From positions 19,840 through 83,839 of the forward strand of contig JAOUGE010000001.1 of the NCBI GenBank assembly GCA_029865605.1: 64,000 nucleotides of DNA, in the 5' to 3' direction. The stretch comes from Candidatus Berkelbacteria bacterium. Lineage in GTDB: Bacteria; Patescibacteriota; UBA1384; DTJR01. The notes under the pieces are model-generated. The model saw only the letters and a program-made list of their open reading frames with translations, made no database searches and was not told the origin of the DNA. Made by a program: the position numbers and the translations under genes. Shown piece after piece: positions 1 through 64,000 of this stretch (the first letter of the stretch is position 1; every line of letters starts with the position of its first letter).

Positions 1-11
1 AAGCGGAAATC

Positions 12-413
12 GTGACGGTGAACGGTCTGAAGGACATGACCGACGCCGTCAACGCCGCCAACAGGAAGGCAACGCGGGTCTTCTGGGTGGCTATCGGCGC
101 AGGCGCGGTTGCCCTGATCGCGCTTTTCCTGGCGATCTGGGCACTTCTCCACTCGCGCGGCACCCGCCGCGGAGTGGTGCGGGTGGCGGCCGGGCGCTAC
201 GCCCCGCCGGCAGAGGGGGAGCCGGAAGCGCCGATCGAGGGCGTAGAGGAGGACTGGCTGTTTAGCGGCCTCCCGCGTGCCCACGACGAGCCGGAACCCG
301 CCGAGGACGAGGGCGCGCCGCCCGCCGTGGCGGAGCCGGTTTTCGAGGATCCGGATTTCGTGGCTCCCCCGCCCCCGCCGGCTGAGCCGCCCGCCGACCC
401 TGACGCAGTTTGA
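12..413 (+). CDS. hypothetical membrane protein, C-terminal part; the frame is open to the window edge. One TM helix followed by a Pro/Glu-rich acidic tail
   Basis: ORF track. No stop between position 3 and the GTG at 12. Hydrophobic segment FWVAIGAGAVALIALFLAIWALL. About 65% GC, unlike the DNA after ~470. Confidence 0.35.
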   Translation: MTVNGLKDMTDAVNAANRKATRVFWVAIGAGAVALIALFLAIWALLHSRGTRRGVVRVAAGRYAPPAEGEPEAPIEGVEEDWLFSGLPRAHDEPEPAEDEGAPPAVAEPVFEDPDFVAPPPPPAEPPADPDAV

Positions 414-502
414 TGATGAACTCCGGCCCTGACTCCGCCAACCCGCTTCGACTCGAATCGAGGCGAGCTAGCGGATGTCGGGGCCTTGACCCCAAGATCA
501 AG

Positions 503-539
503 GGGGACAGCAACGTTGCTGTCCCCCTTTTGCGTTTTA
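503..539 (+). terminator. rho-independent terminator-like hairpin (gggggacagcaacgttgctgtccccc) followed by a T-rich tract
   Basis: Perfect 10-bp GC-rich stem plus ttttgcgtttt. It lies 90 nt after the stop at 411-413 and coincides with a sharp GC drop. Confidence 0.55.
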
Positions 540-636
540 TGATATTTGATGGAATAATTAAAGGCAAACGACTTGATTAGCAAGCTTTGTTTTGAGTAAG
601 TTAAGTATTTAGTTTTAGAAATGTAAGGGGGAAAAA

Positions 637-3210
637 TTGAGCACCGAAGGAGAACAAGGGCGAACTCAAGAGGAGCCTGAATCACAGGCTGTGCCTGATG
701 CTTTAAGTCCCGATAAAGCAGGAACAGGCTGGGATCTTGAGCCTGGGGCTGCCGAGCCTCTTCCTCTAGAGCCATCGCCCCGGTCAGAATCTGCCGAACC
801 CCCCGAGCCAGCTCCGCCGCCAGTACCCCCATCATCTGAAGAAGATGAGGATATAGATATCCCGGCATTTTTGCGCAGACCTGCTGAATCACCGGCCGCC
901 CTCCCCGAGTCCGACGAGGCCGTTCAGCCGTCTTTGTCATCTACCGGTCCTCCCACCCCACCGGCACTACCCAGTCCGCCGTCAAGGGAGCTAACACCAG
1001 ATGAAGCGGGGGAGCTAGATGAAATAATTGCTCGGGAGCTTGAAAGGGTGGAAAAAGATTTCGGCCGCGATTTGACGGTTGCGGAAGTGGAGGTAATTGT
1101 TGCCAATGTTATTAGATCCAAGCCCGAGTTCGGCCAGGCGCTTTCCGCCGTTGACCAGACGACGGCAGATATTTATTCCCATTATGAGAGGATTACCAAA
1201 TCAACAAAACTGAAAAGATTTTTAAGGGGTGTCGCTTCATTTTTTGGCTATACGGCGGTTGGCGCCGCGGCGGGAATGGCGGTGCGCACCGGGGTAAGGG
1301 CAGCGATTGCCCACGCCTTTCATCTTTCGGCAACGGCTTTTAACCCGGGAGGAATGGCAGCAGGAGGGCTAGTCGGTGCGGCAATCGGTGGGTTCAGAGG
1401 AGCGCAGGCCGAGAAGAGGCGACTCCACGGCGCGGCAGCGGCGCTTAACGAGTTTAAACGGATTAAACAAGAAACTGGCCGGGACCATGCTTTGAGCTTT
1501 TTGGCTAGTGTTCTCCAGGGAGGAAGGTTTCAAGGTACCCACGAGGAACTTCTGGGGATGATCGGGGTTTTGAGAAGAGAATCGCTTTGGGGGGCAAGTG
1601 AGGCAGGCCAGCTTTGTGAGGTGCAAGATACGGTTAGAGTGGACGGGCAAGAAATGGTAGTTGACGATGCCTTGGTCGCCGGTTACCTCCAAGGGCTGGG
1701 TCCTGCCGGCGAGACGCTTTATCAGAGCTACCGCAGTAGCCCCGAAGCGAAGGCGTCGATTCGGAGAGCAATCAAGAGAGGAGCGATCAGGGGTGCGGTA
1801 ATTGGTGTCGGAGCGGGACTGGTAAGCGATTTGGTGGGTTGGTGGCTGGCAAATGTCAGGGCCGAGCAAGCCCAGGCGGCAATTGATGCGGCGGCAGCCA
1901 AGAAGCAGGCGGCTCTCCAGGGCGGCTCTGAGGAGTATTTAAAGGCTCATCATGCCGGAGAATCTTATGAATATGTTAACCGGATGGCAACCCCTACTGC
2001 TCAAGAAGCGATTTTACCGGCCGATGTCGGGCCGGACTGGCTGACAAGCCACGGCTTGTCAGCGGAACCGACTGATTTTGGCAATGCCCTAAAGCACGCT
2101 ATTTATTCAAATAACATTCAGCCGCCAGAAGGGGTAACACCGGAGCAGTTTCAGGGTTTTTTGCAGCTTTTAAACTATGTTAAGCCGGAAGTCGCCGAAC
2201 ATATGAATATTCCGCTTGAGGACGTTTCCCGCGGAGTTGAAGGGGGCGTTTATCATTTTGACCGAAGCTCGCTTGGGGCGCTGGTTGATTCGGTTTTTAA
2301 ATCCGGCGGGCAATTGGAACAGTTGAACTACGAGACGATTGCTGATGCTGACAAATTGTTAACAAATGTTTTTCCTCAAATGTTGGAACAGGGCGCCAGA
2401 CAGGCTGGCGAGGAAGCGGTTCGCCAAGCCGGTGCGGAGCAAGCGGTTCAGGCGGCTGGAGCTGCGGCCAAAACCGCCGGTGTGGAAGGCCTAAAAGAAG
2501 GAGCTCTGCACGCGGCCGGGATTGGAACCGGTGCCGCTTTGGGGGGCGCATGGGCGGCGCGCCGCGACCGTGAAGAAGGTGTTGCGGCAATTGAAGAAGC
2601 AGAGCAGGCTACCGGAGTCGCTGCGCGTAGTTCAGACGAAACCCAGCCGGAAGCTGAAACTGGTGGCTCTGGAACGGGTGAGGCTCCAGGCGAGGGCCAA
2701 CCGCCGGCGGAAGCGGCTGGTCCGACCCAGAGTGAAGAAGGCGCTGAAGCGGCTGGAGGGGAAGGGCCAACCGCACCAGAGCCAGCTCAAGAGCCAGGTG
2801 CCCCAGCGGAGCGCCCGGAGCAGCCACAGGTACAGCTTTCACCAGAAGATCAGGCCAGATTAGATGAACTTTGGACTGAGGCCGAAGAGGCGGAGAGAGA
2901 GTTTAGGGTTGTGTATGGGGGCAAAGAGGTACTGGATGCGAGGAGCGCGGTTGATTTAGTCAAAGAGGCAGAGCGTAAAGCGAAAGAGACGGGGGGAGAT
3001 AGATGGGAAGAGGAGTTCCAAGTCGTACTGGCCCAAAAGATTTTTGAGGAGAGAGTGCAAAAAAGTATCGGACCTCTTGAGGGTGAGGAGAGCGCCTCGA
3101 CTGATCGCGTCCTGGCGGAAGATTTAATTTTACTTTGGAACCGCGACAAAGATAAGATAAATAAGATAAGAGGAGAAATTTCTAAAATAACAAAAGGCAC
3201 TTTGCTTTGA
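637..3210 (+). CDS. large hypothetical protein (857 aa). Acidic Pro/Ala/Glu-rich low-complexity N- and C-terminal regions; central Gly/Ala-rich hydrophobic segments
   Basis: Long ORF with a TTG start preceded by an aagggggaaaaa RBS. Compositionally biased translation with glycine-zipper-like AxxxG/GxxxA runs. No recognisable catalytic motif. Confidence 0.5.
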   Translation: MSTEGEQGRTQEEPESQAVPDALSPDKAGTGWDLEPGAAEPLPLEPSPRSESAEPPEPAPPPVPPSSEEDEDIDIPAFLRRPAESPAALPESDEAVQPSLSSTGPPTPPALPSPPSRELTPDEAGELDEIIARELERVEKDFGRDLTVAEVEVIVANVIRSKPEFGQALSAVDQTTADIYSHYERITKSTKLKRFLRGVASFFGYTAVGAAAGMAVRTGVRAAIAHAFHLSATAFNPGGMAAGGLVGAAIGGFRGAQAEKRRLHGAAAALNEFKRIKQETGRDHALSFLASVLQGGRFQGTHEELLGMIGVLRRESLWGASEAGQLCEVQDTVRVDGQEMVVDDALVAGYLQGLGPAGETLYQSYRSSPEAKASIRRAIKRGAIRGAVIGVGAGLVSDLVGWWLANVRAEQAQAAIDAAAAKKQAALQGGSEEYLKAHHAGESYEYVNRMATPTAQEAILPADVGPDWLTSHGLSAEPTDFGNALKHAIYSNNIQPPEGVTPEQFQGFLQLLNYVKPEVAEHMNIPLEDVSRGVEGGVYHFDRSSLGALVDSVFKSGGQLEQLNYETIADADKLLTNVFPQMLEQGARQAGEEAVRQAGAEQAVQAAGAAAKTAGVEGLKEGALHAAGIGTGAALGGAWAARRDREEGVAAIEEAEQATGVAARSSDETQPEAETGGSGTGEAPGEGQPPAEAAGPTQSEEGAEAAGGEGPTAPEPAQEPGAPAERPEQPQVQLSPEDQARLDELWTEAEEAEREFRVVYGGKEVLDARSAVDLVKEAERKAKETGGDRWEEEFQVVLAQKIFEERVQKSIGPLEGEESASTDRVLAEDLILLWNRDKDKINKIRGEISKITKGTLL

Positions 3211-3225
3211 GCGAAAGGAGACAAG

Positions 3226-4023
3226 ATGGCTATCGGTGAATTGGAGAAAAGGATAATTGATGAACTTGGGCTAGGCAGCCTCGGGCCGCAGGAGCAGGAA
3301 GCGGCCTTGAAAATGGTTGATGAACGGCTTGAGAAAAGGTTCGTCGCCAATCTGCTCTTCGACCTGCCAGAGGATAAGAAGCGGGAACTTGAGCAAAAAG
3401 TTGAAGTGATGGAAAATCCCACCCCAGAGAGTGTTTTTGATGCTGCGATTGGCCTTCATCCCAACGCCCAAGGGGTACTTGAAAAGTCAGCTAAAGACAT
3501 AATAGATGAGATGAAAGCTTCGATGAGCAAAACCGCTCCGGCGCCGGAGGCGCCAAAGAACGAAGCTGAAACTTCTGGACAAGAACCTGGTACTTCGTCT
3601 ACCCAGCCCCAGATGTCGCCCACCGCTCAGTCGGGAGAAGGCCAAACCCAGAGCGACGGGGAGAGTTTTCCGCCAACGCCACCAACACCCACGCCGCCTT
3701 CGCCGCCAGCCGAGCCAGAGCCTGCTAAACCAAAGGATGAAACACCGCCGGTTAGTCCGCCAGAAGATGAAGGCCCTAAAGTTGGCACCCAAAGCAGTTT
3801 CGGCGCGGGCGGCTTAGCCGAGACACCGGATTACTATCAACCGGCCAGTCAAGAAATTATGCCACAGAAAGATACCAATTCTTCTGGTGATAAAGCGCCC
3901 TCTGGTGCTGCGCCAGCACCTGAAGCCCCCGAACAGCCAAGCGACGCTGCTCCCACCGCTCCCTTTAATCCTCCTCCTGCCGAAGACCCCAATGCACCCT
4001 CTACCGGAGGAGCAGCCCTCTAG
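3226..4023 (+). CDS. hypothetical acidic proline-rich protein (265 aa)
   Basis: ORF 11 nt after the previous stop with RBS aaaggaga. Structured N-terminal ~100 aa, then a PTPPSPP low-complexity tail. Confidence 0.45.
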   Translation: MAIGELEKRIIDELGLGSLGPQEQEAALKMVDERLEKRFVANLLFDLPEDKKRELEQKVEVMENPTPESVFDAAIGLHPNAQGVLEKSAKDIIDEMKASMSKTAPAPEAPKNEAETSGQEPGTSSTQPQMSPTAQSGEGQTQSDGESFPPTPPTPTPPSPPAEPEPAKPKDETPPVSPPEDEGPKVGTQSSFGAGGLAETPDYYQPASQEIMPQKDTNSSGDKAPSGAAPAPEAPEQPSDAAPTAPFNPPPAEDPNAPSTGGAAL

Positions 4024-4228
4024 ATTTTGCTGGGCGAGAAGCGCTCGGATAGTGCCGAAAGCGTATTTTTGCTATAATTAATTCAGACAGGAGGTGGCGT
4101 ACTGAGAGATTCGGAAGGAGCCAGAATGTTGTTTGGTTTGGCGCGATATGCGTCGAGCTTTAGGGTACAGATAAAGTTAAAAGCTCTGCCTGCCGGCGGG
4201 CAGGGTAAAAAATAAGAGCGAAAAGGGC

Positions 4229-4894
4229 ATGCAATATAAAGTACCACAGAACATAGACCTCGAAGACAAGATTGTCGGGCCGTTTACGATGAAGCAGTTT
4301 ATTTATGTCATCGTCGCCGGCGGGATTATTTACGCTTGGTGGAGTTATTTGAGCAATAATTACGTGGATTTTATGCCTGCTTTTCTGATTTTCGCCGTGC
4401 CGGTTGGTTTCTTGGGCTTTTGCCTGGCTTTAGTAAAGGTAAACGAACGGCCGTTTGAGTTTTTTCTTTTAAATTTATTGCGTTTTATTTTTTCGCCCAA
4501 GCGGCGGGTTTGGCAGGAAGGTTATAAAACGGAAGATGTAATCGTTGTAGACAAAACGGAGGCAGCTCAGCCAAGAGAGACTTCTCGAGACACAAGAAGT
4601 CTCGACGATCTTTCTGTAAGTCTAGAAAAACAGGCAGGAATTTTAAGGCAGCAGGAATTGACTCAAAAACCGGCGGCTGAAAAGCCCGGCTTTCTCGCTG
4701 GCGTCTTCGGTAAAAAGGGCGAGAAGAGCGAATCAACTCTAAATCTCTCGGTCAAGGATGTCAAAGAGGCGGCTCAAAAACAAAGCCAAGCCCAAACGGC
4801 ACCAAAAGTCGAAAAAACGCCGCCAGCAGCAGTTGGCCAGAGTGCTGCCCCCAAGCGAAAGTCAGGTGGCTTATTTGGATTTATGAAAAAATAG
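4229..4894 (+). CDS. PrgI/VirB3-like small membrane protein of Gram-positive-type T4SS, with an extended Lys/Ala-rich C-terminal tail
   Basis: N-terminus MQYKVPQNIDLEDKIVGPFTMKQFIYVIVAGGIIYAWW followed by a second TM helix. This pattern is typical of the PrgI family. It sits immediately upstream of a VirB4-family ATPase. Confidence 0.55.
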   Translation: MQYKVPQNIDLEDKIVGPFTMKQFIYVIVAGGIIYAWWSYLSNNYVDFMPAFLIFAVPVGFLGFCLALVKVNERPFEFFLLNLLRFIFSPKRRVWQEGYKTEDVIVVDKTEAAQPRETSRDTRSLDDLSVSLEKQAGILRQQELTQKPAAEKPGFLAGVFGKKGEKSESTLNLSVKDVKEAAQKQSQAQTAPKVEKTPPAAVGQSAAPKRKSGGLFGFMKK

Positions 4895-4909
4895 ACTTTA
4901 ATTTAAACT

Positions 4910-5641
4910 ATGCCTAAACCTAAAAATCCCACCCAACAGCACCTGCCCTTTTCCGCTATTTATGATGATGTCGTGGTGACAAAGCGCGGTCAGTTTTGTC
5001 AGGTGGTAATGGTTAACTCGGTTAACTTTGGTTTAAAAAGCGAGGAAGAGCAAAATGCAATCATTGCTCAATATCAGGGCTTTTTGAATTCTCTTTCCTT
5101 CTCGGTTGAGATTATTGTTCATTCCAAAAGGCTTGATTTGACCAATTATGTTAAGGACCTTGAGGGCAGAATTGCCCAAGAGCCAAACGAGCTTATCCGT
5201 TATCAAATCCAAGAATATGTTGATTTTATCCAAAAGCTGATCTCGGTTGCCAATATAATGGACAAGAAGTTTTTTATTGTTGTGCCCCATCTTTTGAACC
5301 CTGGCGAGCTCTCGCGCGGCGGGTTTTTCTCGTCTGTTTTCGGCTCATCTCACGTTCATCTCCAAGTTCCTCTCAAAAGATTCAAGGCGGTTAAAGATGC
5401 CTTAGGTGAAAAAACAAATACTGTTGTTTCGTCTTTAGCCTCGATGGGCATTTCCGCTCAAGTCCTTTCTACCAAACAGCTGATAGAACTGTTTTACCGC
5501 ACTTATAATCCGTCTGAGGCGATGCAGGCGAAAATGCAAGGCGAGGTGGAGGCAATCGGCGTTCAGGCGGAAAAACCAAAACAGGAGCTGCAGGCCGCCG
5601 AGCCGAAAACAACCAATGTTTCGATAAAACAAAATAAATAA
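4910..5641 (+). CDS. T4SS-associated protein resembling the N-terminal domain of VirB4/TrbE (possible split VirB4)
   Basis: LPFSAIYDDVVVTKRGQFCQVVMVNSVNFGLKSEEEQNAIIAQYQGFLNSL resembles the CagE/TrbE/VirB4 N-terminal region. Stop at 5639-5641, then 29 nt to the VirB4 ATPase ORF. Confidence 0.4.
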   Translation: MPKPKNPTQQHLPFSAIYDDVVVTKRGQFCQVVMVNSVNFGLKSEEEQNAIIAQYQGFLNSLSFSVEIIVHSKRLDLTNYVKDLEGRIAQEPNELIRYQIQEYVDFIQKLISVANIMDKKFFIVVPHLLNPGELSRGGFFSSVFGSSHVHLQVPLKRFKAVKDALGEKTNTVVSSLASMGISAQVLSTKQLIELFYRTYNPSEAMQAKMQGEVEAIGVQAEKPKQELQAAEPKTTNVSIKQNK

Positions 5642-5670
5642 TTTTTAGTTTTACATTTTAAATTTTAACT

Positions 5671-7788
5671 TTGACCGAAGGGAATATGCCTATTTTCCAA
5701 AACATCCAAAACAGAAAAGTGATCAAGCGCGCCGAGCAGGAGATTGAAAAATCGTCGGCGAATATGTTGGATTTCATCGCCCCGGCCAGCTTTCAGGTTA
5801 CCCCCAATAATCTGCAAATTAACGATCTTTTTGTTAAAACCCTCTTCGTTTATTCTTACCCCTCTTTTCTTAATTCAAACTGGCTTTCCCCAGTCATTAA
5901 CTATGATATTACAATGGATGTTGCTCTTCACATCGCCCCGCTTGAATCAAATCTTTTTCTGGAAAGGATGAGAAAGCAAGCGGGCAGACTCGAGTCGAGC
6001 CGTCAGATTGAACAGGAAAAAGGGTTGGTCAGAAATCCCCAGCTTGATCGGGCCATTGCCGATATTGACCAGCTTCGCGAGGATTTGGTTTCGGGACAAC
6101 AAAGGATATTTAGAGCCGCCCTCTATTTCACCCTTTATGCCAAAACCTTGCAGGAATTAAACGAGACTGCCGACCAGTTGACTTCGATGCTTGGCGGGCT
6201 TTTGGTTTATACCAAACAAAGCATATTTCAGATGGAGCAAGGCTTTCACACTAGTCTGCCTCTAGCTGAGGACGAGCTTTTGATTGCCAAGAACCTGGAC
6301 ACCAACTCGCTATCGACTACCTTTCCTTTCGTCTCGGCCGAGCTGACCTCGAGTAAAGGGGTTTTGTATGGCATCAACAGGCATAATAATTCGTTGATTA
6401 TTTTTGACCGCTTTAATCTCGAGAACGCTAATCAGGTAGTCTTTGCCAAATCCGGCGCCGGCAAGTCCTATGCCGTCAAGCTCGAGGCATTGCGCTCGCT
6501 TATGTTTGGCACCGATGTTTTGGTGGTTGATCCCGAAAACGAATATCAAGCCCTTTGCGAGTCAGTCGGGGGAAGCTTTCTTGACTTTTCTTTGAATTCG
6601 GAGAAGAGAGTTAACCCCTTTGATTTACCCAAAGCGATGGAGGGAGAAGATGGAGCTTCTGTCTTACGCTCGGCCGTAACCGACATCAAGGGTCTTTTGG
6701 CCTTGATGGTTGGAGGCGTTACGCCCGAGGAAGACGCGATTTTAGATAAAGCCGTCTATGATACCTATGCTTTGCGCGATATCACCGAAAATGCCGCTAC
6801 GCATACTAATACGCCGCCGCTTTTGACTGATCTGCAGGGAGTTTTGCAAAATACGACTGGGGCAGAAAGTTTGACAAGAAGACTTGCTAAATATACCGAG
6901 GGGACTTTTGCCGGTCTTTTTAACCAGCCGACTAATTTTGAGCTTGACCGCGGCTTCGTTGTTTTCTCAATCAGAAATCTGGAAGAGGCTTTGAGGCCTT
7001 TGGGGATGTATATGATCTTAAACTATATTTGGTCGCAGATTCGCCACAATATGAGAAAAAGGCTCTTGATTGTTGACGAGGCCTGGATTTTGATGCAGTA
7101 CCCGGATTCGGCTAGATATCTTTATTCATTGGCTAAGAGGGCCCGCAAGTATTTCTTGGGGCTAACCATTATTTCCCAGGATGTTGAGGACTTTTTAAAC
7201 AGCGAGCAGGGCCGGGCGGTTTTGAATAACTCCTCGATGCAGATTCTGCTTAAGCAGTCCCCGACAGCGGTTGAAAAGCTGGCCGAAGTTTTTCATCTGA
7301 CTGAAGGCGAAAAATTTTTGCTCTTGGAATCTGATGTCGGCGAGGGGCTGTTTTTCGCCGGCTCATCGCATGTGGCAATAAAGATTGTTGCTTCTTACGC
7401 CGAAGATCAGATAATTACGACTGACCCGCGTCAACTTTTGGCTCAAAAAGAAGCTAAGGAAAAAGAGGAGGCGATGGAGGGGCCGGAAATAAGCTCTGAC
7501 GCCATACTTGAACAAGCCCCGCCCCGAGCGGTTCCAGCCGCTCCTGCACCGGCGGCCCAGGCGATTGCGCCCCCGAAACCGGTGGCGCCAACTAGGCAAA
7601 CTGCGCCAGCAGCTCCGACCGCACCGCCCGTTCAAACCTCTAAAGCCGCTCCCCCTACCGCGGTCCCGCCGGCGCCCAAAGCCTCACCGGCTCCCCAAGC
7701 TAAGGTTACCGGCGCTCAGAATACTGCCCCTGCTCAAGGCGCAGGGGTAAGGATTCCGGTTCAGAATAAGACCGCCCTGAGAACTTAG
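5671..7788 (+). CDS. VirB4-family conjugative-transfer ATPase (TraE/PrgJ/TcpF-like), 705 aa, with a Pro/Ala-rich C-terminal tail
   Basis: Walker A FAKSGAGKSYAVK, Walker B-like LLIVDEAW, TISQDVEDF and general VirB4 architecture. Confidence 0.8.
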   Translation: MTEGNMPIFQNIQNRKVIKRAEQEIEKSSANMLDFIAPASFQVTPNNLQINDLFVKTLFVYSYPSFLNSNWLSPVINYDITMDVALHIAPLESNLFLERMRKQAGRLESSRQIEQEKGLVRNPQLDRAIADIDQLREDLVSGQQRIFRAALYFTLYAKTLQELNETADQLTSMLGGLLVYTKQSIFQMEQGFHTSLPLAEDELLIAKNLDTNSLSTTFPFVSAELTSSKGVLYGINRHNNSLIIFDRFNLENANQVVFAKSGAGKSYAVKLEALRSLMFGTDVLVVDPENEYQALCESVGGSFLDFSLNSEKRVNPFDLPKAMEGEDGASVLRSAVTDIKGLLALMVGGVTPEEDAILDKAVYDTYALRDITENAATHTNTPPLLTDLQGVLQNTTGAESLTRRLAKYTEGTFAGLFNQPTNFELDRGFVVFSIRNLEEALRPLGMYMILNYIWSQIRHNMRKRLLIVDEAWILMQYPDSARYLYSLAKRARKYFLGLTIISQDVEDFLNSEQGRAVLNNSSMQILLKQSPTAVEKLAEVFHLTEGEKFLLLESDVGEGLFFAGSSHVAIKIVASYAEDQIITTDPRQLLAQKEAKEKEEAMEGPEISSDAILEQAPPRAVPAAPAPAAQAIAPPKPVAPTRQTAPAAPTAPPVQTSKAAPPTAVPPAPKASPAPQAKVTGAQNTAPAQGAGVRIPVQNKTALRT

Positions 7789-7798
7789 ATAAAACCAG

Positions 7799-9280
7799 AT
7801 GGAAGAGACCAAGAAGAATAATGCTCAAGATTTGACTCCGGTTGGCGAGATTAAAACCGGTGCTAAAATTCCTGTTGAATCGAAGCCGCAAGCTCCTTCT
7901 GCAGCGGCTCCGCCGGCGGCAAATGCCACCGGCGCCAAAGCGAGAATCGGCTCTTCTCAGATGCCGCCTGCGCCGGCAAAGGTGACGCCCACGGTTTTAG
8001 GCAGACCAGCTCCCCAAGGCCCGCCTGCTCAAGTCCCACCGCCTCCGCCCGGAGGAAAGGCGGTAATCGGCCGCCCCGGGACCGGGCCGAAGATATTTAA
8101 AATAATTGGTATCGTGGCACTGATTTTAGCCGCTGCCGCTGCCGTTTTCTTTTTCTTCTTTTATCGGGCGGTAGTTGACATTAATCCCACCCCCGCTCCC
8201 GACAAAATCCTTTTGGACGGCAAGGAAATAAAGGCAGGGATATATCGGCTCTGGCCGGGCAAGCACAAGATATCAATAGAAAAGCAAGGCTATGTTTCAT
8301 ATGAGCTTGAGAAAGATTTTTCAATTGCCGAAAAGCAAGAATTGAATTTTAAGCTCGAGGGCGAAAAGGAAACATCTCTGATTGCTTCCGGCGCGAAAAA
8401 AATCAGATCAACCAAGGATGAAAAGATATTTTATTTTCTAAGCTCCGAGGGGAGAATTTCTGCCTTTATCAAAACGGCTCCGGACAAAGCGATTATTGAA
8501 GAGCGCTCCAACGCTTCTTATCAGGGAGTCAAAGAGTATCTCGTGTCGGATAACGGAAACTTCGCCTTGATTTTGGACGCTCAGGCCCTGCGGGTTTTAG
8601 ACTTTACCAGGGTTGATTTTGTTAACCAGGTCGAAGCGGTTTTGCCGCCTCTGGCAACATCTGTCGGTTCAATTTCCTGGAATTCGGGCAGCTCAAGATA
8701 TTTTACTGAAGCAAACTCACGAATTGTTTATGATCTCAAGACAACCAGCGGTTGGGATTTAATTACCGCTGATATACGCCACTCTAAGGCTAATATCGTC
8801 ATGCAGTTTAAGGAGGGTGATTTCAGCTCTCTAAACTTAGATTGGTCGGAAAGCCAGAAAAATATTTTGCTGGTTGGGGGGCGTCTTTGTGTTTTGGACA
8901 TCGTTACTCGCCCCGAATGTTCAAAGCCGTCTGATAAGACCGATTTTATCTGGGGTAAATGGGGCCCCGCGGGTAAGTACGCCATCTTGGTTGATAAAAA
9001 TCAAAACGCTTACGCTCTTAAAGGAGATAAAGTCGAGGACCTGAAAGTCAAAACAGCTGCTAATCTCGCTTTTTGGGAAAGTGAAAGCAAGGTGATTTTG
9101 TTAAGTTCGTCTAAGCCGGTCAGGATCGATTTTGACACGGGTGAGGTGATCAACTATGCTGAAATAAAGGGTACCAAAGGTGCCAATTCTTTTGCGGTAT
9201 TGGACGGCAAGGCTTATTTTACTGATAATGAAGGATTAAAAGAAGCAATCCTGGTTAGTTCGGGAGAAGTTTATCAATAA
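7799..9280 (+). CDS. single-pass membrane protein (Pro-rich N-terminus, TM helix, beta-rich extracytoplasmic domain); possible VirB8/TcpC-like T4SS component
   Basis: TM segment IIGIVALILAAAAAVFFFFFY. Position directly after VirB4 matches PrgL/TcpC placement in Gram-positive T4SS. No diagnostic motif. Confidence 0.35.
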   Translation: MEETKKNNAQDLTPVGEIKTGAKIPVESKPQAPSAAAPPAANATGAKARIGSSQMPPAPAKVTPTVLGRPAPQGPPAQVPPPPPGGKAVIGRPGTGPKIFKIIGIVALILAAAAAVFFFFFYRAVVDINPTPAPDKILLDGKEIKAGIYRLWPGKHKISIEKQGYVSYELEKDFSIAEKQELNFKLEGEKETSLIASGAKKIRSTKDEKIFYFLSSEGRISAFIKTAPDKAIIEERSNASYQGVKEYLVSDNGNFALILDAQALRVLDFTRVDFVNQVEAVLPPLATSVGSISWNSGSSRYFTEANSRIVYDLKTTSGWDLITADIRHSKANIVMQFKEGDFSSLNLDWSESQKNILLVGGRLCVLDIVTRPECSKPSDKTDFIWGKWGPAGKYAILVDKNQNAYALKGDKVEDLKVKTAANLAFWESESKVILLSSSKPVRIDFDTGEVINYAEIKGTKGANSFAVLDGKAYFTDNEGLKEAILVSSGEVYQ

Positions 9281-9297
9281 TAGATCAACGGAGGGGA

Positions 9298-10818
9298 ATG
9301 AAAAAAGCTCTTAGTAGGTTTCTGGGATTATTTCTCATTCTAGGCTTAGCCATAGGTCTAACCGGTTGTTCCGGGTCAAATCAGCAATCCGGCGAAAAAA
9401 TAACTCTTTATTGGTGGCGCAGCCGCGAAGATGCCAACGAGGATGTTTTACAGGAAGTCATCAAGGGCTTTGAGAGCGAAAATAAGACCGTCAAAATAGA
9501 ACTTGTCCTAAAAGATCCGAGAACTTACGAGCAGGAACTGACCGAAGCTTTAGCCGCTCATCAGACAGTTCAGGACGCTCCGGATATTATTTCGATTAAG
9601 GGCGAGGATCTGCCCAAATATGTTCCCCTGCTCACACCAGCGCCGGGCAATCTTTTTGATGCTGAAGTGAGCAAAAGTAAAAAAACCGGCGAGACAACAA
9701 CTCAATATGTTCAAGGGCTGTTTGAGGATGTTGTTATAAAGAGCGTCATTTTCAACGATGACGGCAAGCAGTTGGTTTATGGTTTGCCAATGGCGATTGA
9801 TAATTTAGCGGTCTATAAGAACAAGAAGCTTTTTTCTCAAGCCGTCGAAAGGTTAACTACAGCCAATAAAGCTGAAAAAAATCTTTCAACGACTCAAATC
9901 AAGGAAATCAAAACTTTAATTGAGGGTGATATCGACACTTGGCAGAAGCTGGTTGAAGTGGTGCCGTATTTGAAGGTTGCTGACGGGGTAAATATCAGCC
10001 AGGCGGCGATCGCCCTCGGCACATCTTTAAACGTCGAGCGCTCCTATGACATCTTACAAACAATAATGATGCAAAATGGAACTGCTATGACGAATGAAGG
10101 ATTGGATACGGCAACTTTTAACCTAAGCCAAACCGGCACCGTCGCCACCAAAACACCCGGTGAAGAGGCTTTGAAATTTTATTTAAGATTTTCAAACCCC
10201 AACGATCCTAAGGCTTATACTTGGAATGATAAAATGCCTAATTCTGTCGATGCCTTTATGCAGGGGCAAACAGCAATGATGATTCATTACGCCAGCACTT
10301 ACCGGCATATTATTAACGAAACGCCGACGATTAAGTCCTCGCTTGATGTTGTGCCGATGTTTCAACTGGCCGATCCGAAAGTGCCGACCTCTCAAGATAG
10401 GCTCAAGACCTTTGCCAGGATGTGGGTCGAGGCCGTCCCCTCGGCTAAGGGGGATCAGAAACTTCAAAACGCGGCCTGGAGCTTTGTTCACCATATTACC
10501 AGCAAAACAGGCAGCAGGCCCTACCTTCAAGCAATGAAACTTCCCTCCGCTCTGCGGGATGCCTCATCGACTGCGAAGTTTGACGTCTTTGATGATCAAA
10601 AGAAATTTTCTGATACATGGTATAAGGGCCACCGAGCATTAGAAATTGACAAGCTTTTTATTGGGATGATTGACGAGGCCTACACCGCACGCAAATCCTT
10701 AAAGGATGCTCTTGACGGAGCGGCTGCTCAAACGACGGCGGTTTTGCAAGCCAGTCGGGCTAAGTGGGCAACGGCAGCGCCTTCGGCCGCTGAAGAGGAG
10801 GCGGGAAGTGGACCCTGA
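9298..10818 (+). CDS. lipoprotein of the extracellular solute-binding protein family 1 (ABC-type SBP fold), with no permease or ATPase partner nearby
   Basis: Lipobox LAIGLTGCSG, then ITLYWWRS...KTVKIELVLKDP...APDIISIK typical of SBP_bac_1. Embedded inside the T4SS-like locus. Confidence 0.5.
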   Translation: MKKALSRFLGLFLILGLAIGLTGCSGSNQQSGEKITLYWWRSREDANEDVLQEVIKGFESENKTVKIELVLKDPRTYEQELTEALAAHQTVQDAPDIISIKGEDLPKYVPLLTPAPGNLFDAEVSKSKKTGETTTQYVQGLFEDVVIKSVIFNDDGKQLVYGLPMAIDNLAVYKNKKLFSQAVERLTTANKAEKNLSTTQIKEIKTLIEGDIDTWQKLVEVVPYLKVADGVNISQAAIALGTSLNVERSYDILQTIMMQNGTAMTNEGLDTATFNLSQTGTVATKTPGEEALKFYLRFSNPNDPKAYTWNDKMPNSVDAFMQGQTAMMIHYASTYRHIINETPTIKSSLDVVPMFQLADPKVPTSQDRLKTFARMWVEAVPSAKGDQKLQNAAWSFVHHITSKTGSRPYLQAMKLPSALRDASSTAKFDVFDDQKKFSDTWYKGHRALEIDKLFIGMIDEAYTARKSLKDALDGAAAQTTAVLQASRAKWATAAPSAAEEEAGSGP

Positions 10819-11044
10819 TGTTCAACAATTAATTGGTTTGGTTGCCCGCTGGTACTGGCAGTTGATTTTGCCGGCGGGGACGATTTTAGCCGGAGTTATG
10901 ATTGCCTACGGCGGGATAATTTATTCAACCTCCGCCGGGGAACCAACCAAGGTTGGAAAAGGTAAGGAGTTCATCTTTGGAGCAATTACAGGATTGATCC
11001 TTTTGCTCACAGCGGCCTTAATTATAAGAGCGATTATAACCTGA
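10808..11044 (+). CDS. T4SS pilin-like small membrane protein, paralog 1 (start uncertain; GTG overlapping the SBP stop)
   Basis: Two hydrophobic helices flanking IAYGGIIYSTSAGEPTKVGKGKEFIFGAITGLILL, the motif shared by the five paralogs. Confidence 0.5.
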   Translation: MDPDVQQLIGLVARWYWQLILPAGTILAGVMIAYGGIIYSTSAGEPTKVGKGKEFIFGAITGLILLLTAALIIRAIIT

Positions 11045-11388
11045 TGGAAAACCTAATTAAATTGATTTCTCAAAGAGCTTACGCTCAAGTTGGAGAGGAA
11101 ATCGACCGGCAGTTGAACCCGACGCCCTGGGTAGGGGGGGATGCCGGCGATATGATCTGGGCTCTTTTAAGCAATGTTTTAAGCCGTTTTCCTTATTTTC
11201 TGGGGGGGTTAGCTTTTGTCGCTCTTCTTTACGCCGGCGCGCTTTACATCTTCTCGACGGGAGACCCTCAAAAAATGGAAATGGCCAAAAAAAATATTGT
11301 CTGGGTTATCATCGGAGTTCTGGCGGTAGCAATGATTTATGCCGCTTTAGCGGCAGTCGCCTTTTTGGTTAGACCGAGGATAGGATAA
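11044..11388 (+). CDS. T4SS pilin-like small membrane protein, paralog 2
   Basis: LLYAGALYIFSTGDPQKMEMAKKNIVWVIIGVLAV motif; two TM helices; VirB2/TrbC-like size. Confidence 0.6.
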   Translation: MENLIKLISQRAYAQVGEEIDRQLNPTPWVGGDAGDMIWALLSNVLSRFPYFLGGLAFVALLYAGALYIFSTGDPQKMEMAKKNIVWVIIGVLAVAMIYAALAAVAFLVRPRIG

Positions 11389-11397
11389 AGGGGAAAT

Positions 11398-11790
11398 ATG
11401 TTTGGACTTGAGGGTTTTTCAGGTGCAGTCAACAGCGCGGTGGCCGGCTCTACTTCTGGTGATGATTTACCAGGGAGGTTGTACGGCGCGGTCGCTGATT
11501 GGTTCTCGGGTAATATTTTACCTCTTATCATCGGCATAGGAGTATTTGTAGCAGTTATTTTTGTTTTTTATGGTGCTTTTTTATATTTTACTGCCTACGG
11601 CGACGAGAATCGGGCGATGCTGGCTAAAAAGACGATTACCTATGCTTTTGTCGGGCTTATCATCGTCGGGCTTGCTTTTGCCATCGCCTCTTTCGTTCAA
11701 AGAGCTCTGATAAGAAACGAGGGGGGCGGGATAGAAGTTCCGACCGGTCCGCATACGGAAGATGATATAAGAAAAGAAAAGCTTTTTTAA
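11398..11790 (+). CDS. T4SS pilin-like small membrane protein, paralog 3
   Basis: VFYGAFLYFTAYGDENRAMLAKKTITYAFVGLIIV motif; two TM helices. Confidence 0.6.
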   Translation: MFGLEGFSGAVNSAVAGSTSGDDLPGRLYGAVADWFSGNILPLIIGIGVFVAVIFVFYGAFLYFTAYGDENRAMLAKKTITYAFVGLIIVGLAFAIASFVQRALIRNEGGGIEVPTGPHTEDDIRKEKLF

Positions 11791-11812
11791 CTAATATTAA
11801 TATTCATAACAT

Positions 11813-12190
11813 ATGCCGGAAATTGATTTAAAAGGAGTGATTGACAGGTTCCAGGGTTTAAGCGGGATGACCACACCGATTGTCAACCCGACCCCCCCTC
11901 CTGTTCGTGGAGGGGAAATGGAAAGCATCGGAATTAACTGGCAGAGCGTTATCAATCCGTCCGACTTCTACTACAGGCTGGTTTTGTCTTTCCTTTACGT
12001 TCTGGGGTCGATTACGGTGATTGTTTTGATATATGGCGGAATTCTTTACCTTTCTTCAGGAGGGGATGTTGAGAAAGCCGAGAGGGGAAAAAAGACGATC
12101 ATCGGAGCGATAATTGGTTTGATTGTGATTGCCGCTGCCTATGCTGGCTATAATTTTATGATTGGCGCGCTGACCGGGGGATTAACTTAG
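11813..12190 (+). CDS. T4SS pilin-like small membrane protein, paralog 4
   Basis: LIYGGILYLSSGGDVEKAERGKKTIIGAIIGLIVI motif; two TM helices. Confidence 0.6.
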   Translation: MPEIDLKGVIDRFQGLSGMTTPIVNPTPPPVRGGEMESIGINWQSVINPSDFYYRLVLSFLYVLGSITVIVLIYGGILYLSSGGDVEKAERGKKTIIGAIIGLIVIAAAYAGYNFMIGALTGGLT

Positions 12191-12195
12191 AATTT

Positions 12196-13908
12196 ATGGC
12201 AAATAACAACGAGTCGAACAGCAATAGCGAGTCGAACAGCCCGGAAACAAAACCTGGCGTTGAAACAAGAAGGGGGGAGGGTCTTGTTAAAGAGCTGCCG
12301 ATTTTGGCAACCTCGATTTTGGGGACGGCTCTTATCGCTTTGGGGATCGGCTTTTCCCAGCCCGTGGGCGAGCAGTCAAAGCTTCAATATACCGGCGATC
12401 TCTGGTGTGTCTCAAACTGGGTTGAAGAGAGGCCCTACCGTCAGCTTCCTGACGGCCGGCCGGCTAAAGATCCGAGACTGGTGGGTAAAGAAGACTGGAT
12501 TGTCCGCGAGCAGGTAGCGGCCAAAACCAAAGATGAAGCGGAAGCTAAAGCGCGAGAAAATAGCCACGGCTCTTTCGAACCCTCTGACGCTGACGCCCTG
12601 CGCGGCTATTTGGACCAAAATAATAAAGACGCTTTTACGTCGTATTTTAACACTGGCGCGACGGCTCCCGGGCCATGCATGGGGACCGGGGACACGAGTG
12701 TCCAAACCGGCAAGTGGTTGAGCGACATAATAAGAGAGATTTGCTTTGGCATAACTGGTGTGTCGGGAGAGAGAAAAGACCCTTATAACCCAACTGCTTT
12801 CACGGCCGATCAAATCAACCAATATTTGGCTCAAAAATATCCCAAGAGTCCCCTAGCGGGTCTTGGCGCCGCGTTTGTTGAAGCGGCCCAAAAAAATAAT
12901 GTGAACCCGGGCTTCTTGCTTGGTATGGCCAATGCGGAAACATCACTTGGCTCTGGACCAGCGGTTGGCAGTTATAGTCTTTTTAATATCGGCGATGTTC
13001 GCAACGCCCGCAATTATTCTAGTTTTGAAGAGTCAATATCAGACGGGGCCAAACTTTTGGGTAGCGATTCATATCGGAAATTGCAAGGTGCTCATGAAAT
13101 ACGACTCAAGTGGTGCGGGTATGAAGGGGAGTCCGAAAGTAGCGGCGCTACTATCTCTGACGGCTCGGTTATTCATTACCTTTGTGCTAACGGGAATTCG
13201 AAATGGGAAGATGAAGTCAACATAGTTCTTGATGAGATGATCGCGATGTTCCCTGACTCTGGCGCTGCTACCGATGCAACCCCTGAGCTTTTGCCAAATG
13301 CCCCAGAGTGGTGTCCGACGACACCGCCCGCGGTTGGCCCCTCTTCGGGCGAGGATTACCGGCAACAGATTGCCCAGAAGTTTGCTGAGGAGATGAATAA
13401 GAGAGGTCGCGGCGGCGCAACTTCTGGAGAAGCGCTCGGGTTTTTTGACCGGCTCTTGGCAGCGATGCCCGGTACTTTACCGCCGGCGGCAAATAATATT
13501 GTTAAAGTTGCCCAGGGGGAAATTGGCTATGCCGCCAATGACAATTGCGCCAAGTATAATGCTTATGAAATTAACGGTACGCGTTGCTGGGCCTGGTGCG
13601 CTGCTTTTGTGACTTGGGTTTATAACAAAGCGGGTTTAAACATTGAGAGATCTGGTGGAACTGTTAGGCTAATGGAGCTTTTCCAAAACGGCCACAGTTT
13701 TATTAAAACTGCCGGCGGAACAGGATACAAGCCAATGGCCGGGGACGTTTTCTGGATGAAGGCCAATAATTCCAGCGGCTATCATGTCGGGATCGTAGAG
13801 ACAGTTATTGGCAACACCGTCTTCACAATTGAGGGCAATGTAACCGGTGATGTAGTAGCGAGGAGAAGGCACGGCTTAGGTGAATTTTATGCTTTTGGGA
13901 GGTGGTAA
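12196..13908 (+). CDS. secreted cell-wall hydrolase with C-terminal CHAP domain (VirB1/PrgK/TcpG-like peptidoglycan hydrolase)
   Basis: C-terminal CWAWCAAFVTWVYNKAG ... GDVFWMKANNSSGYHVGIVETV gives the CHAP Cys and His. Central NPGFLLGMANAETSLGSG is glycosidase-like. N-terminal TM anchor. Confidence 0.7.
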   Translation: MANNNESNSNSESNSPETKPGVETRRGEGLVKELPILATSILGTALIALGIGFSQPVGEQSKLQYTGDLWCVSNWVEERPYRQLPDGRPAKDPRLVGKEDWIVREQVAAKTKDEAEAKARENSHGSFEPSDADALRGYLDQNNKDAFTSYFNTGATAPGPCMGTGDTSVQTGKWLSDIIREICFGITGVSGERKDPYNPTAFTADQINQYLAQKYPKSPLAGLGAAFVEAAQKNNVNPGFLLGMANAETSLGSGPAVGSYSLFNIGDVRNARNYSSFEESISDGAKLLGSDSYRKLQGAHEIRLKWCGYEGESESSGATISDGSVIHYLCANGNSKWEDEVNIVLDEMIAMFPDSGAATDATPELLPNAPEWCPTTPPAVGPSSGEDYRQQIAQKFAEEMNKRGRGGATSGEALGFFDRLLAAMPGTLPPAANNIVKVAQGEIGYAANDNCAKYNAYEINGTRCWAWCAAFVTWVYNKAGLNIERSGGTVRLMELFQNGHSFIKTAGGTGYKPMAGDVFWMKANNSSGYHVGIVETVIGNTVFTIEGNVTGDVVARRRHGLGEFYAFGRW

Positions 13909-14957
13909 TGGCAAATATTGGTAAAACCTTGTTTAAATTCAGATATCTGCTGATTATTTTTGCTGTTTTAATCATATTAATTGCGGTTTTGGTTTTAAAA
14001 AATAAGGGCGATCTTTCCCAGAGTACTCTTTCTAATAAAGAAGTTTCTGCACCGGTGGAAAGTTTTGCCAGAAGCAGCCTTCATTATTATTCAAGCAGTG
14101 ACGACCAAAACTTTTTTTACGGCTTTGATTCTGGTAATAAAAAGCTGGTTCAATTTAAAAGAAGCGACTTTAAACAAAATGGCCGTCAAATTTCCTTTGA
14201 GACTGTAGAGCAGGTTTACTCAAACAGCGCCTATGAAAATGTTATTATTAAGGGCTCAAGGCCAAAGGAAGAATTTCCCCGATTCTATTTTTGTGATTTT
14301 GAGCTTGGCAGCTGTCAGTCTTCGGCTTTACCTATCGGAGCGCTTTCTCTCTTACCGGCTAGCAACAAGGCGATAGCCCAGATCATTAATGAGGAAAAAG
14401 CGACCTTTGAACTCGTGGACTTGAAGTCGGAGGAATTTAAAGAACTTGCCTCAACGGATTCTTTTGAGTATAAGTTGGAATTCATTGACGATAAGACCGG
14501 CATGTTTTTTGCTGAGCCGACCGAGCCCGGGATTAATAACCCGATCTCGACCATATCTCTTGAGAACGGTCAAATAAAGACGGTTTTACGCGAGGCCAGC
14601 TCCTATCGGCTTTCGCCGCAAAGAAAATACCTGATTTTTTCCAAAGAAGCGAAAGACAAAACCCTTGTTTATTTATACGATATCGCCAAAAGCAGAGAAA
14701 CAATTCTTGAAACCAACAGTATTCACCAAGCGTTCTTTTCTCAAGATGAGAGCAAAATTTATATCGTCGAAATTTTACCTGATGAACAAAAAGCAAAACT
14801 CCTTTTTTATTCCATGGGGAATGTCTCGGCCGAACCGACACTTATCAAAGAATATGCCTTTGGCAAAGATGACGAACTGACAGATGTGATTTGGCTTCGC
14901 GGTAGCGAATATCTTCTTTTAACTAAAGACGGTCTGGAGATGAGAATCGCTCTTTAA
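13902..14957 (+). CDS. N-terminally anchored hypothetical protein (351 aa)
   Basis: ORF overlaps the previous stop by 7 nt. TM helix LLIIFAVLIILIAVLVL. No recognisable motif. Confidence 0.4.
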   Translation: MVMANIGKTLFKFRYLLIIFAVLIILIAVLVLKNKGDLSQSTLSNKEVSAPVESFARSSLHYYSSSDDQNFFYGFDSGNKKLVQFKRSDFKQNGRQISFETVEQVYSNSAYENVIIKGSRPKEEFPRFYFCDFELGSCQSSALPIGALSLLPASNKAIAQIINEEKATFELVDLKSEEFKELASTDSFEYKLEFIDDKTGMFFAEPTEPGINNPISTISLENGQIKTVLREASSYRLSPQRKYLIFSKEAKDKTLVYLYDIAKSRETILETNSIHQAFFSQDESKIYIVEILPDEQKAKLLFYSMGNVSAEPTLIKEYAFGKDDELTDVIWLRGSEYLLLTKDGLEMRIAL

Positions 14958-15059
14958 CATATGTATTTGACTGGTTTTAAAAATACGGCTATTGTATAGA
15001 CAAGCGAAAAATAGTATTTTAGTAAGTAGTTATTTATATTAATATTAGGGAGGGAGAAA

Positions 15060-15428
15060 ATGAAAGCTCTAGATAAAGTTCTATCGGTAGGCGGAAAAAT
15101 TGCTGGCGTGGTTGCTCTGTCATCAATTTATGGTCCGGTGGCGCATGCGCAAATAACGCAAGGCCCGATTGAAGGGATTAGCCTTTATGGGGGGTCGCTG
15201 GGCGAATTGATCGATATTATTATCCAGGTCGTACTATGGGGCGCTGGGGCTATTGCTTTTGCTTATCTTATTTATGGCGGTATCTCGTATATCACCGCCG
15301 GCGGCGATGCGGAAAAAGCGGGTAAAGGCCGAACGGCAATCCTTAACGCGGTGATTGGTATAATCGTTGTTTCGGCTGCATTAGCTATTTACAAATTTGT
15401 TTTACAGGGCGTAGCCGGCGACCTCTAG
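15060..15428 (+). CDS. T4SS pilin-like small membrane protein, paralog 5
   Basis: LIYGGISYITAGGDAEKAGKGRTAILNAVIGIIVV motif. Strong RBS gggagggagaaaATG and a TTGACT/TATTGT promoter-like upstream region. Confidence 0.6.
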   Translation: MKALDKVLSVGGKIAGVVALSSIYGPVAHAQITQGPIEGISLYGGSLGELIDIIIQVVLWGAGAIAFAYLIYGGISYITAGGDAEKAGKGRTAILNAVIGIIVVSAALAIYKFVLQGVAGDL

Positions 15429-15449
15429 TCCAGTTGTTTTAAGAAGCTG

Positions 15450-16994
15450 TCATTCACTGGTGACTCGCCTTACCTCTTTTTCGGTAGTGATGCCAAGGCG
15501 GACTTTTTCTATTCCGTCTTGAAACATTGTCACCATTCCGTCGGCTCTGGCGGCTTGTTCAAACTCGACAATCGTGCCCTTTTTCTGGATCAACTCCTCG
15601 ATTTTGGGGGTAATTTTCATTGTCTCGATAATGGCAATCCTGCCTTTATAGCCAGTGCCTTTGCAAGTTGAGCACGGGGTTTGGCCCTGAGAGCCAGTCC
15701 CTCTGCAGGTTTTGCAGATCATTCTAACTAGTCTTTGGGCGATGATTAAGTTGATTGAACCGGACAGAAGAAACGGCTTAACTCCTATGTCCAAAAGCCG
15801 CGGGATAGATGAAGGAGCGGAATTGGTGTGGAGAGTCGTCAAAACCAAATGGCCGGTCAAAGAAGCTTGAAGGGCTGTTTCGGCCGTTTCTTTATCTCTG
15901 ATTTCGCCGACCATAATGATATCCGGGTCTTGGCGCAAGGCGTGCTTTAAACCGATGGCAAAGTCATAGCCTTTGCTTGGATTGACTTGGCTTTGATCGA
16001 TTCCCTCGATTCGGTATTCAATTGGATCTTCAAGGGTGATTATTTTGACTTCCGATTTATTTAGCTTTTGCAAAATAGCATATAAAGTAGTCGTTTTTCC
16101 CGAACCGGTCGGGCCAGTGTTGAAGATAGCGCCGTTTGGCTTTGAAATCGCCTCCTCGATCGCTTGCATGGCGTCTTCGCGGAAACCTAGCTTCTCGAGT
16201 GTTATTAAAGCCCCTGAAGGATTTAAAAGCCGGCAAACGATTACCTCGCCCCAAGCTCCGGGGATAAGCGAAACCCTAACATCTATATTTTGGGCGGCGA
16301 TTTGAATTTCAAAGCGGCCGTCTTGGGGGATTTCAGTTACATTGAGCTTCAATTTTGAAAGATATTTGATGCGATTTCTGATTGCTTTGTAGGTTTCCGG
16401 CGGCAGTTTGGCGACATCTTGAAGCATCCCGTCGAGGCGGTAGCGCAGCCTTGCGCCGTCTTCAGCTGGTTCGATATGAATGTCTGAGGCGTCAAGATGA
16501 ACCGCTCCGGCAAAAACAATATCAAGAATTTCTGTTGTTTCGGTTTGGGTAATCTTGTTGCCGATTGATTTGAGGTCCTGTGCTCCGCCAAATTTAGCCT
16601 TGATGTATTCATCGGAGACGATATGTCTCTCAAGCGTTCGGGGCTTCTCCTTGACGAACTCAAGCTGGGCCAGGCCGTATCTCAATGAACTTTCCGAGCA
16701 GAGATAGAGGTGAAATTTGTAATTGGTGGATACGGAGAGCTCCCTCAAAAACGGCACCAGACGAGGGTCTTCCGGCTTTGAAGCCGCTACCTTGACTTGG
16801 TCGTTTAAGCGATAAAAAGGAATAACGCCATGCTCTCTGGCCTGCTCTTTGGGGATGATAGAGAGTACTTCTGGAGTGAAAGGATAGCCGACCAAATTAA
16901 CATAAGGTACGCCGACCTTGGCTGACTTTTCGCGAGTCGCTTTCTCCTCCCCTTCGCGAGAGAATATTTTGAGGGCTTTGTCGATATCGGGCAT
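15450..16994 (-). CDS. GspE/PilB/VirB11-superfamily secretion ATPase (514 aa) with N-terminal GspE_N-like domain and C-terminal tetracysteine motif
   Basis: Walker A GPTGSGKTTTLYA, Walker B DPDIIMVGEIRD, His box TLHTNSA, CKTCRGTG...CSTCKGTG zinc motif. Confidence 0.8.
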   Translation of the reverse strand: MPDIDKALKIFSREGEEKATREKSAKVGVPYVNLVGYPFTPEVLSIIPKEQAREHGVIPFYRLNDQVKVAASKPEDPRLVPFLRELSVSTNYKFHLYLCSESSLRYGLAQLEFVKEKPRTLERHIVSDEYIKAKFGGAQDLKSIGNKITQTETTEILDIVFAGAVHLDASDIHIEPAEDGARLRYRLDGMLQDVAKLPPETYKAIRNRIKYLSKLKLNVTEIPQDGRFEIQIAAQNIDVRVSLIPGAWGEVIVCRLLNPSGALITLEKLGFREDAMQAIEEAISKPNGAIFNTGPTGSGKTTTLYAILQKLNKSEVKIITLEDPIEYRIEGIDQSQVNPSKGYDFAIGLKHALRQDPDIIMVGEIRDKETAETALQASLTGHLVLTTLHTNSAPSSIPRLLDIGVKPFLLSGSINLIIAQRLVRMICKTCRGTGSQGQTPCSTCKGTGYKGRIAIIETMKITPKIEELIQKKGTIVEFEQAARADGMVTMFQDGIEKVRLGITTEKEVRRVTSE

Positions 16995-16998
16995 AGCA

Positions 16999-17024
16999 GT
17001 TAAAAGCTAAAAGTTAAAAGCTTA
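16999..17024. repeat. direct repeat gttaaaagct x2 in the promoter region of the secretion ATPase gene
   Basis: Seen at 16999-17008 and 17014-17023. Confidence 0.5.
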
Positions 17025-17051
17025 TACATTATTATGCAATTTATTTGTATC

Positions 17052-17083
17052 CACTTTACCCTTTTCACTTTACCCTTTTCACT
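17052..17083. repeat. tandem repeat cactttaccctttt x2.3
   Basis: Two perfect 14-nt units plus a partial third, between the ATPase gene start and the high-GC island. Confidence 0.6.
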
Positions 17084-17107
17084 GACTCTTTGCGAGTTTT
17101 GAGGGCT

Positions 17108-17153
17108 AAAAAACAGCAGGGCCCCGATCTCGCGTGGAGGCGAGGGGGCCCTG
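17108..17153 (-). terminator. GC-rich hairpin (cagggcccc...ggggccctg) followed on the minus strand by a T-run; terminator for the minus-strand island ORF
   Basis: About 14-bp imperfect stem. aaaaaa on the plus strand at 17108-17113 is a T-run in minus sense. Confidence 0.45.
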
Positions 17154-17201
17154 GTACGTGGGGACCTCGGGAAGCTCCCGAGGCTTACAGGCGGGGTGCG
17201 A

Positions 17202-17570
17202 TCAGGTGGATGTGAGTGCTCGGCTACTGGTTGTGCAGTGGCCTACACACGCATCCAGGAAGTCCTGGAACCAACCAGGTAGGTCTTCCCATTGCGCAGT
17301 GTACTGGGCGATCAGCCCTTCGTAGCTGTTCTCGCCTCTCCCTGGATGCAGGCGGGCAGAGGCAAGGACAAAGGCACCGAGCTGGTCCCAGCCGTGCTCG
17401 GCCGCGATGCCGATGGCCTCGCGGTAGAGACGTCGGCGGGCAAAGTCGATCGCTCTGTTGACTGTGCGGAGTCGCCTCTCAGACTTGACGGCTCTGAGAA
17501 ACACTGCAATCTGCATCAAGATGTCCTCTGGACGACAACGTCCTCCCTTGAACCGTGGCTTCTTAGGCAC
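17202..17570 (-). CDS. hypothetical protein in a 65% GC island (122 aa); possible mobile-element remnant
   Basis: Only non-degenerate frame in the island; the plus-strand frames are Arg/Ser-rich as expected for wrong frames in high-GC DNA. Own terminator. No family recognised. Confidence 0.25.
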   Translation of the reverse strand: MPKKPRFKGGRCRPEDILMQIAVFLRAVKSERRLRTVNRAIDFARRRLYREAIGIAAEHGWDQLGAFVLASARLHPGRGENSYEGLIAQYTAQWEDLPGWFQDFLDACVGHCTTSSRALTST

Positions 17571-17735
17571 GTCTGTCCCTCCCGTAGGTACGGCGCGATT
17601 TGTACTGCAACGACTTACGGCAGCTGCAAACCCTGATACGTTTAGGCATCCCCCCCTTTGAACGTGTCAAGGAACAACACTTACCCTCACATCTGCATCG
17701 ATGCGGCGGTTAGGTAGTCCCCCGTTAATTTGAAT

Positions 17736-18326
17736 TTATACCATAATAGGAGTACTTTTGTCAATCTCGTTCTTTTCTTTTTCAAAAAATTCTTTGACTT
17801 TTCCTCTGGCGAGTTTAGATTTGAGTTTCGGCATTCTTCTTTTTTTAAAGCTCTGTAAAAAGTCGCCGACGCTTTCCTTGGCCAATGATCCGACACCTGC
17901 CTTCTCCCGATCGATCATCCCCAAGCAATCCGCCTCAAAAACCATTTGTTCGTTAAAAGATTCGATTTTAGGGATATCGTCGTGTATCCGGACAAGATGA
18001 GTTATCTCTTTAACTTCCTTTTCTGAAAGGGGGAGGTCGTTAAGGATTTGCCGAGCCAGTTTTTCCCCCTTAATCATATGTTTCGGCTTGATTTGCCGAA
18101 GCTGTTGGTAGGTATATCCGGGTCCGATGAGGTCATAGTAGCCGATATCGTGAAGATAAATGGCCGGGATTAAGATTCTCTCGTCCCCGCCCTCGTGCTC
18201 TATCAACTGCTTCATCCAATAAACAGCCGCTTGGGTGTGGGGCAAATCCCAATTCGGACGGCATTTTATTAAAACCTCTTCCGCCTTCTGCTTAATTTTC
18301 TCTTCAAGTGCTCGGTCGAGTTTCAT
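17736..18326 (-). CDS. HD-domain phosphohydrolase
   Basis: ILIPAIYLHDIGYYDL (H...HD) and a second HLVRIHDDIPK motif. Confidence 0.6.
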   Translation of the reverse strand: MKLDRALEEKIKQKAEEVLIKCRPNWDLPHTQAAVYWMKQLIEHEGGDERILIPAIYLHDIGYYDLIGPGYTYQQLRQIKPKHMIKGEKLARQILNDLPLSEKEVKEITHLVRIHDDIPKIESFNEQMVFEADCLGMIDREKAGVGSLAKESVGDFLQSFKKRRMPKLKSKLARGKVKEFFEKEKNEIDKSTPIMV

Positions 18327-18507
18327 GTAAATACTTAATCAATTCTGGCGGTGGGGGGGTAGATCCCGGGATTCGCCCGTTCAGTAAATTTCTGCTGAAA
18401 TTTCTTCAGGGCGGGCCTCGGCGCCAGTCGCGCCTGCGGCCTTCGAATCCCACGTTCTCCATTTTCCAGCCAGAACAGAACTGCCAAGGCAAGCTTGGCA
18501 AACCTGT

Positions 18508-18599
<92 letters not shown>

Positions 18600-18606
18600 A
18601 GGGGGG

Positions 18607-19434
18607 TTAATCGTTTCTCTCTTTTTTCCTGACCGTCACTTCAACATCACCTTTTTTAAAAGTCTGATCGGGGGTGCAGCCGGGCGGGCAGGCGACGGCT
18701 GCTACTTTGGGCTTATAGCGCTTTATTATATAGATTTGCTGCAAAATCATCAAGATGGTCTGGGTTGCCCAATAAATCGAGAGGGCAGAGACCAGAGTGT
18801 AAGAAATGTAAGCGGTCATAACCGGGAAAAGATAGGTCATCTGTGAAGAGAGCATTTTTTGGAATGAATCCTCTTTGCTACCGGGTGTAGGCTTGGGTTG
18901 AGTCGCTCTCATTTGGATTGACTGGTAGAGCTGGGTTCCTCCTGTCACCAGTGGGAAAAGAAGAGCCAGATAACCCTTCGTCCCGCCTAATTTGAAAAGT
19001 TCGGCGACTGTTTTAGATAAGTCGTAACCAAAAAATGAGCTGTTAATTGTTTCCGGCCGGGGGAGCCAGGAGTAAAGAAATTCAGGTTTGAGCTCGCTGA
19101 TGCCGATTTTAATAAATACTCGATAAAAGAAGATTAGGACAACAATCTGAACCAGCATCGGCAGGCAGCTTGAAAGCGGGTTAACTCCCTCGCGCTTGTA
19201 AAGCTCCAGAGTCGCTTTTTGCTCGGCCTGCTTGTCGCCCTTGTGGTCGTTTTTGATTTTCTCAAGATGGGGCTGAAGTTCCTTTTGCTTATGCTGCATT
19301 AGCGTCATCTTGATCGTAGGCTTGAGGAAAATCAGTCTCAAGATAATCGTTATAATGATAATCGCCACCCAAACATAATGCCCCGGAGTTAACCAGGTGA
19401 AGAAAATAAGAAGGTTGTAGAAAAAATCGGTCAT
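18607..19434 (-). CDS. yidC: membrane protein insertase YidC/Oxa1 family (short Gram-positive type)
   Basis: Polytopic membrane protein in the conserved rpmH-rnpA-yidD-yidC arrangement. Basic C-terminal tail. Confidence 0.7.
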   Translation of the reverse strand: MTDFFYNLLIFFTWLTPGHYVWVAIIIITIILRLIFLKPTIKMTLMQHKQKELQPHLEKIKNDHKGDKQAEQKATLELYKREGVNPLSSCLPMLVQIVVLIFFYRVFIKIGISELKPEFLYSWLPRPETINSSFFGYDLSKTVAELFKLGGTKGYLALLFPLVTGGTQLYQSIQMRATQPKPTPGSKEDSFQKMLSSQMTYLFPVMTAYISYTLVSALSIYWATQTILMILQQIYIIKRYKPKVAAVACPPGCTPDQTFKKGDVEVTVRKKERND

Positions 19435-19448
19435 TTTTGTTTTTTGCT

Positions 19449-19712
19449 TTACGTTTTACGTTCCCCGCGCCAGAGTTTCGGCGCGGGGTCGTATCCTCCA
19501 TGACTCCAGGGGTTGCAGCGCAAAATCCGCCATCCGCCAAGAGCGATCCCGACAATTATACCATTCTTTTCAATCGCTTTAGCCGCGTACTCACTGCAGC
19601 TTGGATAAAATCGGCAAAAACCGTCCGGGTACATTCCCTTAAATACACCGTGATCCGGACTCAAGGTTTTCTGGTAGGCCCTGATTGTTTTGATTGCAAG
19701 AAACTTGAACAC
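19449..19712 (-). CDS. yidD: membrane protein insertion efficiency factor YidD
   Basis: CRFYPSCSEYA signature; about 87 aa; overlaps the rnpA 3' end. Confidence 0.8.
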   Translation of the reverse strand: MFKFLAIKTIRAYQKTLSPDHGVFKGMYPDGFCRFYPSCSEYAAKAIEKNGIIVGIALGGWRILRCNPWSHGGYDPAPKLWRGERKT

Positions 19713-20029
19713 TTTTCCGCCTCGGCTTGAATTTTGGCAAAATCGGCTGTCTGGACATTACCTTGGGATAAAACAACTATGTCCCAGCCGGATAATTTTT
19801 CAAGGTGATCTCTAAAGGCGGCTTTGAGCCGTCTGCGGATTAGGTTTCGGTTAACTGCCTTGCTTGAAACCTTTTTGAAGGCGACGACGGCCAGCCGTGC
19901 CGGATTGTCGCTAAAGTCTCTGCGCCGGTAGGCTTTAACTTTAAAAAAGGCGCCCTGCCAGGCAATTCCCTTTTCAAACGCTCTTTTAATATGGCGGGAT
20001 AGCCTTAGCCGGTTTTGCCCTTTAATCAT
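19661..20029 (-). CDS. rnpA: ribonuclease P protein component
   Basis: Basic ~120-aa protein ([15 protein letters not shown]..., [17 protein letters not shown]) immediately downstream of rpmH. Confidence 0.8.
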
Positions 20030-20172
20030 CTCGTTTTGGTTGGTGCCAGGCGTTTTCTACCTTTGGCACGCCTTCTTTTTAAAACTCTAATTCCGCCCGT
20101 CGAATTCATCCTGGCTCTAAAACCGTGAGTCTTAACCCTTTTCCTCTTTTTCGGTTGGTAGGTTCTTTTCAT
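20026..20172 (-). CDS. rpmH: 50S ribosomal protein L34
   Basis: Manual translation [48 protein letters not shown] (47 aa). Stop TGA overlaps the rnpA ATG (ATGA). Absent from the ORF track because it is under 60 aa. Confidence 0.85.
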
Positions 20173-20214
20173 AACAGAAAGATTATACTTGAAAGGCCGG
20201 TTTTTGGCAAGGAA

Positions 20215-20242
20215 TTGTGTAGGCGGGAGCTTCTAGTATAAT
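20215..20242 (+). promoter_or_regulatory. sigma70-like promoter (TTGTGT -16 nt- TATAAT) upstream of the giant surface-protein gene
   Basis: Consensus -10 at 20237-20242; gene starts at 20265. Confidence 0.35.
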
Positions 20243-20264
20243 TAGGTTATATAAAAGGAGGGAA

Positions 20265-23200
20265 TTGAAGCGAGGTATTTATCACCCTTTAGCTGTTTTG
20301 GTTTTAGGCGCATACCTTGGTTTTTCCCTGATTTTTCCTGATGGCTTTTCCCATCCCCCCAAGGCTTTGGGGGGATCAGAGGCTAAGAGCTGGACGGTTA
20401 GGCCAAAGGATCATCTTGATGAAGCGATAGTTGATCAGGTTCAACAGGACGAAACCGGCCAAAAAATCGAACTCGAAAGATATTTCAACAAGAACTTAAT
20501 TGATAAGCGACTTGCAAGCGATCGTACGAACTATAACCAAATGGACCCATCTGTAGTTGCCGACGGTGACGGCAATATCTATATTGCCTTCACCATGGAC
20601 CCCGGAAAAATAATGATGCAGAAACTTAACTCCTCTGGGGAGGTGCAATGGGAGCAGGATAAGCAGGTTTTTGTTTCAGGCTGTGTTGCTGCGGGCGGAC
20701 AGCATGGCAACCATTTAGCAACCGCCCTTCACCCGAACGGGATCGTGGTTGTCGCTAACTGTTATGTCGGTGTTTCACAAAATGATATCTGGGCCCAGCT
20801 TGTGAACACTTCTGGAGTTACCCAGTGGGCTGCTGAAACCAGAGTTCATGACAATACAGTCAATAATAAATTCAATCAGGAAGTACAAGTGTTGGGATCG
20901 GATATTTATGTCGCTTGGGCAGACGACAGGACAGTAGCCAATACCTACGAGATGTATGCCCAGAAACTTGACTCTAGTGGAAATAGGACGATAGCTGGCG
21001 ATCAGGCATTAGTTACGCCCGGTGTCAATTTGCTCGGCCCACGTCTTAAAAAGAACTCTTCGGGAAAGCTTTTGCTAAGCTATATTAATTCGTCAAATAA
21101 TCAAATTTGGGTACGCCAGTATAACTCGAGTTTTACCCAGGATTGGGGGCCGAATGCGGCTGGGACAACAACAAGTCCAGGCAGTAAGTCTGCATTTGCA
21201 ACAACCGTTATTGGCGACAACAGCTATTATTTCTTTAGAAAGTGGAGCACTAGTCCTCCCAATTATCAAATTTACGGCCAGTCACTTAATAGTGCGGGTG
21301 GTACGAGGTGGAACGGTGGCCTTGACTTGAGAGTTGGCCGGAGAGTCGTGCCGGGCGCAATTTTGGCTTGGAATGACGGAACGAACCCTTATTTCGGAGC
21401 GACAGAATTTAGCGGCGCTACTTATCCATGCGGGAAAAAAGTGGACGCGGCAACCGGTGCTGTCTTGTGGGGCGGAATTTTTGACAATGAGCCGCAGCTT
21501 ATTGTCAGCTCGTATGTCCCTCCTCATCAACCCGCTGTTAACATTGTCTTTTCCGGGAGCGTTAATCACGTGGTTTATAGCAATCTGAATGGGGCCTACC
21601 AGGCAGATGTTTACTACAATTCGTTTAATACATCAGGAACGATTACTCATGCCTCCGACATAATGATAAACAGGGATTTTGGGGTGCTCGACCAGCAACA
21701 GATGGCGATAGCCAAGGACTCAAACGGGGATATTGCAGGTGCGTGGAGAGACAGCCGGGTCGGGGTATATTCTTACGATGTTTATGTTCAGAAGTTTAAT
21801 TCTTCAGGCACGAGCCAGTGGACAGATGACACCAAGGCGAACTCGACCACAACGGGCTGTTCTAGCATCGAGACACTTGCAATTGGAACCGATTTTTATA
21901 TTGTTTGGTCTTCAGTGGGCAATGTTTATTTGAATAAAATCAACAGTTCCGGTGTAAGACAATGGGCTGATTTACGGGTTAATGTTGGCGCGGCAAGCCA
22001 AACTTCGAACCCGTCGTTAAGCTACGATGGAACAAATATTATCGTTGCATGGGAAGACAACCGCGGTGGCGCCGGTAATTTGCAGATTTATTTTAATGCG
22101 GTTAGCACTGCCGGGGTTGTTCAGCTGGGATCTGACGTAAGAGTGACGGTTGAGTCTGCAACAAAAAAGCTTGGTCCGGAAATTCGTTCAGATGGAACTA
22201 ACACTTTTGTTGTTTGGGAGGACAGCCGAAATGGCTCAAGCGAAGATATTTACATGCAAAAGATAAACGGCTCCGGTGTGCCCCAATATGCAGGCGATGT
22301 GAAGATTGATAATATGTCAGGAATCTATGCCTCTTCAAATAACCCCAATTTCGTGGTAGATAGCGGCAGTATTTATGTGGTCTGGGAAGACGACAGAAAT
22401 CCGGGTGATTTATACTCGGATATTTATATGGCAGGCTTTAATGGTCAGACTAGGCTTTTTGATGATGTTTTGGTTAACGATGACAGCACCGGAGACAAAG
22501 TTGACTCGGTAATCGGTTTCTCAAGCGGCGCACTTTATATCGCCTGGAAAGATAAGCGCGACAGCTCAACCTACACCGACATCTATATGGCGAAATTCAA
22601 CACGAACGGAATCAAGCGTTATGCCAATGACGCCCAAGTCAATATCAATAATACAACCGTAATTCACGCTAACCCGACCATGACCTTAAATGATTCATTC
22701 GTGGGCTGGGATGATGATCGAAACGGTGTGACTAACAAGGATATTTATCTTGCTAAGGGGATCGACAAGGTTAAGAGCAATGGTAAGATCCACGGCGACG
22801 GTCTTGTGCTCGACGCGCAAACCCAAAACGTCCGTTACGGGACTTTGAGCTGGACAGCCGACAAACCGGCCAATACGGAGGTTAAGTTCAGGACAAGATC
22901 GGCTGATACGGAAGCCGGCCTTTCTGGAGCCGCTTGGAGTGACTACTACCTTGCTCTAAGTGCGGCTAAGATTTTCGGCACGGGGATTGCCAAAGCCACC
23001 GCCGATATTGAATCGGACGACAAGAGATACTTAGAAGTTGAGGTGAGCCTGGTTACCTCTGACCTTATAAGTTCTCCCGCTGTTGAGGACTTTACCGTTT
23101 CATATCTAACCAATGAAGCGCCGGAAATTAACTCGATTGTTATCGGCTCAACGTCCGGCGGTTCAGTTGAGTTTTATTATTCGGTCGTTGATCCTGATAA

Positions 23201-24554
23201 TTCTACTGCTCTAGTCAGCTTTGAATATTGGGATGGCTCGGCCTGGAAGAGCTCGACCAATGCCTCAGGAATTGGCGCTTTAAGCACGAACCAGACAGTC
23301 AAAGGGGTATGGTCAGCGGGGACTGATCTGCCCAATACCCAAATCACGTCAAAAATTCGCCTTACCGCCGATGACAGTGCGCCGTTCAACAATATCGGCA
23401 CGGGAACTTCACCTGAGTTTATGCTCGATACCACAGAGACATCTGCTTCGGCTACTCCATCTGCCTCGGGGACTCCGGGCCCAAGGGTCAGCCCGACAGT
23501 AAGCTCCACAGCCACGATTTCTGCTTCACCGACTATTACTCCGGGAGGCGGAGATGACGAAGAAGAACCTCCGGTTATTAAAGAGATTAAGGATGTTGTC
23601 AAGGAGCTGTCCGATATTATTATCATGGGGATGCAGACACCGGGCGGTCAGGCGGCGGCGGTTGCTGTTGCCGTTCTGCTGTCTGCGCCGGTTTTATTTT
23701 CATCTATTAACTTCATTTCTCGGCTGCTTTCCCTCTTTAGATTGACCATAAGGTTTGGCGGAGCGGCGATTGCAGTAAAAAAGAGGCGAGGTTATGTATT
23801 TGACAATGTCAGCAAAAGACCAATCCCGCTGGCTTTGATTAAGATTTTTGATTACGAGACGTCTAGTTTGGTCTATCAAACTTACACCAACACCCAAGGC
23901 GAGTTTGTTCTGAAGCTAGGAAGCAGGAAATATTCCCTTGATGTTTATAAGACGGGATATACAGTGCTTGAGGTTAAAGACGAAGGAAAAGAATTCAATA
24001 GTCTTAGAACTGATGGCTACTATGATCATATTTATTATTCCGGTGAGATAATTAACGCTCAAAATGAAGTGGTCGATCTGTCAATTCCGATGAACCCCGT
24101 AGAGAAACCTGGTATTTGGGCGGTTATTTTAAGGGGATCACTCGGCTTTCTAAGGAGAACATCTTATCTTTTTCTAGTCGTCGGGACGGCATTCGCGATT
24201 TTGTTCTTTGCTCTTGCGCCAAATATTCCGGTTAATATTGCCATTCTTATTTACTATCTTTTGATTTGGTCAGTTCTTGCTTATCTGGTTTTCACCCACC
24301 CGAAACGTGCTGGCGATGTTCTGGATTTGGGCAAGGTAAAACTGCCTCAAGCTCTAGTCAGAATTTTTGACCAAAATAATAGACTGATCCAAACCGCAGT
24401 TTCTGACAATGAGGGCGAATTCATTTTAAATATTTCGAAGGGAAGCTATCAAGTGGAGGCCAGAAAAGCCGGCTTTAAGCCCAAAAAAGATATTCTTGAA
24501 GTTAAAACTCTAAGGGATGTAGGTAGAAAAGAGATCCGTTTGGAAAGGCCCTAG
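20265..24554 (+). CDS. giant secreted/surface protein (1429 aa). N-terminal signal, at least 7 tandem ~45-aa repeats with a W-x-D-D-R-N-G ... D-I-Y core, two carboxypeptidase-regulatory-like (CarboxypepD_reg) domains, several C-terminal TM helices
   Basis: Repeats IYVAWADDR, IVAWEDNRGG, VVWEDSRNG, YVVWEDDRNPG, YIAWKDKRD, VGWDDDRNG. VFDNVSKRPIPLALIKIFDYETSS...GEFVL and VRIFDQNNRLIQTAVSDNEGEFIL modules. Confidence 0.55.
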   Translation: MKRGIYHPLAVLVLGAYLGFSLIFPDGFSHPPKALGGSEAKSWTVRPKDHLDEAIVDQVQQDETGQKIELERYFNKNLIDKRLASDRTNYNQMDPSVVADGDGNIYIAFTMDPGKIMMQKLNSSGEVQWEQDKQVFVSGCVAAGGQHGNHLATALHPNGIVVVANCYVGVSQNDIWAQLVNTSGVTQWAAETRVHDNTVNNKFNQEVQVLGSDIYVAWADDRTVANTYEMYAQKLDSSGNRTIAGDQALVTPGVNLLGPRLKKNSSGKLLLSYINSSNNQIWVRQYNSSFTQDWGPNAAGTTTSPGSKSAFATTVIGDNSYYFFRKWSTSPPNYQIYGQSLNSAGGTRWNGGLDLRVGRRVVPGAILAWNDGTNPYFGATEFSGATYPCGKKVDAATGAVLWGGIFDNEPQLIVSSYVPPHQPAVNIVFSGSVNHVVYSNLNGAYQADVYYNSFNTSGTITHASDIMINRDFGVLDQQQMAIAKDSNGDIAGAWRDSRVGVYSYDVYVQKFNSSGTSQWTDDTKANSTTTGCSSIETLAIGTDFYIVWSSVGNVYLNKINSSGVRQWADLRVNVGAASQTSNPSLSYDGTNIIVAWEDNRGGAGNLQIYFNAVSTAGVVQLGSDVRVTVESATKKLGPEIRSDGTNTFVVWEDSRNGSSEDIYMQKINGSGVPQYAGDVKIDNMSGIYASSNNPNFVVDSGSIYVVWEDDRNPGDLYSDIYMAGFNGQTRLFDDVLVNDDSTGDKVDSVIGFSSGALYIAWKDKRDSSTYTDIYMAKFNTNGIKRYANDAQVNINNTTVIHANPTMTLNDSFVGWDDDRNGVTNKDIYLAKGIDKVKSNGKIHGDGLVLDAQTQNVRYGTLSWTADKPANTEVKFRTRSADTEAGLSGAAWSDYYLALSAAKIFGTGIAKATADIESDDKRYLEVEVSLVTSDLISSPAVEDFTVSYLTNEAPEINSIVIGSTSGGSVEFYYSVVDPDNSTALVSFEYWDGSAWKSSTNASGIGALSTNQTVKGVWSAGTDLPNTQITSKIRLTADDSAPFNNIGTGTSPEFMLDTTETSASATPSASGTPGPRVSPTVSSTATISASPTITPGGGDDEEEPPVIKEIKDVVKELSDIIIMGMQTPGGQAAAVAVAVLLSAPVLFSSINFISRLLSLFRLTIRFGGAAIAVKKRRGYVFDNVSKRPIPLALIKIFDYETSSLVYQTYTNTQGEFVLKLGSRKYSLDVYKTGYTVLEVKDEGKEFNSLRTDGYYDHIYYSGEIINAQNEVVDLSIPMNPVEKPGIWAVILRGSLGFLRRTSYLFLVVGTAFAILFFALAPNIPVNIAILIYYLLIWSVLAYLVFTHPKRAGDVLDLGKVKLPQALVRIFDQNNRLIQTAVSDNEGEFILNISKGSYQVEARKAGFKPKKDILEVKTLRDVGRKEIRLERP

Positions 24555-25541
24555 CTATTTGAGCGCGATTTTTACCAGGTGAGCAATGAGACGGTTGAAC
24601 TCAAATCCGGCGGCATTGGCTGATTTTGGGAAAAGACTTTCTGGGGTCAGCCCAGGAATGGTATTGATTTCTAAAATCCATACTTTGTTGGCCTTGTCTA
24701 CAATCATATCCACCCTTGAAAAATGACGGCAGTCATGAACGAGATGGGTTTTAAGGGCTAACTCTTGAGCTTTTTGGGTCAGTTCTTTTGATATTCTAGC
24801 CGGAACTATTTCTTGGGTTTCGCCGCTGTATTTTGCCTCGTAGCTGAAGAATTTTTGCTTGGGGATAATTTCAATCACGGGGAGAGCTTGCGGCTGGCCA
24901 GGCTCTTTCTCTAAGATCGGCACGGAAATCTCGCGGTTGCCGAGATATTTTTCGATGATTATGCTTTCAGAGTATTTAAAAGCTTCTCTTTTGCCGAGTT
25001 CAAAGTCGGCATTATTTTCGCAGATTGAGACGCCGATCGATGACCCCTGGTCAGCCGGCTTTACCACAACAGGGAAATGCATTTTCGTCTTTTCATTTTC
25101 CGCTTTCAATACTTCCCACTCCGGGGTGGGGATTTGGGCTTTTTCCATGATTTGTTTGGAAAACTTTTTATTAAGCGCCACGGCGCTTGAAACTGGTCTT
25201 GAGCCGACGTACTTTATGCCGATCTCCTCAAAAAGGCCCTGCAGCAGACCGTCTTCGCCGAACTTACCGTGCATAGCGATGAAGACTACCTCAAAGTGGC
25301 GGACAATGTCAACGAGGGGATAATTGACGGCCCGGGGTAATTTATTTGAGTCTTTTTCGATATTGTCGAGCTCGGGAAGCTGCAAAAACCGGCCTGTTCC
25401 GAAATCAATCAGGTCAACTGAATAACCCTGTCTTTCCAGTGCCGTTGCCACTTTGCGCCCCGAGGCAATTGAAACTTCACGCTCGGAGGATTTTCCGCCT
25501 AAAGCGACTAAGACACGGTTTTTTTGGGGGTTTAGCGGCAT
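24555..25541 (-). CDS. ddl: D-alanine--D-alanine ligase
   Basis: VLVALGGKSSEREVSIASG N-terminal motif; ATP-grasp architecture; 328 aa. Confidence 0.8.
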   Translation of the reverse strand: MPLNPQKNRVLVALGGKSSEREVSIASGRKVATALERQGYSVDLIDFGTGRFLQLPELDNIEKDSNKLPRAVNYPLVDIVRHFEVVFIAMHGKFGEDGLLQGLFEEIGIKYVGSRPVSSAVALNKKFSKQIMEKAQIPTPEWEVLKAENEKTKMHFPVVVKPADQGSSIGVSICENNADFELGKREAFKYSESIIIEKYLGNREISVPILEKEPGQPQALPVIEIIPKQKFFSYEAKYSGETQEIVPARISKELTQKAQELALKTHLVHDCRHFSRVDMIVDKANKVWILEINTIPGLTPESLFPKSANAAGFEFNRLIAHLVKIALK

Positions 25542-25574
25542 GGGTTTAGTTTAAAGTTAAAAGAAAGGGGTGCG

Positions 25575-26090
25575 CTATGAAATCAGGATTTTTTCTTTGA
25601 TCGAATCGAGGTCGGTGAATCCTTCGGCCTCCTCAATCAAACGGCTCGAGGCAGTCTTCTTGAAAGCAATCACTTCGGCTCGGCAACCGAGGGATTTGAC
25701 GTGTTCGATTAAATCTTTGAAGTCGCCATCGCCTGAAACTAGGACGATTACATCAAGCTTTCCGGCCGCGCGCATTACATCCATAGCGATTCCGACATCC
25801 CAGTCGCCTTTTTTGGCCCCGCCGAAGAAAACTTGCAGGTCTTTGGCTTTGACATCATAGCCCTGATGATGAAGGGCCTCAAAAAAGTTAGCTTCTGGCT
25901 CGACATCGGCTTTTATCACATAAGCAGTCGCCTTGATCAGGCTTCTGTCCCCGATCGCTCTTTTTAAAATTTCCCCGAAATTGACCTTTTTCTTGTAGAG
26001 GTTTTTTGCCGAGTAATACATATTTTGAACATCGACGAAAACCCCGACTCGCTGGGCTGAATTCTTATTTCCAACCATATTTTGTTGCAT
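25575..26090 (-). CDS. NYN-domain (LabA/DUF88-like) protein
   Basis: VGVFVDVQNMYYSAKN ... DVIVLVSGDGDF. Confidence 0.6.
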   Translation of the reverse strand: MQQNMVGNKNSAQRVGVFVDVQNMYYSAKNLYKKKVNFGEILKRAIGDRSLIKATAYVIKADVEPEANFFEALHHQGYDVKAKDLQVFFGGAKKGDWDVGIAMDVMRAAGKLDVIVLVSGDGDFKDLIEHVKSLGCRAEVIAFKKTASSRLIEEAEGFTDLDSIKEKILIS

Positions 26091-26199
26091 AATTACCCCT
26101 AAATTAAATATTAAAAATTAAAAATCAGAATTATAGGTTAGAATTCAAAAATTTTGTATTTTGCATTATCATTTTCTATTTTCGTTTTTACTTTTTAAT

Positions 26200-26652
26200 T
26201 TATCTTACTACAACTTCTCCTCTAATTGAAGGGTTAGCTTCAAGGTGAAAGCCCCAGCGCCCCGGGTTTTTGAAAGTGTAGGAATATTTTTCTTTTGGAT
26301 AAATCGGCGTGGTGTAAAGATCGGGAAGATAGTTGTGGTTGGGGTGGGGATCGGAAGCAATTATTTGGGAGTTGCGGCCGATATTTTCAAATTGAACTGC
26401 CGTGCCTAAATCGACTTCGGCGAGCTCGGGCGAAAAACCGGTTTCGGAAAAGGTAATTAGAGAGGTTGGAACCGGGATTTCTTCAGCTGTCTCATCTGGG
26501 GTTGGCTCAACCTCCCGAATAGAACGGATTAACGGTGTTTGGCAACCGGAGAGCGTAAGACCACAGACTAGAGTTGCAAAAACTAGAACGGCCCTATTCT
26601 TTGATTTTTTCAATGTCATAAGTTTCAATCTCCAGGTCATTCTCCCATTCAT
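26200..26652 (-). CDS. small lipoprotein, possibly cupredoxin-like beta-sandwich (start likely at internal MTLKK)
   Basis: Signal/lipobox LVCGLTLSGCQ; C-terminal GRWGFHLEANPSIRGEVVV. Confidence 0.4.
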   Translation of the reverse strand: MNGRMTWRLKLMTLKKSKNRAVLVFATLVCGLTLSGCQTPLIRSIREVEPTPDETAEEIPVPTSLITFSETGFSPELAEVDLGTAVQFENIGRNSQIIASDPHPNHNYLPDLYTTPIYPKEKYSYTFKNPGRWGFHLEANPSIRGEVVVR

Positions 26653-27148
26653 CTCTAGGTAATCCCGCTTTCTGGCAGAGTTGGGCTAAAAAATCAGCCG
26701 GATTGGGCAGTCCATCCCAAACTTGGGGCAAAAAAGTCGCTTGGCGAGGACCCTTTTTGATAATTACACCGGGCTTATTTTCTTTAAAATATTCAAGGAT
26801 TGCATCTTGGCCAGATAGATCGAGTTTTTTTAGTAAACTGAGAATCGAAACCTCAATTTTGATTTTATCAAGCCCGCCCTTTTGGAGTGGGGCAAATCTG
26901 GGATCGCCAAAGGCGGCTGCTCGGGCGCAATCGATAACGTCCTTGTAAAGCTCTTGGGTCGGCGCGAGATGGCCGATGCAGCCACGAAGCCGTCCCTCTT
27001 GAGTCAAAGTGACAAAACAAGCCCGTTTTTCAAGGCAATTTGCGGGAATATCTTGAACCGGCAAAGGGCTTTTGGTAAATGAGCTTGCAATCGCATCTCG
27101 AGCAAGCTTGAGTAGATATTCGGATTCTTTTTTTGAATAAGTCATCAT
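26594..27148 (-). CDS. AMMECR1-domain protein
   Basis: CFVTLTQEGRLRGCIGHLAPTQELYKDVIDCARAAAFGDPRF. Confidence 0.7.
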   Translation of the reverse strand: MMTYSKKESEYLLKLARDAIASSFTKSPLPVQDIPANCLEKRACFVTLTQEGRLRGCIGHLAPTQELYKDVIDCARAAAFGDPRFAPLQKGGLDKIKIEVSILSLLKKLDLSGQDAILEYFKENKPGVIIKKGPRQATFLPQVWDGLPNPADFLAQLCQKAGLPRDEWENDLEIETYDIEKIKE

Positions 27149-27175
27149 TATAAAAATTACATTTCAAGGCCTATA

Positions 27176-27808
27176 ATGTCAAAGCTGGAAGCTGGACTTT
27201 TTTGCTTCTTGGGGTATAATAGGTTTGTGAGAATTCTAGATTTAGACCAAAATGTTTTGGCCTTCTTTAATGGATTGTTGATTGGAAGGTCTAATTTTTT
27301 AGATGAGCTAGTCAAAACGGTGGCAGTCTATTTTATTTATGCCCTGCCGGTAATTCTTCTTATTCTTTGGTTTGCCTTTGCTAAAAAGAGAGAAGCGCTT
27401 TGGCTTTCATTTATGGCCTGCCTCTTCTCATGGCTAGCCATTGCCAAGGCGATTGTTCCGAATATTTGGTTTCGACCTCGTCCGGATTTGGGTTTAGTTG
27501 GGGCTACTGAACTCCTGTTTCGCCGCCCGGATTATTCTTTCCCCTCCGATCACGCGGCGGCGCTTTTTGCTATAACATTCGGCCTTTATGCTTTCGGTTG
27601 GAAGCGAGCTGGACATTGGTTTTTGGTCTATGCTCTGATTGTTTCGATTACCAGAGTAGCTGTTGGAGTTCATTTTCCGTTGGATATCCTTGCCGGCGCC
27701 GCTGCCGCAGCGATTGGCGTGGGCGTCGCGGCTCTTTTGAAACGGCCCCTTGTTAAATATTTGATGGATCCGATTGTGAGCTTAATGCACAAGGTTGGTA
27801 TAAAGTGA
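27176..27808 (+). CDS. PAP2-family phosphatase (undecaprenyl-diphosphatase-like)
   Basis: KxxxxxxRP..PSDH..SRVxxGVHFPLD motifs (RPRPDLG, PSDHAAALFA, TRVAVGVHFPLDILAGA). Confidence 0.65.
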   Translation: MSKLEAGLFCFLGYNRFVRILDLDQNVLAFFNGLLIGRSNFLDELVKTVAVYFIYALPVILLILWFAFAKKREALWLSFMACLFSWLAIAKAIVPNIWFRPRPDLGLVGATELLFRRPDYSFPSDHAAALFAITFGLYAFGWKRAGHWFLVYALIVSITRVAVGVHFPLDILAGAAAAAIGVGVAALLKRPLVKYLMDPIVSLMHKVGIK

Positions 27809-28419
27809 ATCCCCGCCCGATTAACCGCAATCTTTTGGCCGAAGTTATCTCTTGGCTTTTCTTCCCGCCGCTTGTGGCAACGGTCTTTTTTATGTTTTTG
27901 ATTTTTTGGTATTCAAATGATCTTGGGCAAGGATTGCGCTGGCTTGTGGCAATCGCCCCTTTCTTGGTTTTTATTCCGCTTATATTTTTTGTCGTTAGCT
28001 ATAAGCTAAAATGGGTGTCTGACATTGACCTTTCCCATCGGGAAGAGCGGCCGGTCTTTTTGGGAGTTTTTATCGCTTCTTTGGCTATCGCTTCGTTTTT
28101 ACTCTATCTACTTAAAGTTCCATTGAAATTTTTTGTTTTCACCTTTGCGGGTTTGGTAATGGTTTTTATCGCTTCAGCTATAACTTTGTATTGGAAGATA
28201 AGTTTTCACACTGCCGTTACGACTTCGGTCATTACGGCGATTGTGATTTTAGGCGGGTGGGTTTTTGCCCCGATGTATCTGCTAGTATTGGTGATAGCTT
28301 GGGCGAGGGTAAGACTTAAAAAACATACTCTTTGGCAGGTTATAGGCGGGACGCTTTTGGCCTTTGCCATAACTGTCATAATATTTTATCTTTTTGGCTT
28401 TGGCATTTTGGAGGCTTGA
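27805..28419 (+). CDS. polytopic membrane protein, unknown function
   Basis: Six predicted TM helices; stop overlaps the next start (TGATG). Confidence 0.4.
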   Translation: MNPRPINRNLLAEVISWLFFPPLVATVFFMFLIFWYSNDLGQGLRWLVAIAPFLVFIPLIFFVVSYKLKWVSDIDLSHREERPVFLGVFIASLAIASFLLYLLKVPLKFFVFTFAGLVMVFIASAITLYWKISFHTAVTTSVITAIVILGGWVFAPMYLLVLVIAWARVRLKKHTLWQVIGGTLLAFAITVIIFYLFGFGILEA

Positions 28420-29039
28420 TGGTTGGCGGGATTTTGTCGGCGGTGAGTCATTTTATTGTCAATGTTATTTCCGGTTTGGGCTATGGCGGGGTGGTTTTGC
28501 TGATGGGAATCGAGTCGGCTAATATTCCCCTGCCCTCCGAAGTGATAATGCCTTTTTCGGGCTATCTGGTTTTTACTGGGCGGTTTAATTTGTTTTGGGT
28601 GGCGATTGCCGGCGGTTTGGGGTGTCTGTGGGGGTCGCTTTTAAGTTATTGGATTGGGGCAAAGGGCGGGCGGCCGCTGATTGAAAAATACGGCAAGTAC
28701 GTTTTGATTTCGCATCATGATTTGGACCGGGCCGACAGATGGTTTTTAAAGTGGGGGATAGCGACGGTTTTTATCGGCCGGCTTTTGCCGATTATTAGAA
28801 CTTTCATTTCTTTTCCGGCCGGTATTGCTCGGGTTAACATTTGGAAATTTTCGGTTTATACTTTTGTCGGCTCGGTCATTTGGAGTTATCTTTTAGCCTG
28901 GGTAGGGATGAAGCTCGGCGAGAATTGGGATTCGATCAAGGTCTATTTCCATGATTTTGACGTGGTGATCGGGGTTTTGATAGTGCTTGGGATTGGGTGG
29001 TGGATATATAGACACGTGAAGCATGCTAGAACTACTTGA
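28419..29039 (+). CDS. DedA/VTT-family membrane protein (start at internal ATG overlapping the upstream stop)
   Basis: GYGGVVLLMGIESANIPLPSEVIMPFSGYLVF. The ORF-track start at 28332 lies inside the upstream gene. Confidence 0.6.
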   Translation: MVGGILSAVSHFIVNVISGLGYGGVVLLMGIESANIPLPSEVIMPFSGYLVFTGRFNLFWVAIAGGLGCLWGSLLSYWIGAKGGRPLIEKYGKYVLISHHDLDRADRWFLKWGIATVFIGRLLPIIRTFISFPAGIARVNIWKFSVYTFVGSVIWSYLLAWVGMKLGENWDSIKVYFHDFDVVIGVLIVLGIGWWIYRHVKHARTT

Positions 29040-29575
29040 TCTGGTATAATCGAGCTATGTTGATTGAGTTGAGCAAACTCGAAAATATGCCTGTAGGGGC
29101 GCTGGACGAGGTGGCCTATGTCGGCAAGGTGCGCCGGGCGGTTGTTAACCCGAACGAGATAAAACTCATTGGCTTGACGGTGTGGGTGGGCACGCTTTTC
29201 CCCAGAATGTATGCGGTGTCTTTGCACGATATTGTTGATATTGATAAAGGGGGAGTGGTAGTTAACTCCCGCGAGAACCTACTGGGGGTTGGTGAAGTTG
29301 TTCGAATTGCCGAAATTGTCAAACATAGATTTTCTTTAATCGGACTTAAGGCGAGATCGAGAAAAGGGCAGGGTTTTGGCCGAGTTCAAGATGCAGTGGC
29401 GGATACGACAACGGGGGAAATTTTAAGAATTTATGTTAAAAAATTACTGGGAGATAGCCGGGTTTTTGAAAGATCGCAAATAGAGAAAATCACCTGGCGG
29501 GAAACCGTTCTAAAATGTGAGCCGGAGGAAAAAACTAAGGAAAAAGTGGTTGTTCCGGAAGCGGAATTGGCTTGA
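29036..29575 (+). CDS. PRC-barrel-like domain protein
   Basis: Two PRC-like modules (LENMPVGALDEVAYVGKVRRAVVNPNEIKLIGL); 179 aa. Confidence 0.45.
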   Translation: MIWYNRAMLIELSKLENMPVGALDEVAYVGKVRRAVVNPNEIKLIGLTVWVGTLFPRMYAVSLHDIVDIDKGGVVVNSRENLLGVGEVVRIAEIVKHRFSLIGLKARSRKGQGFGRVQDAVADTTTGEILRIYVKKLLGDSRVFERSQIEKITWRETVLKCEPEEKTKEKVVVPEAELA

Positions 29576-29597
29576 TTCATTTTTATTAAATGAAGAT

Positions 29598-29624
29598 AGG
29601 GCGGCTTAAAACCCGCCCATTTTG
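29598..29624 (+). terminator. hairpin gggcgg-cttaaaac-ccgccc followed by attttgg; first of three consecutive hairpins in a convergent intergenic region
   Basis: Seen in sequence. Further hairpins at 29624-29641 and a 13-bp stem at 29649-29694. Confidence 0.45.
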
Positions 29625-29865
29625 GCAGGCTAAAGCCTGCCGACCCACGTTAGGATAAGGGGACCTACTTGCGAAGCGTTCCCCCTATCCTAACAACCAA
29701 CCCCCTAGCTCGCTCAAAAGTTCAACCTTGCTTTCTGAAAGACACTCTGGACATTCATCCTGTTTATAAATAAAGCAGATATTCAATCCAGCTTCTTTCG
29801 AAGCGCAAGGTTGACTCTTGGGGAAGGAGCTGATTTTGGCTGAAGCAAAATCAGAATCTGTAGTG

Positions 29866-31209
29866 CTAGATCTTGAAATCAGCGATTTTTTTAGATCCAT
29901 TTATTGAGAGATAGTTGTCAGAAACTACTAAGCTGATTTTTTTGATCGTGAATTTGATTGGATTTTTTTCGAGGGATTTGTTGGCTTCTTCTATTCTCGT
30001 TTTTAACAACGGCTCGATATTCTCTGGATCTTCGAAAAATCTGATGACATTAACAGGAAATCTATACCTGCCGTAGTACTTTAATTTACCTGAGCTAGTT
30101 TCTTTTTCTAGCTCTTTTGCCCATATGAGTAATTTATCCGATAGAGTTGCCTGAAAAGCGATCGATGGAACCGGATCTTTTACATCATATTTATTTGATG
30201 GATAGATGCCTGATATTTCAACTTGTTTATCAGTTATTTTTTTGGTGAAACCCCTTACGCAACTTTTAGTTGAAGCAATAAGTGCAGTATTTTCTTTTTC
30301 GAACCTATTGATTTCTTCTTTTGTTGGGGAAACCGCTTTTTTTACTTGTTCGAAGTCAATTAGTGAGAAATGGATAGTTGAGTCGGGATATACATAGATA
30401 GGCCTTTCTCTAAGGACAGTAGAAGAGCTTAACCAGTCGAGCATAGAGGCTGTTAAATTATTGATCCTACCTAAAGCGCCTTTATCTTGCAGCCCAATAA
30501 TTACTGATATCGTCAAATGAAGTTTGTCTGGATGTGTTTCTTGTATGAACACCCGATTTGGGATGGATTTTATTTTGCTTGCTAAGAACTTTTCTAGTTT
30601 ATTAGCATCATTGTATTTAATAAACCTTCTCTGAATTGCTTTTAGCTCGTTGGAAGCTACCGTCAGATGTCTGTAGAAAAATATTATTAAAGATATCCAA
30701 ATAACAAAAAAATAGATAAATCTATCTTGGTGGTAAGCTGCATGTGTTTGTACTAAATATACTATTAGTCCAAAAAATCCTATAGAGAGCGAAACAATTG
30801 CGAGGGATGATGTCATTGCAGATGTCGACCTTCGTCTTGAATAATCAAGGATGCCTTTAGTGTCAACGCCTTTGTTTATTTCTCTCCAAAGGCAGCCATG
30901 CCAGAACGTATCGTGCAGGTTTTGCCTTTTTGTTGGCTGACAAAAGTGTTCCCACCAAGCCTTCAACCGCTTATTACTATAGAGATCTCTTGATGCGTCA
31001 ATACTTTTGAAACCAAAGAATATTCTCCATACTGCAATTACGATCTGCGAGATAAATGGTCCAAATAAGATAGCTGCTGCTCCTAGTCCAACATATAGAT
31101 TATGATATTTTAGAACCTCTTCTTTATTGAGTACATACAATGAACCAATTACCATAAATGCCAGTATCGAAGCTGGTAAGCTAATTATTGGTATAGGTTC
31201 TTTTTCCAT
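29866..31209 (-). CDS. membrane-anchored protein with C-terminal 2H-phosphoesterase-like domain (two H-x-[TS]-x motifs)
   Basis: N-terminal 4-5 TM helices. C-terminal KLHLTISVI and STIHFSLIDF about 50 aa apart match the LigT/2H superfamily signature. No close family recognised. Confidence 0.4.
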   Translation of the reverse strand: MEKEPIPIISLPASILAFMVIGSLYVLNKEEVLKYHNLYVGLGAAAILFGPFISQIVIAVWRIFFGFKSIDASRDLYSNKRLKAWWEHFCQPTKRQNLHDTFWHGCLWREINKGVDTKGILDYSRRRSTSAMTSSLAIVSLSIGFFGLIVYLVQTHAAYHQDRFIYFFVIWISLIIFFYRHLTVASNELKAIQRRFIKYNDANKLEKFLASKIKSIPNRVFIQETHPDKLHLTISVIIGLQDKGALGRINNLTASMLDWLSSSTVLRERPIYVYPDSTIHFSLIDFEQVKKAVSPTKEEINRFEKENTALIASTKSCVRGFTKKITDKQVEISGIYPSNKYDVKDPVPSIAFQATLSDKLLIWAKELEKETSSGKLKYYGRYRFPVNVIRFFEDPENIEPLLKTRIEEANKSLEKNPIKFTIKKISLVVSDNYLSINGSKKIADFKI

Positions 31210-31255
31210 ACCTAAAAAGTGCCATCAATTCGAAAAATGTCAAATTTCTAGAGTG

Positions 31256-31304
31256 GACTAAAAAATAAAACCAAAAGGCCCCAGACCGGTTAGGGTTTGG
31301 GGCC
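31256..31304 (-). terminator. rho-independent terminator (ggcccca...tggggcc plus T-run in minus sense) downstream of the high-GC two-gene cassette
   Basis: 7-bp GC stem with a 14-nt loop, then ttttggttttatttttt on the minus strand. Confidence 0.55.
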
Positions 31305-31342
31305 ATGGGCATCCCTCCTTTGGGACAACAGGCGAACGGGTA

Positions 31343-31681
31343 CTACTTGGCGCGCCGGGGACGGCACTTGGCGCGTTGTGGCGGGTGTTTGTGGCGGGGC
31401 CACTTTACTGCTGGGTTGGCGGTGTCGAAAATGTCTGCGACGCTCGTGAAGAGTGCAAGAGCATTGCGCTCTTCGGTAATCAGACCAATTAGGTCCGATT
31501 TCGCAGGGCATTCCGCAAGCACTTTTACATGCTCTACTGCAATCCCTTTCAGGGCTTGTCCGATGGCCTCTGCCACTATCGATCGATGCTCAGGAGGAAT
31601 GTTTTTCAGCACTCCTCCCACGATCGTCTGCTCGCGCAGCCATTCCGCTTGGATCTCGCGGAACTCCGTCACGGATTTCAC
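31343..31681 (-). CDS. hypothetical protein (112 aa), second gene of a high-GC translationally coupled pair
   Basis: ATGA overlap with the upstream gene; basic C-terminus; about 58% GC flanked by AT-rich DNA; no family recognised. Confidence 0.4.
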   Translation of the reverse strand: MKSVTEFREIQAEWLREQTIVGGVLKNIPPEHRSIVAEAIGQALKGIAVEHVKVLAECPAKSDLIGLITEERNALALFTSVADIFDTANPAVKWPRHKHPPQRAKCRPRRAK

Positions 31682-32136
31682 CTCCTTCCTTTCCTGCGTT
31701 TCACGGCGGTCTTCTCCTTATCGCATTTCCCGCACGGGCACTTCCCTAGCCGCCAACCGTTTTCTGCCAGTAGGGCAGAGAAGCGCTCTGTTCCTAGATG
31801 GCGCTGGATACTTCGAAAGACGGTAGGGGGAAGATATCCGATCTGTTGTACATCGATATCTTCCAGGCAGGTCGTAGCGGCTTTCGCGACGAGCTCGACA
31901 TCTTGAGGGTCGGAAGGAGTATTGCTGTTCTCGTTTAGAGCGAGCACGGCGATTAGCCCCTTTAACGCCTCCCGCCGGGGTTCATTTCCCACAAGGGCTT
32001 CGAAGATCGCGCCGCAGATATCGGCGGCGAATACGTAACCGGTGATAGCCCTTCCTAACCCTTCTATCCAGGTGCATTTCACTGATTTTCCCCCTTCCGT
32101 TGTGTCAAACAGCGCCTCATATTGAGGTCGCGTCAT
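31678..32136 (-). CDS. hypothetical protein (~152 aa from internal ATG MTRPQYE), first gene of the high-GC pair; C-terminal CPCGKC plus basic tail
   Basis: The ORF-track N-terminal extension runs into AT-rich promoter DNA. The ATG at 32134-32136 is preferred. Confidence 0.35.
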   Translation of the reverse strand: MTRPQYEALFDTTEGGKSVKCTWIEGLGRAITGYVFAADICGAIFEALVGNEPRREALKGLIAVLALNENSNTPSDPQDVELVAKAATTCLEDIDVQQIGYLPPTVFRSIQRHLGTERFSALLAENGWRLGKCPCGKCDKEKTAVKRRKGRR

Positions 32137-32212
32137 TATGGCATAAGAGGCATAAAATGTCAAGTATAGCATACATATAAAAGCATATGATAAACCCGTA
32201 AAATGATAAATA

Positions 32213-32241
32213 TTGACAAATTGTCGTAAATAAGATACAAT
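32213..32241 (+). promoter_or_regulatory. consensus sigma70 promoter TTGACA -17 nt- TACAAT upstream of the first TrmB-family regulator
   Basis: Seen at 32213-32218 and 32236-32241; also contains the partial palindrome TTGACAAATTGTCG. Confidence 0.5.
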
Positions 32242-32261
32242 ATTAAGCAAATGAAAAGCAA

Positions 32262-33026
32262 ATGAAAAACAAAGAAAAATATATTGATTCTTTTATTAGC
32301 CTAGGCCTCAAAAAACAGGAGGCAGAGGTTTATTTTGCCCTTCTTCAGCTTGGACGATCTACAGTGGGAAAAATTAGCCGACTTTCAGGTGTACAGCGAA
32401 CTTTTATTTATGATATTTTGGACGATTTATCCATTAAAGGATTAGTTACTTCGATAGAATCGGAAGGAATTAAAAGATTTTCTCCTATTCCGATAGAACA
32501 GTTTAGAAAAAGACAACTTGCGAAATTGGAGAATTTTGAGGAAATTTTACCCGAATTGAAAGCTCTGATTAAGACGACTGGAGAACGTCCCAAAGTACAA
32601 TTTTTTGAAGGCATCGAAGGTTTTATTATTGCTCAAGACGACACTCTGAATATGCCTAGAGGCAGTGAGATTTGCGCTTACTATACAGGTGAAGGGCTCT
32701 ACGAGGAACATCCAGAAATTCCCACGCGCTATGTGGGGGAGAGAGTAAAAAGGAGAATAAGCGTCCGAGCTATTTCTACAGATACACCCGCTACTCTTAA
32801 ATGGACCCAGCAGGATAAAGAGCAACTGCGGGAGAGCCGGATTGTATCTGCGGACAAATTTCCCTTTGCTAACGAGATCAACATTTATGGTAATAAAATT
32901 AGTATCTTATCGCTTCAAGGAGAAATTTTGGCTGTTGTAATTGAATCAGAAAGCATTGCTAAGACCCAAAAGGCGATTTTTGAGCTGGCGTGGGAAGGCG
33001 CGGAAAAATACAGGACTAAAAAATAA
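32262..33026 (+). CDS. TrmB-family transcriptional regulator (N-terminal winged HTH plus C-terminal sensor-like domain)
   Basis: EAEVYFALLQLGRSTVGKISRLSGVQRTFIYDILDDLSIKGLV. Confidence 0.6.
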   Translation: MKNKEKYIDSFISLGLKKQEAEVYFALLQLGRSTVGKISRLSGVQRTFIYDILDDLSIKGLVTSIESEGIKRFSPIPIEQFRKRQLAKLENFEEILPELKALIKTTGERPKVQFFEGIEGFIIAQDDTLNMPRGSEICAYYTGEGLYEEHPEIPTRYVGERVKRRISVRAISTDTPATLKWTQQDKEQLRESRIVSADKFPFANEINIYGNKISILSLQGEILAVVIESESIAKTQKAIFELAWEGAEKYRTKK

Positions 33027-33047
33027 AAACAAAAGGGACCAGACCGG

Positions 33048-34760
33048 TTAAATCACACTTTTCTGATAGCAGGTTTCGCAGTACACTTTTTCGGTTCTAT
33101 CGGGGGCGTAGGTGGTTTCGAACTCGTTTTTGCATGGGCCGGAGTGGTCGTGGTCTGTCTCTTCGCACATACACTGCCTGTGCCACAGTTTGCGCGGGTT
33201 GCGCAGCGAGAATAGGCCTTTGAATCTTTCTTCCCAGTGTTTTTTCGGTATCGGGATAGAATTTGCCATATAAAAGGCTAATTCCTGCGGCATAATCTTA
33301 AAGGGTTTGCCCGTTGTCTCGCACTTTAATATTCCCTTGAGGAGCTTCTCTCTTTCCTCCTCGTTTTCAACATAATTTTTAATATCTTTCGGCTCATAAA
33401 AAGGCCCATCGTATTTGATGTCGTAGTCATTATCTTGCCATTTGCTGCCGAGCTTTTTTGCTTCGTCTTTCTCGAGCGGGTAATAATTCATTGCCACCGT
33501 TTCGTTGTAGCCGAAAGGGCTCATTGAAATCGGAAAAAATTCTCCCCACTCCCCACGCTCGATCATCTTCTCGATTATTTGAGGCACTAGCTTTTCGTAT
33601 CCTTCTTTTGTGTATTGCTTATTCAAGATGCAATATTCTTTATGGTTTCGAAGATCGATGCAGCCGAAACAGTTTGAGACGCTATTAAGACACTCAAAGG
33701 AATAATAAACGTTTTTAATGTCGAGACACGAAACTATAAAGGCACTATTATAATGCTCCTCTCCGCAAACCGATTGGTAGGTGAGCTCGTTAGTGGCAGA
33801 AATATTAATGTCTTGGCTGTCGCGCACTTTTATATCGTCGAAAACATACTTAGCATTTTCGGCGTCTTCTAAACTGAAAACGTACTTACAGTTTTTGCAA
33901 AATTTTATCTTATCGCCGAGCGAATTTTCGCAATTGTGCTGTTCGGTTGGTTTGACTGGTAAGGCAATCATCTTTTGCCTGATCTCGAGCAGTTTCCCCA
34001 AATTCCAATCTTTGAATTCTTTGACAAATTTTTCGAATTCTTCTTTTGTTTTCTGCTCGTTGAGGATGCAGTAACTCTTATTGCGCAGGTTTTTGCATCC
34101 AAAACAGTTGTTGCAGCCGATTAGGTTCTCGGAAAAATAGCACTCCGAGGTGTTGACGCAGTTGATTAAGAATTTTGAACGGTTTGATTTTCGGCAGTCG
34201 AGGCATCCATAGAGATACTCGCAGTCAATAACAAATAGGGAGTCAACGCAATCTTTCGCGCGATAAGCCCAATTGCAGTAATAACAGTTCTCGCAGTATC
34301 TTGAGGCAAAGCACATATAAGAGTTTTTGCTGTTGCCAAAATAGTTGCCGTATTCGGAGTTCTCGTTCTCTACCTGCACGGCGGCCATGCGAGGAACTTT
34401 TTTGAGAATTTCATTGACCTGTTCTAAAAACGGCCTTGTCGGGTTATAGTCCTGGCCGTAATCAGTCGCGTCCCATTTGTCAGACCACCAGCAATCATAG
34501 CAATAGACGTTATATTCCTTGTCCGGCGAGTAGATGCTGATAATGTCTTTCTGGCAGGAGTTGCATTTTCTCTTATAGAGCTTCTGCTCGTTTCTGAAGG
34601 CGAGCCGATTTTGCTCGCGGCAATGGGGACACAAATTGGGCGGGGGAATGTCAAAAGTTTTTCCACCAAAAACAGGGGAGATTTTTTTGTAAAAGGCCAG
34701 ATCAGTGTCTGTTATCTCGAATTTAGCGCTGCAAACTTTGCAGGTTTTTGTAATTGCCAT
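33048..34760 (-). CDS. cysteine-rich protein (570 aa, >50 Cys). N-terminal paired CxxC zinc-ribbon-like motifs, repeated C-x2-C-x2-C-x8-C modules, internally duplicated ~50-aa unit
   Basis: CKVC...CPHC, CNSC...CYDC, CENCYYCNWAYRAKDC, CNNCFGCKNLRNKSYC. Duplicated NCFGC..LRN...YCILN.Q.TKE.EK.V units. Confidence 0.6.
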   Translation of the reverse strand: MAITKTCKVCSAKFEITDTDLAFYKKISPVFGGKTFDIPPPNLCPHCREQNRLAFRNEQKLYKRKCNSCQKDIISIYSPDKEYNVYCYDCWWSDKWDATDYGQDYNPTRPFLEQVNEILKKVPRMAAVQVENENSEYGNYFGNSKNSYMCFASRYCENCYYCNWAYRAKDCVDSLFVIDCEYLYGCLDCRKSNRSKFLINCVNTSECYFSENLIGCNNCFGCKNLRNKSYCILNEQKTKEEFEKFVKEFKDWNLGKLLEIRQKMIALPVKPTEQHNCENSLGDKIKFCKNCKYVFSLEDAENAKYVFDDIKVRDSQDINISATNELTYQSVCGEEHYNSAFIVSCLDIKNVYYSFECLNSVSNCFGCIDLRNHKEYCILNKQYTKEGYEKLVPQIIEKMIERGEWGEFFPISMSPFGYNETVAMNYYPLEKDEAKKLGSKWQDNDYDIKYDGPFYEPKDIKNYVENEEEREKLLKGILKCETTGKPFKIMPQELAFYMANSIPIPKKHWEERFKGLFSLRNPRKLWHRQCMCEETDHDHSGPCKNEFETTYAPDRTEKVYCETCYQKSVI

Positions 34761-34853
34761 AATAATTTTGTTTAAATATTAATCCATATAATAACCTAAA
34801 TCAATCATATGTCAAAGTGTTGACACAGTTCGACAACAATATAGAATAGAAAC

Positions 34854-35591
34854 ATGGAAATTTTGAGCGAGAAAGAAAAGAAGGTTTTGAGCGGGTTATA
34901 TGAGCTCTCAAGAGCGACGGTTTGGGATTTAAGTAAAGAGGTTGGGATAAATCGAACTACGCTCTACCCTATTTTGGAGAAACTGCTCGAGCGGGGTTTA
35001 GTTTCGAAATTGTCGGTTGAGGGACACACGGTTTATGAGCCGATTTTATACAAAGATTTTAAGCGATGGATTAGCCGCGAGAGAAAAAAAGCAAAAGATG
35101 CGGCGAATGATCTTCTCAGGTGGGTTGATGCACAAGAAAAAAATAGCGCGCCGGCGCTTTTATCTGATTTTAAATATTTTGAGGGGCACGGCGGGGTTGA
35201 GGCGCTTTATGCTGATAGCTGGCGAGAAAATAAGGGCAAAATTATCTATTGCATAACAGATTATAAAGCGGCCCTCACGACGATGGGAGATTTTTTTAAC
35301 AACGAATATTTTCCTGATCGGGTTTCTCGCGGCGTGTGCGTCAAAAACCTAGTGCCGGAGTCGGCTCTCGGCCGCAGCGAGCTAAAACGCAAAAAAGAAC
35401 TTCTGCGCGAGGTGAAATTTATTGATATTTTTGAGGATTTGGGGATCGAAGTAAATATCTATGACGATAAGATCTCCATCGTTGCTTATGATAAAAAGTT
35501 GCCCTCGGGCGTTTTAATTAAAAATGCGAAGATAGCAGAGGCATTGAGGAAAATATTCGAGTATTTGTGGAGAGAGAATAAGCGGAGTTAA
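34854..35591 (+). CDS. TrmB-family transcriptional regulator, second paralog
   Basis: KKVLSGLYELSRATVWDLSKEVGINRTTLYPILEKLLERGLV. Confidence 0.6.
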   Translation: MEILSEKEKKVLSGLYELSRATVWDLSKEVGINRTTLYPILEKLLERGLVSKLSVEGHTVYEPILYKDFKRWISRERKKAKDAANDLLRWVDAQEKNSAPALLSDFKYFEGHGGVEALYADSWRENKGKIIYCITDYKAALTTMGDFFNNEYFPDRVSRGVCVKNLVPESALGRSELKRKKELLREVKFIDIFEDLGIEVNIYDDKISIVAYDKKLPSGVLIKNAKIAEALRKIFEYLWRENKRS

Positions 35592-35863
35592 TCTAGAACA
35601 ATTTTTATCGCTTTGCCTTCAATGATTGCTCTGGAAATTTTACGGTAGGCAGAATGTAAGATGCGCTGAAAAGTGCTTTGGGAAATTTTCATTTTTTTTG
35701 CCGCTTCGATCTGATCCAGATTTTCAATGTTTTTCAACCTTATTGCTTCAGCTTCGTCGGCTGAAATTTCAATAATATCCAAAAAACGCAAAGGGATACC
35801 TTGCGGCTTAAAAAAATAAGCATTGTGCTTAAATCTGATAAATCGGCATTTTCTTGGTCTCAT
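35588..35863 (-). CDS. DUF134/UPF0251-family predicted DNA-binding protein
   Basis: MRPRKCRFI...FKPQGIP...EISADEAEAIRLKNIENLDQIEAAKKMKISQSTFQRILHSAYRKISRAI matches the family consensus. Confidence 0.7.
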   Translation of the reverse strand: MRPRKCRFIRFKHNAYFFKPQGIPLRFLDIIEISADEAEAIRLKNIENLDQIEAAKKMKISQSTFQRILHSAYRKISRAIIEGKAIKIVLD

Positions 35864-35931
35864 TTTTTGTTATAATCTTAGTGCGGGGTGCCCCGACTTC
35901 CGACGTAACAGTCGGAATGTCGGGGCGCCTT

Positions 35932-36183
35932 TTAGTTGCTTTTCAGCTCGTCAACTCTCTCGCGGACAGCCTTGAGATCCGCCTCAAGATCTTTTGCTTC
36001 ATCTTTAAGGCTTTCTAGCTCCTCGGATCGAGTCAAGTACATCCTTGGGCTATTTCCCGCTTGGCCCCAAATCCAGGGACAGGAGCGACCAAAGCCACGC
36101 CTGAATCCCGCGCCGCAGGGGCCGAGGCCTCGGCCAGTCCCCGCGCCCATTCCCATAGGGCCAGTTCCATCAAATCTTGGCAT
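35932..36183 (-). CDS. DUF5320-family small protein (from internal ATG: MPRFDGTGPMGMGAGTGRGLGPCGAG... with C-terminal coiled coil)
   Basis: MPRxDGTGPMGMG signature. The ORF-track N-terminal extension is AT-rich junk. Typical DUF134 neighbour. Confidence 0.6.
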   Translation of the reverse strand: MPRFDGTGPMGMGAGTGRGLGPCGAGFRRGFGRSCPWIWGQAGNSPRMYLTRSEELESLKDEAKDLEADLKAVRERVDELKSN

Positions 36184-36330
36184 TTCGTTCACCCCCGATC
36201 TTAATTTAGCTTGTATTATGAATATATATGCAAAATGGGGATTTGTCAAGAGGGTACTTCTCGCAGACGTTAGAAATGACATATTGGAGAAATTGTTTGA
36301 GAAATTGCTCAAACCTGTTAGGATTACCTT

Positions 36331-36906
36331 GTGCAACAGGCTTTTATTATTTTAAGTAGTGTTTCGATCTTGGCGGCTTATTTTATTTATGAGTGGTCAA
36401 TTGTAACAGGGAGAACGCGCCCTCATCGGACGACTAGATTTGTTATTTTTATCGTTGCGGCGCTTGGCGCAACGTCGCTTTTTGCCGGACAGGATCGGGT
36501 GGCAGTTTGGCTTTTGGGAATTTGCGCCATCCAATCGCTAGTTGTCTTTCTCATGTCGTTTAAATGGGGGATGGGCGGTTGGGCCAAGACGGATATTTTG
36601 TGTCTGGCGATTGCTCTTTTGGGGATTATTGTATGGCAGCTGACGGACAATCCCGCCCTTGGCCTTTATGCTGCGATCACGGCTGATTTTGCCGGGATGG
36701 TACCGGCGTTGATTAAGACTTATCGCCTGCCTCACACCGAGTATTGGCTTTCTTACATCTTTGATGTTGTAGCGGCTGGATTTACGCTTCTGGCGATCCA
36801 AAAGTGGGAGCTGCAGGGTTTTTCTTACCCGCTTTATATCCTAGTTATTAATATTGTGATGTTGATTTTGATTTTTCGTCCCAAACTTCTTCCCAAACCC
36901 GCCTGA
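36331..36906 (+). CDS. small polytopic membrane protein (6 TM), unknown transporter-like
   Basis: Hydropathy; Trp-rich helices. Confidence 0.4.
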   Translation: MQQAFIILSSVSILAAYFIYEWSIVTGRTRPHRTTRFVIFIVAALGATSLFAGQDRVAVWLLGICAIQSLVVFLMSFKWGMGGWAKTDILCLAIALLGIIVWQLTDNPALGLYAAITADFAGMVPALIKTYRLPHTEYWLSYIFDVVAAGFTLLAIQKWELQGFSYPLYILVINIVMLILIFRPKLLPKPA

Positions 36907-36918
36907 ACCTGATATTAT

Positions 36919-37626
36919 TTGCCTGTCGTAGAACCCTACAGGAAGGAGGCCGGCGAGATGCGGCCTTACATCAACGACTTGCTTTGCTCGCTGAAAGGTA
37001 GCTGGGTGGGTAAGATCGTTGCGTGCGTGTTGTATCCGCTGATGTATTGGCCGTTATTCGTCGGCCAGTATGTCAATGCGCTGATCTGTGAGCGTTTGGT
37101 GAACGCGTGGCCGCGGATCGGCGGGGTTGGGCTGTACAAGACCGCAGCAGAGTTGACGCGCGAGTTGGTCGCAAATGGACGTTTCACGACAGTCGTTCTC
37201 GGCGGCAACGAGGCCGAGCAGAAGCAGTTCCTAGCTGAATACCGGCCGGAATGGCTCACGAGTCTTGATGTATCGGATGGGACGTACCCCCAGGTGAGAG
37301 GGGTCGTCGATTACGCCGAGCAGTATGGCTTGCCTGCGATCTGTATTATCACGCACGAATCGCTTCTAACCAGAGCGGCTCTGACCGTGGTGAAACAGCT
37401 CAAAGAACGCGAGATGCGTCTGCCGGTATACTGCGAGGCGTACCTCGATCTATCTCGGCTTGAGCTGAAGTGGTATGAGGTAACGCTGGCCTCGGCGAAT
37501 GAAGCCTTGAGCCTCTTGCGCTATCAGAGGAGAGGCCACGTTGCCACGCATCGAGAAACGCTGGAGTATCTCCGGGACGTCTCCTGGGAGGAACGGCCGG
37601 GAGGAGTCCTGTTTGTCATCGTGTAG
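36919..37626 (+). CDS. hypothetical protein in a high-GC islet; weak resemblance to DUF218/YdcF-like
   Basis: TTVVLGGNEAEQ ... ICIITHESLLTRAAL. About 60% GC. Followed by a GC-rich terminator hairpin at 37642-37675. Confidence 0.3.
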   Translation: MPVVEPYRKEAGEMRPYINDLLCSLKGSWVGKIVACVLYPLMYWPLFVGQYVNALICERLVNAWPRIGGVGLYKTAAELTRELVANGRFTTVVLGGNEAEQKQFLAEYRPEWLTSLDVSDGTYPQVRGVVDYAEQYGLPAICIITHESLLTRAALTVVKQLKEREMRLPVYCEAYLDLSRLELKWYEVTLASANEALSLLRYQRRGHVATHRETLEYLRDVSWEERPGGVLFVIV

Positions 37627-37687
37627 AGTCAGCGATACCCACGGGCGGGAAAGGGGGCCGCCCGATGTATTTATAAAAAGGATTGAA

Positions 37688-38779
37688 ATGTCATTGTCAA
37701 TCGGTATTGTTGGGCTTCCGAACGTTGGAAAATCAACGCTTTTTAATGCACTTTTGAAGTCACCTCTGGCGCGGGTGGCGAATTTTGCTTTTACAACGGT
37801 TGAACCGAATATCGGGGTGGTCGAGGTGCCGGATGAGCGGGTAGAAAAATTGGCCGAAGTGGAAGGAAGCGCTAAAGTCACACCGGCGACAGTGAGGTTT
37901 GTTGACATTGCGGGATTAATTGCCGGAGCGCATAGAGGCGAGGGATTGGGGAACAAGTTTTTGGCCCATATCCGTGAGGTTGATGCGATCGCGATGGTGG
38001 TGAGGACTTTTGAGCATAAGGATGTTGCTCATGTTTCGGGCAAGATCTCGCCTAAAGATGATATCGAGACGATTTTGACCGAGCTCGTGTTGGCCGATAT
38101 GGAAACTTTGCAAAAGAGACTAGGCGTGGCCGAAAAAGATGCTAAATCGGGTGACAAGACCGCTCGAAAACAAGCTGAAATTTACAAAAGAATTGCTGCA
38201 ATGTTTGACAAGAATAAACCGGCGATTGAGGCAAAGCTTGATGACAAGGAGAGAGAATTGATCGGCGAGTCCGGTTTTCTAACTTTAAAACCATTTTTAT
38301 ATGTTTTTAACGTCGGCGAGGAGGGGGCAACACAGGCGCCGGAGGATTTAGTGGAGGAGTATGAGCTTGAGGTAAAATCAGAGCAGGTGGTGGTGATTTC
38401 GGCGAAAATCGAGTCGGAGCTCTCTGACTTGTGCGAGGGGGACCGCTGCGAATATTTAAAAGAATTGGGGCTTGATGAGCCGTCTTTAAACAAACTAATT
38501 CGCTCTGCCTATAAAACCCTCGGGCTAGTTTCATTTTTCGTCGTCAATCAAAATGAGGCGCGAGCCGAAACGGTAAGAGATGGTGCCACGACACCCGTGG
38601 CGGCGGGCAAGATTCACAGCGATTTTGAGGACAAATTTATTAAAGCGGAAGTGACGCGAGCGGATGATTTTATAAAATATGGCGGCTGGAAAGGGGCACA
38701 TGAAGCTGGCCGAACTCGTTTTGAGGGCAAGGACTCTGTGGTACAAGAAGGGGACGTGATGTTTTTCCACCATAGGTAG
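37688..38779 (+). CDS. ychF: ribosome-binding ATPase YchF (Obg-family GTPase)
   Basis: MSLSIGIVGLPNVGKSTLFNAL at the internal ATG 37688; TGS-like C-terminus. Confidence 0.85.
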   Translation: MSLSIGIVGLPNVGKSTLFNALLKSPLARVANFAFTTVEPNIGVVEVPDERVEKLAEVEGSAKVTPATVRFVDIAGLIAGAHRGEGLGNKFLAHIREVDAIAMVVRTFEHKDVAHVSGKISPKDDIETILTELVLADMETLQKRLGVAEKDAKSGDKTARKQAEIYKRIAAMFDKNKPAIEAKLDDKERELIGESGFLTLKPFLYVFNVGEEGATQAPEDLVEEYELEVKSEQVVVISAKIESELSDLCEGDRCEYLKELGLDEPSLNKLIRSAYKTLGLVSFFVVNQNEARAETVRDGATTPVAAGKIHSDFEDKFIKAEVTRADDFIKYGGWKGAHEAGRTRFEGKDSVVQEGDVMFFHHR

Positions 38780-38824
38780 CTTATAAATTGGTTACGGGCG
38801 CCCCCTGTGGGGCGCCCGCGTGAG

Positions 38825-39178
38825 CTATCGCTGTCTTCGGGAAGGAGCATCGTTAGGGGCACCTTTGTAGCGGTGGGCCCGGACGAACTCCCGAAACTGG
38901 ACAGGGCGGAAGTGGCCGGTGAAGGCCACAACCGCTTCGACGGCGGCGAGGGCGAGGCACCAAGCCGCGACGATCCACATCCGGCCACCTTCTGTTGCCA
39001 TCGCGATGCCCAGTGGCACCGAGACGAGGAGGCCGATTGTCGCGAGCCAGGCGAGGTTTACTCGCCAGCACTCTAGCTGGTAGCCGACCGTGTTAACGTG
39101 CATGTCGCTCATCCTCTGCAGTGATACCCTGGTCTTGCCGGGGTCCGTCTGTAAAAGAACAACGGTTAAATATACCAT
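38825..39178 (-). CDS. small hypothetical membrane protein in a 65% GC island
   Basis: Two hydrophobic helices; start uncertain; weak call. Confidence 0.25.
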   Translation of the reverse strand: MVYLTVVLLQTDPGKTRVSLQRMSDMHVNTVGYQLECWRVNLAWLATIGLLVSVPLGIAMATEGGRMWIVAAWCLALAAVEAVVAFTGHFRPVQFREFVRAHRYKGAPNDAPSRRQR

Positions 39179-39299
39179 ATCTGAACCTGATTGTCAATGC
39201 GTTGACACCTGTTTTTTCAGGCAGTATGATTAAACTATGAGTCTAGGAGTATGGTTGACTGCTCCTAGGCCAGCTCCTTTCTGGAAGGGGGATGGTCGT

Positions 39300-39890
39300 A
39301 TGCGCACGATGTGTCGCGGACCTTCGTTGATGCTGGTGGCGTTGCTCGTTCTGGCGTTGGCAGCGTTCGCAGTGGGAGCGGCTGGCTGCTCGACCGCGAA
39401 GGCCGACAAGATGACGGCGACAGCGGCTCCAACGATCTTCACGGCAACAGTGGGCATCGACGACGACATCGGTGGGCAGTCCATCTTCACGCAGACGGTA
39501 GCCGCGCGCGGCCCAACCCGAGACGCGGCCGCGGCGCAGACCCTCACCGGCATGATCGCCCAGAAGACGGCCACCACTGACCGCGTGGCGAACGTGGCGA
39601 TCAAGACGATGGACCCGAAGATCGGTGACATCAGTGTCGGGCAGTACCGCCTCCTGGCGGCGGCGTACAACGGTAGCATCGTGGACAACAAAGTGGCGAC
39701 GGCCATGCGCGGCAGCCCAGGCATCGTGGCTTCCCCGACGGCAACCGCCAACGACATCACCGGCAACCGCACGAACGCGGACACGGTGGCACAGACGCTC
39801 TCTCCCCAAGGAGGTCGGCAGGTCCACAAAGTCCTTGTGGCCAACTACCTCGGCACCGGGGGCGCCGGTTGCCAGAAGACCCGCTGCTAA
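39300..39890 (+). CDS. lipoprotein (signal peptide with AAGC lipobox), Ala/Thr-rich, in a 65% GC island
   Basis: ATG at 39300 with RBS ggaaggggga. MRTMCRGPSLMLVALLVLALAAFAVGAAGCS. Terminator hairpin at 39977-40030. Confidence 0.4.
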   Translation: MRTMCRGPSLMLVALLVLALAAFAVGAAGCSTAKADKMTATAAPTIFTATVGIDDDIGGQSIFTQTVAARGPTRDAAAAQTLTGMIAQKTATTDRVANVAIKTMDPKIGDISVGQYRLLAAAYNGSIVDNKVATAMRGSPGIVASPTATANDITGNRTNADTVAQTLSPQGGRQVHKVLVANYLGTGGAGCQKTRC

Positions 39891-39976
39891 CGACGAAGCG
39901 GCGGGGGGGCAACGGCCCCCAAGACATCCTGGTCGAGTTGGGCCCCTCTGGCCAGCTCGGCCTCGCACTCATACCC

Positions 39977-40030
39977 GGGCGCGGACCCCTTTGTGGGACC
40001 GCGCCCGTTCGCGTTTAATTAGCTTTAATT
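39977..40030 (+). terminator. GC-rich hairpin (gggcgcggaccc/gggaccgcgccc) plus T-rich tract
   Basis: Seen in sequence; marks the 3' end of the high-GC island. Confidence 0.5.
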
Positions 40031-40083
40031 TTGTGCTAAAATTAAAAAAGAGAAATCCTAATTTGAGTTGAAGGAGGTTTTAG

Positions 40084-40869
40084 GTGATTGTTACTCCCCA
40101 AGCTGGACAGGGTGCTCCGCCAGGGCCCGAAAGCGCTGTCTCACCAGCTCCTGCTGAAGCACCTCCTGCCCCTGCCGTGCCTCCCGTTCCGGAGGCAATA
40201 CCTCCGGCTCCACCGGTTGTGGGGCAAGCTCCACCGGTGGCTGAAGTGGCGCCTGACCTGTCAGCTATTCTAGAAGCTCCTCAAGTGACTGCTCCGGCGG
40301 CAGCGCCGGCGGGCGAAGCGGCTCCTCCACCTCCTGTTGCTCCGCCGCCGACAGAAGAATTGATTGAAAACCCTTCGCAGCCTGGAGCTCTTGAGGGGTT
40401 AGAAACGGCAGTTGCTGCTCCTCCCATTCCGGCTGATCAAGGCAATATCGGTGAAACCGCGGCGGCTGATGTTGTGGCAGCCGCAGAGCCAACTGCTCCC
40501 TCAATTCCTACACCCGATCAAGCTCCGGTGATTGACGCAGCGGGGGTCGCTCCGGCAGCTCAAACCGAAACCGCTCCATCAGCCCCGGCTGGCCTCTCGG
40601 AAATGCCTGCAACGACACCTCCCCCCGAAGCCGTTGCTCCCCCCGTATCTGAACCTGCCGCTCCAGTCGCGCCAGAACCGATTGTTACACCCCCCGCGTC
40701 TGAACCCGTTATAGGTTCAATTAGTCCAGAAGTAGCCAGACCCGTTGAGCAATTGACTGATGAGGAATTGCAGGGACAAGCTGTAGGTGGTCATTTAGCG
40801 CTTGATGAACTGGCGAGGAGAAGAGCTGAAAGGGGCGCAGAACAAAATATAACCCGGGAGGCGGCATAA
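40084..40869 (+). CDS. proline/alanine-rich low-complexity protein (261 aa)
   Basis: GTG start with RBS gaaggagg; PAPAEAPPAPAVPPVP composition. Confidence 0.4.
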   Translation: MIVTPQAGQGAPPGPESAVSPAPAEAPPAPAVPPVPEAIPPAPPVVGQAPPVAEVAPDLSAILEAPQVTAPAAAPAGEAAPPPPVAPPPTEELIENPSQPGALEGLETAVAAPPIPADQGNIGETAAADVVAAAEPTAPSIPTPDQAPVIDAAGVAPAAQTETAPSAPAGLSEMPATTPPPEAVAPPVSEPAAPVAPEPIVTPPASEPVIGSISPEVARPVEQLTDEELQGQAVGGHLALDELARRRAERGAEQNITREAA

Positions 40870-41519
40870 TGGCATCACTTGACGTTTTATATCTAATCTT
40901 GGGGGTTTGCGTTGTTGTTATCACCGTAACGATTGTTTGGCTTGCCAGCGAAACAAGACAGCTAGTGCGCTCACTTAAACGCTCGGCTCAGGATACCGAA
41001 GTTGTAACCAAGGAAATAAAGGAGAAGGTTCTGCTGGTCGGCGAGGCGCTTGATCGGGCTGGAACGGCTGCTACGACCGTCATTGGTCTGATTGAGGATG
41101 CGATTGAGCAAATCGAAGAAAAGCGCGACCAGATTGTCGGCTCAATTGGTCTTCTGACCGGTGCTGGAAAGTACGTAAAACAGCGTCGCGAAGGGGCAAA
41201 AAAGGAAAAAGCAGAAGCAGGAAAAGAGAAAAAAGAAGTTCCGAGAGCGGAGGTTAAAGAGAAGCCTAAGGAATTGGAGAAGAAAGAAATTAAAAACGAA
41301 GAAGTAGAAACCCCCGAGCCGATTAGCGAGAAGAAGAATATGGGTTCATTTGTCCTTGGTCAGAAAAAAGTGGAAACATCCCCGCCTATGCAAGCTCGTG
41401 ATGATGAAGAGTCAAAGAAAACCAAGACAGAGAATAAGCCGGACGCATCTCGACTCTCGCCTCGGTTCGAGTCGAAGCGGGTCGGTAAAGACGAGGCAGA
41501 AGAGTTAGATAAGAAATAA
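40869..41519 (+). CDS. N-terminally anchored coiled-coil protein with Lys/Glu-rich tail
   Basis: TM helix LYLILGVCVVVITVTIVWLA; the C-terminus carries one copy of a 30-nt repeat also present at 439-468. Confidence 0.45.
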   Translation: MASLDVLYLILGVCVVVITVTIVWLASETRQLVRSLKRSAQDTEVVTKEIKEKVLLVGEALDRAGTAATTVIGLIEDAIEQIEEKRDQIVGSIGLLTGAGKYVKQRREGAKKEKAEAGKEKKEVPRAEVKEKPKELEKKEIKNEEVETPEPISEKKNMGSFVLGQKKVETSPPMQARDDEESKKTKTENKPDASRLSPRFESKRVGKDEAEELDKK

Positions 41520-41526
41520 ACCAACC

Positions 41527-42306
41527 ATGAAGCGAAAACTTAGCGCAAGGAGATGGCTGGTTTTTTTGTTGGTTTTACTCGCTCTTTTGGCGGTAGCATT
41601 TTTTATTACGAAATATTATCTCTCACAAGATGCGGTGACCGAGAGAGAGAAGGCAAAGCTGCCGACTCTGTCGGCAGGTCAGTCTCCGGTCTCTAGCGTC
41701 CAGTCTCCAACCGCCAACCCATCTCCATCAATAAATTCCATACCAGAGGAATTGAATTTAGATGTACCGTTTACTCCACAGGCACCGCACGCTAATTGGG
41801 ATTATACCCACGAGGAGGCCTGCGAGGAGGCGGCAGTTTTGATGGCCGGGAGATATTTCAGGGGGCAAGGAATTTCTGGGGCCGATGACGCGGAAAAGGG
41901 ATTGCAGGAAATTATCGGCTGGGAAAAAGAGAACTTGGGATTTTTCGAGTCGACTACAGCCGAAGAAACAGTCAGGGTTATAAAAGGAATTTATGGCTTG
42001 AATGCGCAGGTCATTGAAAATCCGACAGTTGGGCAGACGAAGGTGGCATTGGCGCAGGGAAAATTGGTATTGAGTCCATCAGCCGGCCGGGAAATCGGCA
42101 ACCCATTTTATAAAAGTCCGGGGCCCCTATATCATATACTTTTAATCAAGGGCTATACGAAGGACAAATTTATCACCAACGATGCTGGGACGAAAAGAGG
42201 AGAGAACTATCCTTATGTTTTTAAAACGGTGCTTGACGCCAACCACGACTGGAATGGTGGGAATGTGGGAGACGGTCGCAAACTGATGATTGTTGTTTCG
42301 CGCTAG
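41527..42306 (+). CDS. N-terminally anchored papain-like peptidase, C39-like (Peptidase_C39_2/BtrH-like) domain
   Basis: YTHEEACEEAAVLMAGRYF (Cys) and PLYHILLIKGYT (His) spaced as in C39-like peptidases. Confidence 0.5.
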   Translation: MKRKLSARRWLVFLLVLLALLAVAFFITKYYLSQDAVTEREKAKLPTLSAGQSPVSSVQSPTANPSPSINSIPEELNLDVPFTPQAPHANWDYTHEEACEEAAVLMAGRYFRGQGISGADDAEKGLQEIIGWEKENLGFFESTTAEETVRVIKGIYGLNAQVIENPTVGQTKVALAQGKLVLSPSAGREIGNPFYKSPGPLYHILLIKGYTKDKFITNDAGTKRGENYPYVFKTVLDANHDWNGGNVGDGRKLMIVVSR

Positions 42307-42437
42307 CCTACTCAAATCCGAGACGGTTCGCACTTAGTACAGATTGACAAAGAGGGCTCTTTATGGTTCAATTTAGGCATCTCGTTGCCACGGATGAAGC
42401 ATAAACTACACTACCCGTAAGGGAGGGAGGGACTGCC

Positions 42438-42647
42438 GTGGGAGAAAGCTGTATGTGCAGCGTCGCAGAAGGCCCTACTGGGGTTGTCATTAGGTCGCTT
42501 GCCAGACAGGGTCGCCAGCAGCACTGCAAGACCGGAGACCGGAACGGCCACGAGCCCGAGCACTTTGGCAACCCCTACTCGGCGAAGGAGTGTGCCGAGG
42601 TAGGTTGCCCGAACAGGGCAGAGTGTGGAGGTAACGGCTCCGGATAA
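42438..42647 (+). CDS. small cysteine-rich ORF (69 aa) with GTG start and a strong RBS; coding status uncertain
   Basis: ggagggagg 7 nt upstream of GTG. TTGACA at 42344-42349 is promoter-like. Six Cys; C-terminal CGGNGSG. Confidence 0.25.
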   Translation: MGESCMCSVAEGPTGVVIRSLARQGRQQHCKTGDRNGHEPEHFGNPYSAKECAEVGCPNRAECGGNGSG

Positions 42648-42823
42648 CGCACCAACGACAAGCTAACACGGGCAGCGAGATGCCAGGGGGACGCTCCCGC
42701 TCTGGGAGGGTAGCGGGTGCATTGTCCCGTCTTACCTATCGAGGGCGCCCCCCAACTTTTTGTAGAATCCCCCGCGAGGTGGATTTTTTTGTCCGCTTTT
42801 GGTAGGATTTCTTCGGTTAGCAA

Positions 42824-42855
42824 GGCCCTGTCGTCTAGTGGTTAGGACGCGAGGT
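42824..42855 (+). pseudogene. tRNA 5'-half fragment (acceptor, D-arm and 5' anticodon stem), 23 nt upstream of tRNA-Glu
   Basis: GGCCCTGTCGTCTAGTGGTTAGGACGCGAGGT aligns with tRNA-Glu positions 1-32 at 24 of 32 identities. No 3' half. Confidence 0.5.
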
Positions 42856-42878
42856 ACATTATAATAAATTCAATTGGG

Positions 42879-42953
42879 GGTCCCATCGTCTAGTGGTCAG
42901 GACGCAAGGTTCTCATCCTTGTAACGGGAGTTCGACTCTCCCTGGGATCACCA
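42879..42953 (+). tRNA. tRNA-Glu (anticodon CTC), CCA encoded
   Basis: Manual fold: acceptor GGTCCCA/TGGGATC, D-stem GTCT/GGAC, anticodon stem CAAGG/CCTTG with loop TTCTCAT, T-arm GGGAG-TTCGACT-CTCCC. Confidence 0.85.
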
Positions 42954-43087
42954 TAGTGGATTTATCAAAAGAATTAGCTTTTTGTTTTGAACACTTTGAT
43001 ATTGACTTTTTAAGATAAAAAGGGAAAATACAAGGCGATTTTCGCACCTCGATAGAGAGCAAGACTACTAGGGAGGAGGATGGAGCG

Positions 43088-43738
43088 ATGTTGCAGCTCA
43101 TAGCTGTGTTTGTCGTAGCAGCTCTGGCTGGACCCTCGCTATCCGTTCCCCGCTTGCCAGAGACATCCGGCAAGCCCTGCGCATGCACTAGTAGCGCTCC
43201 CCTTGCCGCGACTGCGGCGCGAATCCCAGCTATTTCTCCGGGCAAAGAACCTCAACTGGTTCTCGCCCGACCTGCCGCAGAATTGGCAGAACCCCTGCCG
43301 CTCTCGCTCCAGGCGCTTGTGGAGAGGATTGAGGGAGATCCGAATGCGCCGGAGTGGAAGAGGACTGTCACCCAGCGGATTCGCGCTCGCCGGATAGGAC
43401 GCTTTGACGCGTATCTAACGGCGTACTGCACGGACTCCTCCGCCGACTCGACGGGTGGAGGGCCGTGCGCCGCTTGGGACGGTATCCCACTTCGCTGGGG
43501 GCACGCCGCCAGCGACTGGCGGCATGTCCCAAAAGGCACAGTCCTCTTCGTCGGGCCGCCCGTTGACGCGATCTTGATCGTTGTCGACAACGGCCCGGGC
43601 GTTAAGGGCCCAGGCCGGCTTGATATATGCACGACAGACGGAAGCGTTTACAGGCTGCTGAGCCGGCAGATTAGTGCTGGTCAGCCCGCGGCCTGTTGGC
43701 GCCTTGGACGAAAAACGACATCAGCGGAAGCGCGCTAG
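43088..43738 (+). CDS. secreted 3D-domain protein (MltA/RlpA-like double-psi beta-barrel), ~62% GC
   Basis: YLTAYCTDSSADSTGGGPCAAWDGIPLRWGHAASDWRHVPKGTVLFVGP ... GRLDICT matches the 3D domain pattern. Confidence 0.5.
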   Translation: MLQLIAVFVVAALAGPSLSVPRLPETSGKPCACTSSAPLAATAARIPAISPGKEPQLVLARPAAELAEPLPLSLQALVERIEGDPNAPEWKRTVTQRIRARRIGRFDAYLTAYCTDSSADSTGGGPCAAWDGIPLRWGHAASDWRHVPKGTVLFVGPPVDAILIVVDNGPGVKGPGRLDICTTDGSVYRLLSRQISAGQPAACWRLGRKTTSAEAR

Positions 43739-43848
43739 CGCTTCCGCGATCGAGGTGTGATGACCTGTGGCCGCCCTTGATTTCGCCCACGGGCGGAATC
43801 GGGGCGGCCACTATGACGTTAAATTGCTTTGATTTATAACCTCAAGAC

Positions 43849-44547
43849 GTGATAAGATTTCGACGTATGGCAAAAAAAGAAATTGTTATTAAAGCAAAAG
43901 ATTTGCAAAAAACCTACCGTCTCGGTAGGCGAAATTATGTTAATGCCTTAAATGGCGTTGATTTTGAGCTGGAAAAGAGTGATTTTGTTGCTCTAGTTGG
44001 TCCTTCGGGATCGGGTAAATCAACTTTTATGCACCTTGTTGGCCTTTTGCAGGCACCATCGGCTGGGAAAATTTGGATTAAAGGCGAGGAAATGACCAAG
44101 GTATCAAAAAGATCTTATCCGCGTTTTCGGGCCGAACATATCGGTTTTGTTTTTCAGGGTTTTAACTTAATCCCGACTTTAACTGCTAAAGAAAATGTAA
44201 TGCTTTCCGGCCGCTACGCCGGCATGAGCCATCGCTTAGCCAGAGATCATGCTGAAGAGCTTTTGGCTAAGTTTGGCCTTCAAGATAGAATGAATCACAA
44301 ACCGGATGAACTTTCCGGCGGTCAGCAGCAACGAGTTGCCATTGCTCGGGCCTTGATCAACAGTCCGGCGATAATCCTTGCCGATGAGCCGACAGGGGAA
44401 CTTGACAGTAAAACTTCAAGGGAGGTTGTGGAGATGTTGAAAGAGCTTAATAGCTCAGGCCAGACGATTTTGATTGTTACCCACAATACCGAGGTGGCAA
44501 AAATGGCAAAAAAGATTGTAGAAATGAAGGATGGCAGGATCGTATGA
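43849..44547 (+). CDS. ABC transporter ATP-binding protein (MacB/LolD-type)
   Basis: GPSGSGKST, LSGGQQQRVAIARAL, ILADEPTGELD. Confidence 0.85.
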   Translation: MIRFRRMAKKEIVIKAKDLQKTYRLGRRNYVNALNGVDFELEKSDFVALVGPSGSGKSTFMHLVGLLQAPSAGKIWIKGEEMTKVSKRSYPRFRAEHIGFVFQGFNLIPTLTAKENVMLSGRYAGMSHRLARDHAEELLAKFGLQDRMNHKPDELSGGQQQRVAIARALINSPAIILADEPTGELDSKTSREVVEMLKELNSSGQTILIVTHNTEVAKMAKKIVEMKDGRIV

Positions 44548-45776
44548 TTTTTATCTGGCTAATTAAAGAAGCTTTTGTTTCGCTCTGGCGGCATAAACTG
44601 CGCTCCTTTTTCGCTGTGGTAGGGGTGATGGTGGGAATCGCGGCGGTGATCGCTTTAGTTTCAATCGGCAAAGGGGTCGAGAAAGACGTCAAAAAGACCG
44701 TTGAGGGTGTGGGAACGAATTTGATCGTTGTTTTATCCGGCAAGATTGATACCTCGCAAAGTAATTTTAATCAGAGTGCAATGGGCAATCCGGCCAACTT
44801 TATTTCTGGCGATATATTAAAACGCCAGGATGCCGACGAGATCGCAAAAGTTGAAGGGGTAAAGGCGGTTGCACCGATTGCTCTGGCTTCGGGCAGCATA
44901 AGACGCGACGGCCAAACTTCGACCTCGATGATTATGGGAACTTATCCTCAGATAAAAGATGTTATGACTGGTTTTAGTATCAGGTACGGAAGGTTTTTGG
45001 ATGATTCTGATAGCAATAAACAAAATATTGTCGTTGGTGATTTTGTAAAAGAACAGCTTTTTGGAGATAAGGATAATATCGTTGGCGAGAAAGTAATGGT
45101 GGGCAAAGACGAATTTGAAATTATCGGCCAGCTTGAAAAACCCAAAGACGCTGGAGCGCTTTTTTCGTCAGACTACGAGTCAATTGCCATTATATCGATG
45201 GGCGAGGCAAAGCGTTTAAACGGCGGCGCAGACAAGATATTGAGGATCGCGGTATCGGCTAAAGACTCGACGGATGTTAGTGCAACGGTCGAGAGGATTA
45301 AGCAGAATATGCTTCTACGCCATAAGGACGACGAATTTTCGGTTTTAACGCAGGAAGATCTTTTGGATATGATTTCATCAATAATTAGTCTTTTGACAAC
45401 AGCAGTAACGGCAATCGCGGCGATATCTCTAATTGTTGGCGGAATCGGTATTTCCTCGGTAATGTTTATGTCTGTGGCTGATAGAACTAGGGAAATTGGC
45501 ATTAGGAAAGCGCTTGGCGCTACCAGCGTATTGATTATGTTTCAGTTTTTAGTTGAGTCGGTAGTTTTGGCGGTTTTGGGTGGTGCTTTGGGGCTGGTGC
45601 TGGCTTTGGCTGTCAACGAAGTTGTTGATGCCAAGACGGTTATTGAGCCAAGCGTTACGGTTTCGGTTGTAATTTTGGCTCTTGCTTTTTGTATGGGTGT
45701 GGGAGTTCTCTTTGGGCTTCTTCCCGCCGCGCGGGCGGCGATGAAAGATCCGGTCGAAGCTTTGCGTCAGGGTTAA
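44544..45776 (+). CDS. ABC transporter permease, FtsX/MacB-like with extracytoplasmic MacB_PCD-type domain
   Basis: N-terminal TM, large periplasmic domain, three C-terminal TM helices with the GIRKALGAT motif. Confidence 0.75.
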   Translation: MIFIWLIKEAFVSLWRHKLRSFFAVVGVMVGIAAVIALVSIGKGVEKDVKKTVEGVGTNLIVVLSGKIDTSQSNFNQSAMGNPANFISGDILKRQDADEIAKVEGVKAVAPIALASGSIRRDGQTSTSMIMGTYPQIKDVMTGFSIRYGRFLDDSDSNKQNIVVGDFVKEQLFGDKDNIVGEKVMVGKDEFEIIGQLEKPKDAGALFSSDYESIAIISMGEAKRLNGGADKILRIAVSAKDSTDVSATVERIKQNMLLRHKDDEFSVLTQEDLLDMISSIISLLTTAVTAIAAISLIVGGIGISSVMFMSVADRTREIGIRKALGATSVLIMFQFLVESVVLAVLGGALGLVLALAVNEVVDAKTVIEPSVTVSVVILALAFCMGVGVLFGLLPAARAAMKDPVEALRQG

Positions 45777-45824
45777 AGCGAAGATCCCGCTTTGCGGGGT
45801 CGAAGCCCTAAGACAGGGATAATA

Positions 45825-46364
45825 ATGAAATTAGGTAGAGCTTTTTTCGAGAGATTTACTTTAGATGTGGCAAGAGAGCTTTTGGGGAAGGTAATTGTCC
45901 GCAAAATAGGTAAAAAATTGATTAGAGCACGGATTGTTGAGACGGAGGCCTATTGCGGAGAGGAAGATCAGGCTTGCCATGCGCGCATAGGCCGTACCAA
46001 GAGAAACGAAGTGATGTACGGACCCGCCGGCCATGCCTATATTTATTTGTGTTATGGAATTCATGAGCTTTTGAATATTGTAACGCAAGAAAAGGGTTGC
46101 CCCGAGGCGGTGTTAATTAGAAAGGTCGAGCCGTTGACAAGAAGTAATTTAAAATCATACGGCCCAGGTAACTTAACCAGATACTTACAGATTACAAGAG
46201 CACTAAACAGTGAAGATTTGACCAAAAGTAAGGTTTTTTGGATTGAAGACGACGGTTTTATTGTAGAAAAATCTCAAATTAAGTCGGCCGAGCGGATTGG
46301 CGTTTCTTACGCCGGAAAATGGGCGAAGAAAAAGTGGCGGTTTTTGAATGGAGCAAAAACCTAA
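45825..46364 (+). CDS. mpg: DNA-3-methyladenine glycosylase (Mpg/AAG family)
   Basis: RIVETEAYCGEEDQACHA, GPAGHAYIYLCYGIHELLNIV. Confidence 0.75.
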   Translation: MKLGRAFFERFTLDVARELLGKVIVRKIGKKLIRARIVETEAYCGEEDQACHARIGRTKRNEVMYGPAGHAYIYLCYGIHELLNIVTQEKGCPEAVLIRKVEPLTRSNLKSYGPGNLTRYLQITRALNSEDLTKSKVFWIEDDGFIVEKSQIKSAERIGVSYAGKWAKKKWRFLNGAKT

Positions 46365-46406
46365 TCCGTAGTTGAACGAGACGGTTTCTTCTGATAAATT
46401 TGTTAT

Positions 46407-47687
46407 ATGAAGCTTTCCGAACTTTTCACTAAAACCAGCAAGCAAATGCCTTCTGATGAGCAGTCGGTCTCGGCTCAACTTTTAGAACGCGCCGGATATA
46501 TTAATAAGGAAGCAGCTGGCGTTTATTCGCTCTTGCCGCTCGGGCTTAGGGTCATAAATAATATTACGAACATTATTCGTCAAGAGATGGATGCGGTTGG
46601 TGGTCAGGAAATATTGATGTCTGGCTTAATTCCAAAATCAAATTTGGAACAGACCGGTCGCTGGGAAAGCTTTGAGGCATTGTACCGACTCAAGGGTGCA
46701 GATGACAAGGAATATGGCTTGGGGGCTACGCACGAGGAGATTATTTCTCCGCTAGTCAAAAAATACGTTCAATCCTATAGGGATCTGCCGGTCGCCATTT
46801 ATCAAATTCAAGACAAGTTTAGAAACGAAATCAGAGCTAAGTCAGGCGTTTTGCGCACTAGAGAATTTTTAATGAAAGATCTTTACTCGTTCCACGCGGA
46901 CCAGGAGGGTTTGGATAAATATTACGAGCAGGTTAAAGAAGCGTACTGGAAAATATTCGAGCGCTGCGTAATTAAAGATAAAACTTATTTGACCTTGGCT
47001 TCTGGCGGGACGTTCTCTAAGTATTCGCATGAGTTTCAAACTGAAACAGAGGCGGGCGAAGACGAAATTTATGTTTGTAAAAGCTGTCGGATTGGTTTGA
47101 ATAAAGAGATTTTAGAAGGGGAATATGAATGTCCGGAGTGCAAAAATCGCGAACATGAAGTTAAGAAAACCATTGAAGTTGGCAATATTTTCAAACTCGG
47201 AACAAAGTATTCTAAGCCGTTTGAGCTAAATTTTGTCGATCAATCGGGCAAGCCACAGCCGGTTATAATGGGCTGTTACGGTATAGGTCTGCAAAGATTG
47301 ATGGGAGCGATTGTTGAGGTTTATCACGATGAAAAGGGTATAGTCTGGCCAAACAATGAGATTGCGCCTTTTGTGGCGCATCTCATTGAGTTAAAAGTTG
47401 AAAGTGGTAGGCCAGCGGAGCTGGGGATGGAAGGGCCAAAGGGGAAGGGACAGAACACAGCAGATGAGATATATAATCAATTGCTAGAGGCAGGAATTGA
47501 GGTTTTATACGATGACCGTGAAGATATTTCCGCCGGCGAGAAATTTGCCGATGCTGATTTACTTGGTATTCCTTGCCGGCTAGTTATAAGTGAAAAAACA
47601 GGGGATAAAGTAGAAATAAAAAATAGAAGCAAAGACCAGACAGAGCTCGTTCCGAAAGAAGAATTGATTAGCAAACTTAGAACTTAG
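46407..47687 (+). CDS. proS: proline--tRNA ligase (short form without insertion/editing domain)
   Basis: Class II aaRS motifs; N-terminal SAQLLERAGYI...GVYSLLPLGLRV typical of ProRS; C-terminal anticodon-binding domain. Confidence 0.75.
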   Translation: MKLSELFTKTSKQMPSDEQSVSAQLLERAGYINKEAAGVYSLLPLGLRVINNITNIIRQEMDAVGGQEILMSGLIPKSNLEQTGRWESFEALYRLKGADDKEYGLGATHEEIISPLVKKYVQSYRDLPVAIYQIQDKFRNEIRAKSGVLRTREFLMKDLYSFHADQEGLDKYYEQVKEAYWKIFERCVIKDKTYLTLASGGTFSKYSHEFQTETEAGEDEIYVCKSCRIGLNKEILEGEYECPECKNREHEVKKTIEVGNIFKLGTKYSKPFELNFVDQSGKPQPVIMGCYGIGLQRLMGAIVEVYHDEKGIVWPNNEIAPFVAHLIELKVESGRPAELGMEGPKGKGQNTADEIYNQLLEAGIEVLYDDREDISAGEKFADADLLGIPCRLVISEKTGDKVEIKNRSKDQTELVPKEELISKLRT

Positions 47688-47703
47688 TGCTATTAACTCG
47701 AGG

Positions 47704-49218
47704 CTAGGCAGCGATCTTTTTTTCTTGTGGTTGCGCCTTGCCGGTTGAGCCAATGATATTCGTTGGTGCTGCGGGGGACAGACCGGCTTTTTTCCCTGTT
47801 AAAAAGTCCCAGATCGCTACGATTGGGTTCTCCGGCTTTGCCGCCGGCGCCGTATCCTCTTTGCCGGCGGGGAAACCTGCCGCCGGCGCGGGTGGATATT
47901 CGTAGTCATCTTCAAAATAATATTCATCAATATAGATCTCTTCAACCCCTTGCGGGATGCCGCTAGCAATATTTTTGCCTCTTTCGGCGAAGCGCTCCTG
48001 GAGATGCTTAAACCAGAGATTATTGGCCCGCAGGAGCGCTGAGAACTCTTCTTTATCAGAAATAGCAGCGAGAATTTCTTGGGGAGTGGCGGTGTCGGGC
48101 AAACCGTATTTGGCGCAAAATTCTTCTCTTGTGCTGCAGCCGGCGCGCGTTTTTAGGTAATCGACAACCGCCCCTGGCTCGGCAAATTGAAGGCGGCGGG
48201 CAAGATAAGTTTGTTCGCTTTTGCCGTATTCTAAAAAGTAAGAGGTCATTTCCGCAACTAGCTCTCGAGCGACCTGGATTTTTTCTCGGCCTTGTTTGTC
48301 TGGGTCCAGGTCTTTAATTGCTTCTAACCGGCTGCGGATATATCTGCTCCAAATAGTTGAATGTTCATTGGGATCGCGCAAAACTTTTAAGATTTCTGCC
48401 AGCGCCGGGGCTACTCGAGCCATCGCATCGATATTTTCTTGAGTTGGGTATTGTGCCGCTTCTAAAAACTGAAAATAAGCTTCCTGCGGCCAAATATCAC
48501 CTGATTCGCAGAGGATATGGGAGATTTCGTGGCGGACATGATGGGCTTTGGCATCTGGTCCTTCGTTTTCGAAAAATACACCGTAGAAGTAAATCGTTGC
48601 CTGCCCGCCTTCAATGGTGTAGTAAGCAGCCGCCTTGGCCGGATCAAAGCTTTGTTCTTGAAATTCTTGCCCCGGGGTTTTCTTAATCTCAATCGCGCTT
48701 ATCTTTGAAAGAAGCTTTTCAGCTGTCATATGACCGGAGAATATAATACTGTATAAACCCTCCCGAACGCCGATTATCGCCTCTTCAATTTTTTCCGGTT
48801 TGGCATCAGGAAACTCTGTCGAGATTCTTTCTTTGAGAGGAGCGACTATTCTTTGTTCAATAAGGATAATGTCATCGGCTAGCTCTTGAGCTTCGGCGGA
48901 TTCGAACCGTCCCTCGGCTTTCTTCTTCTCAAAGTAGCCAGCGAGCGCTCCATCAAGACCTTCTTGTGAGAACTGATCGATGCTTTTTGCCAACTCTCTC
49001 GGCTCGCTCTGTCCCGCCTCGTAGCAGCTGCTGTCTATTATTTCCTCGTCAACTGCCGCTCCCGGCTCCGCAGGCTCTGGCGGGGCTTCTGTTTCCCTAA
49101 AAGCCTCCTCCCGCTTCCTGGCAAGCTCTTCTTGGGGCGTTATGTCGCGAGGTTCTTGTTCTTCGGGTGGTTTCATATTACCCTTACTTCGTTGCCGCTT
49201 GGGTGATTGTTTGCTCAA
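47704..49218 (-). CDS. hypothetical protein with HExxH zinc-metallopeptidase-like motif
   Basis: HHVRHEISHIL; acidic N-terminal region; 504 aa. Confidence 0.4.
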   Translation of the reverse strand: MSKQSPKRQRSKGNMKPPEEQEPRDITPQEELARKREEAFRETEAPPEPAEPGAAVDEEIIDSSCYEAGQSEPRELAKSIDQFSQEGLDGALAGYFEKKKAEGRFESAEAQELADDIILIEQRIVAPLKERISTEFPDAKPEKIEEAIIGVREGLYSIIFSGHMTAEKLLSKISAIEIKKTPGQEFQEQSFDPAKAAAYYTIEGGQATIYFYGVFFENEGPDAKAHHVRHEISHILCESGDIWPQEAYFQFLEAAQYPTQENIDAMARVAPALAEILKVLRDPNEHSTIWSRYIRSRLEAIKDLDPDKQGREKIQVARELVAEMTSYFLEYGKSEQTYLARRLQFAEPGAVVDYLKTRAGCSTREEFCAKYGLPDTATPQEILAAISDKEEFSALLRANNLWFKHLQERFAERGKNIASGIPQGVEEIYIDEYYFEDDYEYPPAPAAGFPAGKEDTAPAAKPENPIVAIWDFLTGKKAGLSPAAPTNIIGSTGKAQPQEKKIAA

Positions 49219-52102
49219 CTGAAGGACTTTCTACTTTTGGCGCTTCGTCTGATTTTTGGCCAGCTGTTTTGTCTGGGCTTGCAGGCGCAGCCTTTTCTTC
49301 TTCTAGACCAACCGAAGCTTTGGCGATTTTTTCTTTGACTTTATCTTCGACCGACTTTAGAGCGTCAGCGGGATTTTGAACCAAACTGTCTTTATTTACT
49401 TTTGCCTCGATTAGATAATCAACTGATTCCAACGCTCCCTTAACTTTTTCTTTTAGCTTTTCGATGTCGCCCTCTTGGGGGGTAACTCCAAGCTTAACTG
49501 TGGCAACGGGATGATATTTATCAACAGTTTTGGATATTTCTTGGACTTGCTGGGGGGAGATGGGTTTTGAGAGTCGGTTTAACGACTGCTCAAGGGTGTT
49601 TTTAATTTGGCTTAGATCTAGACTGGGATTTGATTTTAAGTCCTGGGTCACTTTTTGCGTTACTCCTCGGGCAAGAGAGAGCTTTTCTTCGCTAACAAGA
49701 TTTGAAATTTCTGAATTGAGCGAACCGGCTAGATCTCGGGTGACAAAACCTTCGCGCAAGTTCCCAATGGTTGTTGGGGTCTGGTTGGGTTTGGGGATAT
49801 ACGATATGGCTTGGAGATGGGTAATTTGAGGGTTTTGGGATACGGCGGTGGAAATCTGTTTGTTAACCCCGGAACGCTGTAGGGCGGAGGCAATGTCGGT
49901 TTGGCTGGCTTTTTGGATTTGAGAGAGACGTCTTAAGAAATAATCACCGTGTTTTTCGATTCCCTCAGCGGATATATTTTTAATTTGGTCTGTAATCATT
50001 CTGACTAAGGGTGGAGAGGGGGGGGAGCTGACCTGGGGTGACAAAGAAGCTCTTTCGATTAATCCAGCAATATCTTTAAATCCGGTTGAATAATCAAGAT
50101 GATCTTGGGTGATTTGGTTATTTACCTCTCGCTGGCTTGAAAACCTGAGATTTCTCGTTTCGATGGTTTGAAGCTGTTGGAAGACCCTTTCTGTCTGATT
50201 CTTGAAGGTTGGGGCGAGGTCAGGTTTTGTTAAGATTCCGTCTTGGAGAGCTTTTTTGATGACAGGATAGGAAACGTTGCCCAAAGCGCCCTTTTGGGCG
50301 AGTAGTTTTAAGGCATCAGGATTTTTAATCGTGCCGTTTTCGACTGCTTCGGATAGTCTGACTAATTTTCGGGCCGAATCGGCTCTAATTGCTGCTCCCT
50401 GATCATCAAGAATCTGGCCATTTTGGTTTTTGAGCTGTTCGACGAGGCGCGTGTCTCGCCAGAGTTGAAGATCGCTTTTGTCGACAACTGCTTTGAAAAC
50501 TTCGGGGGACAGGTCGGCGACAGAACGAGCCAAGAGATTAGTTGGGCGGGAGAGGTTGGTTTGGTTAGCGCGCGACAGGACGTTTGCCAGCTCCGGCAAA
50601 GCGGTGCGAGCGATAAACTGCTCGGTTTTTATCCCCTCAACCTGCCTCTGGCGCTCACGTGTTGTTATCCGGGCGAATCTAGTCGAGGTGTCAGCGACGA
50701 TTTTCTTGGTCAGCTGAGAGCTGAAAATCCTGTCTGTGGCGGCTGCGGGCTGAGAAATCGGTTTTTTAGGCTCAAGCGCCGCGGCTAGTCGGCCAATGCC
50801 AAGCGATGCGCCGAAGCTGGTTCTGGAAAGAGCAACGGTTAGGCGTCTCAAATCGCTTTCGACTGTAAAGGGCAAGCGCACGAGAATAGCGATGACGGCG
50901 ATTTTGAAGACCCATAAGGCAAGGAAGGAAACCGCATTACCATCTTCCCAGTGGGCGGCAGGAAAGGCATTCAAAATGAAAAAGGCGAAATTGACGATAG
51001 GGGCGTAAAAAAGAGCAATTAATAGGTATGAGAGCCACTTTCGAAAGATGACTTGGGTTTGGGGTAAGATTAGGCAGGCAAAAGCGATTGGGGCAGTTAC
51101 AGTTAAAAATCCAACTGCGAAGGCTCTTAGAGCTAGAACATATTCAAACATAATTACTATAAGTGATGGGATGACGAGAAGAATTGTGCCAAAAAGACCA
51201 GTGATAAACGAGGCAGTTTGGGCGGAAGCAGCACTGATACCCAAGAGTTTTCCGCCGACATTAAAAACTAGACTAAGAGAATCCTGCAGACTGCTAGATG
51301 CGGTGAGTGGTCCGCCAAATATGTTTAGCATCGGATGAAATGCCTGCTGGGGGGCGAAGGGAGAAATTGTGTACATAAAGTCTATCAGTCTCGAGATAAT
51401 GAAAATGGCGTAAATTGAAAGCCAAGCACCGATGACCGCCAAAACGACCGTCGGCAGCATTTTTTTGATCGAATATGAGCTTACCTCGATATGCAGGATT
51501 TTGGCGAACGCGAGAATAATAATGGCGATAAAAACTAAGACTGAAACGATATTTCTGATTAAAGCAAAAGCGGAGGGAACTTGGGTGGGTTCGGTAGCGG
51601 AGGTCGTAGTTGGGGTTGGAGCGATAAGCCCGCCAGTACCCGTTTCGGGGTTAAGGGTCAAGCTATTGGTTAGTTGAGAGGTTTCAGTTATTGAAAACGC
51701 CCTACTTTCGGGAGTGCATCCTCCTCTACTTCTTGTAAAATGGATGTCTCGCCAATAGTTGCCTGCATTGCCGACGGTCTGGATGCTGCAGGTTATTTCA
51801 GTAGCTAAGTTCGAAACGGAGAGGGCGATTACTTTGGTCAGATCGCAAATGGTAGTGCGATAAATATTGGTTGGATCGCCATGAAAAAGGTTTTCGCAGA
51901 TTGTTTCGGGATCAGTGGAAGCAAGGGTCCCCCCCAGAGCAGCCTCGCCGCCACCCGTACCCGTGGTTGTGCCTCCTCCAGGATTATTCCAGTTTTTCGC
52001 ACTCGAAGTTCCGGGCAGAAAAATGAGCGTGCTGATGAAAACTAAATAAAAAGCGCCTTTGATGAGTTTTGATTTTATTTGAGAAATTTTGTGCCGTTTC
52101 AT
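49184..52102 (-). CDS. giant membrane protein (972 aa): N-terminal signal, ~7 TM helices, long C-terminal domain; VirB6/TrbL/TcpH-like
   Basis: Architecture as in Gram-positive VirB6 analogs. Motif CLILPQTQVIFRKWLSYLLIALFYAPIV is shared with the paralog at 53439-56171. Confidence 0.45.
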   Translation of the reverse strand: MKRHKISQIKSKLIKGAFYLVFISTLIFLPGTSSAKNWNNPGGGTTTGTGGGEAALGGTLASTDPETICENLFHGDPTNIYRTTICDLTKVIALSVSNLATEITCSIQTVGNAGNYWRDIHFTRSRGGCTPESRAFSITETSQLTNSLTLNPETGTGGLIAPTPTTTSATEPTQVPSAFALIRNIVSVLVFIAIIILAFAKILHIEVSSYSIKKMLPTVVLAVIGAWLSIYAIFIISRLIDFMYTISPFAPQQAFHPMLNIFGGPLTASSSLQDSLSLVFNVGGKLLGISAASAQTASFITGLFGTILLVIPSLIVIMFEYVLALRAFAVGFLTVTAPIAFACLILPQTQVIFRKWLSYLLIALFYAPIVNFAFFILNAFPAAHWEDGNAVSFLALWVFKIAVIAILVRLPFTVESDLRRLTVALSRTSFGASLGIGRLAAALEPKKPISQPAAATDRIFSSQLTKKIVADTSTRFARITTRERQRQVEGIKTEQFIARTALPELANVLSRANQTNLSRPTNLLARSVADLSPEVFKAVVDKSDLQLWRDTRLVEQLKNQNGQILDDQGAAIRADSARKLVRLSEAVENGTIKNPDALKLLAQKGALGNVSYPVIKKALQDGILTKPDLAPTFKNQTERVFQQLQTIETRNLRFSSQREVNNQITQDHLDYSTGFKDIAGLIERASLSPQVSSPPSPPLVRMITDQIKNISAEGIEKHGDYFLRRLSQIQKASQTDIASALQRSGVNKQISTAVSQNPQITHLQAISYIPKPNQTPTTIGNLREGFVTRDLAGSLNSEISNLVSEEKLSLARGVTQKVTQDLKSNPSLDLSQIKNTLEQSLNRLSKPISPQQVQEISKTVDKYHPVATVKLGVTPQEGDIEKLKEKVKGALESVDYLIEAKVNKDSLVQNPADALKSVEDKVKEKIAKASVGLEEEKAAPASPDKTAGQKSDEAPKVESPSVEQTITQAATK

Positions 52103-52148
52103 TTGGAAAAATAAGTTTGGAATAAGCTGCTAAGGAATGAAAAACTTA

Positions 52149-53030
52149 CTAGCTGGAAAAATCAGTACCCGCTCCTGGGGCGATAAAGTAATAAACGAAA
52201 GCTAAGGCAGCAACTACTAATGAGACAAAAATAAGCAAGAGTAATTTCCAATGCCTTGCTGCCCAACCGGCGGCGGCTGTTGCCGCTGTGACAGCAGCTG
52301 CTATTAGTAACGAAATGCCGGCTGACTCTGGTGCAGCTGCTGCGCCAGCCGCCGCCGCCGTGCCCTCAACTGCTCCTTCGGCTGCGACTTCACCGCCCGT
52401 CATGGCTGCGGTGGCAGCGGCGCTGGTGGCCACGTCTGTAGCTACGCCGGTGCCTGCTTTTTCCGCGGTTTTTTCTCCTACCTGAGCTCCAGTGCGAACT
52501 CCGGTTTGAGCAAGGTTTGTTGCCGGGCTCACAGGAGTTACGGGTGGTTCAGCCGGTGATGGGGCAGGGCCTCCTGCTGGCGCTTCTGGGGCTGTCGGCT
52601 CCGGTGCTGCGGGTTCTGGCGCGGCCGGCTCGGCGGTTCCTCCTTCGGGAGGTCCACCGGCTTCAGGAGCGGGCGCTTCGGCCGGCTCCGGTCCTATGCC
52701 TTCAGTTGGCTCCGGTTGGACTGGGGGAGTTTCCGGTACCACCTCTCCTTCGGGTGCTTCGGCCTGCCCCTCTGCTGGGGGTGGTTGTCCTTCGGCAGTT
52801 TCCGGCGGAGCTTCAGCACCTTCAGTTGGCTCTTTTTCGGCCCCTTCGGCTTCACCCTCTCCTGTTTTCTCTTCTTCCTTGCCAGTAAATTTTTCTTTTA
52901 GCTTTTCGTAGTCCTCTTTGCCCTGTCGAATTTTCTCAATCGGCGACTCTTGGTCGCGTTGTTCTTGAGGCACCTCTTCTTCCTGTGAAGGGGCGGTTTG
53001 TATCTTGCTTGGGTCTTCTAGAATTGCCAT
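52149..53030 (-). CDS. acidic Pro/Glu/Ala-rich protein with C-terminal TM anchor
   Basis: Low-complexity EAPPETAEGQPPPAEG repeats; C-terminal LLLLIFVSLVVAALAFVYYFIA. Confidence 0.4.
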   Translation of the reverse strand: MAILEDPSKIQTAPSQEEEVPQEQRDQESPIEKIRQGKEDYEKLKEKFTGKEEEKTGEGEAEGAEKEPTEGAEAPPETAEGQPPPAEGQAEAPEGEVVPETPPVQPEPTEGIGPEPAEAPAPEAGGPPEGGTAEPAAPEPAAPEPTAPEAPAGGPAPSPAEPPVTPVSPATNLAQTGVRTGAQVGEKTAEKAGTGVATDVATSAAATAAMTGGEVAAEGAVEGTAAAAGAAAAPESAGISLLIAAAVTAATAAAGWAARHWKLLLLIFVSLVVAALAFVYYFIAPGAGTDFSS

Positions 53031-53031
53031 T

Positions 53032-53436
53032 TTATTGTTTAGGTTGGATCTCTCTTTGGGCTTGTTGGAAATAAAACTCGATTACCATTGGTGCATAGTA
53101 TTGAATAGGGGTGAGAACATTTTCTTCGGATAGCTGGATAAGGGCAATGATTTCGTCAGCAGTAGCGTTGACTACTCTATCTTGAATAGCAACGCCTGAC
53201 CTTCTCCACCAAGGGCCATATTGCAGCTCAAGGTGGGGGCGGGCAACCGCGAAAATTTTGACTTTAAGTTCGTTTGTCTCTTGGGGAGTCAGCGGTTTTT
53301 CTTTGCGGCTGGTGCGGTTCTTAGCTTTTACTCTTAAATCCTCGCAAAAGACAGCAAGTTCTTGAGTTTCGGTATCTCTCTCAACCTGAAGGGAAGCGCG
53401 ATAAGCTATTTGTTTTGGATCTTTGATAATTTCCAT
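53032..53436 (-). CDS. hypothetical protein (134 aa)
   Basis: ORF only; 2-nt gap to the neighbours, operon-like spacing. Confidence 0.4.
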   Translation of the reverse strand: MEIIKDPKQIAYRASLQVERDTETQELAVFCEDLRVKAKNRTSRKEKPLTPQETNELKVKIFAVARPHLELQYGPWWRRSGVAIQDRVVNATADEIIALIQLSEENVLTPIQYYAPMVIEFYFQQAQREIQPKQ

Positions 53437-53438
53437 TT

Positions 53439-56171
53439 TTAGGTTGGATTAATGGGGTTGCGCTGAGCCATTAATTCTAATCCTTGGGCGACTCTGGCAG
53501 CCATTTCCGGTGTGATAGTTTCTCCTTCAATGCCGGCATGGCTGCCGATTAAAACTTTGGCTTTCTTTAACTGGTCGGGAGAGACGCCGGCTGGTTGAGC
53601 AACCGTTCTGCAGGCCTCAACTGTTTGTTGAACCATTTCGACTGAAATGTCGGGTCGAGCAGCAATCTTTTCGGCGATTCTGGCAGAAAGTTGGGCGCCT
53701 TCTTCGGATCCGAAAAGGGTCAATTGTTGTTTTCGAGAATCAGTGAATTGTCTGACAATTTGAGCCACGTTTTCGCTTCCACCGAACTCAGCTGTAACTC
53801 GTCCCAACAACCTGTCTCTGTCGGAATCCGAGCCGTCGGTTTGGTGGATATCTCTAATTAAAGTTTCCACCTGCTGGGGATCTTGCGAAGCTAGCTCTGC
53901 TCTGATTTGACCGAGCATGCCTACTCTTCTTGTAGAAAGGTTTAGGAGCTCTATAATTTTCCTTTCGGCGGGGGTGAATGGTTGGGCATAGCCGGTTGGT
54001 CTGCCAACTCCTCCGGCACCGGTCGTCCCAACGGCCCCGGATGGACCCCTGCTGAGCCCGAGGATAACACGCTCATTGTTTCTCTCTGCCTCCTCTCTTA
54101 GGGTTCTGCGTTCCTCGGCGCTCCGGTAGCCTCTGGCCTCTGAAGCGGCTAAACTTCTCTGGCGGTCAAACCCTTCGACAACTGCTGCAAAATGTGACGG
54201 TATCACTCCTCCCTTCTTCGCTGCACCGCCAAGGTTGTTTAGATATTCTGATGCTGACGCTTGCTCCTGATATAATCTCTGAAGATCAGCGTGCAGCATC
54301 TGCATTGCTGCCTCTAGACTGCTTAGGCCCTTTTCTTTCATGTAGCCTTTTGCTAGTTTTTCGAAGCCTAGGCCGTAATTGCTACCCCTTAAGGCCTCGA
54401 GAGTGTAGATGTGGCTTAAATCCTCTCTTTGAATTGCCTGCTGGTGTTTAAAATAAGTTTCTTGACCGGCCAGAAATCTGGTTACCTCGGATGTTTTCCA
54501 AGGAGCTTTATCCATATTTTTACTATAGACGTCAGCCCTTTCGCGAAGGGCGGCAACCGCCCCGTAAGGGTTGAATTTTTGAGCCGTGAATAATGCTTTG
54601 TGAAGTTTGCCTCTCCAGCCACCCTCTCCTCTTACTGTGGCTATAGCAGCTTCTCCGCCAAGTTCAGTGGCCGTTTTAGCGTTAACTTGGGCTTCGTGTC
54701 GTTCTTCAAACCTGGCATTAAATCTTCTCCTATAATCTCGCCTATTGGCTGGATTCTTAAGGTAGTTTGCCAATTCATCTCTACTGTCGAAACCGAGCCG
54801 GTCCATTTCCTCTTTCTGGAAATCATCTATATTTGCTTTTTTAAACCTCTTTTTTGCTTCTTCCTTCTCTCTGTCCATTTCCCTCATCATTCTTGCTTGG
54901 TGGGCTGGATCAGTTTCGATTATTCTGGACTCGTTCTCTCGCGCGCTTGGGTTCGCTTTTTCGTATTCTTCTACTGTTTGGCCGGCTGCTTGAGCATCGT
55001 GAGCGATTCTAGCGTCTACAACCCGACCAACATAACTTTTTTTAAAGAGCTCTACCCTTTTAGCTGCTTTGCCTGAGGGATCAAGTTTTTGGAAAGCCGC
55101 AACGGCTTTCTTTCCAGCCCCGGTTGCCAGCATTTTATTCCAAGCATATGGACCCGCTCCCATTGCGAACCCGGCTCCTTTCCAGCCGGCGCTGCCGGCC
55201 ATCCTCCCGACCGCGGCAGTTATTCCACCAATATCCTTCTCCCACATAAATGGGGCTCTGATCGCCATTATAAGTATCCAGATTTTAACGGCGAGGGGGA
55301 TAATGAAGCCAATAATTTTTGACGTTATTCCGGCCCCGGCTACTCCACCTAGCGATGGGATCATCAGCGCAAGGTGGACCAATCCCCAGACAATTAGAGG
55401 ATAAAAAAGCCAAAAAAGGACTATTTTAAGCCATCTCCTGAAGAGGCCTTCGGTCTGGGGAAGAATGTAGCAACCAAGGGCAAGGGGTGCGATTGCCGCG
55501 CCAAGAATAACAACCCATCCCCTAAGAGCTAGTAAAAAGTTAAGGATGAAAAACAAGAGAATGGGAAATCCCACAAAAAGAGCAACGCAACAACCAACGA
55601 AGATATTGAGACCCGGGACCGCTAGACCGGAAAAAAGCATTGCTGCGAGAGAGGCAACTCCCCAGCTTGCAAACCCAGCTGCAGCCCCACCGCCTGCTGC
55701 ACCCAAAAGGATTGAAGGCGAAGCCAAACTAATTGGCTTAAAAATGTTTAACGAACCAAGCTGATCGACGACTGCCGAGAGAATTGCAAAAATAGGCATG
55801 GCAAGATGAGCAACAAGTAACGCAATGAGCACTTTGGGTAGCACGGCTTTAATCTGATATGTGTTGATGTTCCAATGTAAAATGTTGGCCAGCGCGATCA
55901 GGATTAAAACTATAAAAACAAAAATATCGACAAAGCCCAGACAGAGTTTGTAGATTGTGTTGATTTTAGGACTGATGGTGTTTCTATTTGATAATGTCTG
56001 GGTCACATAACTCGGAGAGCCGGATGAGTAAGCGTAGGTTTTTGAGACAAGGGAAATTGTAGCAGAAGAGTCAACCGATGATGATTCGCCCAAGGTGTTT
56101 ATAGATATATTAAAGGTAAATAGAACGAGGACTATTACTATAAGCCATTTAATCACTGAAATTTTTTTCAT
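53439..56171 (-). CDS. giant membrane protein (910 aa), VirB6/TrbL/TcpH-like paralog
   Basis: Signal, extracytoplasmic domain, ~7 TM helices with CYILPQTEGLFRRWLKIVLFWLFYPLIV, long charged C-terminal domain. Confidence 0.45.
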   Translation of the reverse strand: MKKISVIKWLIVIVLVLFTFNISINTLGESSSVDSSATISLVSKTYAYSSGSPSYVTQTLSNRNTISPKINTIYKLCLGFVDIFVFIVLILIALANILHWNINTYQIKAVLPKVLIALLVAHLAMPIFAILSAVVDQLGSLNIFKPISLASPSILLGAAGGGAAAGFASWGVASLAAMLFSGLAVPGLNIFVGCCVALFVGFPILLFFILNFLLALRGWVVILGAAIAPLALGCYILPQTEGLFRRWLKIVLFWLFYPLIVWGLVHLALMIPSLGGVAGAGITSKIIGFIIPLAVKIWILIMAIRAPFMWEKDIGGITAAVGRMAGSAGWKGAGFAMGAGPYAWNKMLATGAGKKAVAAFQKLDPSGKAAKRVELFKKSYVGRVVDARIAHDAQAAGQTVEEYEKANPSARENESRIIETDPAHQARMMREMDREKEEAKKRFKKANIDDFQKEEMDRLGFDSRDELANYLKNPANRRDYRRRFNARFEERHEAQVNAKTATELGGEAAIATVRGEGGWRGKLHKALFTAQKFNPYGAVAALRERADVYSKNMDKAPWKTSEVTRFLAGQETYFKHQQAIQREDLSHIYTLEALRGSNYGLGFEKLAKGYMKEKGLSSLEAAMQMLHADLQRLYQEQASASEYLNNLGGAAKKGGVIPSHFAAVVEGFDRQRSLAASEARGYRSAEERRTLREEAERNNERVILGLSRGPSGAVGTTGAGGVGRPTGYAQPFTPAERKIIELLNLSTRRVGMLGQIRAELASQDPQQVETLIRDIHQTDGSDSDRDRLLGRVTAEFGGSENVAQIVRQFTDSRKQQLTLFGSEEGAQLSARIAEKIAARPDISVEMVQQTVEACRTVAQPAGVSPDQLKKAKVLIGSHAGIEGETITPEMAARVAQGLELMAQRNPINPT

Positions 56172-56746
56172 TTTCTATCTGTTATTATGCATTCGCCATT
56201 TTTATACTCGACTTTTATATCAGGGGAATAATTAGCTTGGAGGGCCGAGGAGGCAAAGAGGCAGTTAAGATAATTTAGGGGGCCGATAATCTGATTGTTA
56301 AAGAAATCAAAAGCATTGCAAACCATTTTTTCTAGCGGATTATCCCAGCTGTCCTTAAGGCCTGACAGCTGGCAGAGGGTTTTGCCGGCAATCTGCCGGC
56401 GGACATTTTCGTCAAGTGAAACTGTGGCAATGGGAGAAGGTCTGATTTTTGTCCAGTCCAAATCGCCGATGGACATTGCTGCGGCGGGTGATGGAATCGG
56501 CTGGAGGATGACGCCAGAGATCGTTGGCGAAGGCGATAAAGTAGCGCCAGCAGCCCCACCGCCGCCGCTAGGTTGAGGCAATTGCTCATAAGTTAAGGGC
56601 TCGTCGGTCTGGATCGGCTCGTCTTGAGAAGCCGCTTCTTCTTGGGTTCTCCTGCCTTGAATTACGGCAAATACAATAACGATTATGATCACTGAGATAA
56701 CACCAACAACTATCAGGACTACTTTGCTATTTAATCTAGCAAACAA
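56168..56746 (-). CDS. single-pass membrane protein, unknown
   Basis: TM helix VVLIVVGVISVIIIVIVFAVI; overlaps the downstream gene by 4 nt. Confidence 0.4.
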   Translation of the reverse strand: MFARLNSKVVLIVVGVISVIIIVIVFAVIQGRRTQEEAASQDEPIQTDEPLTYEQLPQPSGGGGAAGATLSPSPTISGVILQPIPSPAAAMSIGDLDWTKIRPSPIATVSLDENVRRQIAGKTLCQLSGLKDSWDNPLEKMVCNAFDFFNNQIIGPLNYLNCLFASSALQANYSPDIKVEYKNGECIITDRK

Positions 56747-56859
56747 AATCCCTCCTTTGCTGCTTCTATTATATCAAAGGGAATTTTAAAAAGATATTCT
56801 TGAGAAAAGGAGAGAAAGCGGGTATTATTAGCAAGAAATTTTCAGTTGGAAAATGATTT

Positions 56860-58329
56860 ATGAATTATACCCGCAAAGTTGCGTTTAATACTGCCGCCCA
56901 GATGCTGGGCAAGGTTTTGGGCACAGCTATCTCGATCGCGACGGTTGCTGCTTTGTTTCGCTATTTCGGCGTTGAGGGGATGGGCAAATATACAACCGTC
57001 TTTGCCTTTGTCGCTTTTTTCTCTGTATTCGCCGACTTTGGCCTTCAATGGACTTTAATTCGCGAACTGGCCATTAATCCTGATCACGATAAGGTCTTTA
57101 AGAATATTTTTACTTTCAGGTTATTTTTGGCGATTTTTATCCACTCGATCTCTTTTGCCGCAGTTTGGTTTTTTAACTATCCCCTTGAGGTCAAACTGGG
57201 CGTTGGGGTAATTAATCTCGCCTGGTTCTTCATTACGATGAATACAACCCTCGTTGGGGTATTTTTGAACAATTACCGGATGGATATCTCGGTGGCCAAC
57301 GAGATTTTAGGGAGGGTTTTTATTCTGATTTTGGTTATTGTGACTACCAAGCTAAAGTTGCCATTCGTTTATGTTATTTCTGCCTATCTTATTGGTGATG
57401 TGATTAATTTTGTTTCCAATTTTATTTTCGCCAGGCGCTATGTCCGTCCCGGTTTCAGGGTAGAGTTTCCTTATTGGAGGAGAGTGGTTGGCCAGGCTCT
57501 CCCAATTGGCATAGCTTTGGTTTTTCATTTTATCTATTTTAAGATTGACTCCTTGATGTTGTCGGTCATGAAGCCGATGGTTGATGTCGGGATTTATGGG
57601 ACAGCCTATAAACTCTTAGAAGTTTTGGAGACTGTCCCGGCGATGTTCTTGGGGGCGGCATTTCCGCTAGTAACAAGGTATGCTATTACAAAGGATAGAC
57701 GACTAAACGAAGCCTTCCAGAAGCAGTTTGATTTTCTCGTTTTGCTGGCGGTGCCAATCGTTACGGGAACGTTTGTTTTGGCAGAGCCGATCATTAGGTT
57801 TATTGGTGGATCGAGGGGGGGGGAGTTCGTCAGCGCCTCGACCGTTTCTTTATTTTCTCATCCGATAACTTCGGTAACCTGTCTTAAAGTTCTAATTTTT
57901 GCCGTCGGTATTAGTTTTATTTCCCAACTATATTCTTATATGATTGTTTCGCTTGGCCGCCAAAGAGCAATGATAATCCCAACGATTTCTTTTGCCCTTT
58001 TTAATATTGTTTTAAACTTGATACTTATCCCCAAAATAAGCTATATTGGGACTTCGATCGCGACTATTATAACTGAAGTGATTGTCGCCATAGTCGTCTA
58101 TATGATTTTCAAAAAATTTATTCATCTGCCGATAAAGCTGGCAAGATCGTTTAGGGTTTTACTGGCAGGAGTTTTGATGGGATTGGTCGTTTGGTGGCTA
58201 AATAGTCTCAGTTTGAATTTATTTGTTAATCTTACGATTGCAGTCTTGCTCTATGTCGGGTTGGTTTTTGCTCTGCGGGCGGTAACAAAGGAAATGGTTA
58301 CGGAAATTATCAGACGGAAGGAAGTTTAG
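56860..58329 (+). CDS. polysaccharide biosynthesis/oligosaccharide flippase (Wzx/PST family)
   Basis: 12-14 TM helices; N-terminal AAQMLGKVLGTAISIATVAALFRYFGVEGMGKY typical of the PST family. Confidence 0.7.
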   Translation: MNYTRKVAFNTAAQMLGKVLGTAISIATVAALFRYFGVEGMGKYTTVFAFVAFFSVFADFGLQWTLIRELAINPDHDKVFKNIFTFRLFLAIFIHSISFAAVWFFNYPLEVKLGVGVINLAWFFITMNTTLVGVFLNNYRMDISVANEILGRVFILILVIVTTKLKLPFVYVISAYLIGDVINFVSNFIFARRYVRPGFRVEFPYWRRVVGQALPIGIALVFHFIYFKIDSLMLSVMKPMVDVGIYGTAYKLLEVLETVPAMFLGAAFPLVTRYAITKDRRLNEAFQKQFDFLVLLAVPIVTGTFVLAEPIIRFIGGSRGGEFVSASTVSLFSHPITSVTCLKVLIFAVGISFISQLYSYMIVSLGRQRAMIIPTISFALFNIVLNLILIPKISYIGTSIATIITEVIVAIVVYMIFKKFIHLPIKLARSFRVLLAGVLMGLVVWWLNSLSLNLFVNLTIAVLLYVGLVFALRAVTKEMVTEIIRRKEV

Positions 58330-59436
58330 GTGAAGGTAGCGATAGATATTCAAACAACCCTTGGCCAGCCGACCGGCTTTGGTTTTTATGTTTCAAACTT
58401 AGTCAGGGAATTGGAAAAGATAAAAAGCGAGTTCGAATTTTCCCTTATAAGACCAACGTCTGAAGTCGATTTTTCAACCCCCCAGCGATTTATTTGGGAC
58501 CAATTTACCTTGCCTCGTCGAGCAAAAAGTGAGGGTGTAGCTCTCATTCATCAGCCCTGTTTCTCGCCGCCTTTTTTCTTTGCGGGTCCTGTGGTTGTGA
58601 CAATTCATGACATTATCAGTATTTTATTTCCCGAAAATATCCCCTTTGCTTCAAGAATGTTCTATTCAAAATGGATGCCTTTTTCTTACCGCAAAGCGGC
58701 TCAAATCATTACAATTTCTCAGTCAACCCGGAAAGACATCACCCGGGTTCTAAAAATTCCTGAAGAAAAAATTACCGTGATTGAGCTAGCAGTTGACGAG
58801 AGGTTTAAGGAGGCTCCTCGAAAAAGTGAAGTTGAGAGAGTTGCCCGCAAGTACGGCTTAAAAAAGGACTACATTTTGCATCTCGGCACGCTTGAGCCGA
58901 GAAAAAACCTGGGATTTTTAATTGACGTCTTTTTCTCGCTCATTAAAAATAAAAACTGTGCTGAAACGAACTTAGTTGTTACCGGCAAAAAAGGTTGGTA
59001 TTACGAAGGACTTTTTGAAAAGGTTAAAGATTTAGGTCTTGAAAAGAGAGTCATCTTCACTGGCTATGTTGAAGATTGCGATAAGCCGGCTCTTTATAAG
59101 GGAGCAAAGGTTTTTGCCTTTCCTTCTCTTTATGAGGGATTCGGCCTTCCGCCTCTTGAGGCAATGGCCTCAGGAATTCCTGTTATTTCCTCGGATACTT
59201 CTTCGATGCCGGAGGTTGTAGATGAGGCAGGGATTTTGCTTTCGCCGGAAGATAAGGCAAGTTGGGTAAAATCTTTATTAAGAGTCTTTTCAGAAGATGC
59301 CCTGATTCGCAGGATGCAGGAGCAAAGCAAAAAACAAGCTGATAAGTTTTCTTGGCAAACGACCGCTCAGAAGACAATCGAAGTTTATCGCAAAGCTCTA
59401 AGGGGGGGCTCAGAAACAAATTCAAATGAGCAGTAA
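58330..59436 (+). CDS. glycosyltransferase family 4
   Basis: EGFGLPPLEAMASGIPVISS. Confidence 0.75.
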   Translation: MKVAIDIQTTLGQPTGFGFYVSNLVRELEKIKSEFEFSLIRPTSEVDFSTPQRFIWDQFTLPRRAKSEGVALIHQPCFSPPFFFAGPVVVTIHDIISILFPENIPFASRMFYSKWMPFSYRKAAQIITISQSTRKDITRVLKIPEEKITVIELAVDERFKEAPRKSEVERVARKYGLKKDYILHLGTLEPRKNLGFLIDVFFSLIKNKNCAETNLVVTGKKGWYYEGLFEKVKDLGLEKRVIFTGYVEDCDKPALYKGAKVFAFPSLYEGFGLPPLEAMASGIPVISSDTSSMPEVVDEAGILLSPEDKASWVKSLLRVFSEDALIRRMQEQSKKQADKFSWQTTAQKTIEVYRKALRGGSETNSNEQ

Positions 59437-60520
59437 TAAACCAAAAATAGTTTTTGTTTCAGAGTCAATCAGACGTGACTCTCATGCTCCCTTGAGATAT
59501 CTGAGAGGCTTCAAAGTTGTTCATTTTTATCTTAAAGCACCCTATAAAGATATGACAAAGGAAGATTTCAAGGGTTCGTGGCAAGTAAGCGGGCAGGAGC
59601 TTTTTGAGAAGATAATCAATGAAAAACCGGTAATTATTCAAGGGGTTGAACCCTTTGGCTCAAGGGTTGCCTTCTATCTTGCCTATATTTGCTATAAAGC
59701 AGCCAGGGCAACCCGGGCAAAATTAGTCGTCCCTGTTTTGGAAAACCGACCGGTTGCTGAACGTTTCAATCTTTGGCAGAGGTTTTTTCTGCGGCTCTTT
59801 TGCCCCATTCTCTTTAAGCAAGCTGCGGCAGTGGTTACGTTAAACAACGGCGCGGTAAGAAATGTCAAGTCTTATTATAAAGACGCTAAGATCAAGCGCG
59901 GCATTATTTGGGGAGTTTGGGGAGTAGACCTTGATCTGTTTCGTCCGGTTGGCCCCCGTGAACATGGAAAAATTATTTTTGTTGGCAGGCTGATCGAGGA
60001 TAAGGGGCTAAGGTATTTAGTAGAGGGTTTTAAAATGGCGAGCCGTAAGCTTCCATATTTGCACCTTCAGCTGGTCGGTCAAGGACCGTACGAAAAAGAA
60101 TTAAGGGATTACGTTAAAAAGGAAGGCCTCGAGCGGCAGGTTGATTTTGCCGGCGCCGTCCCAAATACCGAGTTACCAAGGTATTTTTCCTCGGCCGAGA
60201 TCGCCGCCTATCTCTCGATTACAATGAAAAGATGGGAAGAACAGGTTGGAACGGTTAATTTCCAGGCTTTGGCCTGTGGCACCGTGGTCTTAACCGCTAA
60301 AAGCGGGGCGATTCCGGAGTATATTAAAGAGGGGGAAGGCGCGATTTTAGTTCGTGAGAGAAGCTCGAGCGCAATAGAGAAGGCAATCCTAAAATTTTAT
60401 AATAATCGTACTTTTCGGCGCAGACTCTTTGCCTCGACTCTGCCCGCCTCAAAAAACTTTGATATTAAAGGTGAAATTTCAAAAGCCGAAAAACTCTTTG
60501 AGGAGATTCTATTGAAATGA
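59426..60520 (+). CDS. glycosyltransferase family 4-like
   Basis: GT-B C-terminal domain EQVGTVNFQALACGTVVL...IPEYIKEG. Confidence 0.55.
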   Translation: MSSNKPKIVFVSESIRRDSHAPLRYLRGFKVVHFYLKAPYKDMTKEDFKGSWQVSGQELFEKIINEKPVIIQGVEPFGSRVAFYLAYICYKAARATRAKLVVPVLENRPVAERFNLWQRFFLRLFCPILFKQAAAVVTLNNGAVRNVKSYYKDAKIKRGIIWGVWGVDLDLFRPVGPREHGKIIFVGRLIEDKGLRYLVEGFKMASRKLPYLHLQLVGQGPYEKELRDYVKKEGLERQVDFAGAVPNTELPRYFSSAEIAAYLSITMKRWEEQVGTVNFQALACGTVVLTAKSGAIPEYIKEGEGAILVRERSSSAIEKAILKFYNNRTFRRRLFASTLPASKNFDIKGEISKAEKLFEEILLK

Positions 60521-61974
60521 AGTTAGATTTTTTCAAGAAATTGCTTTTGGGGATTTTCGCACTTATCGTTATCGTCTTTTTAAGCTTGGTTATGAATTTT
60601 TTTGAGCCTCCTGTCGGGCAGGCGATTGTGGTGTTTTTTGGCTTAGCCGTCTTATTATTACCCTTATTTTTAAAAAAGCCGGAGGTCGGCCTTGCTCTGA
60701 TGGGCTTCTTCCTTCCCTTCGAAAGAATTCCGTCGGTGGAAATTGCCGGAGCGTCAGTAAAAATAAATCACGTCTTAGCTCTTGTCTTGCTAGTAAGCTT
60801 TCTCATCTCTAAGCTTGCTCAAAAAAAGCTTATTATCCCCCGTGATCCGGTCAGGACCATAATTATTTTGTTTCTTTTCACCTTGACTCTTTCTATGTCA
60901 ATTGCGCCAAATATCACTCGCTCGGTTCAGGTTTTTGCCTTTTTGGTTTTGATGTTTTTAATTTATTTAACGGTAACCCTTATTGCCCAAGATAAAAAAG
61001 CGGTTATTTGGGCTGTTTCGGGTATTCTGTGGGGAGCGGTTGCCGCCTCGCTGGTTGGTTTTTGGCAGTTTTTTGGCGACATGGCTGGCTTGCCTAATAC
61101 TATCACTCTCCTGAAGGAAGGTTATGACAAGACCACCTTCGGATTTGCCCGAGTTCAGGGGTTGTCAGCCGAGCCCTTGTATTTTTCTAACTATATTTTT
61201 ATTCCGCTTTTTGTCAGTATCATTCTTGTTATAAGAGGAAAGGTAGGGGTCTTATTTCCGAAATTCTTGACTGTTCCCTTGGTTTGCGCACTCTTAATTA
61301 ATTTGGTTTTAGCTATTGCCAGGGGAGCTTATTTGGCCGCCGGAGTCAGTTTTATTCTTTTGATAATCACTCAAATTAAAACGTTGCTTAAGGCAAGGAT
61401 AATTGTTCCTACTCTCGCCGCGATCTTTGTTGTGCTGATTGGCTCGTATATTGCTCTTATGAAAAGCGAACCCAGAGCGTTGGATGAATTTATTTCTCAC
61501 GTCAGAGTTGAAGATCGGGAAGAGGGAGAATCAGTAGTTTCAAGAGTTAATGCCTCGAAGCAAGCCCAAGAGATATTCGAAGACAATGTGATTTTCGGTA
61601 CCGGGCTTGGCAATTTTGGGCCTATTGTTCAAGGGAACCCTTATGAAAAACCGGAAGAGGGGTGGTTTATTGTTAACAATGAGTACCTTGAAATCCTGGC
61701 CGAGAACGGAATCATCGGCTTTACCGCCTTTGTCGCTTTATTGGCTGTTGTTTTTATAAGGGCTTTAGTGGCGTACTTCAAGGCCCGCGATGCCTTACTG
61801 AAAGCGCTGGTTTTAGGGCTTATCTTTGCATTTATTGCGATTTTGGCTCAGTATGCTACTTTTTCAACCCTCTATATCATTCACTTTTGGTTTTTGCTAG
61901 GGCTCATGTCGGCAGTTTCCACTTTGATACTCAATAATCAAGAACGAGGTGTTAAAAGTGAAAAGAGTATTTAA
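60517..61974 (+). CDS. O-antigen ligase/polymerase-like (Wzy_C) polytopic membrane protein
   Basis: About 12 TM helices plus periplasmic loop IFGTGLGNFGPIV. Confidence 0.55.
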   Translation: MKLDFFKKLLLGIFALIVIVFLSLVMNFFEPPVGQAIVVFFGLAVLLLPLFLKKPEVGLALMGFFLPFERIPSVEIAGASVKINHVLALVLLVSFLISKLAQKKLIIPRDPVRTIIILFLFTLTLSMSIAPNITRSVQVFAFLVLMFLIYLTVTLIAQDKKAVIWAVSGILWGAVAASLVGFWQFFGDMAGLPNTITLLKEGYDKTTFGFARVQGLSAEPLYFSNYIFIPLFVSIILVIRGKVGVLFPKFLTVPLVCALLINLVLAIARGAYLAAGVSFILLIITQIKTLLKARIIVPTLAAIFVVLIGSYIALMKSEPRALDEFISHVRVEDREEGESVVSRVNASKQAQEIFEDNVIFGTGLGNFGPIVQGNPYEKPEEGWFIVNNEYLEILAENGIIGFTAFVALLAVVFIRALVAYFKARDALLKALVLGLIFAFIAILAQYATFSTLYIIHFWFLLGLMSAVSTLILNNQERGVKSEKSI

Positions 61975-63139
61975 AGTCTTGCTTTCCCTCACCGTCATTT
62001 CTTTGCCCTTTTATATTCTCCGTTTTAGAATTGGTCCAATTCCTTCGACGGCGCTCGAGGTGTTGATTTATTTGACTTTTATCGCCGCCATATTTTCGGG
62101 AGCTTTTCGCGAAATTAAAAACAAACGGGCGATTTCATATGGTTTCCTTTTTATTTTTGTCGGGCTTTTGGGCGTGTTTTTTGATCCCGACCAGTCGCGA
62201 GCTCTGGGACTCTGGAAGGCCTACTTTTTCGATGGATACCTCATTTTTTTGTCCGTTCTGTCTGTTAAAGATGAAAGCCGCGATTTGGTCAGAAACCTGT
62301 TGGTCTTCTCCGGTGCGCTGACGGCAGTTTTGGCAATCGCTCTTTTCCTTTCGGGTGTAAAAACAGTTGATGGGCGGCTCTATGATCTCGATCGTTTAAG
62401 CCCGAATTATTTAGCAATGTATTTAGCCCCGATCCTTATTTTGTCCGGCGTCGTTTTAGTTAATAATATTAAAGCCCATAAAAACCGTATTTTTCCTGCT
62501 CTAAGCGCCTTTTTAATGGTAGCGGCTCTGATCTTAACCCAGTCGAGAGGCGCTTTGATTGCTGTCGGAGGGGTGGTTTTGGTCGCTGCCTACTATCTTT
62601 TCTCTCGCCGGAAGGGTTCTCGTCCTGCCTATCAAGCAATCTTCTGGGCAGCTCTTATTTTGTTTTTTACTTTGACTTTTTATCTTTTTAGGCCTGATTT
62701 TGCCGATCACGAGCGCAAGGCAACCTCCTCGAATATCCGCTATTATATTTGGTCAACGAGCCTGGAAATCGCCCGGCACGAACCGTTCTTTGGCGTAGGC
62801 CTCGGAAATTATCAGGATTACTTTACAAATCTGACAAAAGACAGAGTAAATTACCCGGAATACATCTCCCCCCAAGCTTTGACGGCTCACAATCTCTACC
62901 TTCACTTTTATCTTGCCGTGGGTGTCTTGGGGCTGGCTTCTTTTATCCTGCTCGTTATCAGCTCAAGGTTTTGGCGCACATATGATATTGCCGCTTCGGC
63001 TGCTCTCATAACCATTCTTTTTTATGGTTTGGTTGACACGCCGTTTTTTAGAAACGATCTTTCGGCCCTCTTTTGGATAATTCTGGCTTTATGCTACGGC
63101 TATAAAAGAAAAAATCGCTCACTTGATTTATCTTCATAA
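61949..63139 (+). CDS. O-antigen ligase/polymerase-like membrane protein, second paralog
   Basis: FFGVGLGNYQDYF loop; polytopic. Confidence 0.55.
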   Translation: MLKVKRVFKVLLSLTVISLPFYILRFRIGPIPSTALEVLIYLTFIAAIFSGAFREIKNKRAISYGFLFIFVGLLGVFFDPDQSRALGLWKAYFFDGYLIFLSVLSVKDESRDLVRNLLVFSGALTAVLAIALFLSGVKTVDGRLYDLDRLSPNYLAMYLAPILILSGVVLVNNIKAHKNRIFPALSAFLMVAALILTQSRGALIAVGGVVLVAAYYLFSRRKGSRPAYQAIFWAALILFFTLTFYLFRPDFADHERKATSSNIRYYIWSTSLEIARHEPFFGVGLGNYQDYFTNLTKDRVNYPEYISPQALTAHNLYLHFYLAVGVLGLASFILLVISSRFWRTYDIAASAALITILFYGLVDTPFFRNDLSALFWIILALCYGYKRKNRSLDLSS

Positions 63140-63163
63140 TTTAAAAGCATACTCGCAGTAAAA

Positions 63164-63868
63164 ATGAAATCTTTGTCTGTTGTTATTCCGACTTATAACG
63201 AGAGGAAGAGGCTTCCGAAAACGATTGCCGAAGTTGAAAAATACCTGCTTGACAATTGTCCGGACAGCGAAGTTATTATTTCCGAAGCAGGCTCGACCGA
63301 TGGAACGGTCAATTACATCAAAAATTTAAAGTTGCGTGTCCCTCTGAGGTTGGTTATTGCCCCTGAGCGGGAAGGCAAGGGAATGGGGGTAAAGAGAGGG
63401 ATTCTTGAATCGAAAAAGGATTGGGTTCTCTTTATGGACGCAGATAATTCAACCCGGCTTTCGGAGATTGAAAAATTTGTTTCCCTGCAAGATGAGTTTG
63501 ATGTTATTATCGGCTCGCGCTATGCCGGAATCGTTCAAAAAGTAAAACAGAATTTAGTCCGTAGGACGGTTTCAAGGCTCGGCGCTTTTTCGGTCAGGGT
63601 GATTACTGGCCTTGGCTACAAAGATACGCAATGCGGTTTTAAGATGTTCTCTAAAGAGGCGGCAAAAAAAATATTTTCGAATTTATCGACGGAAGGATGG
63701 GGTTTTGATGTTGAAGTTTTGCTTTTAGCTAAAAAATTTAGTTTTAAGGTGGCGGAAGTAGGTGTCTCCTGGAGCGACGCTGAAGGCTCGCATCTTCGCT
63801 CCGGCCAAGATTCCTGGCGAACATTTCTTGAAGTTTTAAAAATAAAGCGCAACGTGAAGAAAGTTTAA
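63164..63868 (+). CDS. glycosyltransferase family 2 (Dpm1-like polyprenyl-phosphate glycosyltransferase)
   Basis: VVIPTYNE, FMDADNS, QCGFKMF. Confidence 0.75.
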   Translation: MKSLSVVIPTYNERKRLPKTIAEVEKYLLDNCPDSEVIISEAGSTDGTVNYIKNLKLRVPLRLVIAPEREGKGMGVKRGILESKKDWVLFMDADNSTRLSEIEKFVSLQDEFDVIIGSRYAGIVQKVKQNLVRRTVSRLGAFSVRVITGLGYKDTQCGFKMFSKEAAKKIFSNLSTEGWGFDVEVLLLAKKFSFKVAEVGVSWSDAEGSHLRSGQDSWRTFLEVLKIKRNVKKV

Positions 63869-63898
63869 GTAGCTGAAGTGGATTGACTGAAGTAAAAA

Positions 63899-64000
63899 AT
63901 GAAAATCGCGATTGATGTGACTAGAGCAGTAGTTGAAACAGCGGGTATAGGCCGTTATATAAGGGATCTGACCCATCATCTTCTTGACCTTGACCGCGAA
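63899..64000 (+). CDS. glycosyltransferase (GT4-like) N-terminus, truncated by the window end
   Basis: MKIAIDVTRAVVETAGIGRYIRDL. Confidence 0.4.
   Translation, partial: MKIAIDVTRAVVETAGIGRYIRDLTHHLLDLDRE

Follow-up and report, generated by a model that had tools for sequence, protein, structure and literature searches.

Gene content of the locus

The window analysed here is a stretch of 64 kb from a Candidatus Berkelbacteria MAG, and the proteins of the locus are annotated as Candidatus Berkelbacteria (locus tags OEV37_00140 and 00175). A tight plus-strand operon of 13 genes lies at window positions 4229-15428, in the order PrgI/VirB3, TrsD-like protein, VirB4, beta-propeller protein, substrate-binding (SBP) lipoprotein, pilins and cell-wall hydrolase, with one orphan gene included. 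Eight of the nine features named in a preliminary description were recovered where it had placed them, among them the PrgI-like protein, the VirB4-family ATPase, the SBP-like lipoprotein, four tandem pilins plus a fifth nearby, the CHAP hydrolase and a convergent GspE/PilB-family ATPase; its VirB8-like label for the gene at 7799-9280 was not upheld.

The first gene (4229-4894, plus strand) codes for a PrgI/VirB3-like small membrane protein of 221 aa, which passes the PF12666 profile cut-off of 27 bits with a score of 50.7 and has a single strong transmembrane (TM) segment at residues 51-69. It is followed by a gene for a soluble TrsD-like protein of 243 aa (4910-5641, plus strand; NCBIfam TrsD NF041427, E 4e-11), which the preliminary description had overlooked. 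In the CD1110 VirB4 profile this protein aligns to positions 1-119 (E 6e-9), in the VirB4_plasma profile to positions 100-233, and it carries a precomputed PF26593 TraC-like match; judged from these alignments, it corresponds to a detached VirB4 N-terminal domain. The VirB4 ATPase itself, of MPF_FATA/CD1110 type, has a reading frame open from 5671, and the public gene call starts at 5686 (5686-7788, plus strand, 700 aa per public annotation). It matched NCBIfam NF045971, 'VirB4-like conjugal transfer ATPase, CD1110 family', with 374 bits, above the cut-off of 325, the alignment spanning profile positions 172-734 of 752. Its C-terminal domain matched the solved Firmicute structure, Thermoanaerobacter VirB4 (PDB 4AG5), with E 2e-44, and P-loop_TraG was found with E 1.6e-26. 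The translation shows Walker A (AKSGAGKS) and Walker B (LLIVDE); it may be noted that a motif regex scan reported Walker B only, its stricter G-x4-GK[ST] pattern giving no Walker A.

The gene at 7799-9280 (plus strand) codes for a bitopic membrane protein. In its AlphaFold2 model (mean pLDDT 80.7) a disordered Pro-rich N-terminus is followed by a TM helix (98-121), a PEGA-like sandwich and a seven-blade beta-propeller, residues 124-490 being all-beta. The top Foldseek matches in the PDB were all WD40-type propellers and relatives of the protein carry the PEGA annotation PF08308, so a VirB8-like fold was rejected. Only 17 homologues were found, all lineage-restricted. Next comes an orphan carbohydrate-type substrate-binding lipoprotein (9298-10818, plus strand; SBP_bac_8 E 6e-17, SBP_bac_1 E 5e-10) with lipobox LTGC in its translation and weak similarity to maltose/MsmE/GanS binding proteins; neither an ABC permease gene nor an ABC ATPase gene is present nearby. 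Its stop codon overlaps the start of pilin 1.

Five VirB2-like pilins, all on the plus strand, score above the PF18895 (T4SS_pilin) cut-off of 26.6 bits: pilin 1 (10808-11044, 78 aa, 29.6 bits), pilin 2 (11044-11388, 114 aa, 40.0 bits), pilin 3 (11398-11790, 130 aa, 34.9 bits), pilin 4 (11813-12190, 125 aa, 40.5 bits) and, further downstream, pilin 5 (15060-15428, 122 aa, 32.3 bits). Each has two hydrophobic (TM) helices, and their pairwise identity of 29-36% agrees with the earlier view that the paralogues are diversified. We place the start of pilin 1 at the GTG at 10808, instead of at 10706 as given earlier, because of this codon with its Shine-Dalgarno sequence (GAGGAGG at 10796-10802) and the 78-aa public gene call. 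Pilin 5 has a cleavable-looking signal peptide (...AHA/Q), and its AlphaFold2 model is a helical hairpin (47-78 and 84-119, pLDDT 80-88). A comparison of the pilin fold with solved structures of conjugative pili gave no significant similarity.

Between the fourth and fifth pilins lies a membrane-anchored cell-wall hydrolase (12196-13908, plus strand; TM segment 30-48), a VirB1 analogue with a CHAP domain (37.5 bits against 26) and a glucosaminidase-like domain that is sub-threshold (27.7 bits against 30.2). After it comes an orphan membrane-anchored protein of 349 aa (13908-14957, plus strand; TM segment 15-33), which matched only itself among 5.8 billion proteins, and found no match in the 80 related loci listed and no Pfam family.

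Convergent on the 3′ end of the operon is a PilB/GspE-type hexameric ATPase (15450-16994, minus strand; T2SSE E 8e-119 plus an MshEN N-domain) with two CxxC pairs as a Zn finger, which matched PDB PilB 5TSG with E 1e-102. As it reached 468 bits with TIGR02538 versus only 44 bits for VirB11, its sequence marks it as a true type IV pilus-type motor and not a VirB11. Two extended VirB6-like polytopic membrane proteins are coded on the minus strand 32 kb from the operon, as had been described. VirB6-like 1 (49184-52102, 972 aa) has six TM segments and then a hydrophilic tail of ~550 aa, its match to PF04610 TrbL (E 4.7e-5, 23.7 bits) lying just below the cut-off of 25.9. VirB6-like 2 (53439-56171, 910 aa), with seven TM segments, is its paralogue (25% identity, E 7e-23, across the TM domain).

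Conservation and genomic setting

We confirmed 215 related loci, of which 80 are listed, and counts over 80 refer to those listed. The 80 are mostly CPR-labelled, with a few labelled 'bacterium', WS2, Gammaproteobacteria or Methylomirabilis. PrgI is upstream of VirB4 in 67 of them and the TrsD-like protein is a separate gene in 74, the PrgI-TrsD-VirB4 trio being found in 67-80 of the 80. The full 13-gene order is preserved in at least six species-level relatives and in a deeper relative (L083). Gene by gene, the beta-propeller protein follows VirB4 in L001-L008 and L083, the SBP-pilin pairing is preserved in L001-L008, L083 and L084, and the hydrolase is syntenic in L001-L008. The PilB gene is linked to VirB4 in 15 of the 80 loci, and also in L083 and L084. 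Homologues of VirB6-like 1 adjoin PrgI-VirB4 in L011 and L065, and VirB6-like 2 is weakly similar (E 4e-5) to a 977-aa gene immediately upstream of PrgI in the Kazan locus L020. VirB4 is 48-82% identical to CPR MAG homologues, while against 72,556 plasmids its identity was at most 39%, with the best matches in Actinobacteria and Firmicutes. On the basis of these identity levels and the synteny, we assign the locus to the Patescibacteria clade.

The flanks carry housekeeping genes (rpmH, rnpA, yidC, ddl, ychF and an aminoacyl-tRNA synthetase), the locus adjoining rpmH-rnpA-yidC, with dnaA not adjacent to rpmH. A scan of the plausible ORFs (170 aa or longer) of the 64-kb window gave no match to a relaxase, T4CP or integrase family, in agreement with the earlier claim for VirD4, relaxase and integrase; nor did the 5.8 kb upstream of the window, where a relaxase or VirD4 just outside it had been considered. 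The absence of a coupling protein holds for the window plus these 5.8 kb only; a VirD4-like gene may lie in another part of the genome, as it does in most Patescibacteria (PMC12102498).

That the locus is a conventional conjugative element (an ICE or integrated plasmid) with its relaxase, coupling protein and oriT beyond the window is highly improbable. Its VirB4 does fall in a family named after conjugative transfer (CD1110), the nearest non-CPR VirB4 relatives are plasmid-borne (4,078 of the 5,000 best plasmid matches were typed conjugative), and the source contig continues for ~14 kb upstream and ~40 kb downstream of the region examined. However, besides the lack of relaxase, T4CP and integrase in the 64 kb and the 5.8 kb upstream, att-like repeats are absent around the operon, the locus resembles the remaining window in GC content (44-51%), and a relaxase gene was reported near virB4 in only 15 of 3,035 Patescibacteria genomes (PMC12102498). 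The operon is also set among housekeeping genes and its order is kept across species at 35-80% protein identity, which argues for vertical inheritance. Taken as a whole, the locus is very probably a chromosomal, vertically inherited, relaxase-less and pilin-rich T4SS of Patescibacteria (CPR), derived from monoderm MPF_FATA conjugation machinery.

Comparison with known systems

T4SSs of this type, near-universal in ultra-small CPR/Patescibacteria, were described in McLean 2020, have been found in 2,417 of 3,035 Patescibacteria genomes (Quinonero-Coronel 2025, PMC12102498) and are essential in Southlakia epibionticum (Wang 2023, PMC10633639). PMC12102498 reports the same architecture and reaches the same 'co-opted, not conjugative' conclusion, which is also drawn in PMC10633639 and the FEMS review PMC12857230. 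The earlier suggestion of a Gram-positive-type T4SS that has been repurposed agrees with PMC12102498 and PMC10633639 and with all our tests; as the type was already published between 2020 and 2025, the locus is a typical example and no discovery. With the systems of Southlakia epibionticum ML1 (SEML1_0006-0019) and Nanosynbacter lyticus TM7x it shares PrgI/VirB3, TrsD and VirB4 of MPF_FATA ancestry, a sequence-divergent array of VirB2-like pilins (PF18895), a downstream cell-wall hydrolase, a VirB6-like protein, the lack of relaxase or T4CP in the locus, and a chromosomal site near rnpA/rpmH/yidC. It departs from them, at the lineage level only, in that its VirB6 paralogues are displaced by 32 kb; also VirB4 is separated from the pilins by the PEGA/beta-propeller protein and the orphan SBP lipoprotein, the PilB-type ATPase abuts the operon, and dnaA is not beside rpmH.

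The conjugative MPF_FATA systems (CTn2/CD1110, pCF10 Prg/Pcf, pGO1 Trs, the Embleya plasmid) resemble the locus in their VirB4 (same family, scoring above the cut-off of NF045971, with 30-39% identity), upstream PrgI, TrsD-like module, Cys-peptidase cell-wall hydrolase and lack of an outer-membrane core. However, they have T4CP and relaxase beside VirB4 and no VirB2-type pilins (PMC12102498), whereas the window has neither T4CP nor relaxase, and five pilins. In the closest plasmid homologue, Embleya sp. NZ_CP108778, a T4CP and a replication-relaxation protein come immediately after VirB4, the position held in the window by the propeller, SBP and pilin genes. TrsD has a gene of its own here, whereas the CD1110 profile has it fused to VirB4 and Embleya has it fused to PrgI.

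The DNA import systems ComB of Helicobacter pylori and Ced of archaea consist of a VirB2-like pilin, VirB3, VirB4 and VirB6, and lack VirD4, VirB11 and relaxase. The window resembles them in gene composition, a precedent cited in PMC11665869, and import by any CPR system is putative; specific sequence affinity is absent (CedB reaches a negligible 26 bits, its cut-off being 700), as are the ComB outer-membrane parts B7, B9 and B10. Two-helix pilins of VirB2 type are shared with Agrobacterium VirB and the VirB2 arrays of Bartonella and Anaplasma, in the latter two of which tandem divergent paralogues are thought to diversify host-surface interaction (PMC12102498). But those are diderm systems with VirB7, B9, B10, B11 and T4CP, and the pilins in the window are of the CPR type (PF18895).

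Proposed mechanism and alternatives

We propose that VirB4, docked on PrgI and TrsD at the VirB6 channel, would pull the two-helix pilins out of the membrane, and that these would polymerise into a conjugative-type tube passing a hole cut by the hydrolase. Together with the lineage-specific surface proteins (the beta-propeller protein, the SBP lipoprotein and the orphan ORF), the tube would touch the host cell that the bacterium relies on and may act as a non-conjugative conduit. At the level of sequence, no feature separates import from export. For the cargo we tentatively prefer, at somewhat less than even confidence, uptake of host macromolecules or nucleic acids, since the parts (VirB2, B3, B4 and B6, without VirD4, VirB11 or relaxase) are those of the ComB list and analogous to Ced. 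The role of Patescibacteria T4SSs has been called 'completely unknown', possibly nucleotide uptake (PMC11665869), and tubular structures, maybe T4SS pili, along with host-RNA feeding are reported for a cultivated relative (bioRxiv 10.64898/2026.06.21.733656).

Rather unlikely, on our weighing, is an exporter that would deliver either protein effectors or, like Bordetella Ptl, Sec-exported subunits to the surface or interior of the host bacterium so as to release nutrients. Export is the usual job of non-conjugative T4SSs, most of which export proteins, and the operon codes for several secreted or anchored proteins (7799-9280, 9298-10818 and 13908-14957). Also T4CP-less exporters are known (Ptl, Brucella VirB; PMC12102498), and delivery of effectors or proteins was favoured by McLean 2020 and Wang 2023 (PMC10633639). 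Yet no recognisable effector or toxin domain is found within or near the operon, there is no coupling protein for recruiting cytoplasmic substrates, and the small proteins formerly proposed as secreted cargo are VirB2-like pilins (PF18895 here; PMC12102498). An organelle for adhesion or contact only, in which the VirB2-type pilus and surface proteins bind the host and nothing is translocated, would suit the five divergent pilins, the beta-propeller ectoprotein, the sugar-type binding lipoprotein and the published reading of pilin arrays as an adaptation to host surfaces (PMC12102498); we consider it improbable, as selection keeps two large channel proteins of VirB6 type and a complete VirB3/VirB4 energising module in genomes that are very small, and adhesion and motility are already supplied by type IV pili in Patescibacteria (PMC11665869, PMC12857230). 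It is similarly doubtful that the PilB-type ATPase is an integral T4SS motor replacing the missing VirB11 and not the assembly ATPase of a type IV pilus that is a neighbour by chance. VirB11 belongs to the same ATPase superfamily as PilB and is required for VirB2 pilus biogenesis in Agrobacterium, which lends the integral-motor reading support. PilB also stays beside the T4SS operon despite rearrangements: the two converge in the window clade and in L083 and L084, and 11 Kazan-like loci have PilB on the strand of VirB4, 1-1.6 kb downstream of it. Moreover, no other type IV pilus genes (PilC, PilM, PilT, PilD) or prepilins accompany it in the 64-kb window, L020, L083, L084 or L085. But its sequence is that of an ordinary PilB in its TIGR02538 and VirB11 scores, MshEN domain and Zn finger, and it points the same way as the rpmH-rnpA-yidC string in the window clade, L083 and L084, so that inheritance of origin-proximal synteny could explain the linkage.

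Two linkages with the T4SS, those of the PilB gene and of the SBP-pilin pair, persist across Berkelbacteria- and Kazan-like lineages and are lesser new leads.

Gene content of the T4SS operon

On inspection of the sequence and its ORFs, 13 plus-strand genes, all in the same orientation, were found to span 4229-15428. The intergenic gaps do not exceed 44 nt and several start and stop codons overlap, the sole exception being 102 nt before the last gene. A promoter and terminator scan of 3900-17800 gave counts close to the shuffled background. The operon opens with a PrgI/VirB3-like gene (4229-4894; PF12666, 50.7 bits against a cut-off of 27), followed by a TrsD-like gene of 243 aa (4910-5641; NCBIfam TrsD NF041427, E 4e-11, and PF26593) and by VirB4 (5686-7788), the three being contiguous with gaps of 15 and 44 nt. 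The PrgI-like protein and the VirB4-family ATPase named in the preliminary description are therefore both present, but the TrsD-like gene between them had been overlooked. VirB4 scores 374 bits with NF045971 ('VirB4-like conjugal transfer ATPase, CD1110 family'), whose cut-off is 325, and in the PDB it matches the C-terminal domain of VirB4 from a Firmicute (4AG5, E 2e-44), with the diderm TrwK reaching only E 4e-7. Its Walker B motif LLIVDE was picked up by a motif scan, and a Walker A-like AKSGAGKS was seen by eye in the translation.

In the CD1110 VirB4 profile of NCBIfam the TrsD-like protein matches positions 1-119 and the 705-aa VirB4 ORF positions 172-734, so that TrsD is the detached N-terminal domain of VirB4. 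Since profile positions 1-119 are absent from the 705-aa VirB4, TrsD supplies the missing domain and not a duplicate of it. A direct match of TrsD to the N-terminus of the 705-aa VirB4 was also tried in a profile-profile test and set aside (P 0.027, not significant). The split between TrsD and VirB4 is kept in 74 of 80 related loci and therefore is no frameshift. It may be added that in CPR (Patescibacteria) the module stands alone as a gene, that in CD1110-type systems it is joined to VirB4, where it forms the N-terminus of the profile, and that in an Embleya plasmid it makes up the C-terminal half of a 'PrgI family protein' of 350 aa (locus L086, NZ_CP108778, 7365-8414). This change of partner lends support to the hypothesis that TrsD may bridge VirB3 and VirB4.

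The next gene (7799-9280) encodes a 493-aa membrane protein that had been taken for a VirB8-like anchor, an assignment we do not retain. It has no VirB8 match in Pfam, and its AlphaFold2 model, built from a 17-sequence alignment (pLDDT 80.7), starts with a disordered Pro-rich N-terminus, crosses the membrane with one TM helix (98-121) and then folds into a PEGA-like sandwich and a seven-blade beta-propeller. The bitopic topology is shared with VirB8, whereas the ectodomain differs in lacking the NTF2-like alpha+beta fold, and the top PDB matches in Foldseek are all propellers. Behind it lies the gene of the previously noted substrate-binding lipoprotein (SBP; 9298-10818), which is of the carbohydrate type (SBP_bac_8, E 6e-17; lipobox LTGC) and has no transporter genes nearby.

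Four small tandem genes for VirB2-like pilins (pilins 1-4, 10808-12190) and a fifth (pilin 5, 15060-15428) agree with the earlier count, as all five products score above the cut-off of PF18895 (T4SS_pilin). Every one of them contains two hydrophobic helices, and the pairwise identity is only 29-36%. Pilin 1 starts with GTG at 10808 behind the Shine-Dalgarno sequence GAGGAGG, a start with which public gene calls concur (78 aa), and this GTG overlaps the stop codon of the SBP gene, which couples the two translationally in the window. The AlphaFold2 model of pilin 5 is a helical hairpin (pLDDT 80-88). A fold search with this model against the PDB returned nothing significant (best E 0.7; the Aeropyrum conjugation pilus 8dfu at E 3.5) and is non-discriminating because a two-helix hairpin is too simple. 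An AT-rich near-palindrome, TAATATTAATATT, lies 8-13 nt 5' of pilin genes 4 and 5 (11792-11805 and 15034-15047) and is essentially absent elsewhere in the window, its 6 strand-counted matches against 2.05 expected being a statistically weak excess.

Between pilins 4 and 5 are the gene of a 570-aa hydrolase (12196-13908), for which the CHAP domain proposed earlier scores above its cut-off and a glucosaminidase domain stays sub-threshold, and an orphan 349-aa membrane protein gene (13908-14957) with no homologue in any search and no Pfam family. The VirB6-like genes had been placed 32 kb away. Two polytopic paralogues are indeed found there (49184-52102 and 53439-56171) with six to seven TM segments and a mutual similarity of E 7e-23, but the TrbL profile comes only near its threshold for one of them (23.7 bits against 25.9) and does not match the other. 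Homologues of the pair adjoin PrgI-VirB4 in three CPR loci (L011, L065 and the Kazan locus L020). Both paralogues are surrounded by a co-oriented minus-strand cluster (47704-56746), of which the ORFs of 504, 293 (acidic, low-complexity, with two C-terminal TM segments), 134 and 192 aa (signal anchor) have no family match.

Relatives, surroundings and published systems

A scan of a genome collection gave 215 loci encoding VirB4 relatives. The best 80 of these show 48-82% identity, and most are labelled CPR (Berkelbacteria, Kazan, Doudnabacteria, 'Saccharibacteria' and others), with a few generic or other labels. The exact protein matches, OEV37_00140 and OEV37_00175, lie on a 123.5-kb contig and are annotated Candidatus Berkelbacteria. 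Nearly all of the 80 loci carry the PrgI-TrsD-VirB4 trio, and at least 6 species-level relatives retain the full gene order, with the propeller protein, SBP, pilins, hydrolase and fifth pilin as well as the convergent PilB. This order is also kept in the deeper relative L083, in which the operon converges on PilB beside yidC-rnpA-rpmH and dnaA-dnaN. In 72,556 plasmids the best VirB4 matches reach only 30-39% identity and all belong to Actinobacteria or Firmicutes. As proxies, these identity levels and the CPR labels agree with a probable place of the window VirB4 in the monophyletic Patescibacteria clade. The closest of them, the Embleya plasmid, carries a coupling protein, a replication-relaxation protein and an NlpC/P60 hydrolase directly after VirB4, a conjugative layout absent from the window. 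The SBP gene lies directly 5' of the pilin array in the window (9298-11044), in L083 (11820-15359) and in the related locus L084 (13512-16868), the pairing being retained in L084 where VirB4 is not adjacent. We put forward as a hypothesis, and as a small lead beyond the published description, that SBP and pilin array form a conserved sub-module. Genes of the 23S_rRNA_IVP or bAvd-type four-helix-bundle family, which includes accessory proteins of diversity-generating retroelements, adjoin PrgI or PilB in L083 (20604-20993) and in another relative, L085 (11577-11933); in the window none was detected.

The operon stands in a chromosomal housekeeping context. The 5.8 kb 5' of the window encode an M16 peptidase, NDK, NUDIX, a glycosyltransferase and unknowns; to the right of PilB, on the minus strand, follow an HD-domain gene, tRNA-Ser, yidC, rnpA and rpmH, and other genes of the window include ddl, ychF, a class II aminoacyl-tRNA synthetase, a DNA glycosylase and a polysaccharide cluster. 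Pfam found no relaxase, VirD4 or integrase among the scanned plausible ORFs of at least 170 aa in the window, neither relaxase nor VirD4 occurs in the 5.8 kb upstream, and an att- and oriT-like search of 1-24000 gave only short chance-level matches. For the window this bears out the absence of relaxase, VirD4, integrase and oriT-like repeat noted before. An ICE or other conjugative element was rejected, there being no relaxase or coupling protein (T4CP) in the window and the upstream stretch together, no integrase in the window and no att repeats flanking the operon. Inventory and context thus agree with the earlier reading of a T4SS repurposed for a non-conjugative role, which is supported with the corrections made here.

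The locus is the known Patescibacteria T4SS, and the interpretation in the preliminary description, though right, was already published, because McLean et al. 2020, Wang et al. 2023 and Quinonero-Coronel et al. 2025 describe the same system. McLean et al. reported VirB4, VirB6, PrgI and an array of small secreted proteins in Saccharibacteria and other CPR. Wang et al. (PMC10633639) found by Tn-seq that the T4SS, including the pilin series, is essential in Southlakia epibionticum, the one species for which a need of the system in host-dependent (epibiotic) growth is shown, and emphasised the absence of coupling and relaxase proteins. Quinonero-Coronel et al. (PMC12102498) found VirB4 in 2,417 of 3,035 Patescibacteria genomes as a clade nested in MPF_FATA, the monoderm class of conjugation machinery, with TrsD and PrgI adjoining it, and described 441 arrays of 2-11 VirB2-like pilins each, averaging 25% identity. 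In the same study VirB8 homologues are few, VirB6 is often divergent or distant, a relaxase is near virB4 in only 15 genomes, and proximity to rnpA, rpmH and dnaA is frequent. In a 2025 review (PMC12857230) it figures as the first T4SS found essential to the cell that carries it and, with its VirB2 pilins, as an exception among the systems of monoderms. It is the only T4SS known to be needed for the growth of its owner and the only one of monoderms with VirB2-type pilins. The window adds a clean Berkelbacteria example and comparative detail, namely the mobility of TrsD, the SBP-pilin sub-module and the persistent PilB linkage; these could guide structural or genetic work and leave the picture of 2020-2025 unchanged.

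The convergent PilB gene and the proposed working of the system

The convergent GspE/PilB-family ATPase gene noted earlier (15450-16994, minus strand, 514 aa) is confirmed by a PilB match in the PDB (E 1e-102), and its stop codon is 21 nt from that of the operon. Its best NCBIfam family is TIGR02538 with 468 bits, under the equivalog cut-off of 675. A VirB11 identity was rejected, as the protein reaches 26-44 bits with VirB11 models, whose cut-offs are 250 or more, and PilB falls outside the VirB11 type, taken as about 330-350 aa with no MshEN or Zn-finger. From its sequence the product is a genuine PilB/GspE-type motor of the type IV pilus (T4P) kind. No PilC platform, PilM/N/O, PilT or prepilin peptidase gene is found in the 64-kb window, nor does a motif scan find a prepilin with a class III signal peptide there, and no PilC, PilM, PilT, PilD or prepilin genes lie within 10 kb of the PilB orthologues in L020 (12673-14313), L083 (10001-11644), L084 (10001-11524) and L085. 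Such partners may be encoded elsewhere in the genome. In the window clade, as in L083 and L084, PilB is convergent with the T4SS operon or the pilin array, and in 11 Kazan-like loci it follows VirB4 on the same strand at a distance of 1-1.6 kb, so that it stays beside T4SS genes despite rearrangement in the Berkelbacteria-like and Kazan-like lineages. The literature searched gives no report of this linkage, and one part of the PMC12102498 supplement lists no T2SSE, SBP or PEGA near virB4.

We hypothesise that the lone PilB may have been recruited as a motor. Inherited synteny near the origin would by itself suffice to explain the linkage, and rpmH-rnpA-yidC lie 1.6 kb past PilB. To go beyond recruitment and regard the T4SS of Berkelbacteria-like and Kazan-like CPR as a hybrid machine, in which a PilB-type motor replaces the missing VirB11 and SBP and the propeller ectoprotein are integral, is in our judgement very doubtful. 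If it were true, an ATPase of the T4P family would power the assembly or the retraction of a VirB2-type pilus, and the pilin-coupled SBP would serve at this pilus either to recognise the host or to capture substrate for import.

As for the working of the T4SS itself, VirB4 would dock on PrgI and TrsD at the VirB6 channel, pull pilins out of the membrane and polymerise them into a conjugative-type tube through a wall gap made by the hydrolase, and this tube would reach the host cell. CPR bacteria comprise possibly a quarter of bacterial diversity, and their T4SS is a prime candidate for how they draw their needs from host cells. The function that we tentatively favour is the uptake of host macromolecules. 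ComB is a DNA-importing system, and the part list of the window T4SS, which lacks VirD4, VirB11 and relaxase, mirrors that of ComB. Nucleotide scavenging has been proposed as a role of the CPR T4SS (PMC11665869), and a 2026 preprint (bioRxiv 10.64898/2026.06.21.733656) describes possible T4SS pili together with feeding on host RNA. That the system would send effectors out of the cell is rather unlikely in our view, and a purely adhesive role is improbable.

Other features of the window

Between PilB and the HD-domain gene lies an island of about 600 bp (17100-17700) with about 60% GC against a background of about 45-50%; neither it nor the 122-aa ORF within it (17202-17570, minus strand) has a Pfam or Rfam match. 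Further on, a 19-nt inverted copy of the 3' end of tRNA-Ser(CGA), 89% complementary (18442-18460 and 18514-18532), is found 53 nt from the tRNA gene and may represent a hairpin or what is left of a tRNA fragment. Unlike in L083 and L084, no divergent dnaA-dnaN follows beyond rpmH (20026-20172, minus strand), and in their place a 1429-aa surface protein with CarboxypepD_reg domains is encoded (20026-24554 for the region). The GC skew has no sign change across the window. Two stretches, 1-4023 and 36000-44000, have 52-58% GC against 42-50% elsewhere and encode Pro/Ala/Glu-rich low-complexity proteins. Examples from the first stretch are 637-3210, of 857 aa and without a family, and 3226-4023, with a weak match to DUF5663; this pair also occurs 5' of the T4SS in the related locus L005.

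Follow-up and report, generated by a model that had tools for sequence, protein, structure and literature searches.

Five short genes in a 64,000-nucleotide stretch of a Candidatus Berkelbacteria genome (hereafter, the window) encode, with a probability that we put at roughly 78%, VirB2-like pilin subunits (Pfam PF18895) of a chromosomal Patescibacteria type IV secretion system (T4SS). The locus in which they lie is a T4SS of the MPF_FATA-related type typical of Patescibacteria and is placed near the replication origin, with rnpA and yidC at 18.6-20 kb of the window and rnpA, yidC and a tRNA-Ser gene adjoining it. All five open reading frames listed in an earlier note on this DNA are indeed present on the + strand, with starts at 10808, 11044, 11398, 11813 and 15060, and the locus reads as follows (window positions):

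4229-4894, + strand: PrgI/VirB3-like protein (PF12666 PrgI, E 2.6e-13)
4910-5641, + strand: TrsD-like protein, a homologue of the VirB4 N-terminal domain (NCBIfam TrsD NF041427, E 4e-11, below cut-off)
5671-7788, + strand: VirB4 ATPase of the secretion system (PF19044 P-loop_TraG, 93 bits; AAA_10; DUF87)
7799-9280, + strand: single-pass membrane protein with a weak PEGA match (E 0.024) and a transmembrane segment at residues 102-120
9298-10818, + strand: stand-alone lipoprotein of a solute-binding family, first gene of the array (SBP_bac_8, 62.7 bits; SBP_bac_1, 40.2 bits)
10808-11044, + strand: pilin P1, 78 aa (PF18895, 32.1 bits), a VirB2-like hairpin without leader
11044-11388, + strand: pilin P2, 114 aa (PF18895, 40.0 bits), with a short leader ending RAYA↓Q
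11398-11790, + strand: pilin P3, 130 aa (PF18895, 34.9 bits), with a hydrophilic N-extension and a C-terminal tail
11813-12190, + strand: pilin P4, 125 aa (PF18895, 40.5 bits), with an alternative 90-aa form from M36 at 11918
12196-13908, + strand: cell-wall hydrolase, glucosaminidase plus CHAP (PF05257 CHAP, 37.5 bits; PF01832, 27.7 bits, just below cut-off)
13902-14957, + strand: single-pass membrane protein between hydrolase and P5, with one N-terminal transmembrane segment
15060-15428, + strand: pilin P5, 122 aa (PF18895, 32.3 bits), with a Sec signal peptide and an AHA↓Q site
15450-16994, - strand: stand-alone PilB-type ATPase, convergent with P5 (T2SSE, 397 bits; MshEN, 39 bits)

All five pilins score above the curated gathering threshold of PF18895 T4SS_pilin (26.6 bits), with E values from 1e-7 to 3e-10. 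Each has a core of ~75 residues made of two hydrophobic helices and a short basic turn, GGD-x-EK-x-x-GK[KR], as judged by hydropathy and, for P1 and P5, by AlphaFold2 (P1: pLDDT 94.9, helices 3-41 and 46-77; P5: pLDDT 82, signal helix 2-23, hairpin 47-79 plus 84-121). The shared core described in the earlier note is real but looser than the motif given there: the five paralogues, with pairwise identities of 29-35%, have 8 invariant columns in common, and the Y-G-G of that motif reads Y-A-G in P2 and Y-G-A in P3 (conserved core YGAFLYFTAYGDENKA). Among all ORFs of the 64 kb window, a family HMM picked out the five pilins and, as a lone false positive, the MacB/FtsX permease at 44544-45776.

The N-terminal regions, previously noted as divergent, do differ from one paralogue to the next, since P5 has a Sec leader, P2 a short one and P1 none, while P3 and P4 have hydrophilic extensions. 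Signal peptidase I-type leaders are predicted clearly in P5 and in short form in P2 (AYA↓Q), and none is predicted in P1, P3 or P4. P1 starts at a GTG seven bases 3' of a GAGGAGG Shine-Dalgarno sequence and, at 78 aa, departs from the ~115-130 aa once ascribed to the whole set. Its orthologues in relatives bear a Sec signal peptide that is absent from P1 and from an 81%-identical relative, a search for a signal peptide hidden in another frame of P1 found none, and P1 has lost this leader. In the match list P1 carries a JGI source only, without an NCBI source. The ATG of P2 overlaps the P1 stop codon (TGATG), and while some P2 orthologues carry a complete Sec signal peptide, the others share its short (R/K)A(Y/H)A leader; NCBI names P2 'pilin'. 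P3 and P4 are both predicted to carry their extensions without a leader, and among the P3 orthologues a signal peptide occurs in none and a variable hydrophilic C-tail in all. In the NCBI record P4 is a 90-aa protein starting at M36, and a Shine-Dalgarno sequence (GGAGGGG) is found only 5' of M36; the 125-aa form is likely the real one, because the longer N-terminus is conserved in positional orthologues as well as in three related proteins (P0005, P0006 and P0009).

Across genomes, pilins at the same position share 35-46% identity and those at different positions 19-28%, and the 4+1 order is conserved in relatives; on this comparison the five genes represent positional orthologue groups of long standing and did not arise by recent copying. 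P5 represents the most conserved of these groups (mean identity 46%), has the top family-HMM score (131 bits) and lies near the family consensus. It is preceded by an AT-rich 102-nt region of its own, in which TTGACT-17-TATTGT and the ribosome-binding site GGGAGGGAG are found.

The proposal that these pilins are of the VirB2/TrbC type and not of the type IV pilus kind is supported by the PF18895 matches, by profile similarity to VirB2 and by the absence of the prepilin motif. All 94 aligned family members match PF18895 (CagC: 4/94), and 48/94 match Pfam TrbC/VirB2 (PF04956) at E <=1, a family that none of the five window proteins matches on its own. Alignment of the family with 9 MPF_T VirB2 sequences by hhalign gave a probability of only 69.5% (E 4e-5, 101 columns; reversed and shuffled controls scored <=15), and this alignment spans the leader, the AxAQ cleavage site and both helices. 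The structural models are plain, generic helical hairpins: no VirB2 or TraA chain is among their top 50 Foldseek matches, the top PDB match is ATP synthase subunit c (E 0.33), and a profile search of PDB sequences gave no match. In common with VirB2/TrbC (PF04956; Agrobacterium VirB2) the family has a leader ending in A-x-A↓Q, two hydrophobic helices, a short turn and a similar length. It differs from the Gram-negative MPF_T/MPF_P pilins in that sequence similarity is marginal and some window paralogues are without any leader, and the host, in contrast to MPF_T/MPF_P systems, is monoderm and without VirB5, VirB7, VirB9, VirB10 and VirB11.

Among named NCBIfam families, all five pilins come closest to the Mbov_0395 family of Mycoplasma ICEs (NF045849, Mycoplasma ICE pilin-like conjugal transfer protein), which is also matched by 94/94 family members (best E 1e-17); since the five score 17.5-28.6 bits, under the cut-off of 40, they are relatives of that family and not members. 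The TrsD-like neighbour is likewise matched best by the N-terminal part of the VirB4 model for Mycoplasma ICEs (VirB4_plasma NF045975, E 1e-11, below cut-off), and its orthologues have a PF26593 TraC-like match. The Mycoplasma element is mobile and conjugative, with a transfer function of the relaxase type, whereas the Berkelbacteria system is chromosomal. We know of no PF18895 protein for which polymerisation has been demonstrated, and the name 'pilin' therefore rests on homology and context.

As to context, the genes for PrgI, the TrsD-like protein, VirB4, the PEGA protein and the hydrolase lie on one strand, separated or overlapping by at most 30 nt, in a gene order that is the same in seven related loci (L001, L002, L003, L005, L006, L089 and L095). 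VirB4, TrsD and PrgI/VirB3 are encoded together here and in the related loci examined, PrgI keeping its position 5' of VirB4; relatives of VirB4 (n=215 in genome contigs) are nearly throughout from Patescibacteria. Also kept in relatives are the PEGA protein after VirB4 (the PEGA match being weak in orthologues too) and the hydrolase, which may have a VirB1-like role, between p4 and p5. The solute-binding lipoprotein shows a lipobox (LTGC) in its translation, its gene overlaps P1 by 11 nt, and its family stands directly 5' of the array in 25/28 related arrays with contig room, as well as upstream of the pilins in L091, L093 and L096. Family searches with the 13902-14957 protein gave no match. 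No VirB6-like multi-pass membrane protein is present in the main locus; elsewhere in the window, a 972-aa protein (49184-52102, - strand) with 6 predicted transmembrane segments reaches 23.7 bits against TrbL/VirB6 (cut-off 25.9), and a 910-aa multi-pass protein adjoins it.

The ATPase facing P5, with 21 nt between the stop codons, is PilB-like and not VirB11-like, just as the earlier note had it (TIGR02538, 467.6 bits, vs. VirB11, 44 bits). It has in common with PilB/GspE proteins (TIGR02538, TIGR02533) the MshEN N-domain and the T2SSE core, and its translation shows Walker A, Walker B, the His box and the four-cysteine motif. Unlike the ATPases of type IV pili and type II secretion, it falls under the equivalog cut-offs (467 vs. 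675) and stands alone in the 64 kb, where PilC, PilM, PilT and PilD were all absent among the scanned ORFs; it is T4SS pilins or VirB4 that are conserved next to it. The PilB-pilin pairing, earlier called unusual, is notable in that the adjacency is kept in every testable related locus. The idea that PilB takes the place of a T4SS ATPase is not supported: VirB4 (5671-7788), together with the TrsD-like protein and PrgI/VirB3, had been overlooked in the same co-directional string. With a VirB4 ATPase 3 kb upstream of the pilins, the secretion system thus has a normal motor, and VirB11 is normally absent from monoderm-type T4SSs.

We propose that the hairpins would insert into the cytoplasmic membrane so that the two ends face outwards and the basic turn inwards, that signal peptidase I would cut off the leaders, and that VirB4 with TrsD and PrgI/VirB3 would extract the subunits and polymerise them into a pilus or short conduit, for which the array-encoded glucosaminidase/CHAP hydrolase would open the wall. 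P5 is the candidate major subunit because, besides being the most conserved and the nearest to consensus, it follows a promoter-like site of its own and a strong ribosome-binding site; P1-P4, presumably co-transcribed with VirB4, would be specialised or minor subunits. A difficulty is presented by P3 and P4, which have no signal peptide and yet would need to bring 40-55 hydrophilic residues to the far side of the membrane. The role of the structure is probably contact or exchange with a host cell, not conjugation, because neither a relaxase nor a coupling protein was found in the window (~65 ORFs scanned, none with a relaxase or VirD4/TcpA domain) and a homologous system is essential for epibiotic growth in Southlakia epibionticum (Wang et al., 2023, Cell, PMC10633639).

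A different account of the same genes, possible but rather unlikely, is that the solute-binding lipoprotein, the VirB2-like pilins and the stand-alone PilB form a conserved module in which PilB assembles or retracts the filament, either as a VirB11-like partner beside VirB4 or as the main motor of a hybrid between T4SS subunits and a type IV pilus ATPase. Of the 56 full-length PilB-like genes across all loci retrieved, 43 stand opposite a PF18895 pilin no more than 2.5 kb away and 11 belong to a VirB4 operon; for the remaining 2 the contig leaves too little room to judge. Within the pilin-facing set PilB identities reach as low as 39%, with 7 groups on clustering at 70% identity, and when sampling was begun from PilB, 4/4 testable loci (PilB identity 53-74%) faced pilin arrays. 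The far side of PilB varies, with yidC/rnpA/dnaA in most loci and heliorhodopsin, purine or sugar-nucleotide genes in three (L116, L119 and L108), and PilC, PilM or PilT adjoin PilB in none of the loci examined. PilB is part of the VirB4 operon in the Kazan lineage (PrgI, TrsD, VirB4, one unknown gene and PilB, in that order, with 3-4 nt gaps), while L091 and L093 retain lipoprotein, pilins and PilB with VirB4 absent within 10 kb; VirB11 and PilB are, moreover, members of one ATPase superfamily, which also speaks for the module. In related metagenomic loci the array lies beside PilB in 28/39 and beside VirB4 in 3/15 with 6-9 kb of room, so that assembly by VirB4 does not follow from neighbourhood alone. 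Nevertheless, the sample covers a narrow phylogenetic range (Berkelbacteria, Kazan and relatives) and was in part picked through pilins, most loci are origin-proximal, a region of unusually stable gene order, and the convergent orientation of PilB and P5 in the Berkelbacteria type means that the two are not co-transcribed there. Moreover, PilB is not near the arrays of L094, L096 and L097, and in S. epibionticum the PilB genes lie beside PilT/PilC and Hsp20, not PilB, follows the pilin array. The window PilB itself has the MshEN and zinc-finger motifs of a typical PilB/GspE, and such enzymes normally need a PilC platform and class III pilins.

It is improbable that the five proteins are membrane-resident parts of a secretion channel, or anchors showing variable tails on the surface, with no extended pilus. 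Monoderm T4SSs are generally without a pilus (PMC12102498, PMC12857230), the variability lies in the extracellular tails while the hairpin is conserved, the top structural match is a membrane ring subunit, and many family members string 2-17 hairpins together in a single polypeptide, awkward for a simple helical pilus subunit. Set against this are the similarity to VirB2 along the whole architecture, leader cleavage site included, the wall hydrolase within the array, and the resemblance of five conserved paralogues to major-plus-minor pilin sets.

Still less probable is a variation cassette, in which the paralogues would be interchangeable versions of one pilin that vary antigen or host range, as has been proposed for the VirB2 paralogues of Bartonella and Anaplasma. 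The low identity among paralogues would fit, and Patescibacteria pilin arrays have been suggested as a source of variation (PMC12102498). However, each position has its own orthologue group, leader type and tail, with order kept where VirB4 is 75-82% identical, which argues for fixed, distinct roles, and in the S. epibionticum Tn-seq table the pilin genes 0014 and 0016-0019 are each essential (PMC10633639). Finally, that these are type IV pilus pilins assembled by the adjacent PilB, a reading favoured by adjacency only, is refuted by the two-helix hairpin in place of one N-terminal helix plus globular head, by Pfam and NCBIfam matches to T4SS pilin families, and by the absence, as the earlier note had stated, of a class III leader (G↓F-x-x-x-E type) from the five proteins, 38 positional orthologues and 120 homologues, the window also containing no peptidase A24 gene.

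Pilin arrays in Patescibacteria are already known: the essential T4SS cluster of S. epibionticum includes a series of pilins and a PEGA protein (Wang et al., 2023, PMC10633639), and 441 arrays of 2-11 VirB2-like genes, often near dnaA/rnpA, have been described (Quinonero-Coronel et al., 2025, Microb Genom, PMC12102498). The Berkelbacteria locus shares with them PF18895, divergent paralogues, VirB4, TrsD, PrgI, PEGA and a wall hydrolase, as well as a chromosomal place near rnpA/yidC/dnaA with no relaxase or coupling protein nearby. It differs in being split 4+1 by the hydrolase, with the lipoprotein in front and a stand-alone PilB facing; neither of these two adjoins the S. epibionticum array (PMC10633639), and neither is mentioned as an array partner in PMC10633639 or PMC12102498. 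What is added beyond these two studies is the division into five old positional orthologue groups in conserved 4+1 order, the leader types that differ by paralogue (Sec-type, short, none), and the conservation of the module to 39% PilB identity, with the Kazan PilB inside the VirB4 operon. That pilins, PilB and lipoprotein make up a T4SS/type IV pilus hybrid for host contact or uptake in Berkelbacteria, Kazan and related Patescibacteria is doubtful; if true, the VirB11-like or extension-motor function missing from monoderm T4SSs would come from PilB, and the lipoprotein would be the filament's receptor or cargo-binding element.

Five + strand genes of the window, P1–P5, encode small pilin-like paralogs and make up the downstream end of an extended co-directional string of genes, in which neighbours are spaced or overlap by no more than 30 nt and P5 comes after a 102-nt AT-rich spacer that contains a promoter-like site as well as a strong ribosome-binding site.

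Genes of the string and the facing ATPase gene (window coordinates)
4229-4894, + strand: PrgI/VirB3
4910-5641, + strand: TrsD-like protein
5671-7788, + strand: VirB4
7799-9280, + strand: single-pass protein with a weak PEGA domain
9298-10818, + strand: solute-binding-family lipoprotein (SBP_bac_1/8), lipobox LTGC, 11-nt overlap with P1
10808-11044, + strand: P1, 78 aa, GTG start
11044-11388, + strand: P2, 114 aa
11398-11790, + strand: P3, 130 aa
11813-12190, + strand: P4, 125 aa (90 aa, from M36, in the NCBI record)
12196-13908, + strand: glucosaminidase/CHAP wall hydrolase, between P4 and P5
13902-14957, + strand: single-pass protein with no assigned function, between the hydrolase and P5
15060-15428, + strand: P5, 122 aa
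15450-16994, - strand: PilB-type ATPase, convergent with P5 and 21 nt from it

Each of the five proteins matches the Pfam family PF18895 ("T4SS_pilin") at 32–40 bits versus a curated cut-off of 26.6, and all share a core of two hydrophobic helices linked by a turn that reads (Y)GG-x-x-Y-x-[ST]-x-G-[DE]-x-x-K-x-x-x-[GA]-K-[KR]. AlphaFold2 models computed from alignments of 94–95 sequences predict this core with confidence as a helical hairpin both in P5 (pLDDT 82; helices 47–79 and 84–121, preceded by a signal-peptide helix at 2–23) and in P1 (pLDDT 94.9; helices 3–41 and 46–77). The PF18895 matches, the shared core and the hairpin models thus confirm the five paralogs reported in an earlier note on this DNA, with two adjustments: P1 is far shorter than the ~115–130 aa given there, and the motif common to all five is looser than first written, with 8 invariant columns and pairwise identities of 29–35%. 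Our own pilin-family HMM, applied to all ORFs of the 64-kb window, returned P1–P5 plus a single false positive, a 410-aa protein (44544-45776, +) rejected as a pilin on its Pfam assignment as a MacB/FtsX permease. One of its transmembrane helices (ISLIVGGIGISS) resembles the pilin YGGI motif (E of 1e-5 locally; also seen with PDB 5gko), a likeness that calls for caution in automated "pilin" counts and because of which pilin-HMM matches longer than 270 aa were left out of the array counts for related loci.

Proteins identical to those of the window are on record for a metagenome-assembled Candidatus Berkelbacteria genome (tags OEV37_00165 and OEV37_00180), and there P2 and P3 already bear the name "pilin". 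Among the database matches P1 is listed with a JGI source only, so this gene may not have been called by NCBI. In the P1 reading frame (window 10706-11044) the upstream part is basic and non-hydrophobic and overlaps the end of the lipoprotein gene; a frameshift concealing a P1 signal peptide was rejected, as none is present in any frame. In P4, M36 is preceded by a good Shine-Dalgarno sequence; orthologues keep the 35 residues before it and do not have Met in its place, which makes production of the 125-aa form probable. The PF18895-type family as a whole runs to 96,715 cluster representatives at E ≤ 0.001, a very large number. As a separate observation, many of its members (P0241–P0390; P0013, P0018, P0020) carry 2–17 tandem pilin hairpins per polypeptide, up to 1,775 aa, an odd form for a pilus subunit and a topic not taken up in the literature consulted.

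The earlier note had also placed these proteins with VirB2/TrbC-type rather than type IV pilus pilins, citing the lack of a type IV prepilin leader; the placement is supported and the lack of the leader confirmed. A pattern search found the class III leader in none of P1–P5, 38 positional orthologues and 120 homologues. All 94 aligned family members match PF18895; 48 of the 94 also touch Pfam TrbC/VirB2 at E ≤ 1 (best 2.8e-5) and four touch CagC. For a direct comparison, Agrobacterium VirB2 (query verified as 100% identical to annotated virB2 genes) was aligned with eight diverse TrbC/VirB2 proteins of conjugative plasmids taken from database records. The pilin family matched this alignment in hhalign with a probability of 69.5% and an E of 4e-5 over 101 columns, in a register where the two helices coincide, as does the leader cleavage site A-x-A|Q, and the real comparison reached 33.6 versus 8–15 for reversed and 30 column-shuffled controls. 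Foldseek searches of PDB with the P5 and P1 models, the structural comparison proposed in the earlier note, returned generic helical hairpins and no VirB2/TraA chain (best E 0.27 and 0.33 for the two models, with ATP synthase subunit c at E 0.33); this outcome is uninformative, rather than negative, on VirB2 kinship. In the work of Wang et al. (2023; PMC10633639), at least one of the array pilins was likewise assigned the fold of the ATP synthase c domain. Searching PDB sequences with a profile yielded chance matches only (MacB, CD20). Overall, we consider it likely (probability of roughly 0.8) that P1–P5 are VirB2-like subunits of a Patescibacteria T4SS.

The earlier note paired the pilins with a PilB-like rather than a VirB11-like ATPase. 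Its view of the pilin type is supported, but reading the pair as PilB in place of a T4SS ATPase is wrong because VirB4, which the note had overlooked, is present at 5671-7788. Neither a relaxase, a coupling protein nor PilC, PilM, PilT or PilD was found among the ~65 window ORFs scanned, and these scans detected no type IV pilus gene in the window besides PilB. Wang et al. (2023; PMC10633639) noted that the T4SS of the Patescibacterium Southlakia epibionticum is without relaxase and coupling proteins. Upstream of PilB, the minus strand holds a small uncharacterised gene, an HD-domain gene, tRNA-Ser, yidC and rnpA, the usual origin-proximal set; the product of one upstream ORF (u122) was rejected as a prepilin, being a soluble basic protein. 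Some 35 kb from VirB4, another group of genes that may encode T4SS membrane proteins (47704-56746, -) includes a 972-aa protein with six predicted transmembrane segments (TrbL/VirB6 at 23.7 bits, threshold 25.9), a 910-aa multi-pass protein and small uncharacterised genes; these resemble the two VirB6-like proteins of about 1000 aa encoded in the S. epibionticum cluster. The genes for a weak DUF5663 protein (3226-4023, +) and PrgI are directly preceded by a gene (637-3210, +) for an acidic protein of 857 aa with a high content of Pro, Ala, Glu and Gly and no family match, in a stretch of 55–58% G+C within a window of mostly 42–50%; a gene for 900–980 aa occupies the matching place in L005 and in the Kazan loci. 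A second raised-G+C stretch (36000-44000, 52–57%) holds several family-less ORFs and a YchF gene for a GTPase.

Arrays of this kind have been described in Patescibacteria, and the one in the window is therefore a further member rather than a new type of element. In S. epibionticum, a series of pilins predicted within the T4SS cluster is essential (Wang et al., 2023; PMC10633639). A survey of 3,035 Patescibacteria genomes with PF18895 among its profiles found pilins near virB4 in 1,135 assemblies and 441 arrays of 2–11 pilin genes with a mean identity of 25%, often close to dnaA, rnpA and rpmH (Quinonero-Coronel et al., 2025; PMC12102498).

Comparison with relatives adds a positional order to this picture. 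The loci with the closest VirB4 proteins (L001–L003, L005–L008; 75–82% VirB4 identity, the pilins evolving much faster) share the order PrgI, TrsD, VirB4, PEGA protein, lipoprotein, four pilin genes (p1–p4, counterparts of P1–P4) and hydrolase. In L007 and L008 the four-pilin array alone was found; in L001, L002, L003, L005, L006, L089 and L095 the hydrolase is followed by p5 and a convergent PilB. Across genomes, identity is 35–46% between pilins that share a position and 19–28% between those that do not, which places the origin of the five types before these lineages. Leaders also differ by position: p5 has a Sec signal peptide with an AxA site in every case; p1 has a signal peptide in relatives that P1 of the window and the 81%-identical relative P0042 have lost; p2 starts with a full signal peptide in some cases and with a short (R/K)A(Y/H)A leader in others; and p3, with a hydrophilic C-tail, and p4 have none. 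P5 lies nearest to the family consensus, belongs to one of the two most conserved positional groups and has its own promoter-like site, and we infer that it is the candidate major subunit.

The lipoprotein that opens the array, without an adjoining ABC permease or ATPase, is a recurrent companion. A gene of the same family directly precedes pilin arrays in L091, L093 (twice), L095 and L096, distant loci of this arrangement include a Kerfeldbacteria genome, and among metagenome loci found by the P5 motif a solute-binding-family gene comes first in 25 of 28 arrays of at least three pilins with sufficient flanking sequence. The 2023 and 2025 T4SS papers (PMC10633639, PMC12102498) mention neither PilB nor this lipoprotein, and in the literature searched there seems to be no account of the conserved module that the lipoprotein, the pilins and PilB form.

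The earlier note was right to single out the PilB neighbour, as this adjacency is no local accident. Among 56 full-length PilB-like genes in all fetched loci, 43 are convergent with a PF18895 pilin gene within 2.5 kb, often by less than 100 nt and sometimes with overlap, and 11 lie inside a VirB4 operon of the Kazan lineage (PrgI, TrsD, VirB4, one gene, PilB; gaps of 3–4 nt), the remaining two being too near a contig end to judge. Both figures favor a functional link between PilB and the T4SS pilins. Stand-alone PilB loci comprise the window, L015, L017, L020–L026, L032, L033, L089–L093 and L098–L177, and in none of these is PilC, PilM or PilT beside PilB. When sampling started from PilB homologues (53–74% identity), all four testable loci faced pilin arrays, two of them without VirB4 within 10 kb; in 80 metagenome loci found by a P5-type motif, and so limited to P5-type sequences, a convergent PilB occurs in 28 of 39 with sufficient flank and VirB4 within 6–9 kb upstream in only 3 of 15. 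Identity among pilin-facing PilB proteins falls to 39%, and the far side of PilB holds yidC/rnpA/dnaA in most loci and unrelated genes in L116, L119 and L108. Nevertheless, the sample of PilB loci is phylogenetically narrow and partly selected via pilins, PilB and P5 are convergent in the Berkelbacteria type, and origin-proximal gene order is unusually stable. Furthermore, S. epibionticum has its PilB genes with PilT/PilC and an Hsp20 gene after its pilin array, and the arrays of L094, L096 and L097 have no PilB nearby. On balance, we regard the functional link as doubtful. Two observations on PilB itself stand apart: in L116 a heliorhodopsin gene (4137-4901, -; PF18761, 351 bits) lies 1.3 kb from the PilB–pilin pair, and CPR PilB homologues of 700–890 aa (P0180–P0189, P0201, P0221; L178, L179) have a T2SSE domain split in two, suggestive of an insertion such as an intein.

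The established family, hairpin architecture, leaders, gene context and orthology of P1–P5 permit a working model of assembly, held with less confidence than their assignment as VirB2-like T4SS subunits. After insertion the hairpins would have their two ends on the outside and the basic turn on the inside, signal peptidase I would cut the leaders where present, and VirB4, with TrsD and PrgI, would extract and polymerise the subunits, and the hydrolase embedded in the array would open the wall. P5 would supply the bulk of the structure and P1–P4 its specialised positions, for host contact or exchange rather than conjugation.

A homologous T4SS with its pilin array is essential to the epibiotic life of the sole genetically tractable Patescibacterium. 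A 2025 review treats Patescibacteria pilins as the only VirB2-like pilins in monoderm systems. The closest named relatives of the pilins and of the TrsD-like protein are, respectively, the Mycoplasma ICE transfer proteins NF045849 and NF045975; the former ("pilin-like conjugal transfer protein") is matched by P1–P5, below its cut-off, and by all 94 family members (best E 1e-17). These relatives suggest that a monoderm MPF_FATA lineage does have pilin-like subunits, against the assumed absence of VirB2 homologues from this class, and, as members of the same monoderm T4SS class, they bear on the possible borrowing of pilins from Gram-negative systems. The array of one large lineage is accompanied by a solute-binding lipoprotein and a PilB-type ATPase, and a functional link would mean that secretion and pilus machinery are combined in an unexpected way. 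Comparison with related loci sharpens both of these testable points and a third, namely that the paralogues are fixed, distinct subunit types, a candidate major one and four specialised ones, rather than interchangeable variants.

Follow-up and report, generated by a model that had tools for sequence, protein, structure and literature searches.

Background

The closest described relatives of the regulators considered here are TrmB and TrmBL2 of the Thermococcales (structures 3qph, and 5box and 5bqt), which carry a PF01978 winged helix; TrmBL2 has about 260 aa, and the classical TrmB of 338 aa has a sugar-binding subdomain. VirD4/TraD coupling proteins are known from systems in which their substrates or adaptors are encoded adjacently, as for relaxases, the XVIPCD effectors of Xanthomonas and DotL-IcmSW. 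In Patescibacteria, a 2025 survey counted 5,713 VirD4-like coupling ATPases, nearly all encoded away from a T4SS and without known role (PMC12102498). Cysteine-rich proteins with closely spaced CxxCxxC motifs include the ferredoxin-type and radical-SAM Fe-S proteins. Other cysteine arrangements are found in the Pfam families zf_Tbcl and zf_Tbcl_2 (PF13451 and PF23477), probable treble-clef Zn fingers to which, to our knowledge, no function has been assigned, and in short-coil Cys beta-helices such as the spruce budworm antifreeze protein (AFP, 1m8n), the ryegrass ice recrystallisation inhibitor (IRI, 3ult) and the curli protein CsgA (8c50).

Gene organisation of the locus

The DNA analysed is a 64-kb stretch, hereafter the window, of a Candidatus Berkelbacteria MAG, in which six adjacent genes had been read in a first-pass annotation as one regulated metal- or redox-related module. 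The genes, and one promoter needed to place a start codon, are as follows.

32262-33026, + strand: TrmB1 (PF01978, E=3.2e-16)
33048-34760, - strand: Cys-rich gene, 570 aa (ORF)
34854-35591, + strand: TrmB2 (PF01978, E=2.8e-10)
35588-35863, - strand: DUF134 gene (PF02001, E=7.4e-19)
35932-36183, - strand: DUF5320 gene, 83 aa, corrected start (PF17253, E=1.2e-13; gene call)
36249-36221, - strand: promoter of the DUF5320 gene (11/12)
36331-36906, + strand: six-TM membrane protein (six hydrophobic segments; no family match)

The order and strands previously given for all six genes are confirmed from the ORFs, and Pfam agrees with the family labels, TrmB1 and TrmB2 scoring 59.4 and 40.3 bits against PF01978 (cut-off 25.6), DUF134 68.6 bits and DUF5320 52.5 bits (cut-off 27). 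The DUF134 protein, earlier described as sigma-region-4-like, matches PF02001 and, weakly, sigma-70 region 4; the six membrane segments of the small protein were also counted. The DUF5320 start most likely lies at 36183 (MPRFDGTGPMG...) and not at 36336, because of the ENA gene call, a Pfam match that begins at residue 52 of the long ORF, and the position of the promoter. TrmB1 is convergent with the Cys-rich gene across a gap of 21 bp and TrmB2 is divergent from it; the two regulators, just 28% identical over 239 aa, are the sole TrmB-like genes of the window, and both abut its single Cys-family gene, of which the window holds no further copies or pseudogene remnants.

The claim of one regulated module stood only in part. 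Linkage to TrmB genes recurs at other loci of the Cys-rich family; around 78 such loci (1.25 Mb), however, DUF134 and DUF5320 gave no match at E<1 and the six-TM protein a single one. The six-gene module was rejected because these three genes, never recurrent beside the family in the loci searched, do not accompany it elsewhere. The DUF134 and DUF5320 genes have their own promoter, are convergent to TrmB2 and have no adjacent Fe-S genes in the window; a second DUF134 gene of the same MAG lies 5.3 kb from a Cys-family pair. Literature searches on DUF134/DUF5320, taken in the first-pass annotation for known neighbours of Fe-S genes, returned nothing relevant. Plausibly, only the two flanking TrmBs, and not the DUF134, DUF5320 and membrane protein genes, belong with the Cys-rich gene.

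A large CPR-restricted family of Cys-rich proteins

Of the 570 residues of the Cys-rich protein, 37 are Cys. A word index gave more than 7,233 matches, all of about 570 aa and from CPR MAGs. The family, which comprises 5,507 clusters at 50% identity, is very large, undescribed and seen only in CPR bacteria, and the window gene is a solo copy of it. The protein has no sequence match in Pfam, NCBIfam or PDB, so that the possibility, left open in the first-pass annotation, of its falling into a well-characterised family was not borne out; nothing relevant on the family and its Pfam-like names was found in the literature. As neither a TM or hydrophobic segment nor a signal peptide is predicted in the protein, family members are predicted to be cytoplasmic. 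Identity with the large Cys-rich proteins of Peribacteria, which are extracellular, have about 1,655 aa and carry signal peptides (PMC4736985), was ruled out, these being of a different class. A mobile-element or phage origin was also discarded, the family having no plasmid or phage matches and one partial viral-contig match.

In the AF2 model (pLDDT 81, pTM 0.84) the protein is internally duplicated, with two predicted beta-solenoids followed by a linker and enclosed between two putative Zn modules.

34377-34760, - strand: N-terminal putative Zn module, residues 1-128 (Cys conservation, covariation, pLDDT >90)
34047-34376, - strand: predicted solenoid half 1, residues 129-238, Cys/Asn/Tyr-rich, holding both C-x2-C-x2-C-x8-C modules
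33609-33956, - strand: predicted solenoid half 2, residues 269-384, internal duplicate of half 1
33051-33332, - strand: C-terminal putative Zn module, residues 477-570, duplicate of the N-terminal module

The duplications were detected with hhalign, both for the solenoid (residues 130-268 against 269-402, probability 99.9%, E=1.5e-31) and for the terminal modules (98.7%, E=3.9e-16). Mean pairwise identity is 53-58% in the terminal modules and 36-37% in the solenoid halves: the former are the conserved parts of the protein and the two Cys/Asn/Tyr-rich halves the variable ones.

Probable zinc sites rather than Fe-S ligands

Cysteine conservation was measured as occupancy in an alignment of 45 sequences. 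At the ends of the protein, the nearly invariant C7/C10/C44/C47 and the invariant C530/C543/C561/C564 are occupied at 0.90-1.0. A second site of the N-terminal module, C66/C69/C87/C90, is present in the window protein and in about 36% of the family, with C69/C87/C90 gained or lost all-or-none (phi 0.99-1.0), and the alignment positions of C483/C508/C511 also covary (phi 0.72-0.98); in the window protein this first site of the C-terminal module is degenerate (C480, H508). The terminal modules therefore appear, from these patterns, to carry genuine Cys4 sites, presumably for zinc. They share with zf_Tbcl and zf_Tbcl_2 the pattern CxxC...F-x-I-x3-(D/E)-L-x-F-Y...P-x2-C-x2-CR followed by a basic helix, and these profiles match weakly in 13 and 21 of the 45 relatives at E<=1 (best 6e-6); one relative has a precomputed PF13451 match, and the window protein, at 13.8 bits, stays below the gathering score of 27 (E=0.05). 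Unlike in these families, the module occurs twice, once at each terminus of a protein of 570 aa.

The middle of the protein holds the C-x2-C-x2-C-x8-C modules on which the Fe-S assignment had been based, and exactly two were found, with the following occupancies in relatives.

C156/C159/C162/C171: first module, 0.11/0.56/0.24/0.64
C216/C219/C222/C231: second module, 0.98/0.89/0.78/0.40

The solenoid cysteines follow a 3/12-residue register, are occupied at about 10-80%, are replaced by Ser, Thr, Ala or Val, and scarcely covary (phi <=0.39, against 0.72-1.0 for the Zn ligands of the same proteins). Only the terminal cysteines act like metal ligands, being 96-100% conserved or gained and lost together; those of the solenoid behave, in the alignment, as interchangeable residues of a core ladder and not as cluster ligands, and the fold predicted for this region is a beta-solenoid, not a ferredoxin-like one. 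Neither a CxxCxxCxxxCP nor a CxxxCxxC signature is present, in contrast with ferredoxin-type and radical-SAM proteins, the motif cysteines are not conserved, and no Fe-S family or fold match (ferredoxin, radical-SAM, SPASM or other) was obtained for the protein. The proposal that an Fe-S or other redox metallocluster protein forms, with the TrmB, DUF134 and DUF5320 genes, a regulated metal/redox module can draw on the two exact motifs, the second fairly conserved, on TrmB2 orthologs that elsewhere flank radical-SAM enzymes and a superoxide dismutase and, post hoc, on a second DUF134 gene, Zip, Nramp and ferritin 5-8 kb from other copies in the same MAG. Set against the poorly kept first module, the cysteine replacements, the missing ligand-set covariation and fold match, and the absence of DUF134 and DUF5320 from the other family loci, it seems to us very improbable. 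The Fe-S or ferredoxin reading of the protein was rejected on cysteine occupancy, covariation and fold, and with it the metal/redox reading of the locus is left unsupported; the cysteines of the family seem to have a structural or zinc-binding role and not to hold iron-sulfur clusters. An attractive earlier reading is thereby corrected, many cysteines not necessarily meaning Fe-S.

TrmBL2-like regulators and a predicted shared bidirectional promoter

The AF2 model of TrmB1 (pLDDT 95) shows a wHTH, a long coiled-coil helix and a PLD-like C-terminal domain without a sugar-binding subdomain. By Foldseek the model matches TrmBL2 (5box/5bqt) over its full length at E=6e-15 and TrmB (3qph) at 7e-10, and its C-terminal domain matches PLD3/F13 at E~1e-5, so that, as modelled, TrmB1 has a TrmBL2-type architecture. 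The models for classical sugar-sensing TrmB (NF040851 and NF047390) are reached at only 35-36 bits against cut-offs of 600-650, over residues 3-112, and neither window TrmB has the sugar-binding C-terminal domain or the length of about 340 aa that distinguish these regulators. No relevant literature on TrmB in Patescibacteria was found.

Across the 78 other Cys-family loci, a TrmB-like gene lies immediately upstream and divergent of Cys-family genes in 25 of 41 cases (5.6 expected, P=3e-12), a 4-5 fold excess over a gene-slot null, which upholds the earlier claim of a link between the Cys-rich gene and TrmB-type regulators. The idea that the two flanking TrmBs are dedicated to this family lost ground, since in other genomes their closest orthologs adjoin unrelated, varied genes. 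TrmB1 groups with array-associated regulators (the nearest are 41% and 38% identical); TrmB2 clusters apart from these, in a separate, well-conserved CPR orthologous group (45-79% identity) whose examined members adjoin radical-SAM, SOD and small unknown genes, none of them beside Cys-family genes.

The promoter scan and palindrome search gave the following elements.

32213-32241, + strand: TrmB1 promoter, TTGACA-17-TACAAT
34788-34815, - strand: promoter of the Cys-rich gene, TTGACA-16-TATTAT, 11/12
34810-34825, no strand: palindrome TGTCAA-AGTG-TTGACA, candidate TrmB2 operator, whose arms are both divergent -35 hexamers
34820-34847, + strand: TrmB2 promoter, TTGACA-16-TAGAAT, 11/12

The Cys-rich gene and TrmB2 have a common predicted bidirectional promoter in which the palindrome supplies both -35 boxes, the TrmB2 -10 element ending 6 nt before the ATG. 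The TrmB1 promoter lies within a block kept upstream of TrmB1 orthologs (TTGACAnATTGT...GATACAAT). The 16-mer palindrome (spacer AGTG or ACTG) is found 44-48 nt upstream of 4/4 TrmB2-group genes in four genomes, and palindromes of the form TGTnnn..nnnACA occur in 8 of 31 TrmB-Cys intergenic regions, where 0.3-0.5 are expected. As an operator specific to the Cys family, TGTCAA-N4-TTGACA was rejected because it accompanies genes of the TrmB2 group irrespective of what lies next to them. An 8-mer operator common to TrmB1 orthologs and the nearest array-associated TrmBs was likewise abandoned, these having only promoter-like elements in common.

These observations bear on a reading in which the neighbourhood is incidental. 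The Cys-rich protein would be structural or buffer metals (its solenoid acting as a Zn/Cu sink or scaffold), independently of its neighbours and perhaps constitutively, and the TrmBs would be there only because such regulators of about 250 aa abound throughout CPR genomes. In favour of this reading, these regulators number 2-3 per 16 kb at some loci, those associated with arrays are not one clade, ortholog neighbours are varied, and each chain has 37 Cys. We consider it rather unlikely in view of the excess of divergent TrmB-Cys adjacency, the position of both TrmB-like genes of the window against its one family member, and a -35/-35 palindrome that ties the promoter of the Cys gene physically to that of TrmB2.

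Paralog arrays and a VirD4-like ATPase

Elsewhere the Cys family occurs in same-strand arrays of 1-9 old, individually conserved paralogs. Recent tandem amplification, or turnover resembling antigenic variation, was rejected because adjacent copies are only about 43% identical and their best matches lie in other loci. Two partners recur: the TrmBL2-like regulator of about 250 aa, divergent at the array head or within the array, and a probably soluble VirD4/TraD-like P-loop ATPase, co-directional at the array end. The ATPase genes adjoin Cys-family arrays in 23 of 28 cases; conversely, 27 of 80 ATPase-centred loci have adjacent Cys-family genes, all in one ATPase subfamily. The array ATPase scores 37.8 and 31.6 bits against TrwB_AAD_bind and T4SS-DNA_transf (cut-off ~20) and 8.5e-16, far under the equivalog cut-off, against conju_CD1115. 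By a crude method, no Kyte-Doolittle segment >=1.6 indicative of an N-terminal TM anchor was seen in the first 300 aa of the ATPases of two loci (L037 and L082). The window gene has no ATPase neighbour, and tblastn with the array-type ATPase gave no match in the 64 kb; the same MAG encodes an ATPase and two family copies on another contig.

A partnership of Cys proteins and a HerA/FtsK/VirD4-type ATPase might alternatively form a cytoplasmic anti-phage or anti-plasmid conflict system without secretion, with solenoids as sensors and the ATPase as motor or effector. The missing membrane anchor would fit this, as would weak ATPase matches to the PADLOC models mad8 (2e-13) and HerA, matches of the ATPase to phage families (phrog_5156 at 3e-71, Bacillus phage G gp156) and of the solenoid region to phrog_15341 (3e-5), and the many paralogs with a variable middle, typical of recognition modules. 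Against it, PADLOC models do not match the Cys protein, domains of nucleases or other effectors were not recognised, the paralogs are old and individually conserved and not fast turning over, plasmids and phages lack the family apart from the partial viral-contig match, and neighbour clustering shows no arrays beside other defence genes; we regard such a system as quite unlikely.

Proposed function and significance

Our best explanation, which as a whole we judge about evenly poised between right and wrong, combines a solo copy of the CPR family, its co-repression by TrmB2 and a role as client or adaptor of the ATPase. TrmB2 bound at the palindrome would shut off both its own gene and the Cys-rich gene, resulting in auto-repression and co-repression of whichever gene lies divergent. 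TrmB1, tail-to-tail and with its own conserved promoter, could be a second local regulator or act by convergent transcription, and the DUF134, DUF5320 and six-TM genes would be bystanders. Members of the Cys family may serve the orphan coupling-type ATPases of Patescibacteria as clients or as specificity adaptors. Their conserved basic Zn modules would then be the shared ends for docking or for binding nucleic acid, and the variable solenoid a specificity surface, with each old paralog dedicated to a different target.

CPR genomes of about 1 Mb carry between about eight and perhaps dozens of copies of this 570-aa gene, a large investment in an undescribed protein, and the two-way genomic linkage gives orphan VirD4-like ATPases a candidate partner. 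TrmBL2-like proteins emerge as a major class of portable regulators acting locally in CPR, and the bidirectional cassette of promoter and operator that goes with them can be recognised. More speculatively, and with a minor chance of being right, the Zn-module/beta-solenoid family could be the missing partner of thousands of orphan VirD4-like ATPases and a new client class. If so, its members would be cargo delivered to a host cell or adaptors loading nucleic acid or protein, kept as old, functionally distinct paralog sets under TrmBL2-type local repressors, and the whole would constitute a new machine for transport or remodelling, specific to CPR and of central importance for their episymbiotic lifestyle.

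Comparison with known systems

The window TrmBs share the PF01978 winged helix with the Thermococcales regulators, and TrmB1, at about 250 aa, also the long dimerisation helix and PLD-like domain of TrmBL2; they differ in being bacterial (CPR), in being only 18-20% identical to TrmBL2, in lacking the sugar-binding subdomain of TrmB, and in belonging to a massively expanded set of local regulators near varied cargo genes. The short-coil beta-helices of AFP, IRI and CsgA have no sequence relation to the Cys-rich protein, whose solenoid is flanked by Zn modules in a predicted cytoplasmic protein without signal peptide and in which nothing points to an ice or amyloid function. Compared with VirD4/TraD systems, the array ATPase has no predicted TM anchor, is almost never near virB4 and is not accompanied by relaxases, and the proposed clients combine Zn fingers with a predicted beta-solenoid and are encoded as arrays of old paralogs. 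As in those systems, the ATPase directly adjoins its proposed clients and is co-directional with them, and the conserved end modules and variable body of the Cys family recall effectors that carry a common VirD4-interacting domain.

Gene set of the Cys-rich locus

The six open reading frames of the first-pass annotation were all recovered, in a Candidatus Berkelbacteria MAG (locus tags OEV37_00280-00290).

Genes of the locus (window positions, strand, product)
32262-33026, plus: TrmB1, TrmB-family regulator
33048-34760, minus: 570-aa Cys-rich protein (Cys gene)
34854-35591, plus: TrmB2, TrmB-family regulator
35588-35863, minus: DUF134 protein
35932-36183, minus: DUF5320 protein, 83 aa
36331-36906, plus: membrane protein with six hydrophobic segments (6-TM protein)

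Pfam supports the winged-helix TrmB assignment of both regulators (E=3.2e-16 and 2.8e-10), as well as DUF134 (E=7.4e-19, with weak sigma-70 region-4 matches too) and DUF5320 (E=1.2e-13), the start of the latter being corrected to 36183 as the most likely one; neither the 570-aa protein nor the membrane protein has a Pfam or NCBIfam match. There are 37 Cys in the Cys-rich protein, in which the C-x2-C-x2-C-x8-C module occurs exactly twice. The locus had been read as a regulated six-gene module with an Fe-S or redox role; the linkage to regulators holds, whereas the Fe-S/redox role and the six-gene module do not.

With respect to the module, DUF134 and DUF5320 gave no match even at E<1 in 78 loci carrying relatives of the Cys gene, and the 6-TM protein gave one. 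The DUF134/DUF5320 run has its own promoter (36249-36221) and is convergent to TrmB2, DUF134 and TrmB2 overlapping tail-to-tail by 4 bp. A second DUF134 gene of the same MAG, 5.3 kb from a family pair, is regarded as a probable coincidence. Post hoc, this DUF134 gene and a Zip transporter were seen ~4-5 kb downstream of a cluster of one ATPase gene and two family copies (L082:15790-17312), and Nramp and ferritin/rubrerythrin genes ~3-5 kb past a three-copy array of this MAG (L080:18092-20106).

A CPR-restricted family of old paralogs

A word-index search returned more than 7,233 relatives of the Cys-rich protein, all of ~570 aa, and every named match belongs to CPR/Patescibacteria lineages. 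When 1.84 billion representatives were searched exhaustively with a profile, 5,507 clusters scored E<=1e-3, of which 2,305 reached E<=1e-30; nearly all are 545-600 aa long. The family was not found in plasmid and phage collections, and 2.9 million viral contigs yielded one partial match.

From a one-genome-per-species scan with at least 593 matches, the best 78 loci were analysed (1.25 Mb in total). Within a locus of <=21 kb, 1-9 full-length family genes stand in tandem on one strand; adjacent copies are 43% identical (IQR 40-45), none exceeding 70%, and for 155 of the 171 copies the best match lies in a different locus. The paralogs are old, and the arrays are therefore sets of copies maintained one by one and not the product of recent amplification. 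In the MAG of the window, one contig carries an ATPase gene followed by two copies, a different contig has three copies with no ATPase gene beside them, and on a related contig an ATPase gene precedes at least seven; the Cys gene of the window is a solo, ordinary-looking member.

Architecture and role of the cysteines

Profile-profile comparison showed the protein to be internally duplicated twice, the N-terminal module (6-94) aligning with the C-terminal module (479-568; E=3.9e-16) and the first half of the predicted solenoid (131-251) with the second (276-397; E=1.5e-31). Mean pairwise identity in the family is 50-58% in the conserved ends and linker and 26-37% in the variable solenoids and helical hairpin. 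No sequence-related solved structure was found, and neither a TM segment nor a signal peptide is predicted.

The repeated Cys modules had been thought to fit Fe-S cluster binding, yet in relatives the first is poorly kept (0.11/0.56/0.24/0.64) and the second fairly conserved (0.98/0.89/0.78/0.40). The invariant or near-invariant Cys are terminal only (C7, C10, C44, C47, C480, C530, C543, C561 and C564), and the middle columns follow a strict 3-residue register with an occupancy of 0.1-0.8, alternating with Ser/Thr/Ala/Val. Across 241 members, C69/C87/C90 (phi 0.99-1.0) and C483/C508/C511 (phi 0.72-0.98) are gained and lost together; phi for solenoid pairs never exceeds 0.39, and the best-covarying of these are spaced by 12 residues, which places them one above the other on adjacent coils. 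The protein matched no Fe-S family or fold, and occupancy, covariation and this absence speak against Fe-S ligands. Metal may be bound at the cap motifs C216/C219/C222 and C367/C377, since these are well kept (0.83-0.94). It is also possible that the middle region is an array of small Zn knuckles instead of a solenoid, because the solenoid was modelled without metals and at moderate confidence.

TrmB-like regulators and a candidate operator

Genes for ~250-aa TrmB-like proteins occur in 35 of 79 loci (the best 78 and the contig of the window). Of 42 full-length regulator genes, 32 directly precede a family gene in divergent orientation, 11 of them being also convergent with the preceding family copy; a null of gene slot and orientation predicts 5.6 where 25/41 were observed (P=3e-12). 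Among the 80 ATPase-centred loci, TrmB-like genes are found in only 3.

Regulators of the TrmB1 and TrmB2 types are not dedicated to the family. TrmB2 orthologs (45-79% identity) occur in several CPR classes; in the three orthologs that were examined, the neighbours are radical-SAM/SPASM/B12, superoxide dismutase, and small unknown or binding-protein genes, and the closest TrmB1 orthologs (57-65%) also adjoin unrelated genes. Neighbour joining placed TrmB1 with regulators found beside arrays (41% and 38% identity) and TrmB2 with non-array orthologs (51-60%), the array-associated regulators falling into more than one clade. Elsewhere, the 'TrmB(+) / cargo(-) / TrmB(+)' sandwich seen at this locus also surrounds a B12-binding radical-SAM gene (L085:8001-11109), and TrmB1-like and TrmB2-like genes bracket three radical-SAM/SPASM genes (L084:3278-8735). 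Pairs of TrmBL2-like regulators around cargo that can be swapped may thus represent a cassette general to CPR. Some CPR genomes are dense in TrmBL2-like genes, with three per 9-12 kb (L086:8001-16660; L088:1-11730), alternating in L086 with periplasmic-binding-protein genes.

Promoters around the two regulators
Cys gene, minus: TTGACA-16-TATTAT, 11/12
TrmB2, plus: TTGACA-16-TAGAAT, 11/12
TrmB1, 32213-32241: 11/12, inside a block conserved upstream of TrmB1 orthologs
Divergent from TrmB1, 32135-32163, minus: 11/12, TTGACA-17-CATAAT with TG

The 93-bp spacer between the Cys gene and TrmB2 holds TGTCAAAGTGTTGACA at 34810-34825, whose arms are the -35 hexamers of the Cys-gene and TrmB2 promoters. 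All four TrmB2-group genes, from four genomes, have the same 16-mer at 44-48 nt before their start, with AGTG or ACTG as its spacer; the divergent gene beside it differs in each, with a plausible reverse-strand -10, judged by eye, at 17 nt. The palindrome is thus inferred to be a candidate TrmB2 auto-operator, although two abutting -35 boxes would give the same appearance. TrmB2 bound there would silence both promoters, so that the Cys gene would be co-repressed together with TrmB2; this co-repression through a shared palindrome is proposed, from the sequence, with moderate confidence. Array-heading regulators elsewhere have their own palindromes (TGTAGAA-N4-TTCTACA in four Peribacteria loci), and a perfect TGTnnn...nnnACA palindrome occurs in 8 of 31 TrmB-Cys spacers versus 0.3-0.5 expected.

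On the other side, TrmB1 and the Cys gene converge with their stop codons 21 bp apart (33027-33047) and no terminator-like hairpin between them, because of which convergent transcription could matter. A 134-aa gene (31678-32082, minus; C-x-C-G-K-C motif at its end) stands under the control of the promoter divergent from TrmB1 and is followed by 109-aa and 447-aa (4-TM) genes; the three have no family match and sit where arrays would place a further family gene.

A candidate VirD4-like ATPase partner

Unbiased clustering of the remaining ORFs in the best 78 loci yielded one further recurrent family only, of ~747 aa, in 25 loci. Because of its matches to TrwB_AAD_bind, T4SS-DNA_transf, DUF87 and TraG-D_C in Pfam and to conju_CD1115 and SXT_TraD in NCBIfam, it is assigned by sequence as a VirD4/TraD-like coupling ATPase; no N-terminal membrane anchor is predicted in the array-associated protein. 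Its gene is directly adjacent to and co-directional with the array in 23 of 28 cases (gaps of 15-900 bp). Reciprocally, starting from the ATPase in metagenome contigs, adjacent co-directional family genes were found in 27 of 80 loci. By count, all 27 belong to the ~52 loci in which the ATPase shares >=40% identity with the query; the 28 loci with a more distant ATPase have none. In some ATPase-centred loci, L142, L154, L157, L159 and L160 among them, one or two family genes form a cassette between a long (~700-750 aa) and a short (~500 aa) VirD4-like ATPase, the latter without the N-terminal DUF8128 region.

We regard as established that the family exists, how its members are built, what kind of cysteines they have, their arrays, the two-way ATPase linkage and the TrmB adjacency. 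Beyond this, the family proteins are proposed, with low to moderate confidence, to be clients or specificity adaptors of soluble VirD4-like ATPases, in which the conserved basic Zn ends would dock and the variable solenoid would confer specificity. Rival readings are a cytoplasmic conflict system, a chance proximity of genes in which the Cys protein would be structural or buffer metal, and the Fe-S module of the first-pass annotation.

The window has no VirD4-like gene in its 64 kb. About 15-28 kb from the Cys/TrmB locus, at 4229-16994, T4SS / type IV pilus genes of the Patescibacteria type lie together.

Other features of the window
5671-7788: VirB4/TraC-like ATPase (P-loop_TraG 1.6e-26, AAA_10)
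12196-13908: CHAP+glucosaminidase wall hydrolase, VirB1-like
15450-16994: PilB/T2SSE ATPase
18510-18599, minus: tRNA-Ser
42879-42953, plus: tRNA-Glu

GC-rich blocks (0.52-0.585; background 0.41-0.48) occupy 1-4000 and 36000-44000; there is no rRNA, only the two tRNA genes listed above, and Pfam matched none of the genes at 39.2-43.7 kb.

Comparison with known systems

No description of the family or of its link to t4cp was found in the literature searched. A 2025 survey of 2,918 Patescibacteria genomes counted 5,713 VirD4-like genes; virB4 was close by for only 148 of them, and relaxases were nearly absent; its neighbourhood analysis covered virB4 only, and its authors stated that exaptation of t4cp 'cannot be ruled out' (PMC12102498). 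The locus is of interest for the family that it exposes, which is large and specific to CPR, has neither a structural match nor a description in the searchable literature, and is tied to the orphan coupling ATPases. One such ATPase (L037:12058-14301) aligns over near full length with Bacillus phage G gp156 (JN638751.1 90937-93093; 23% identity); the array-associated ATPase also matches phrog_5156 (3e-71) and the Cys-protein solenoid region phrog_15341 (3e-5), both PHROG families of unknown function. Weak similarity links the end modules to zf_Tbcl and zf_Tbcl_2, two Pfam fingers labelled 'probable treble clef'. Along its entire length the TrmB1 model (pLDDT 95) aligns with TrmBL2 (E=6e-15); the match to TrmB is weaker. 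The model has a PLD-like C-terminal domain and lacks the sugar-binding subdomain of classical TrmB.
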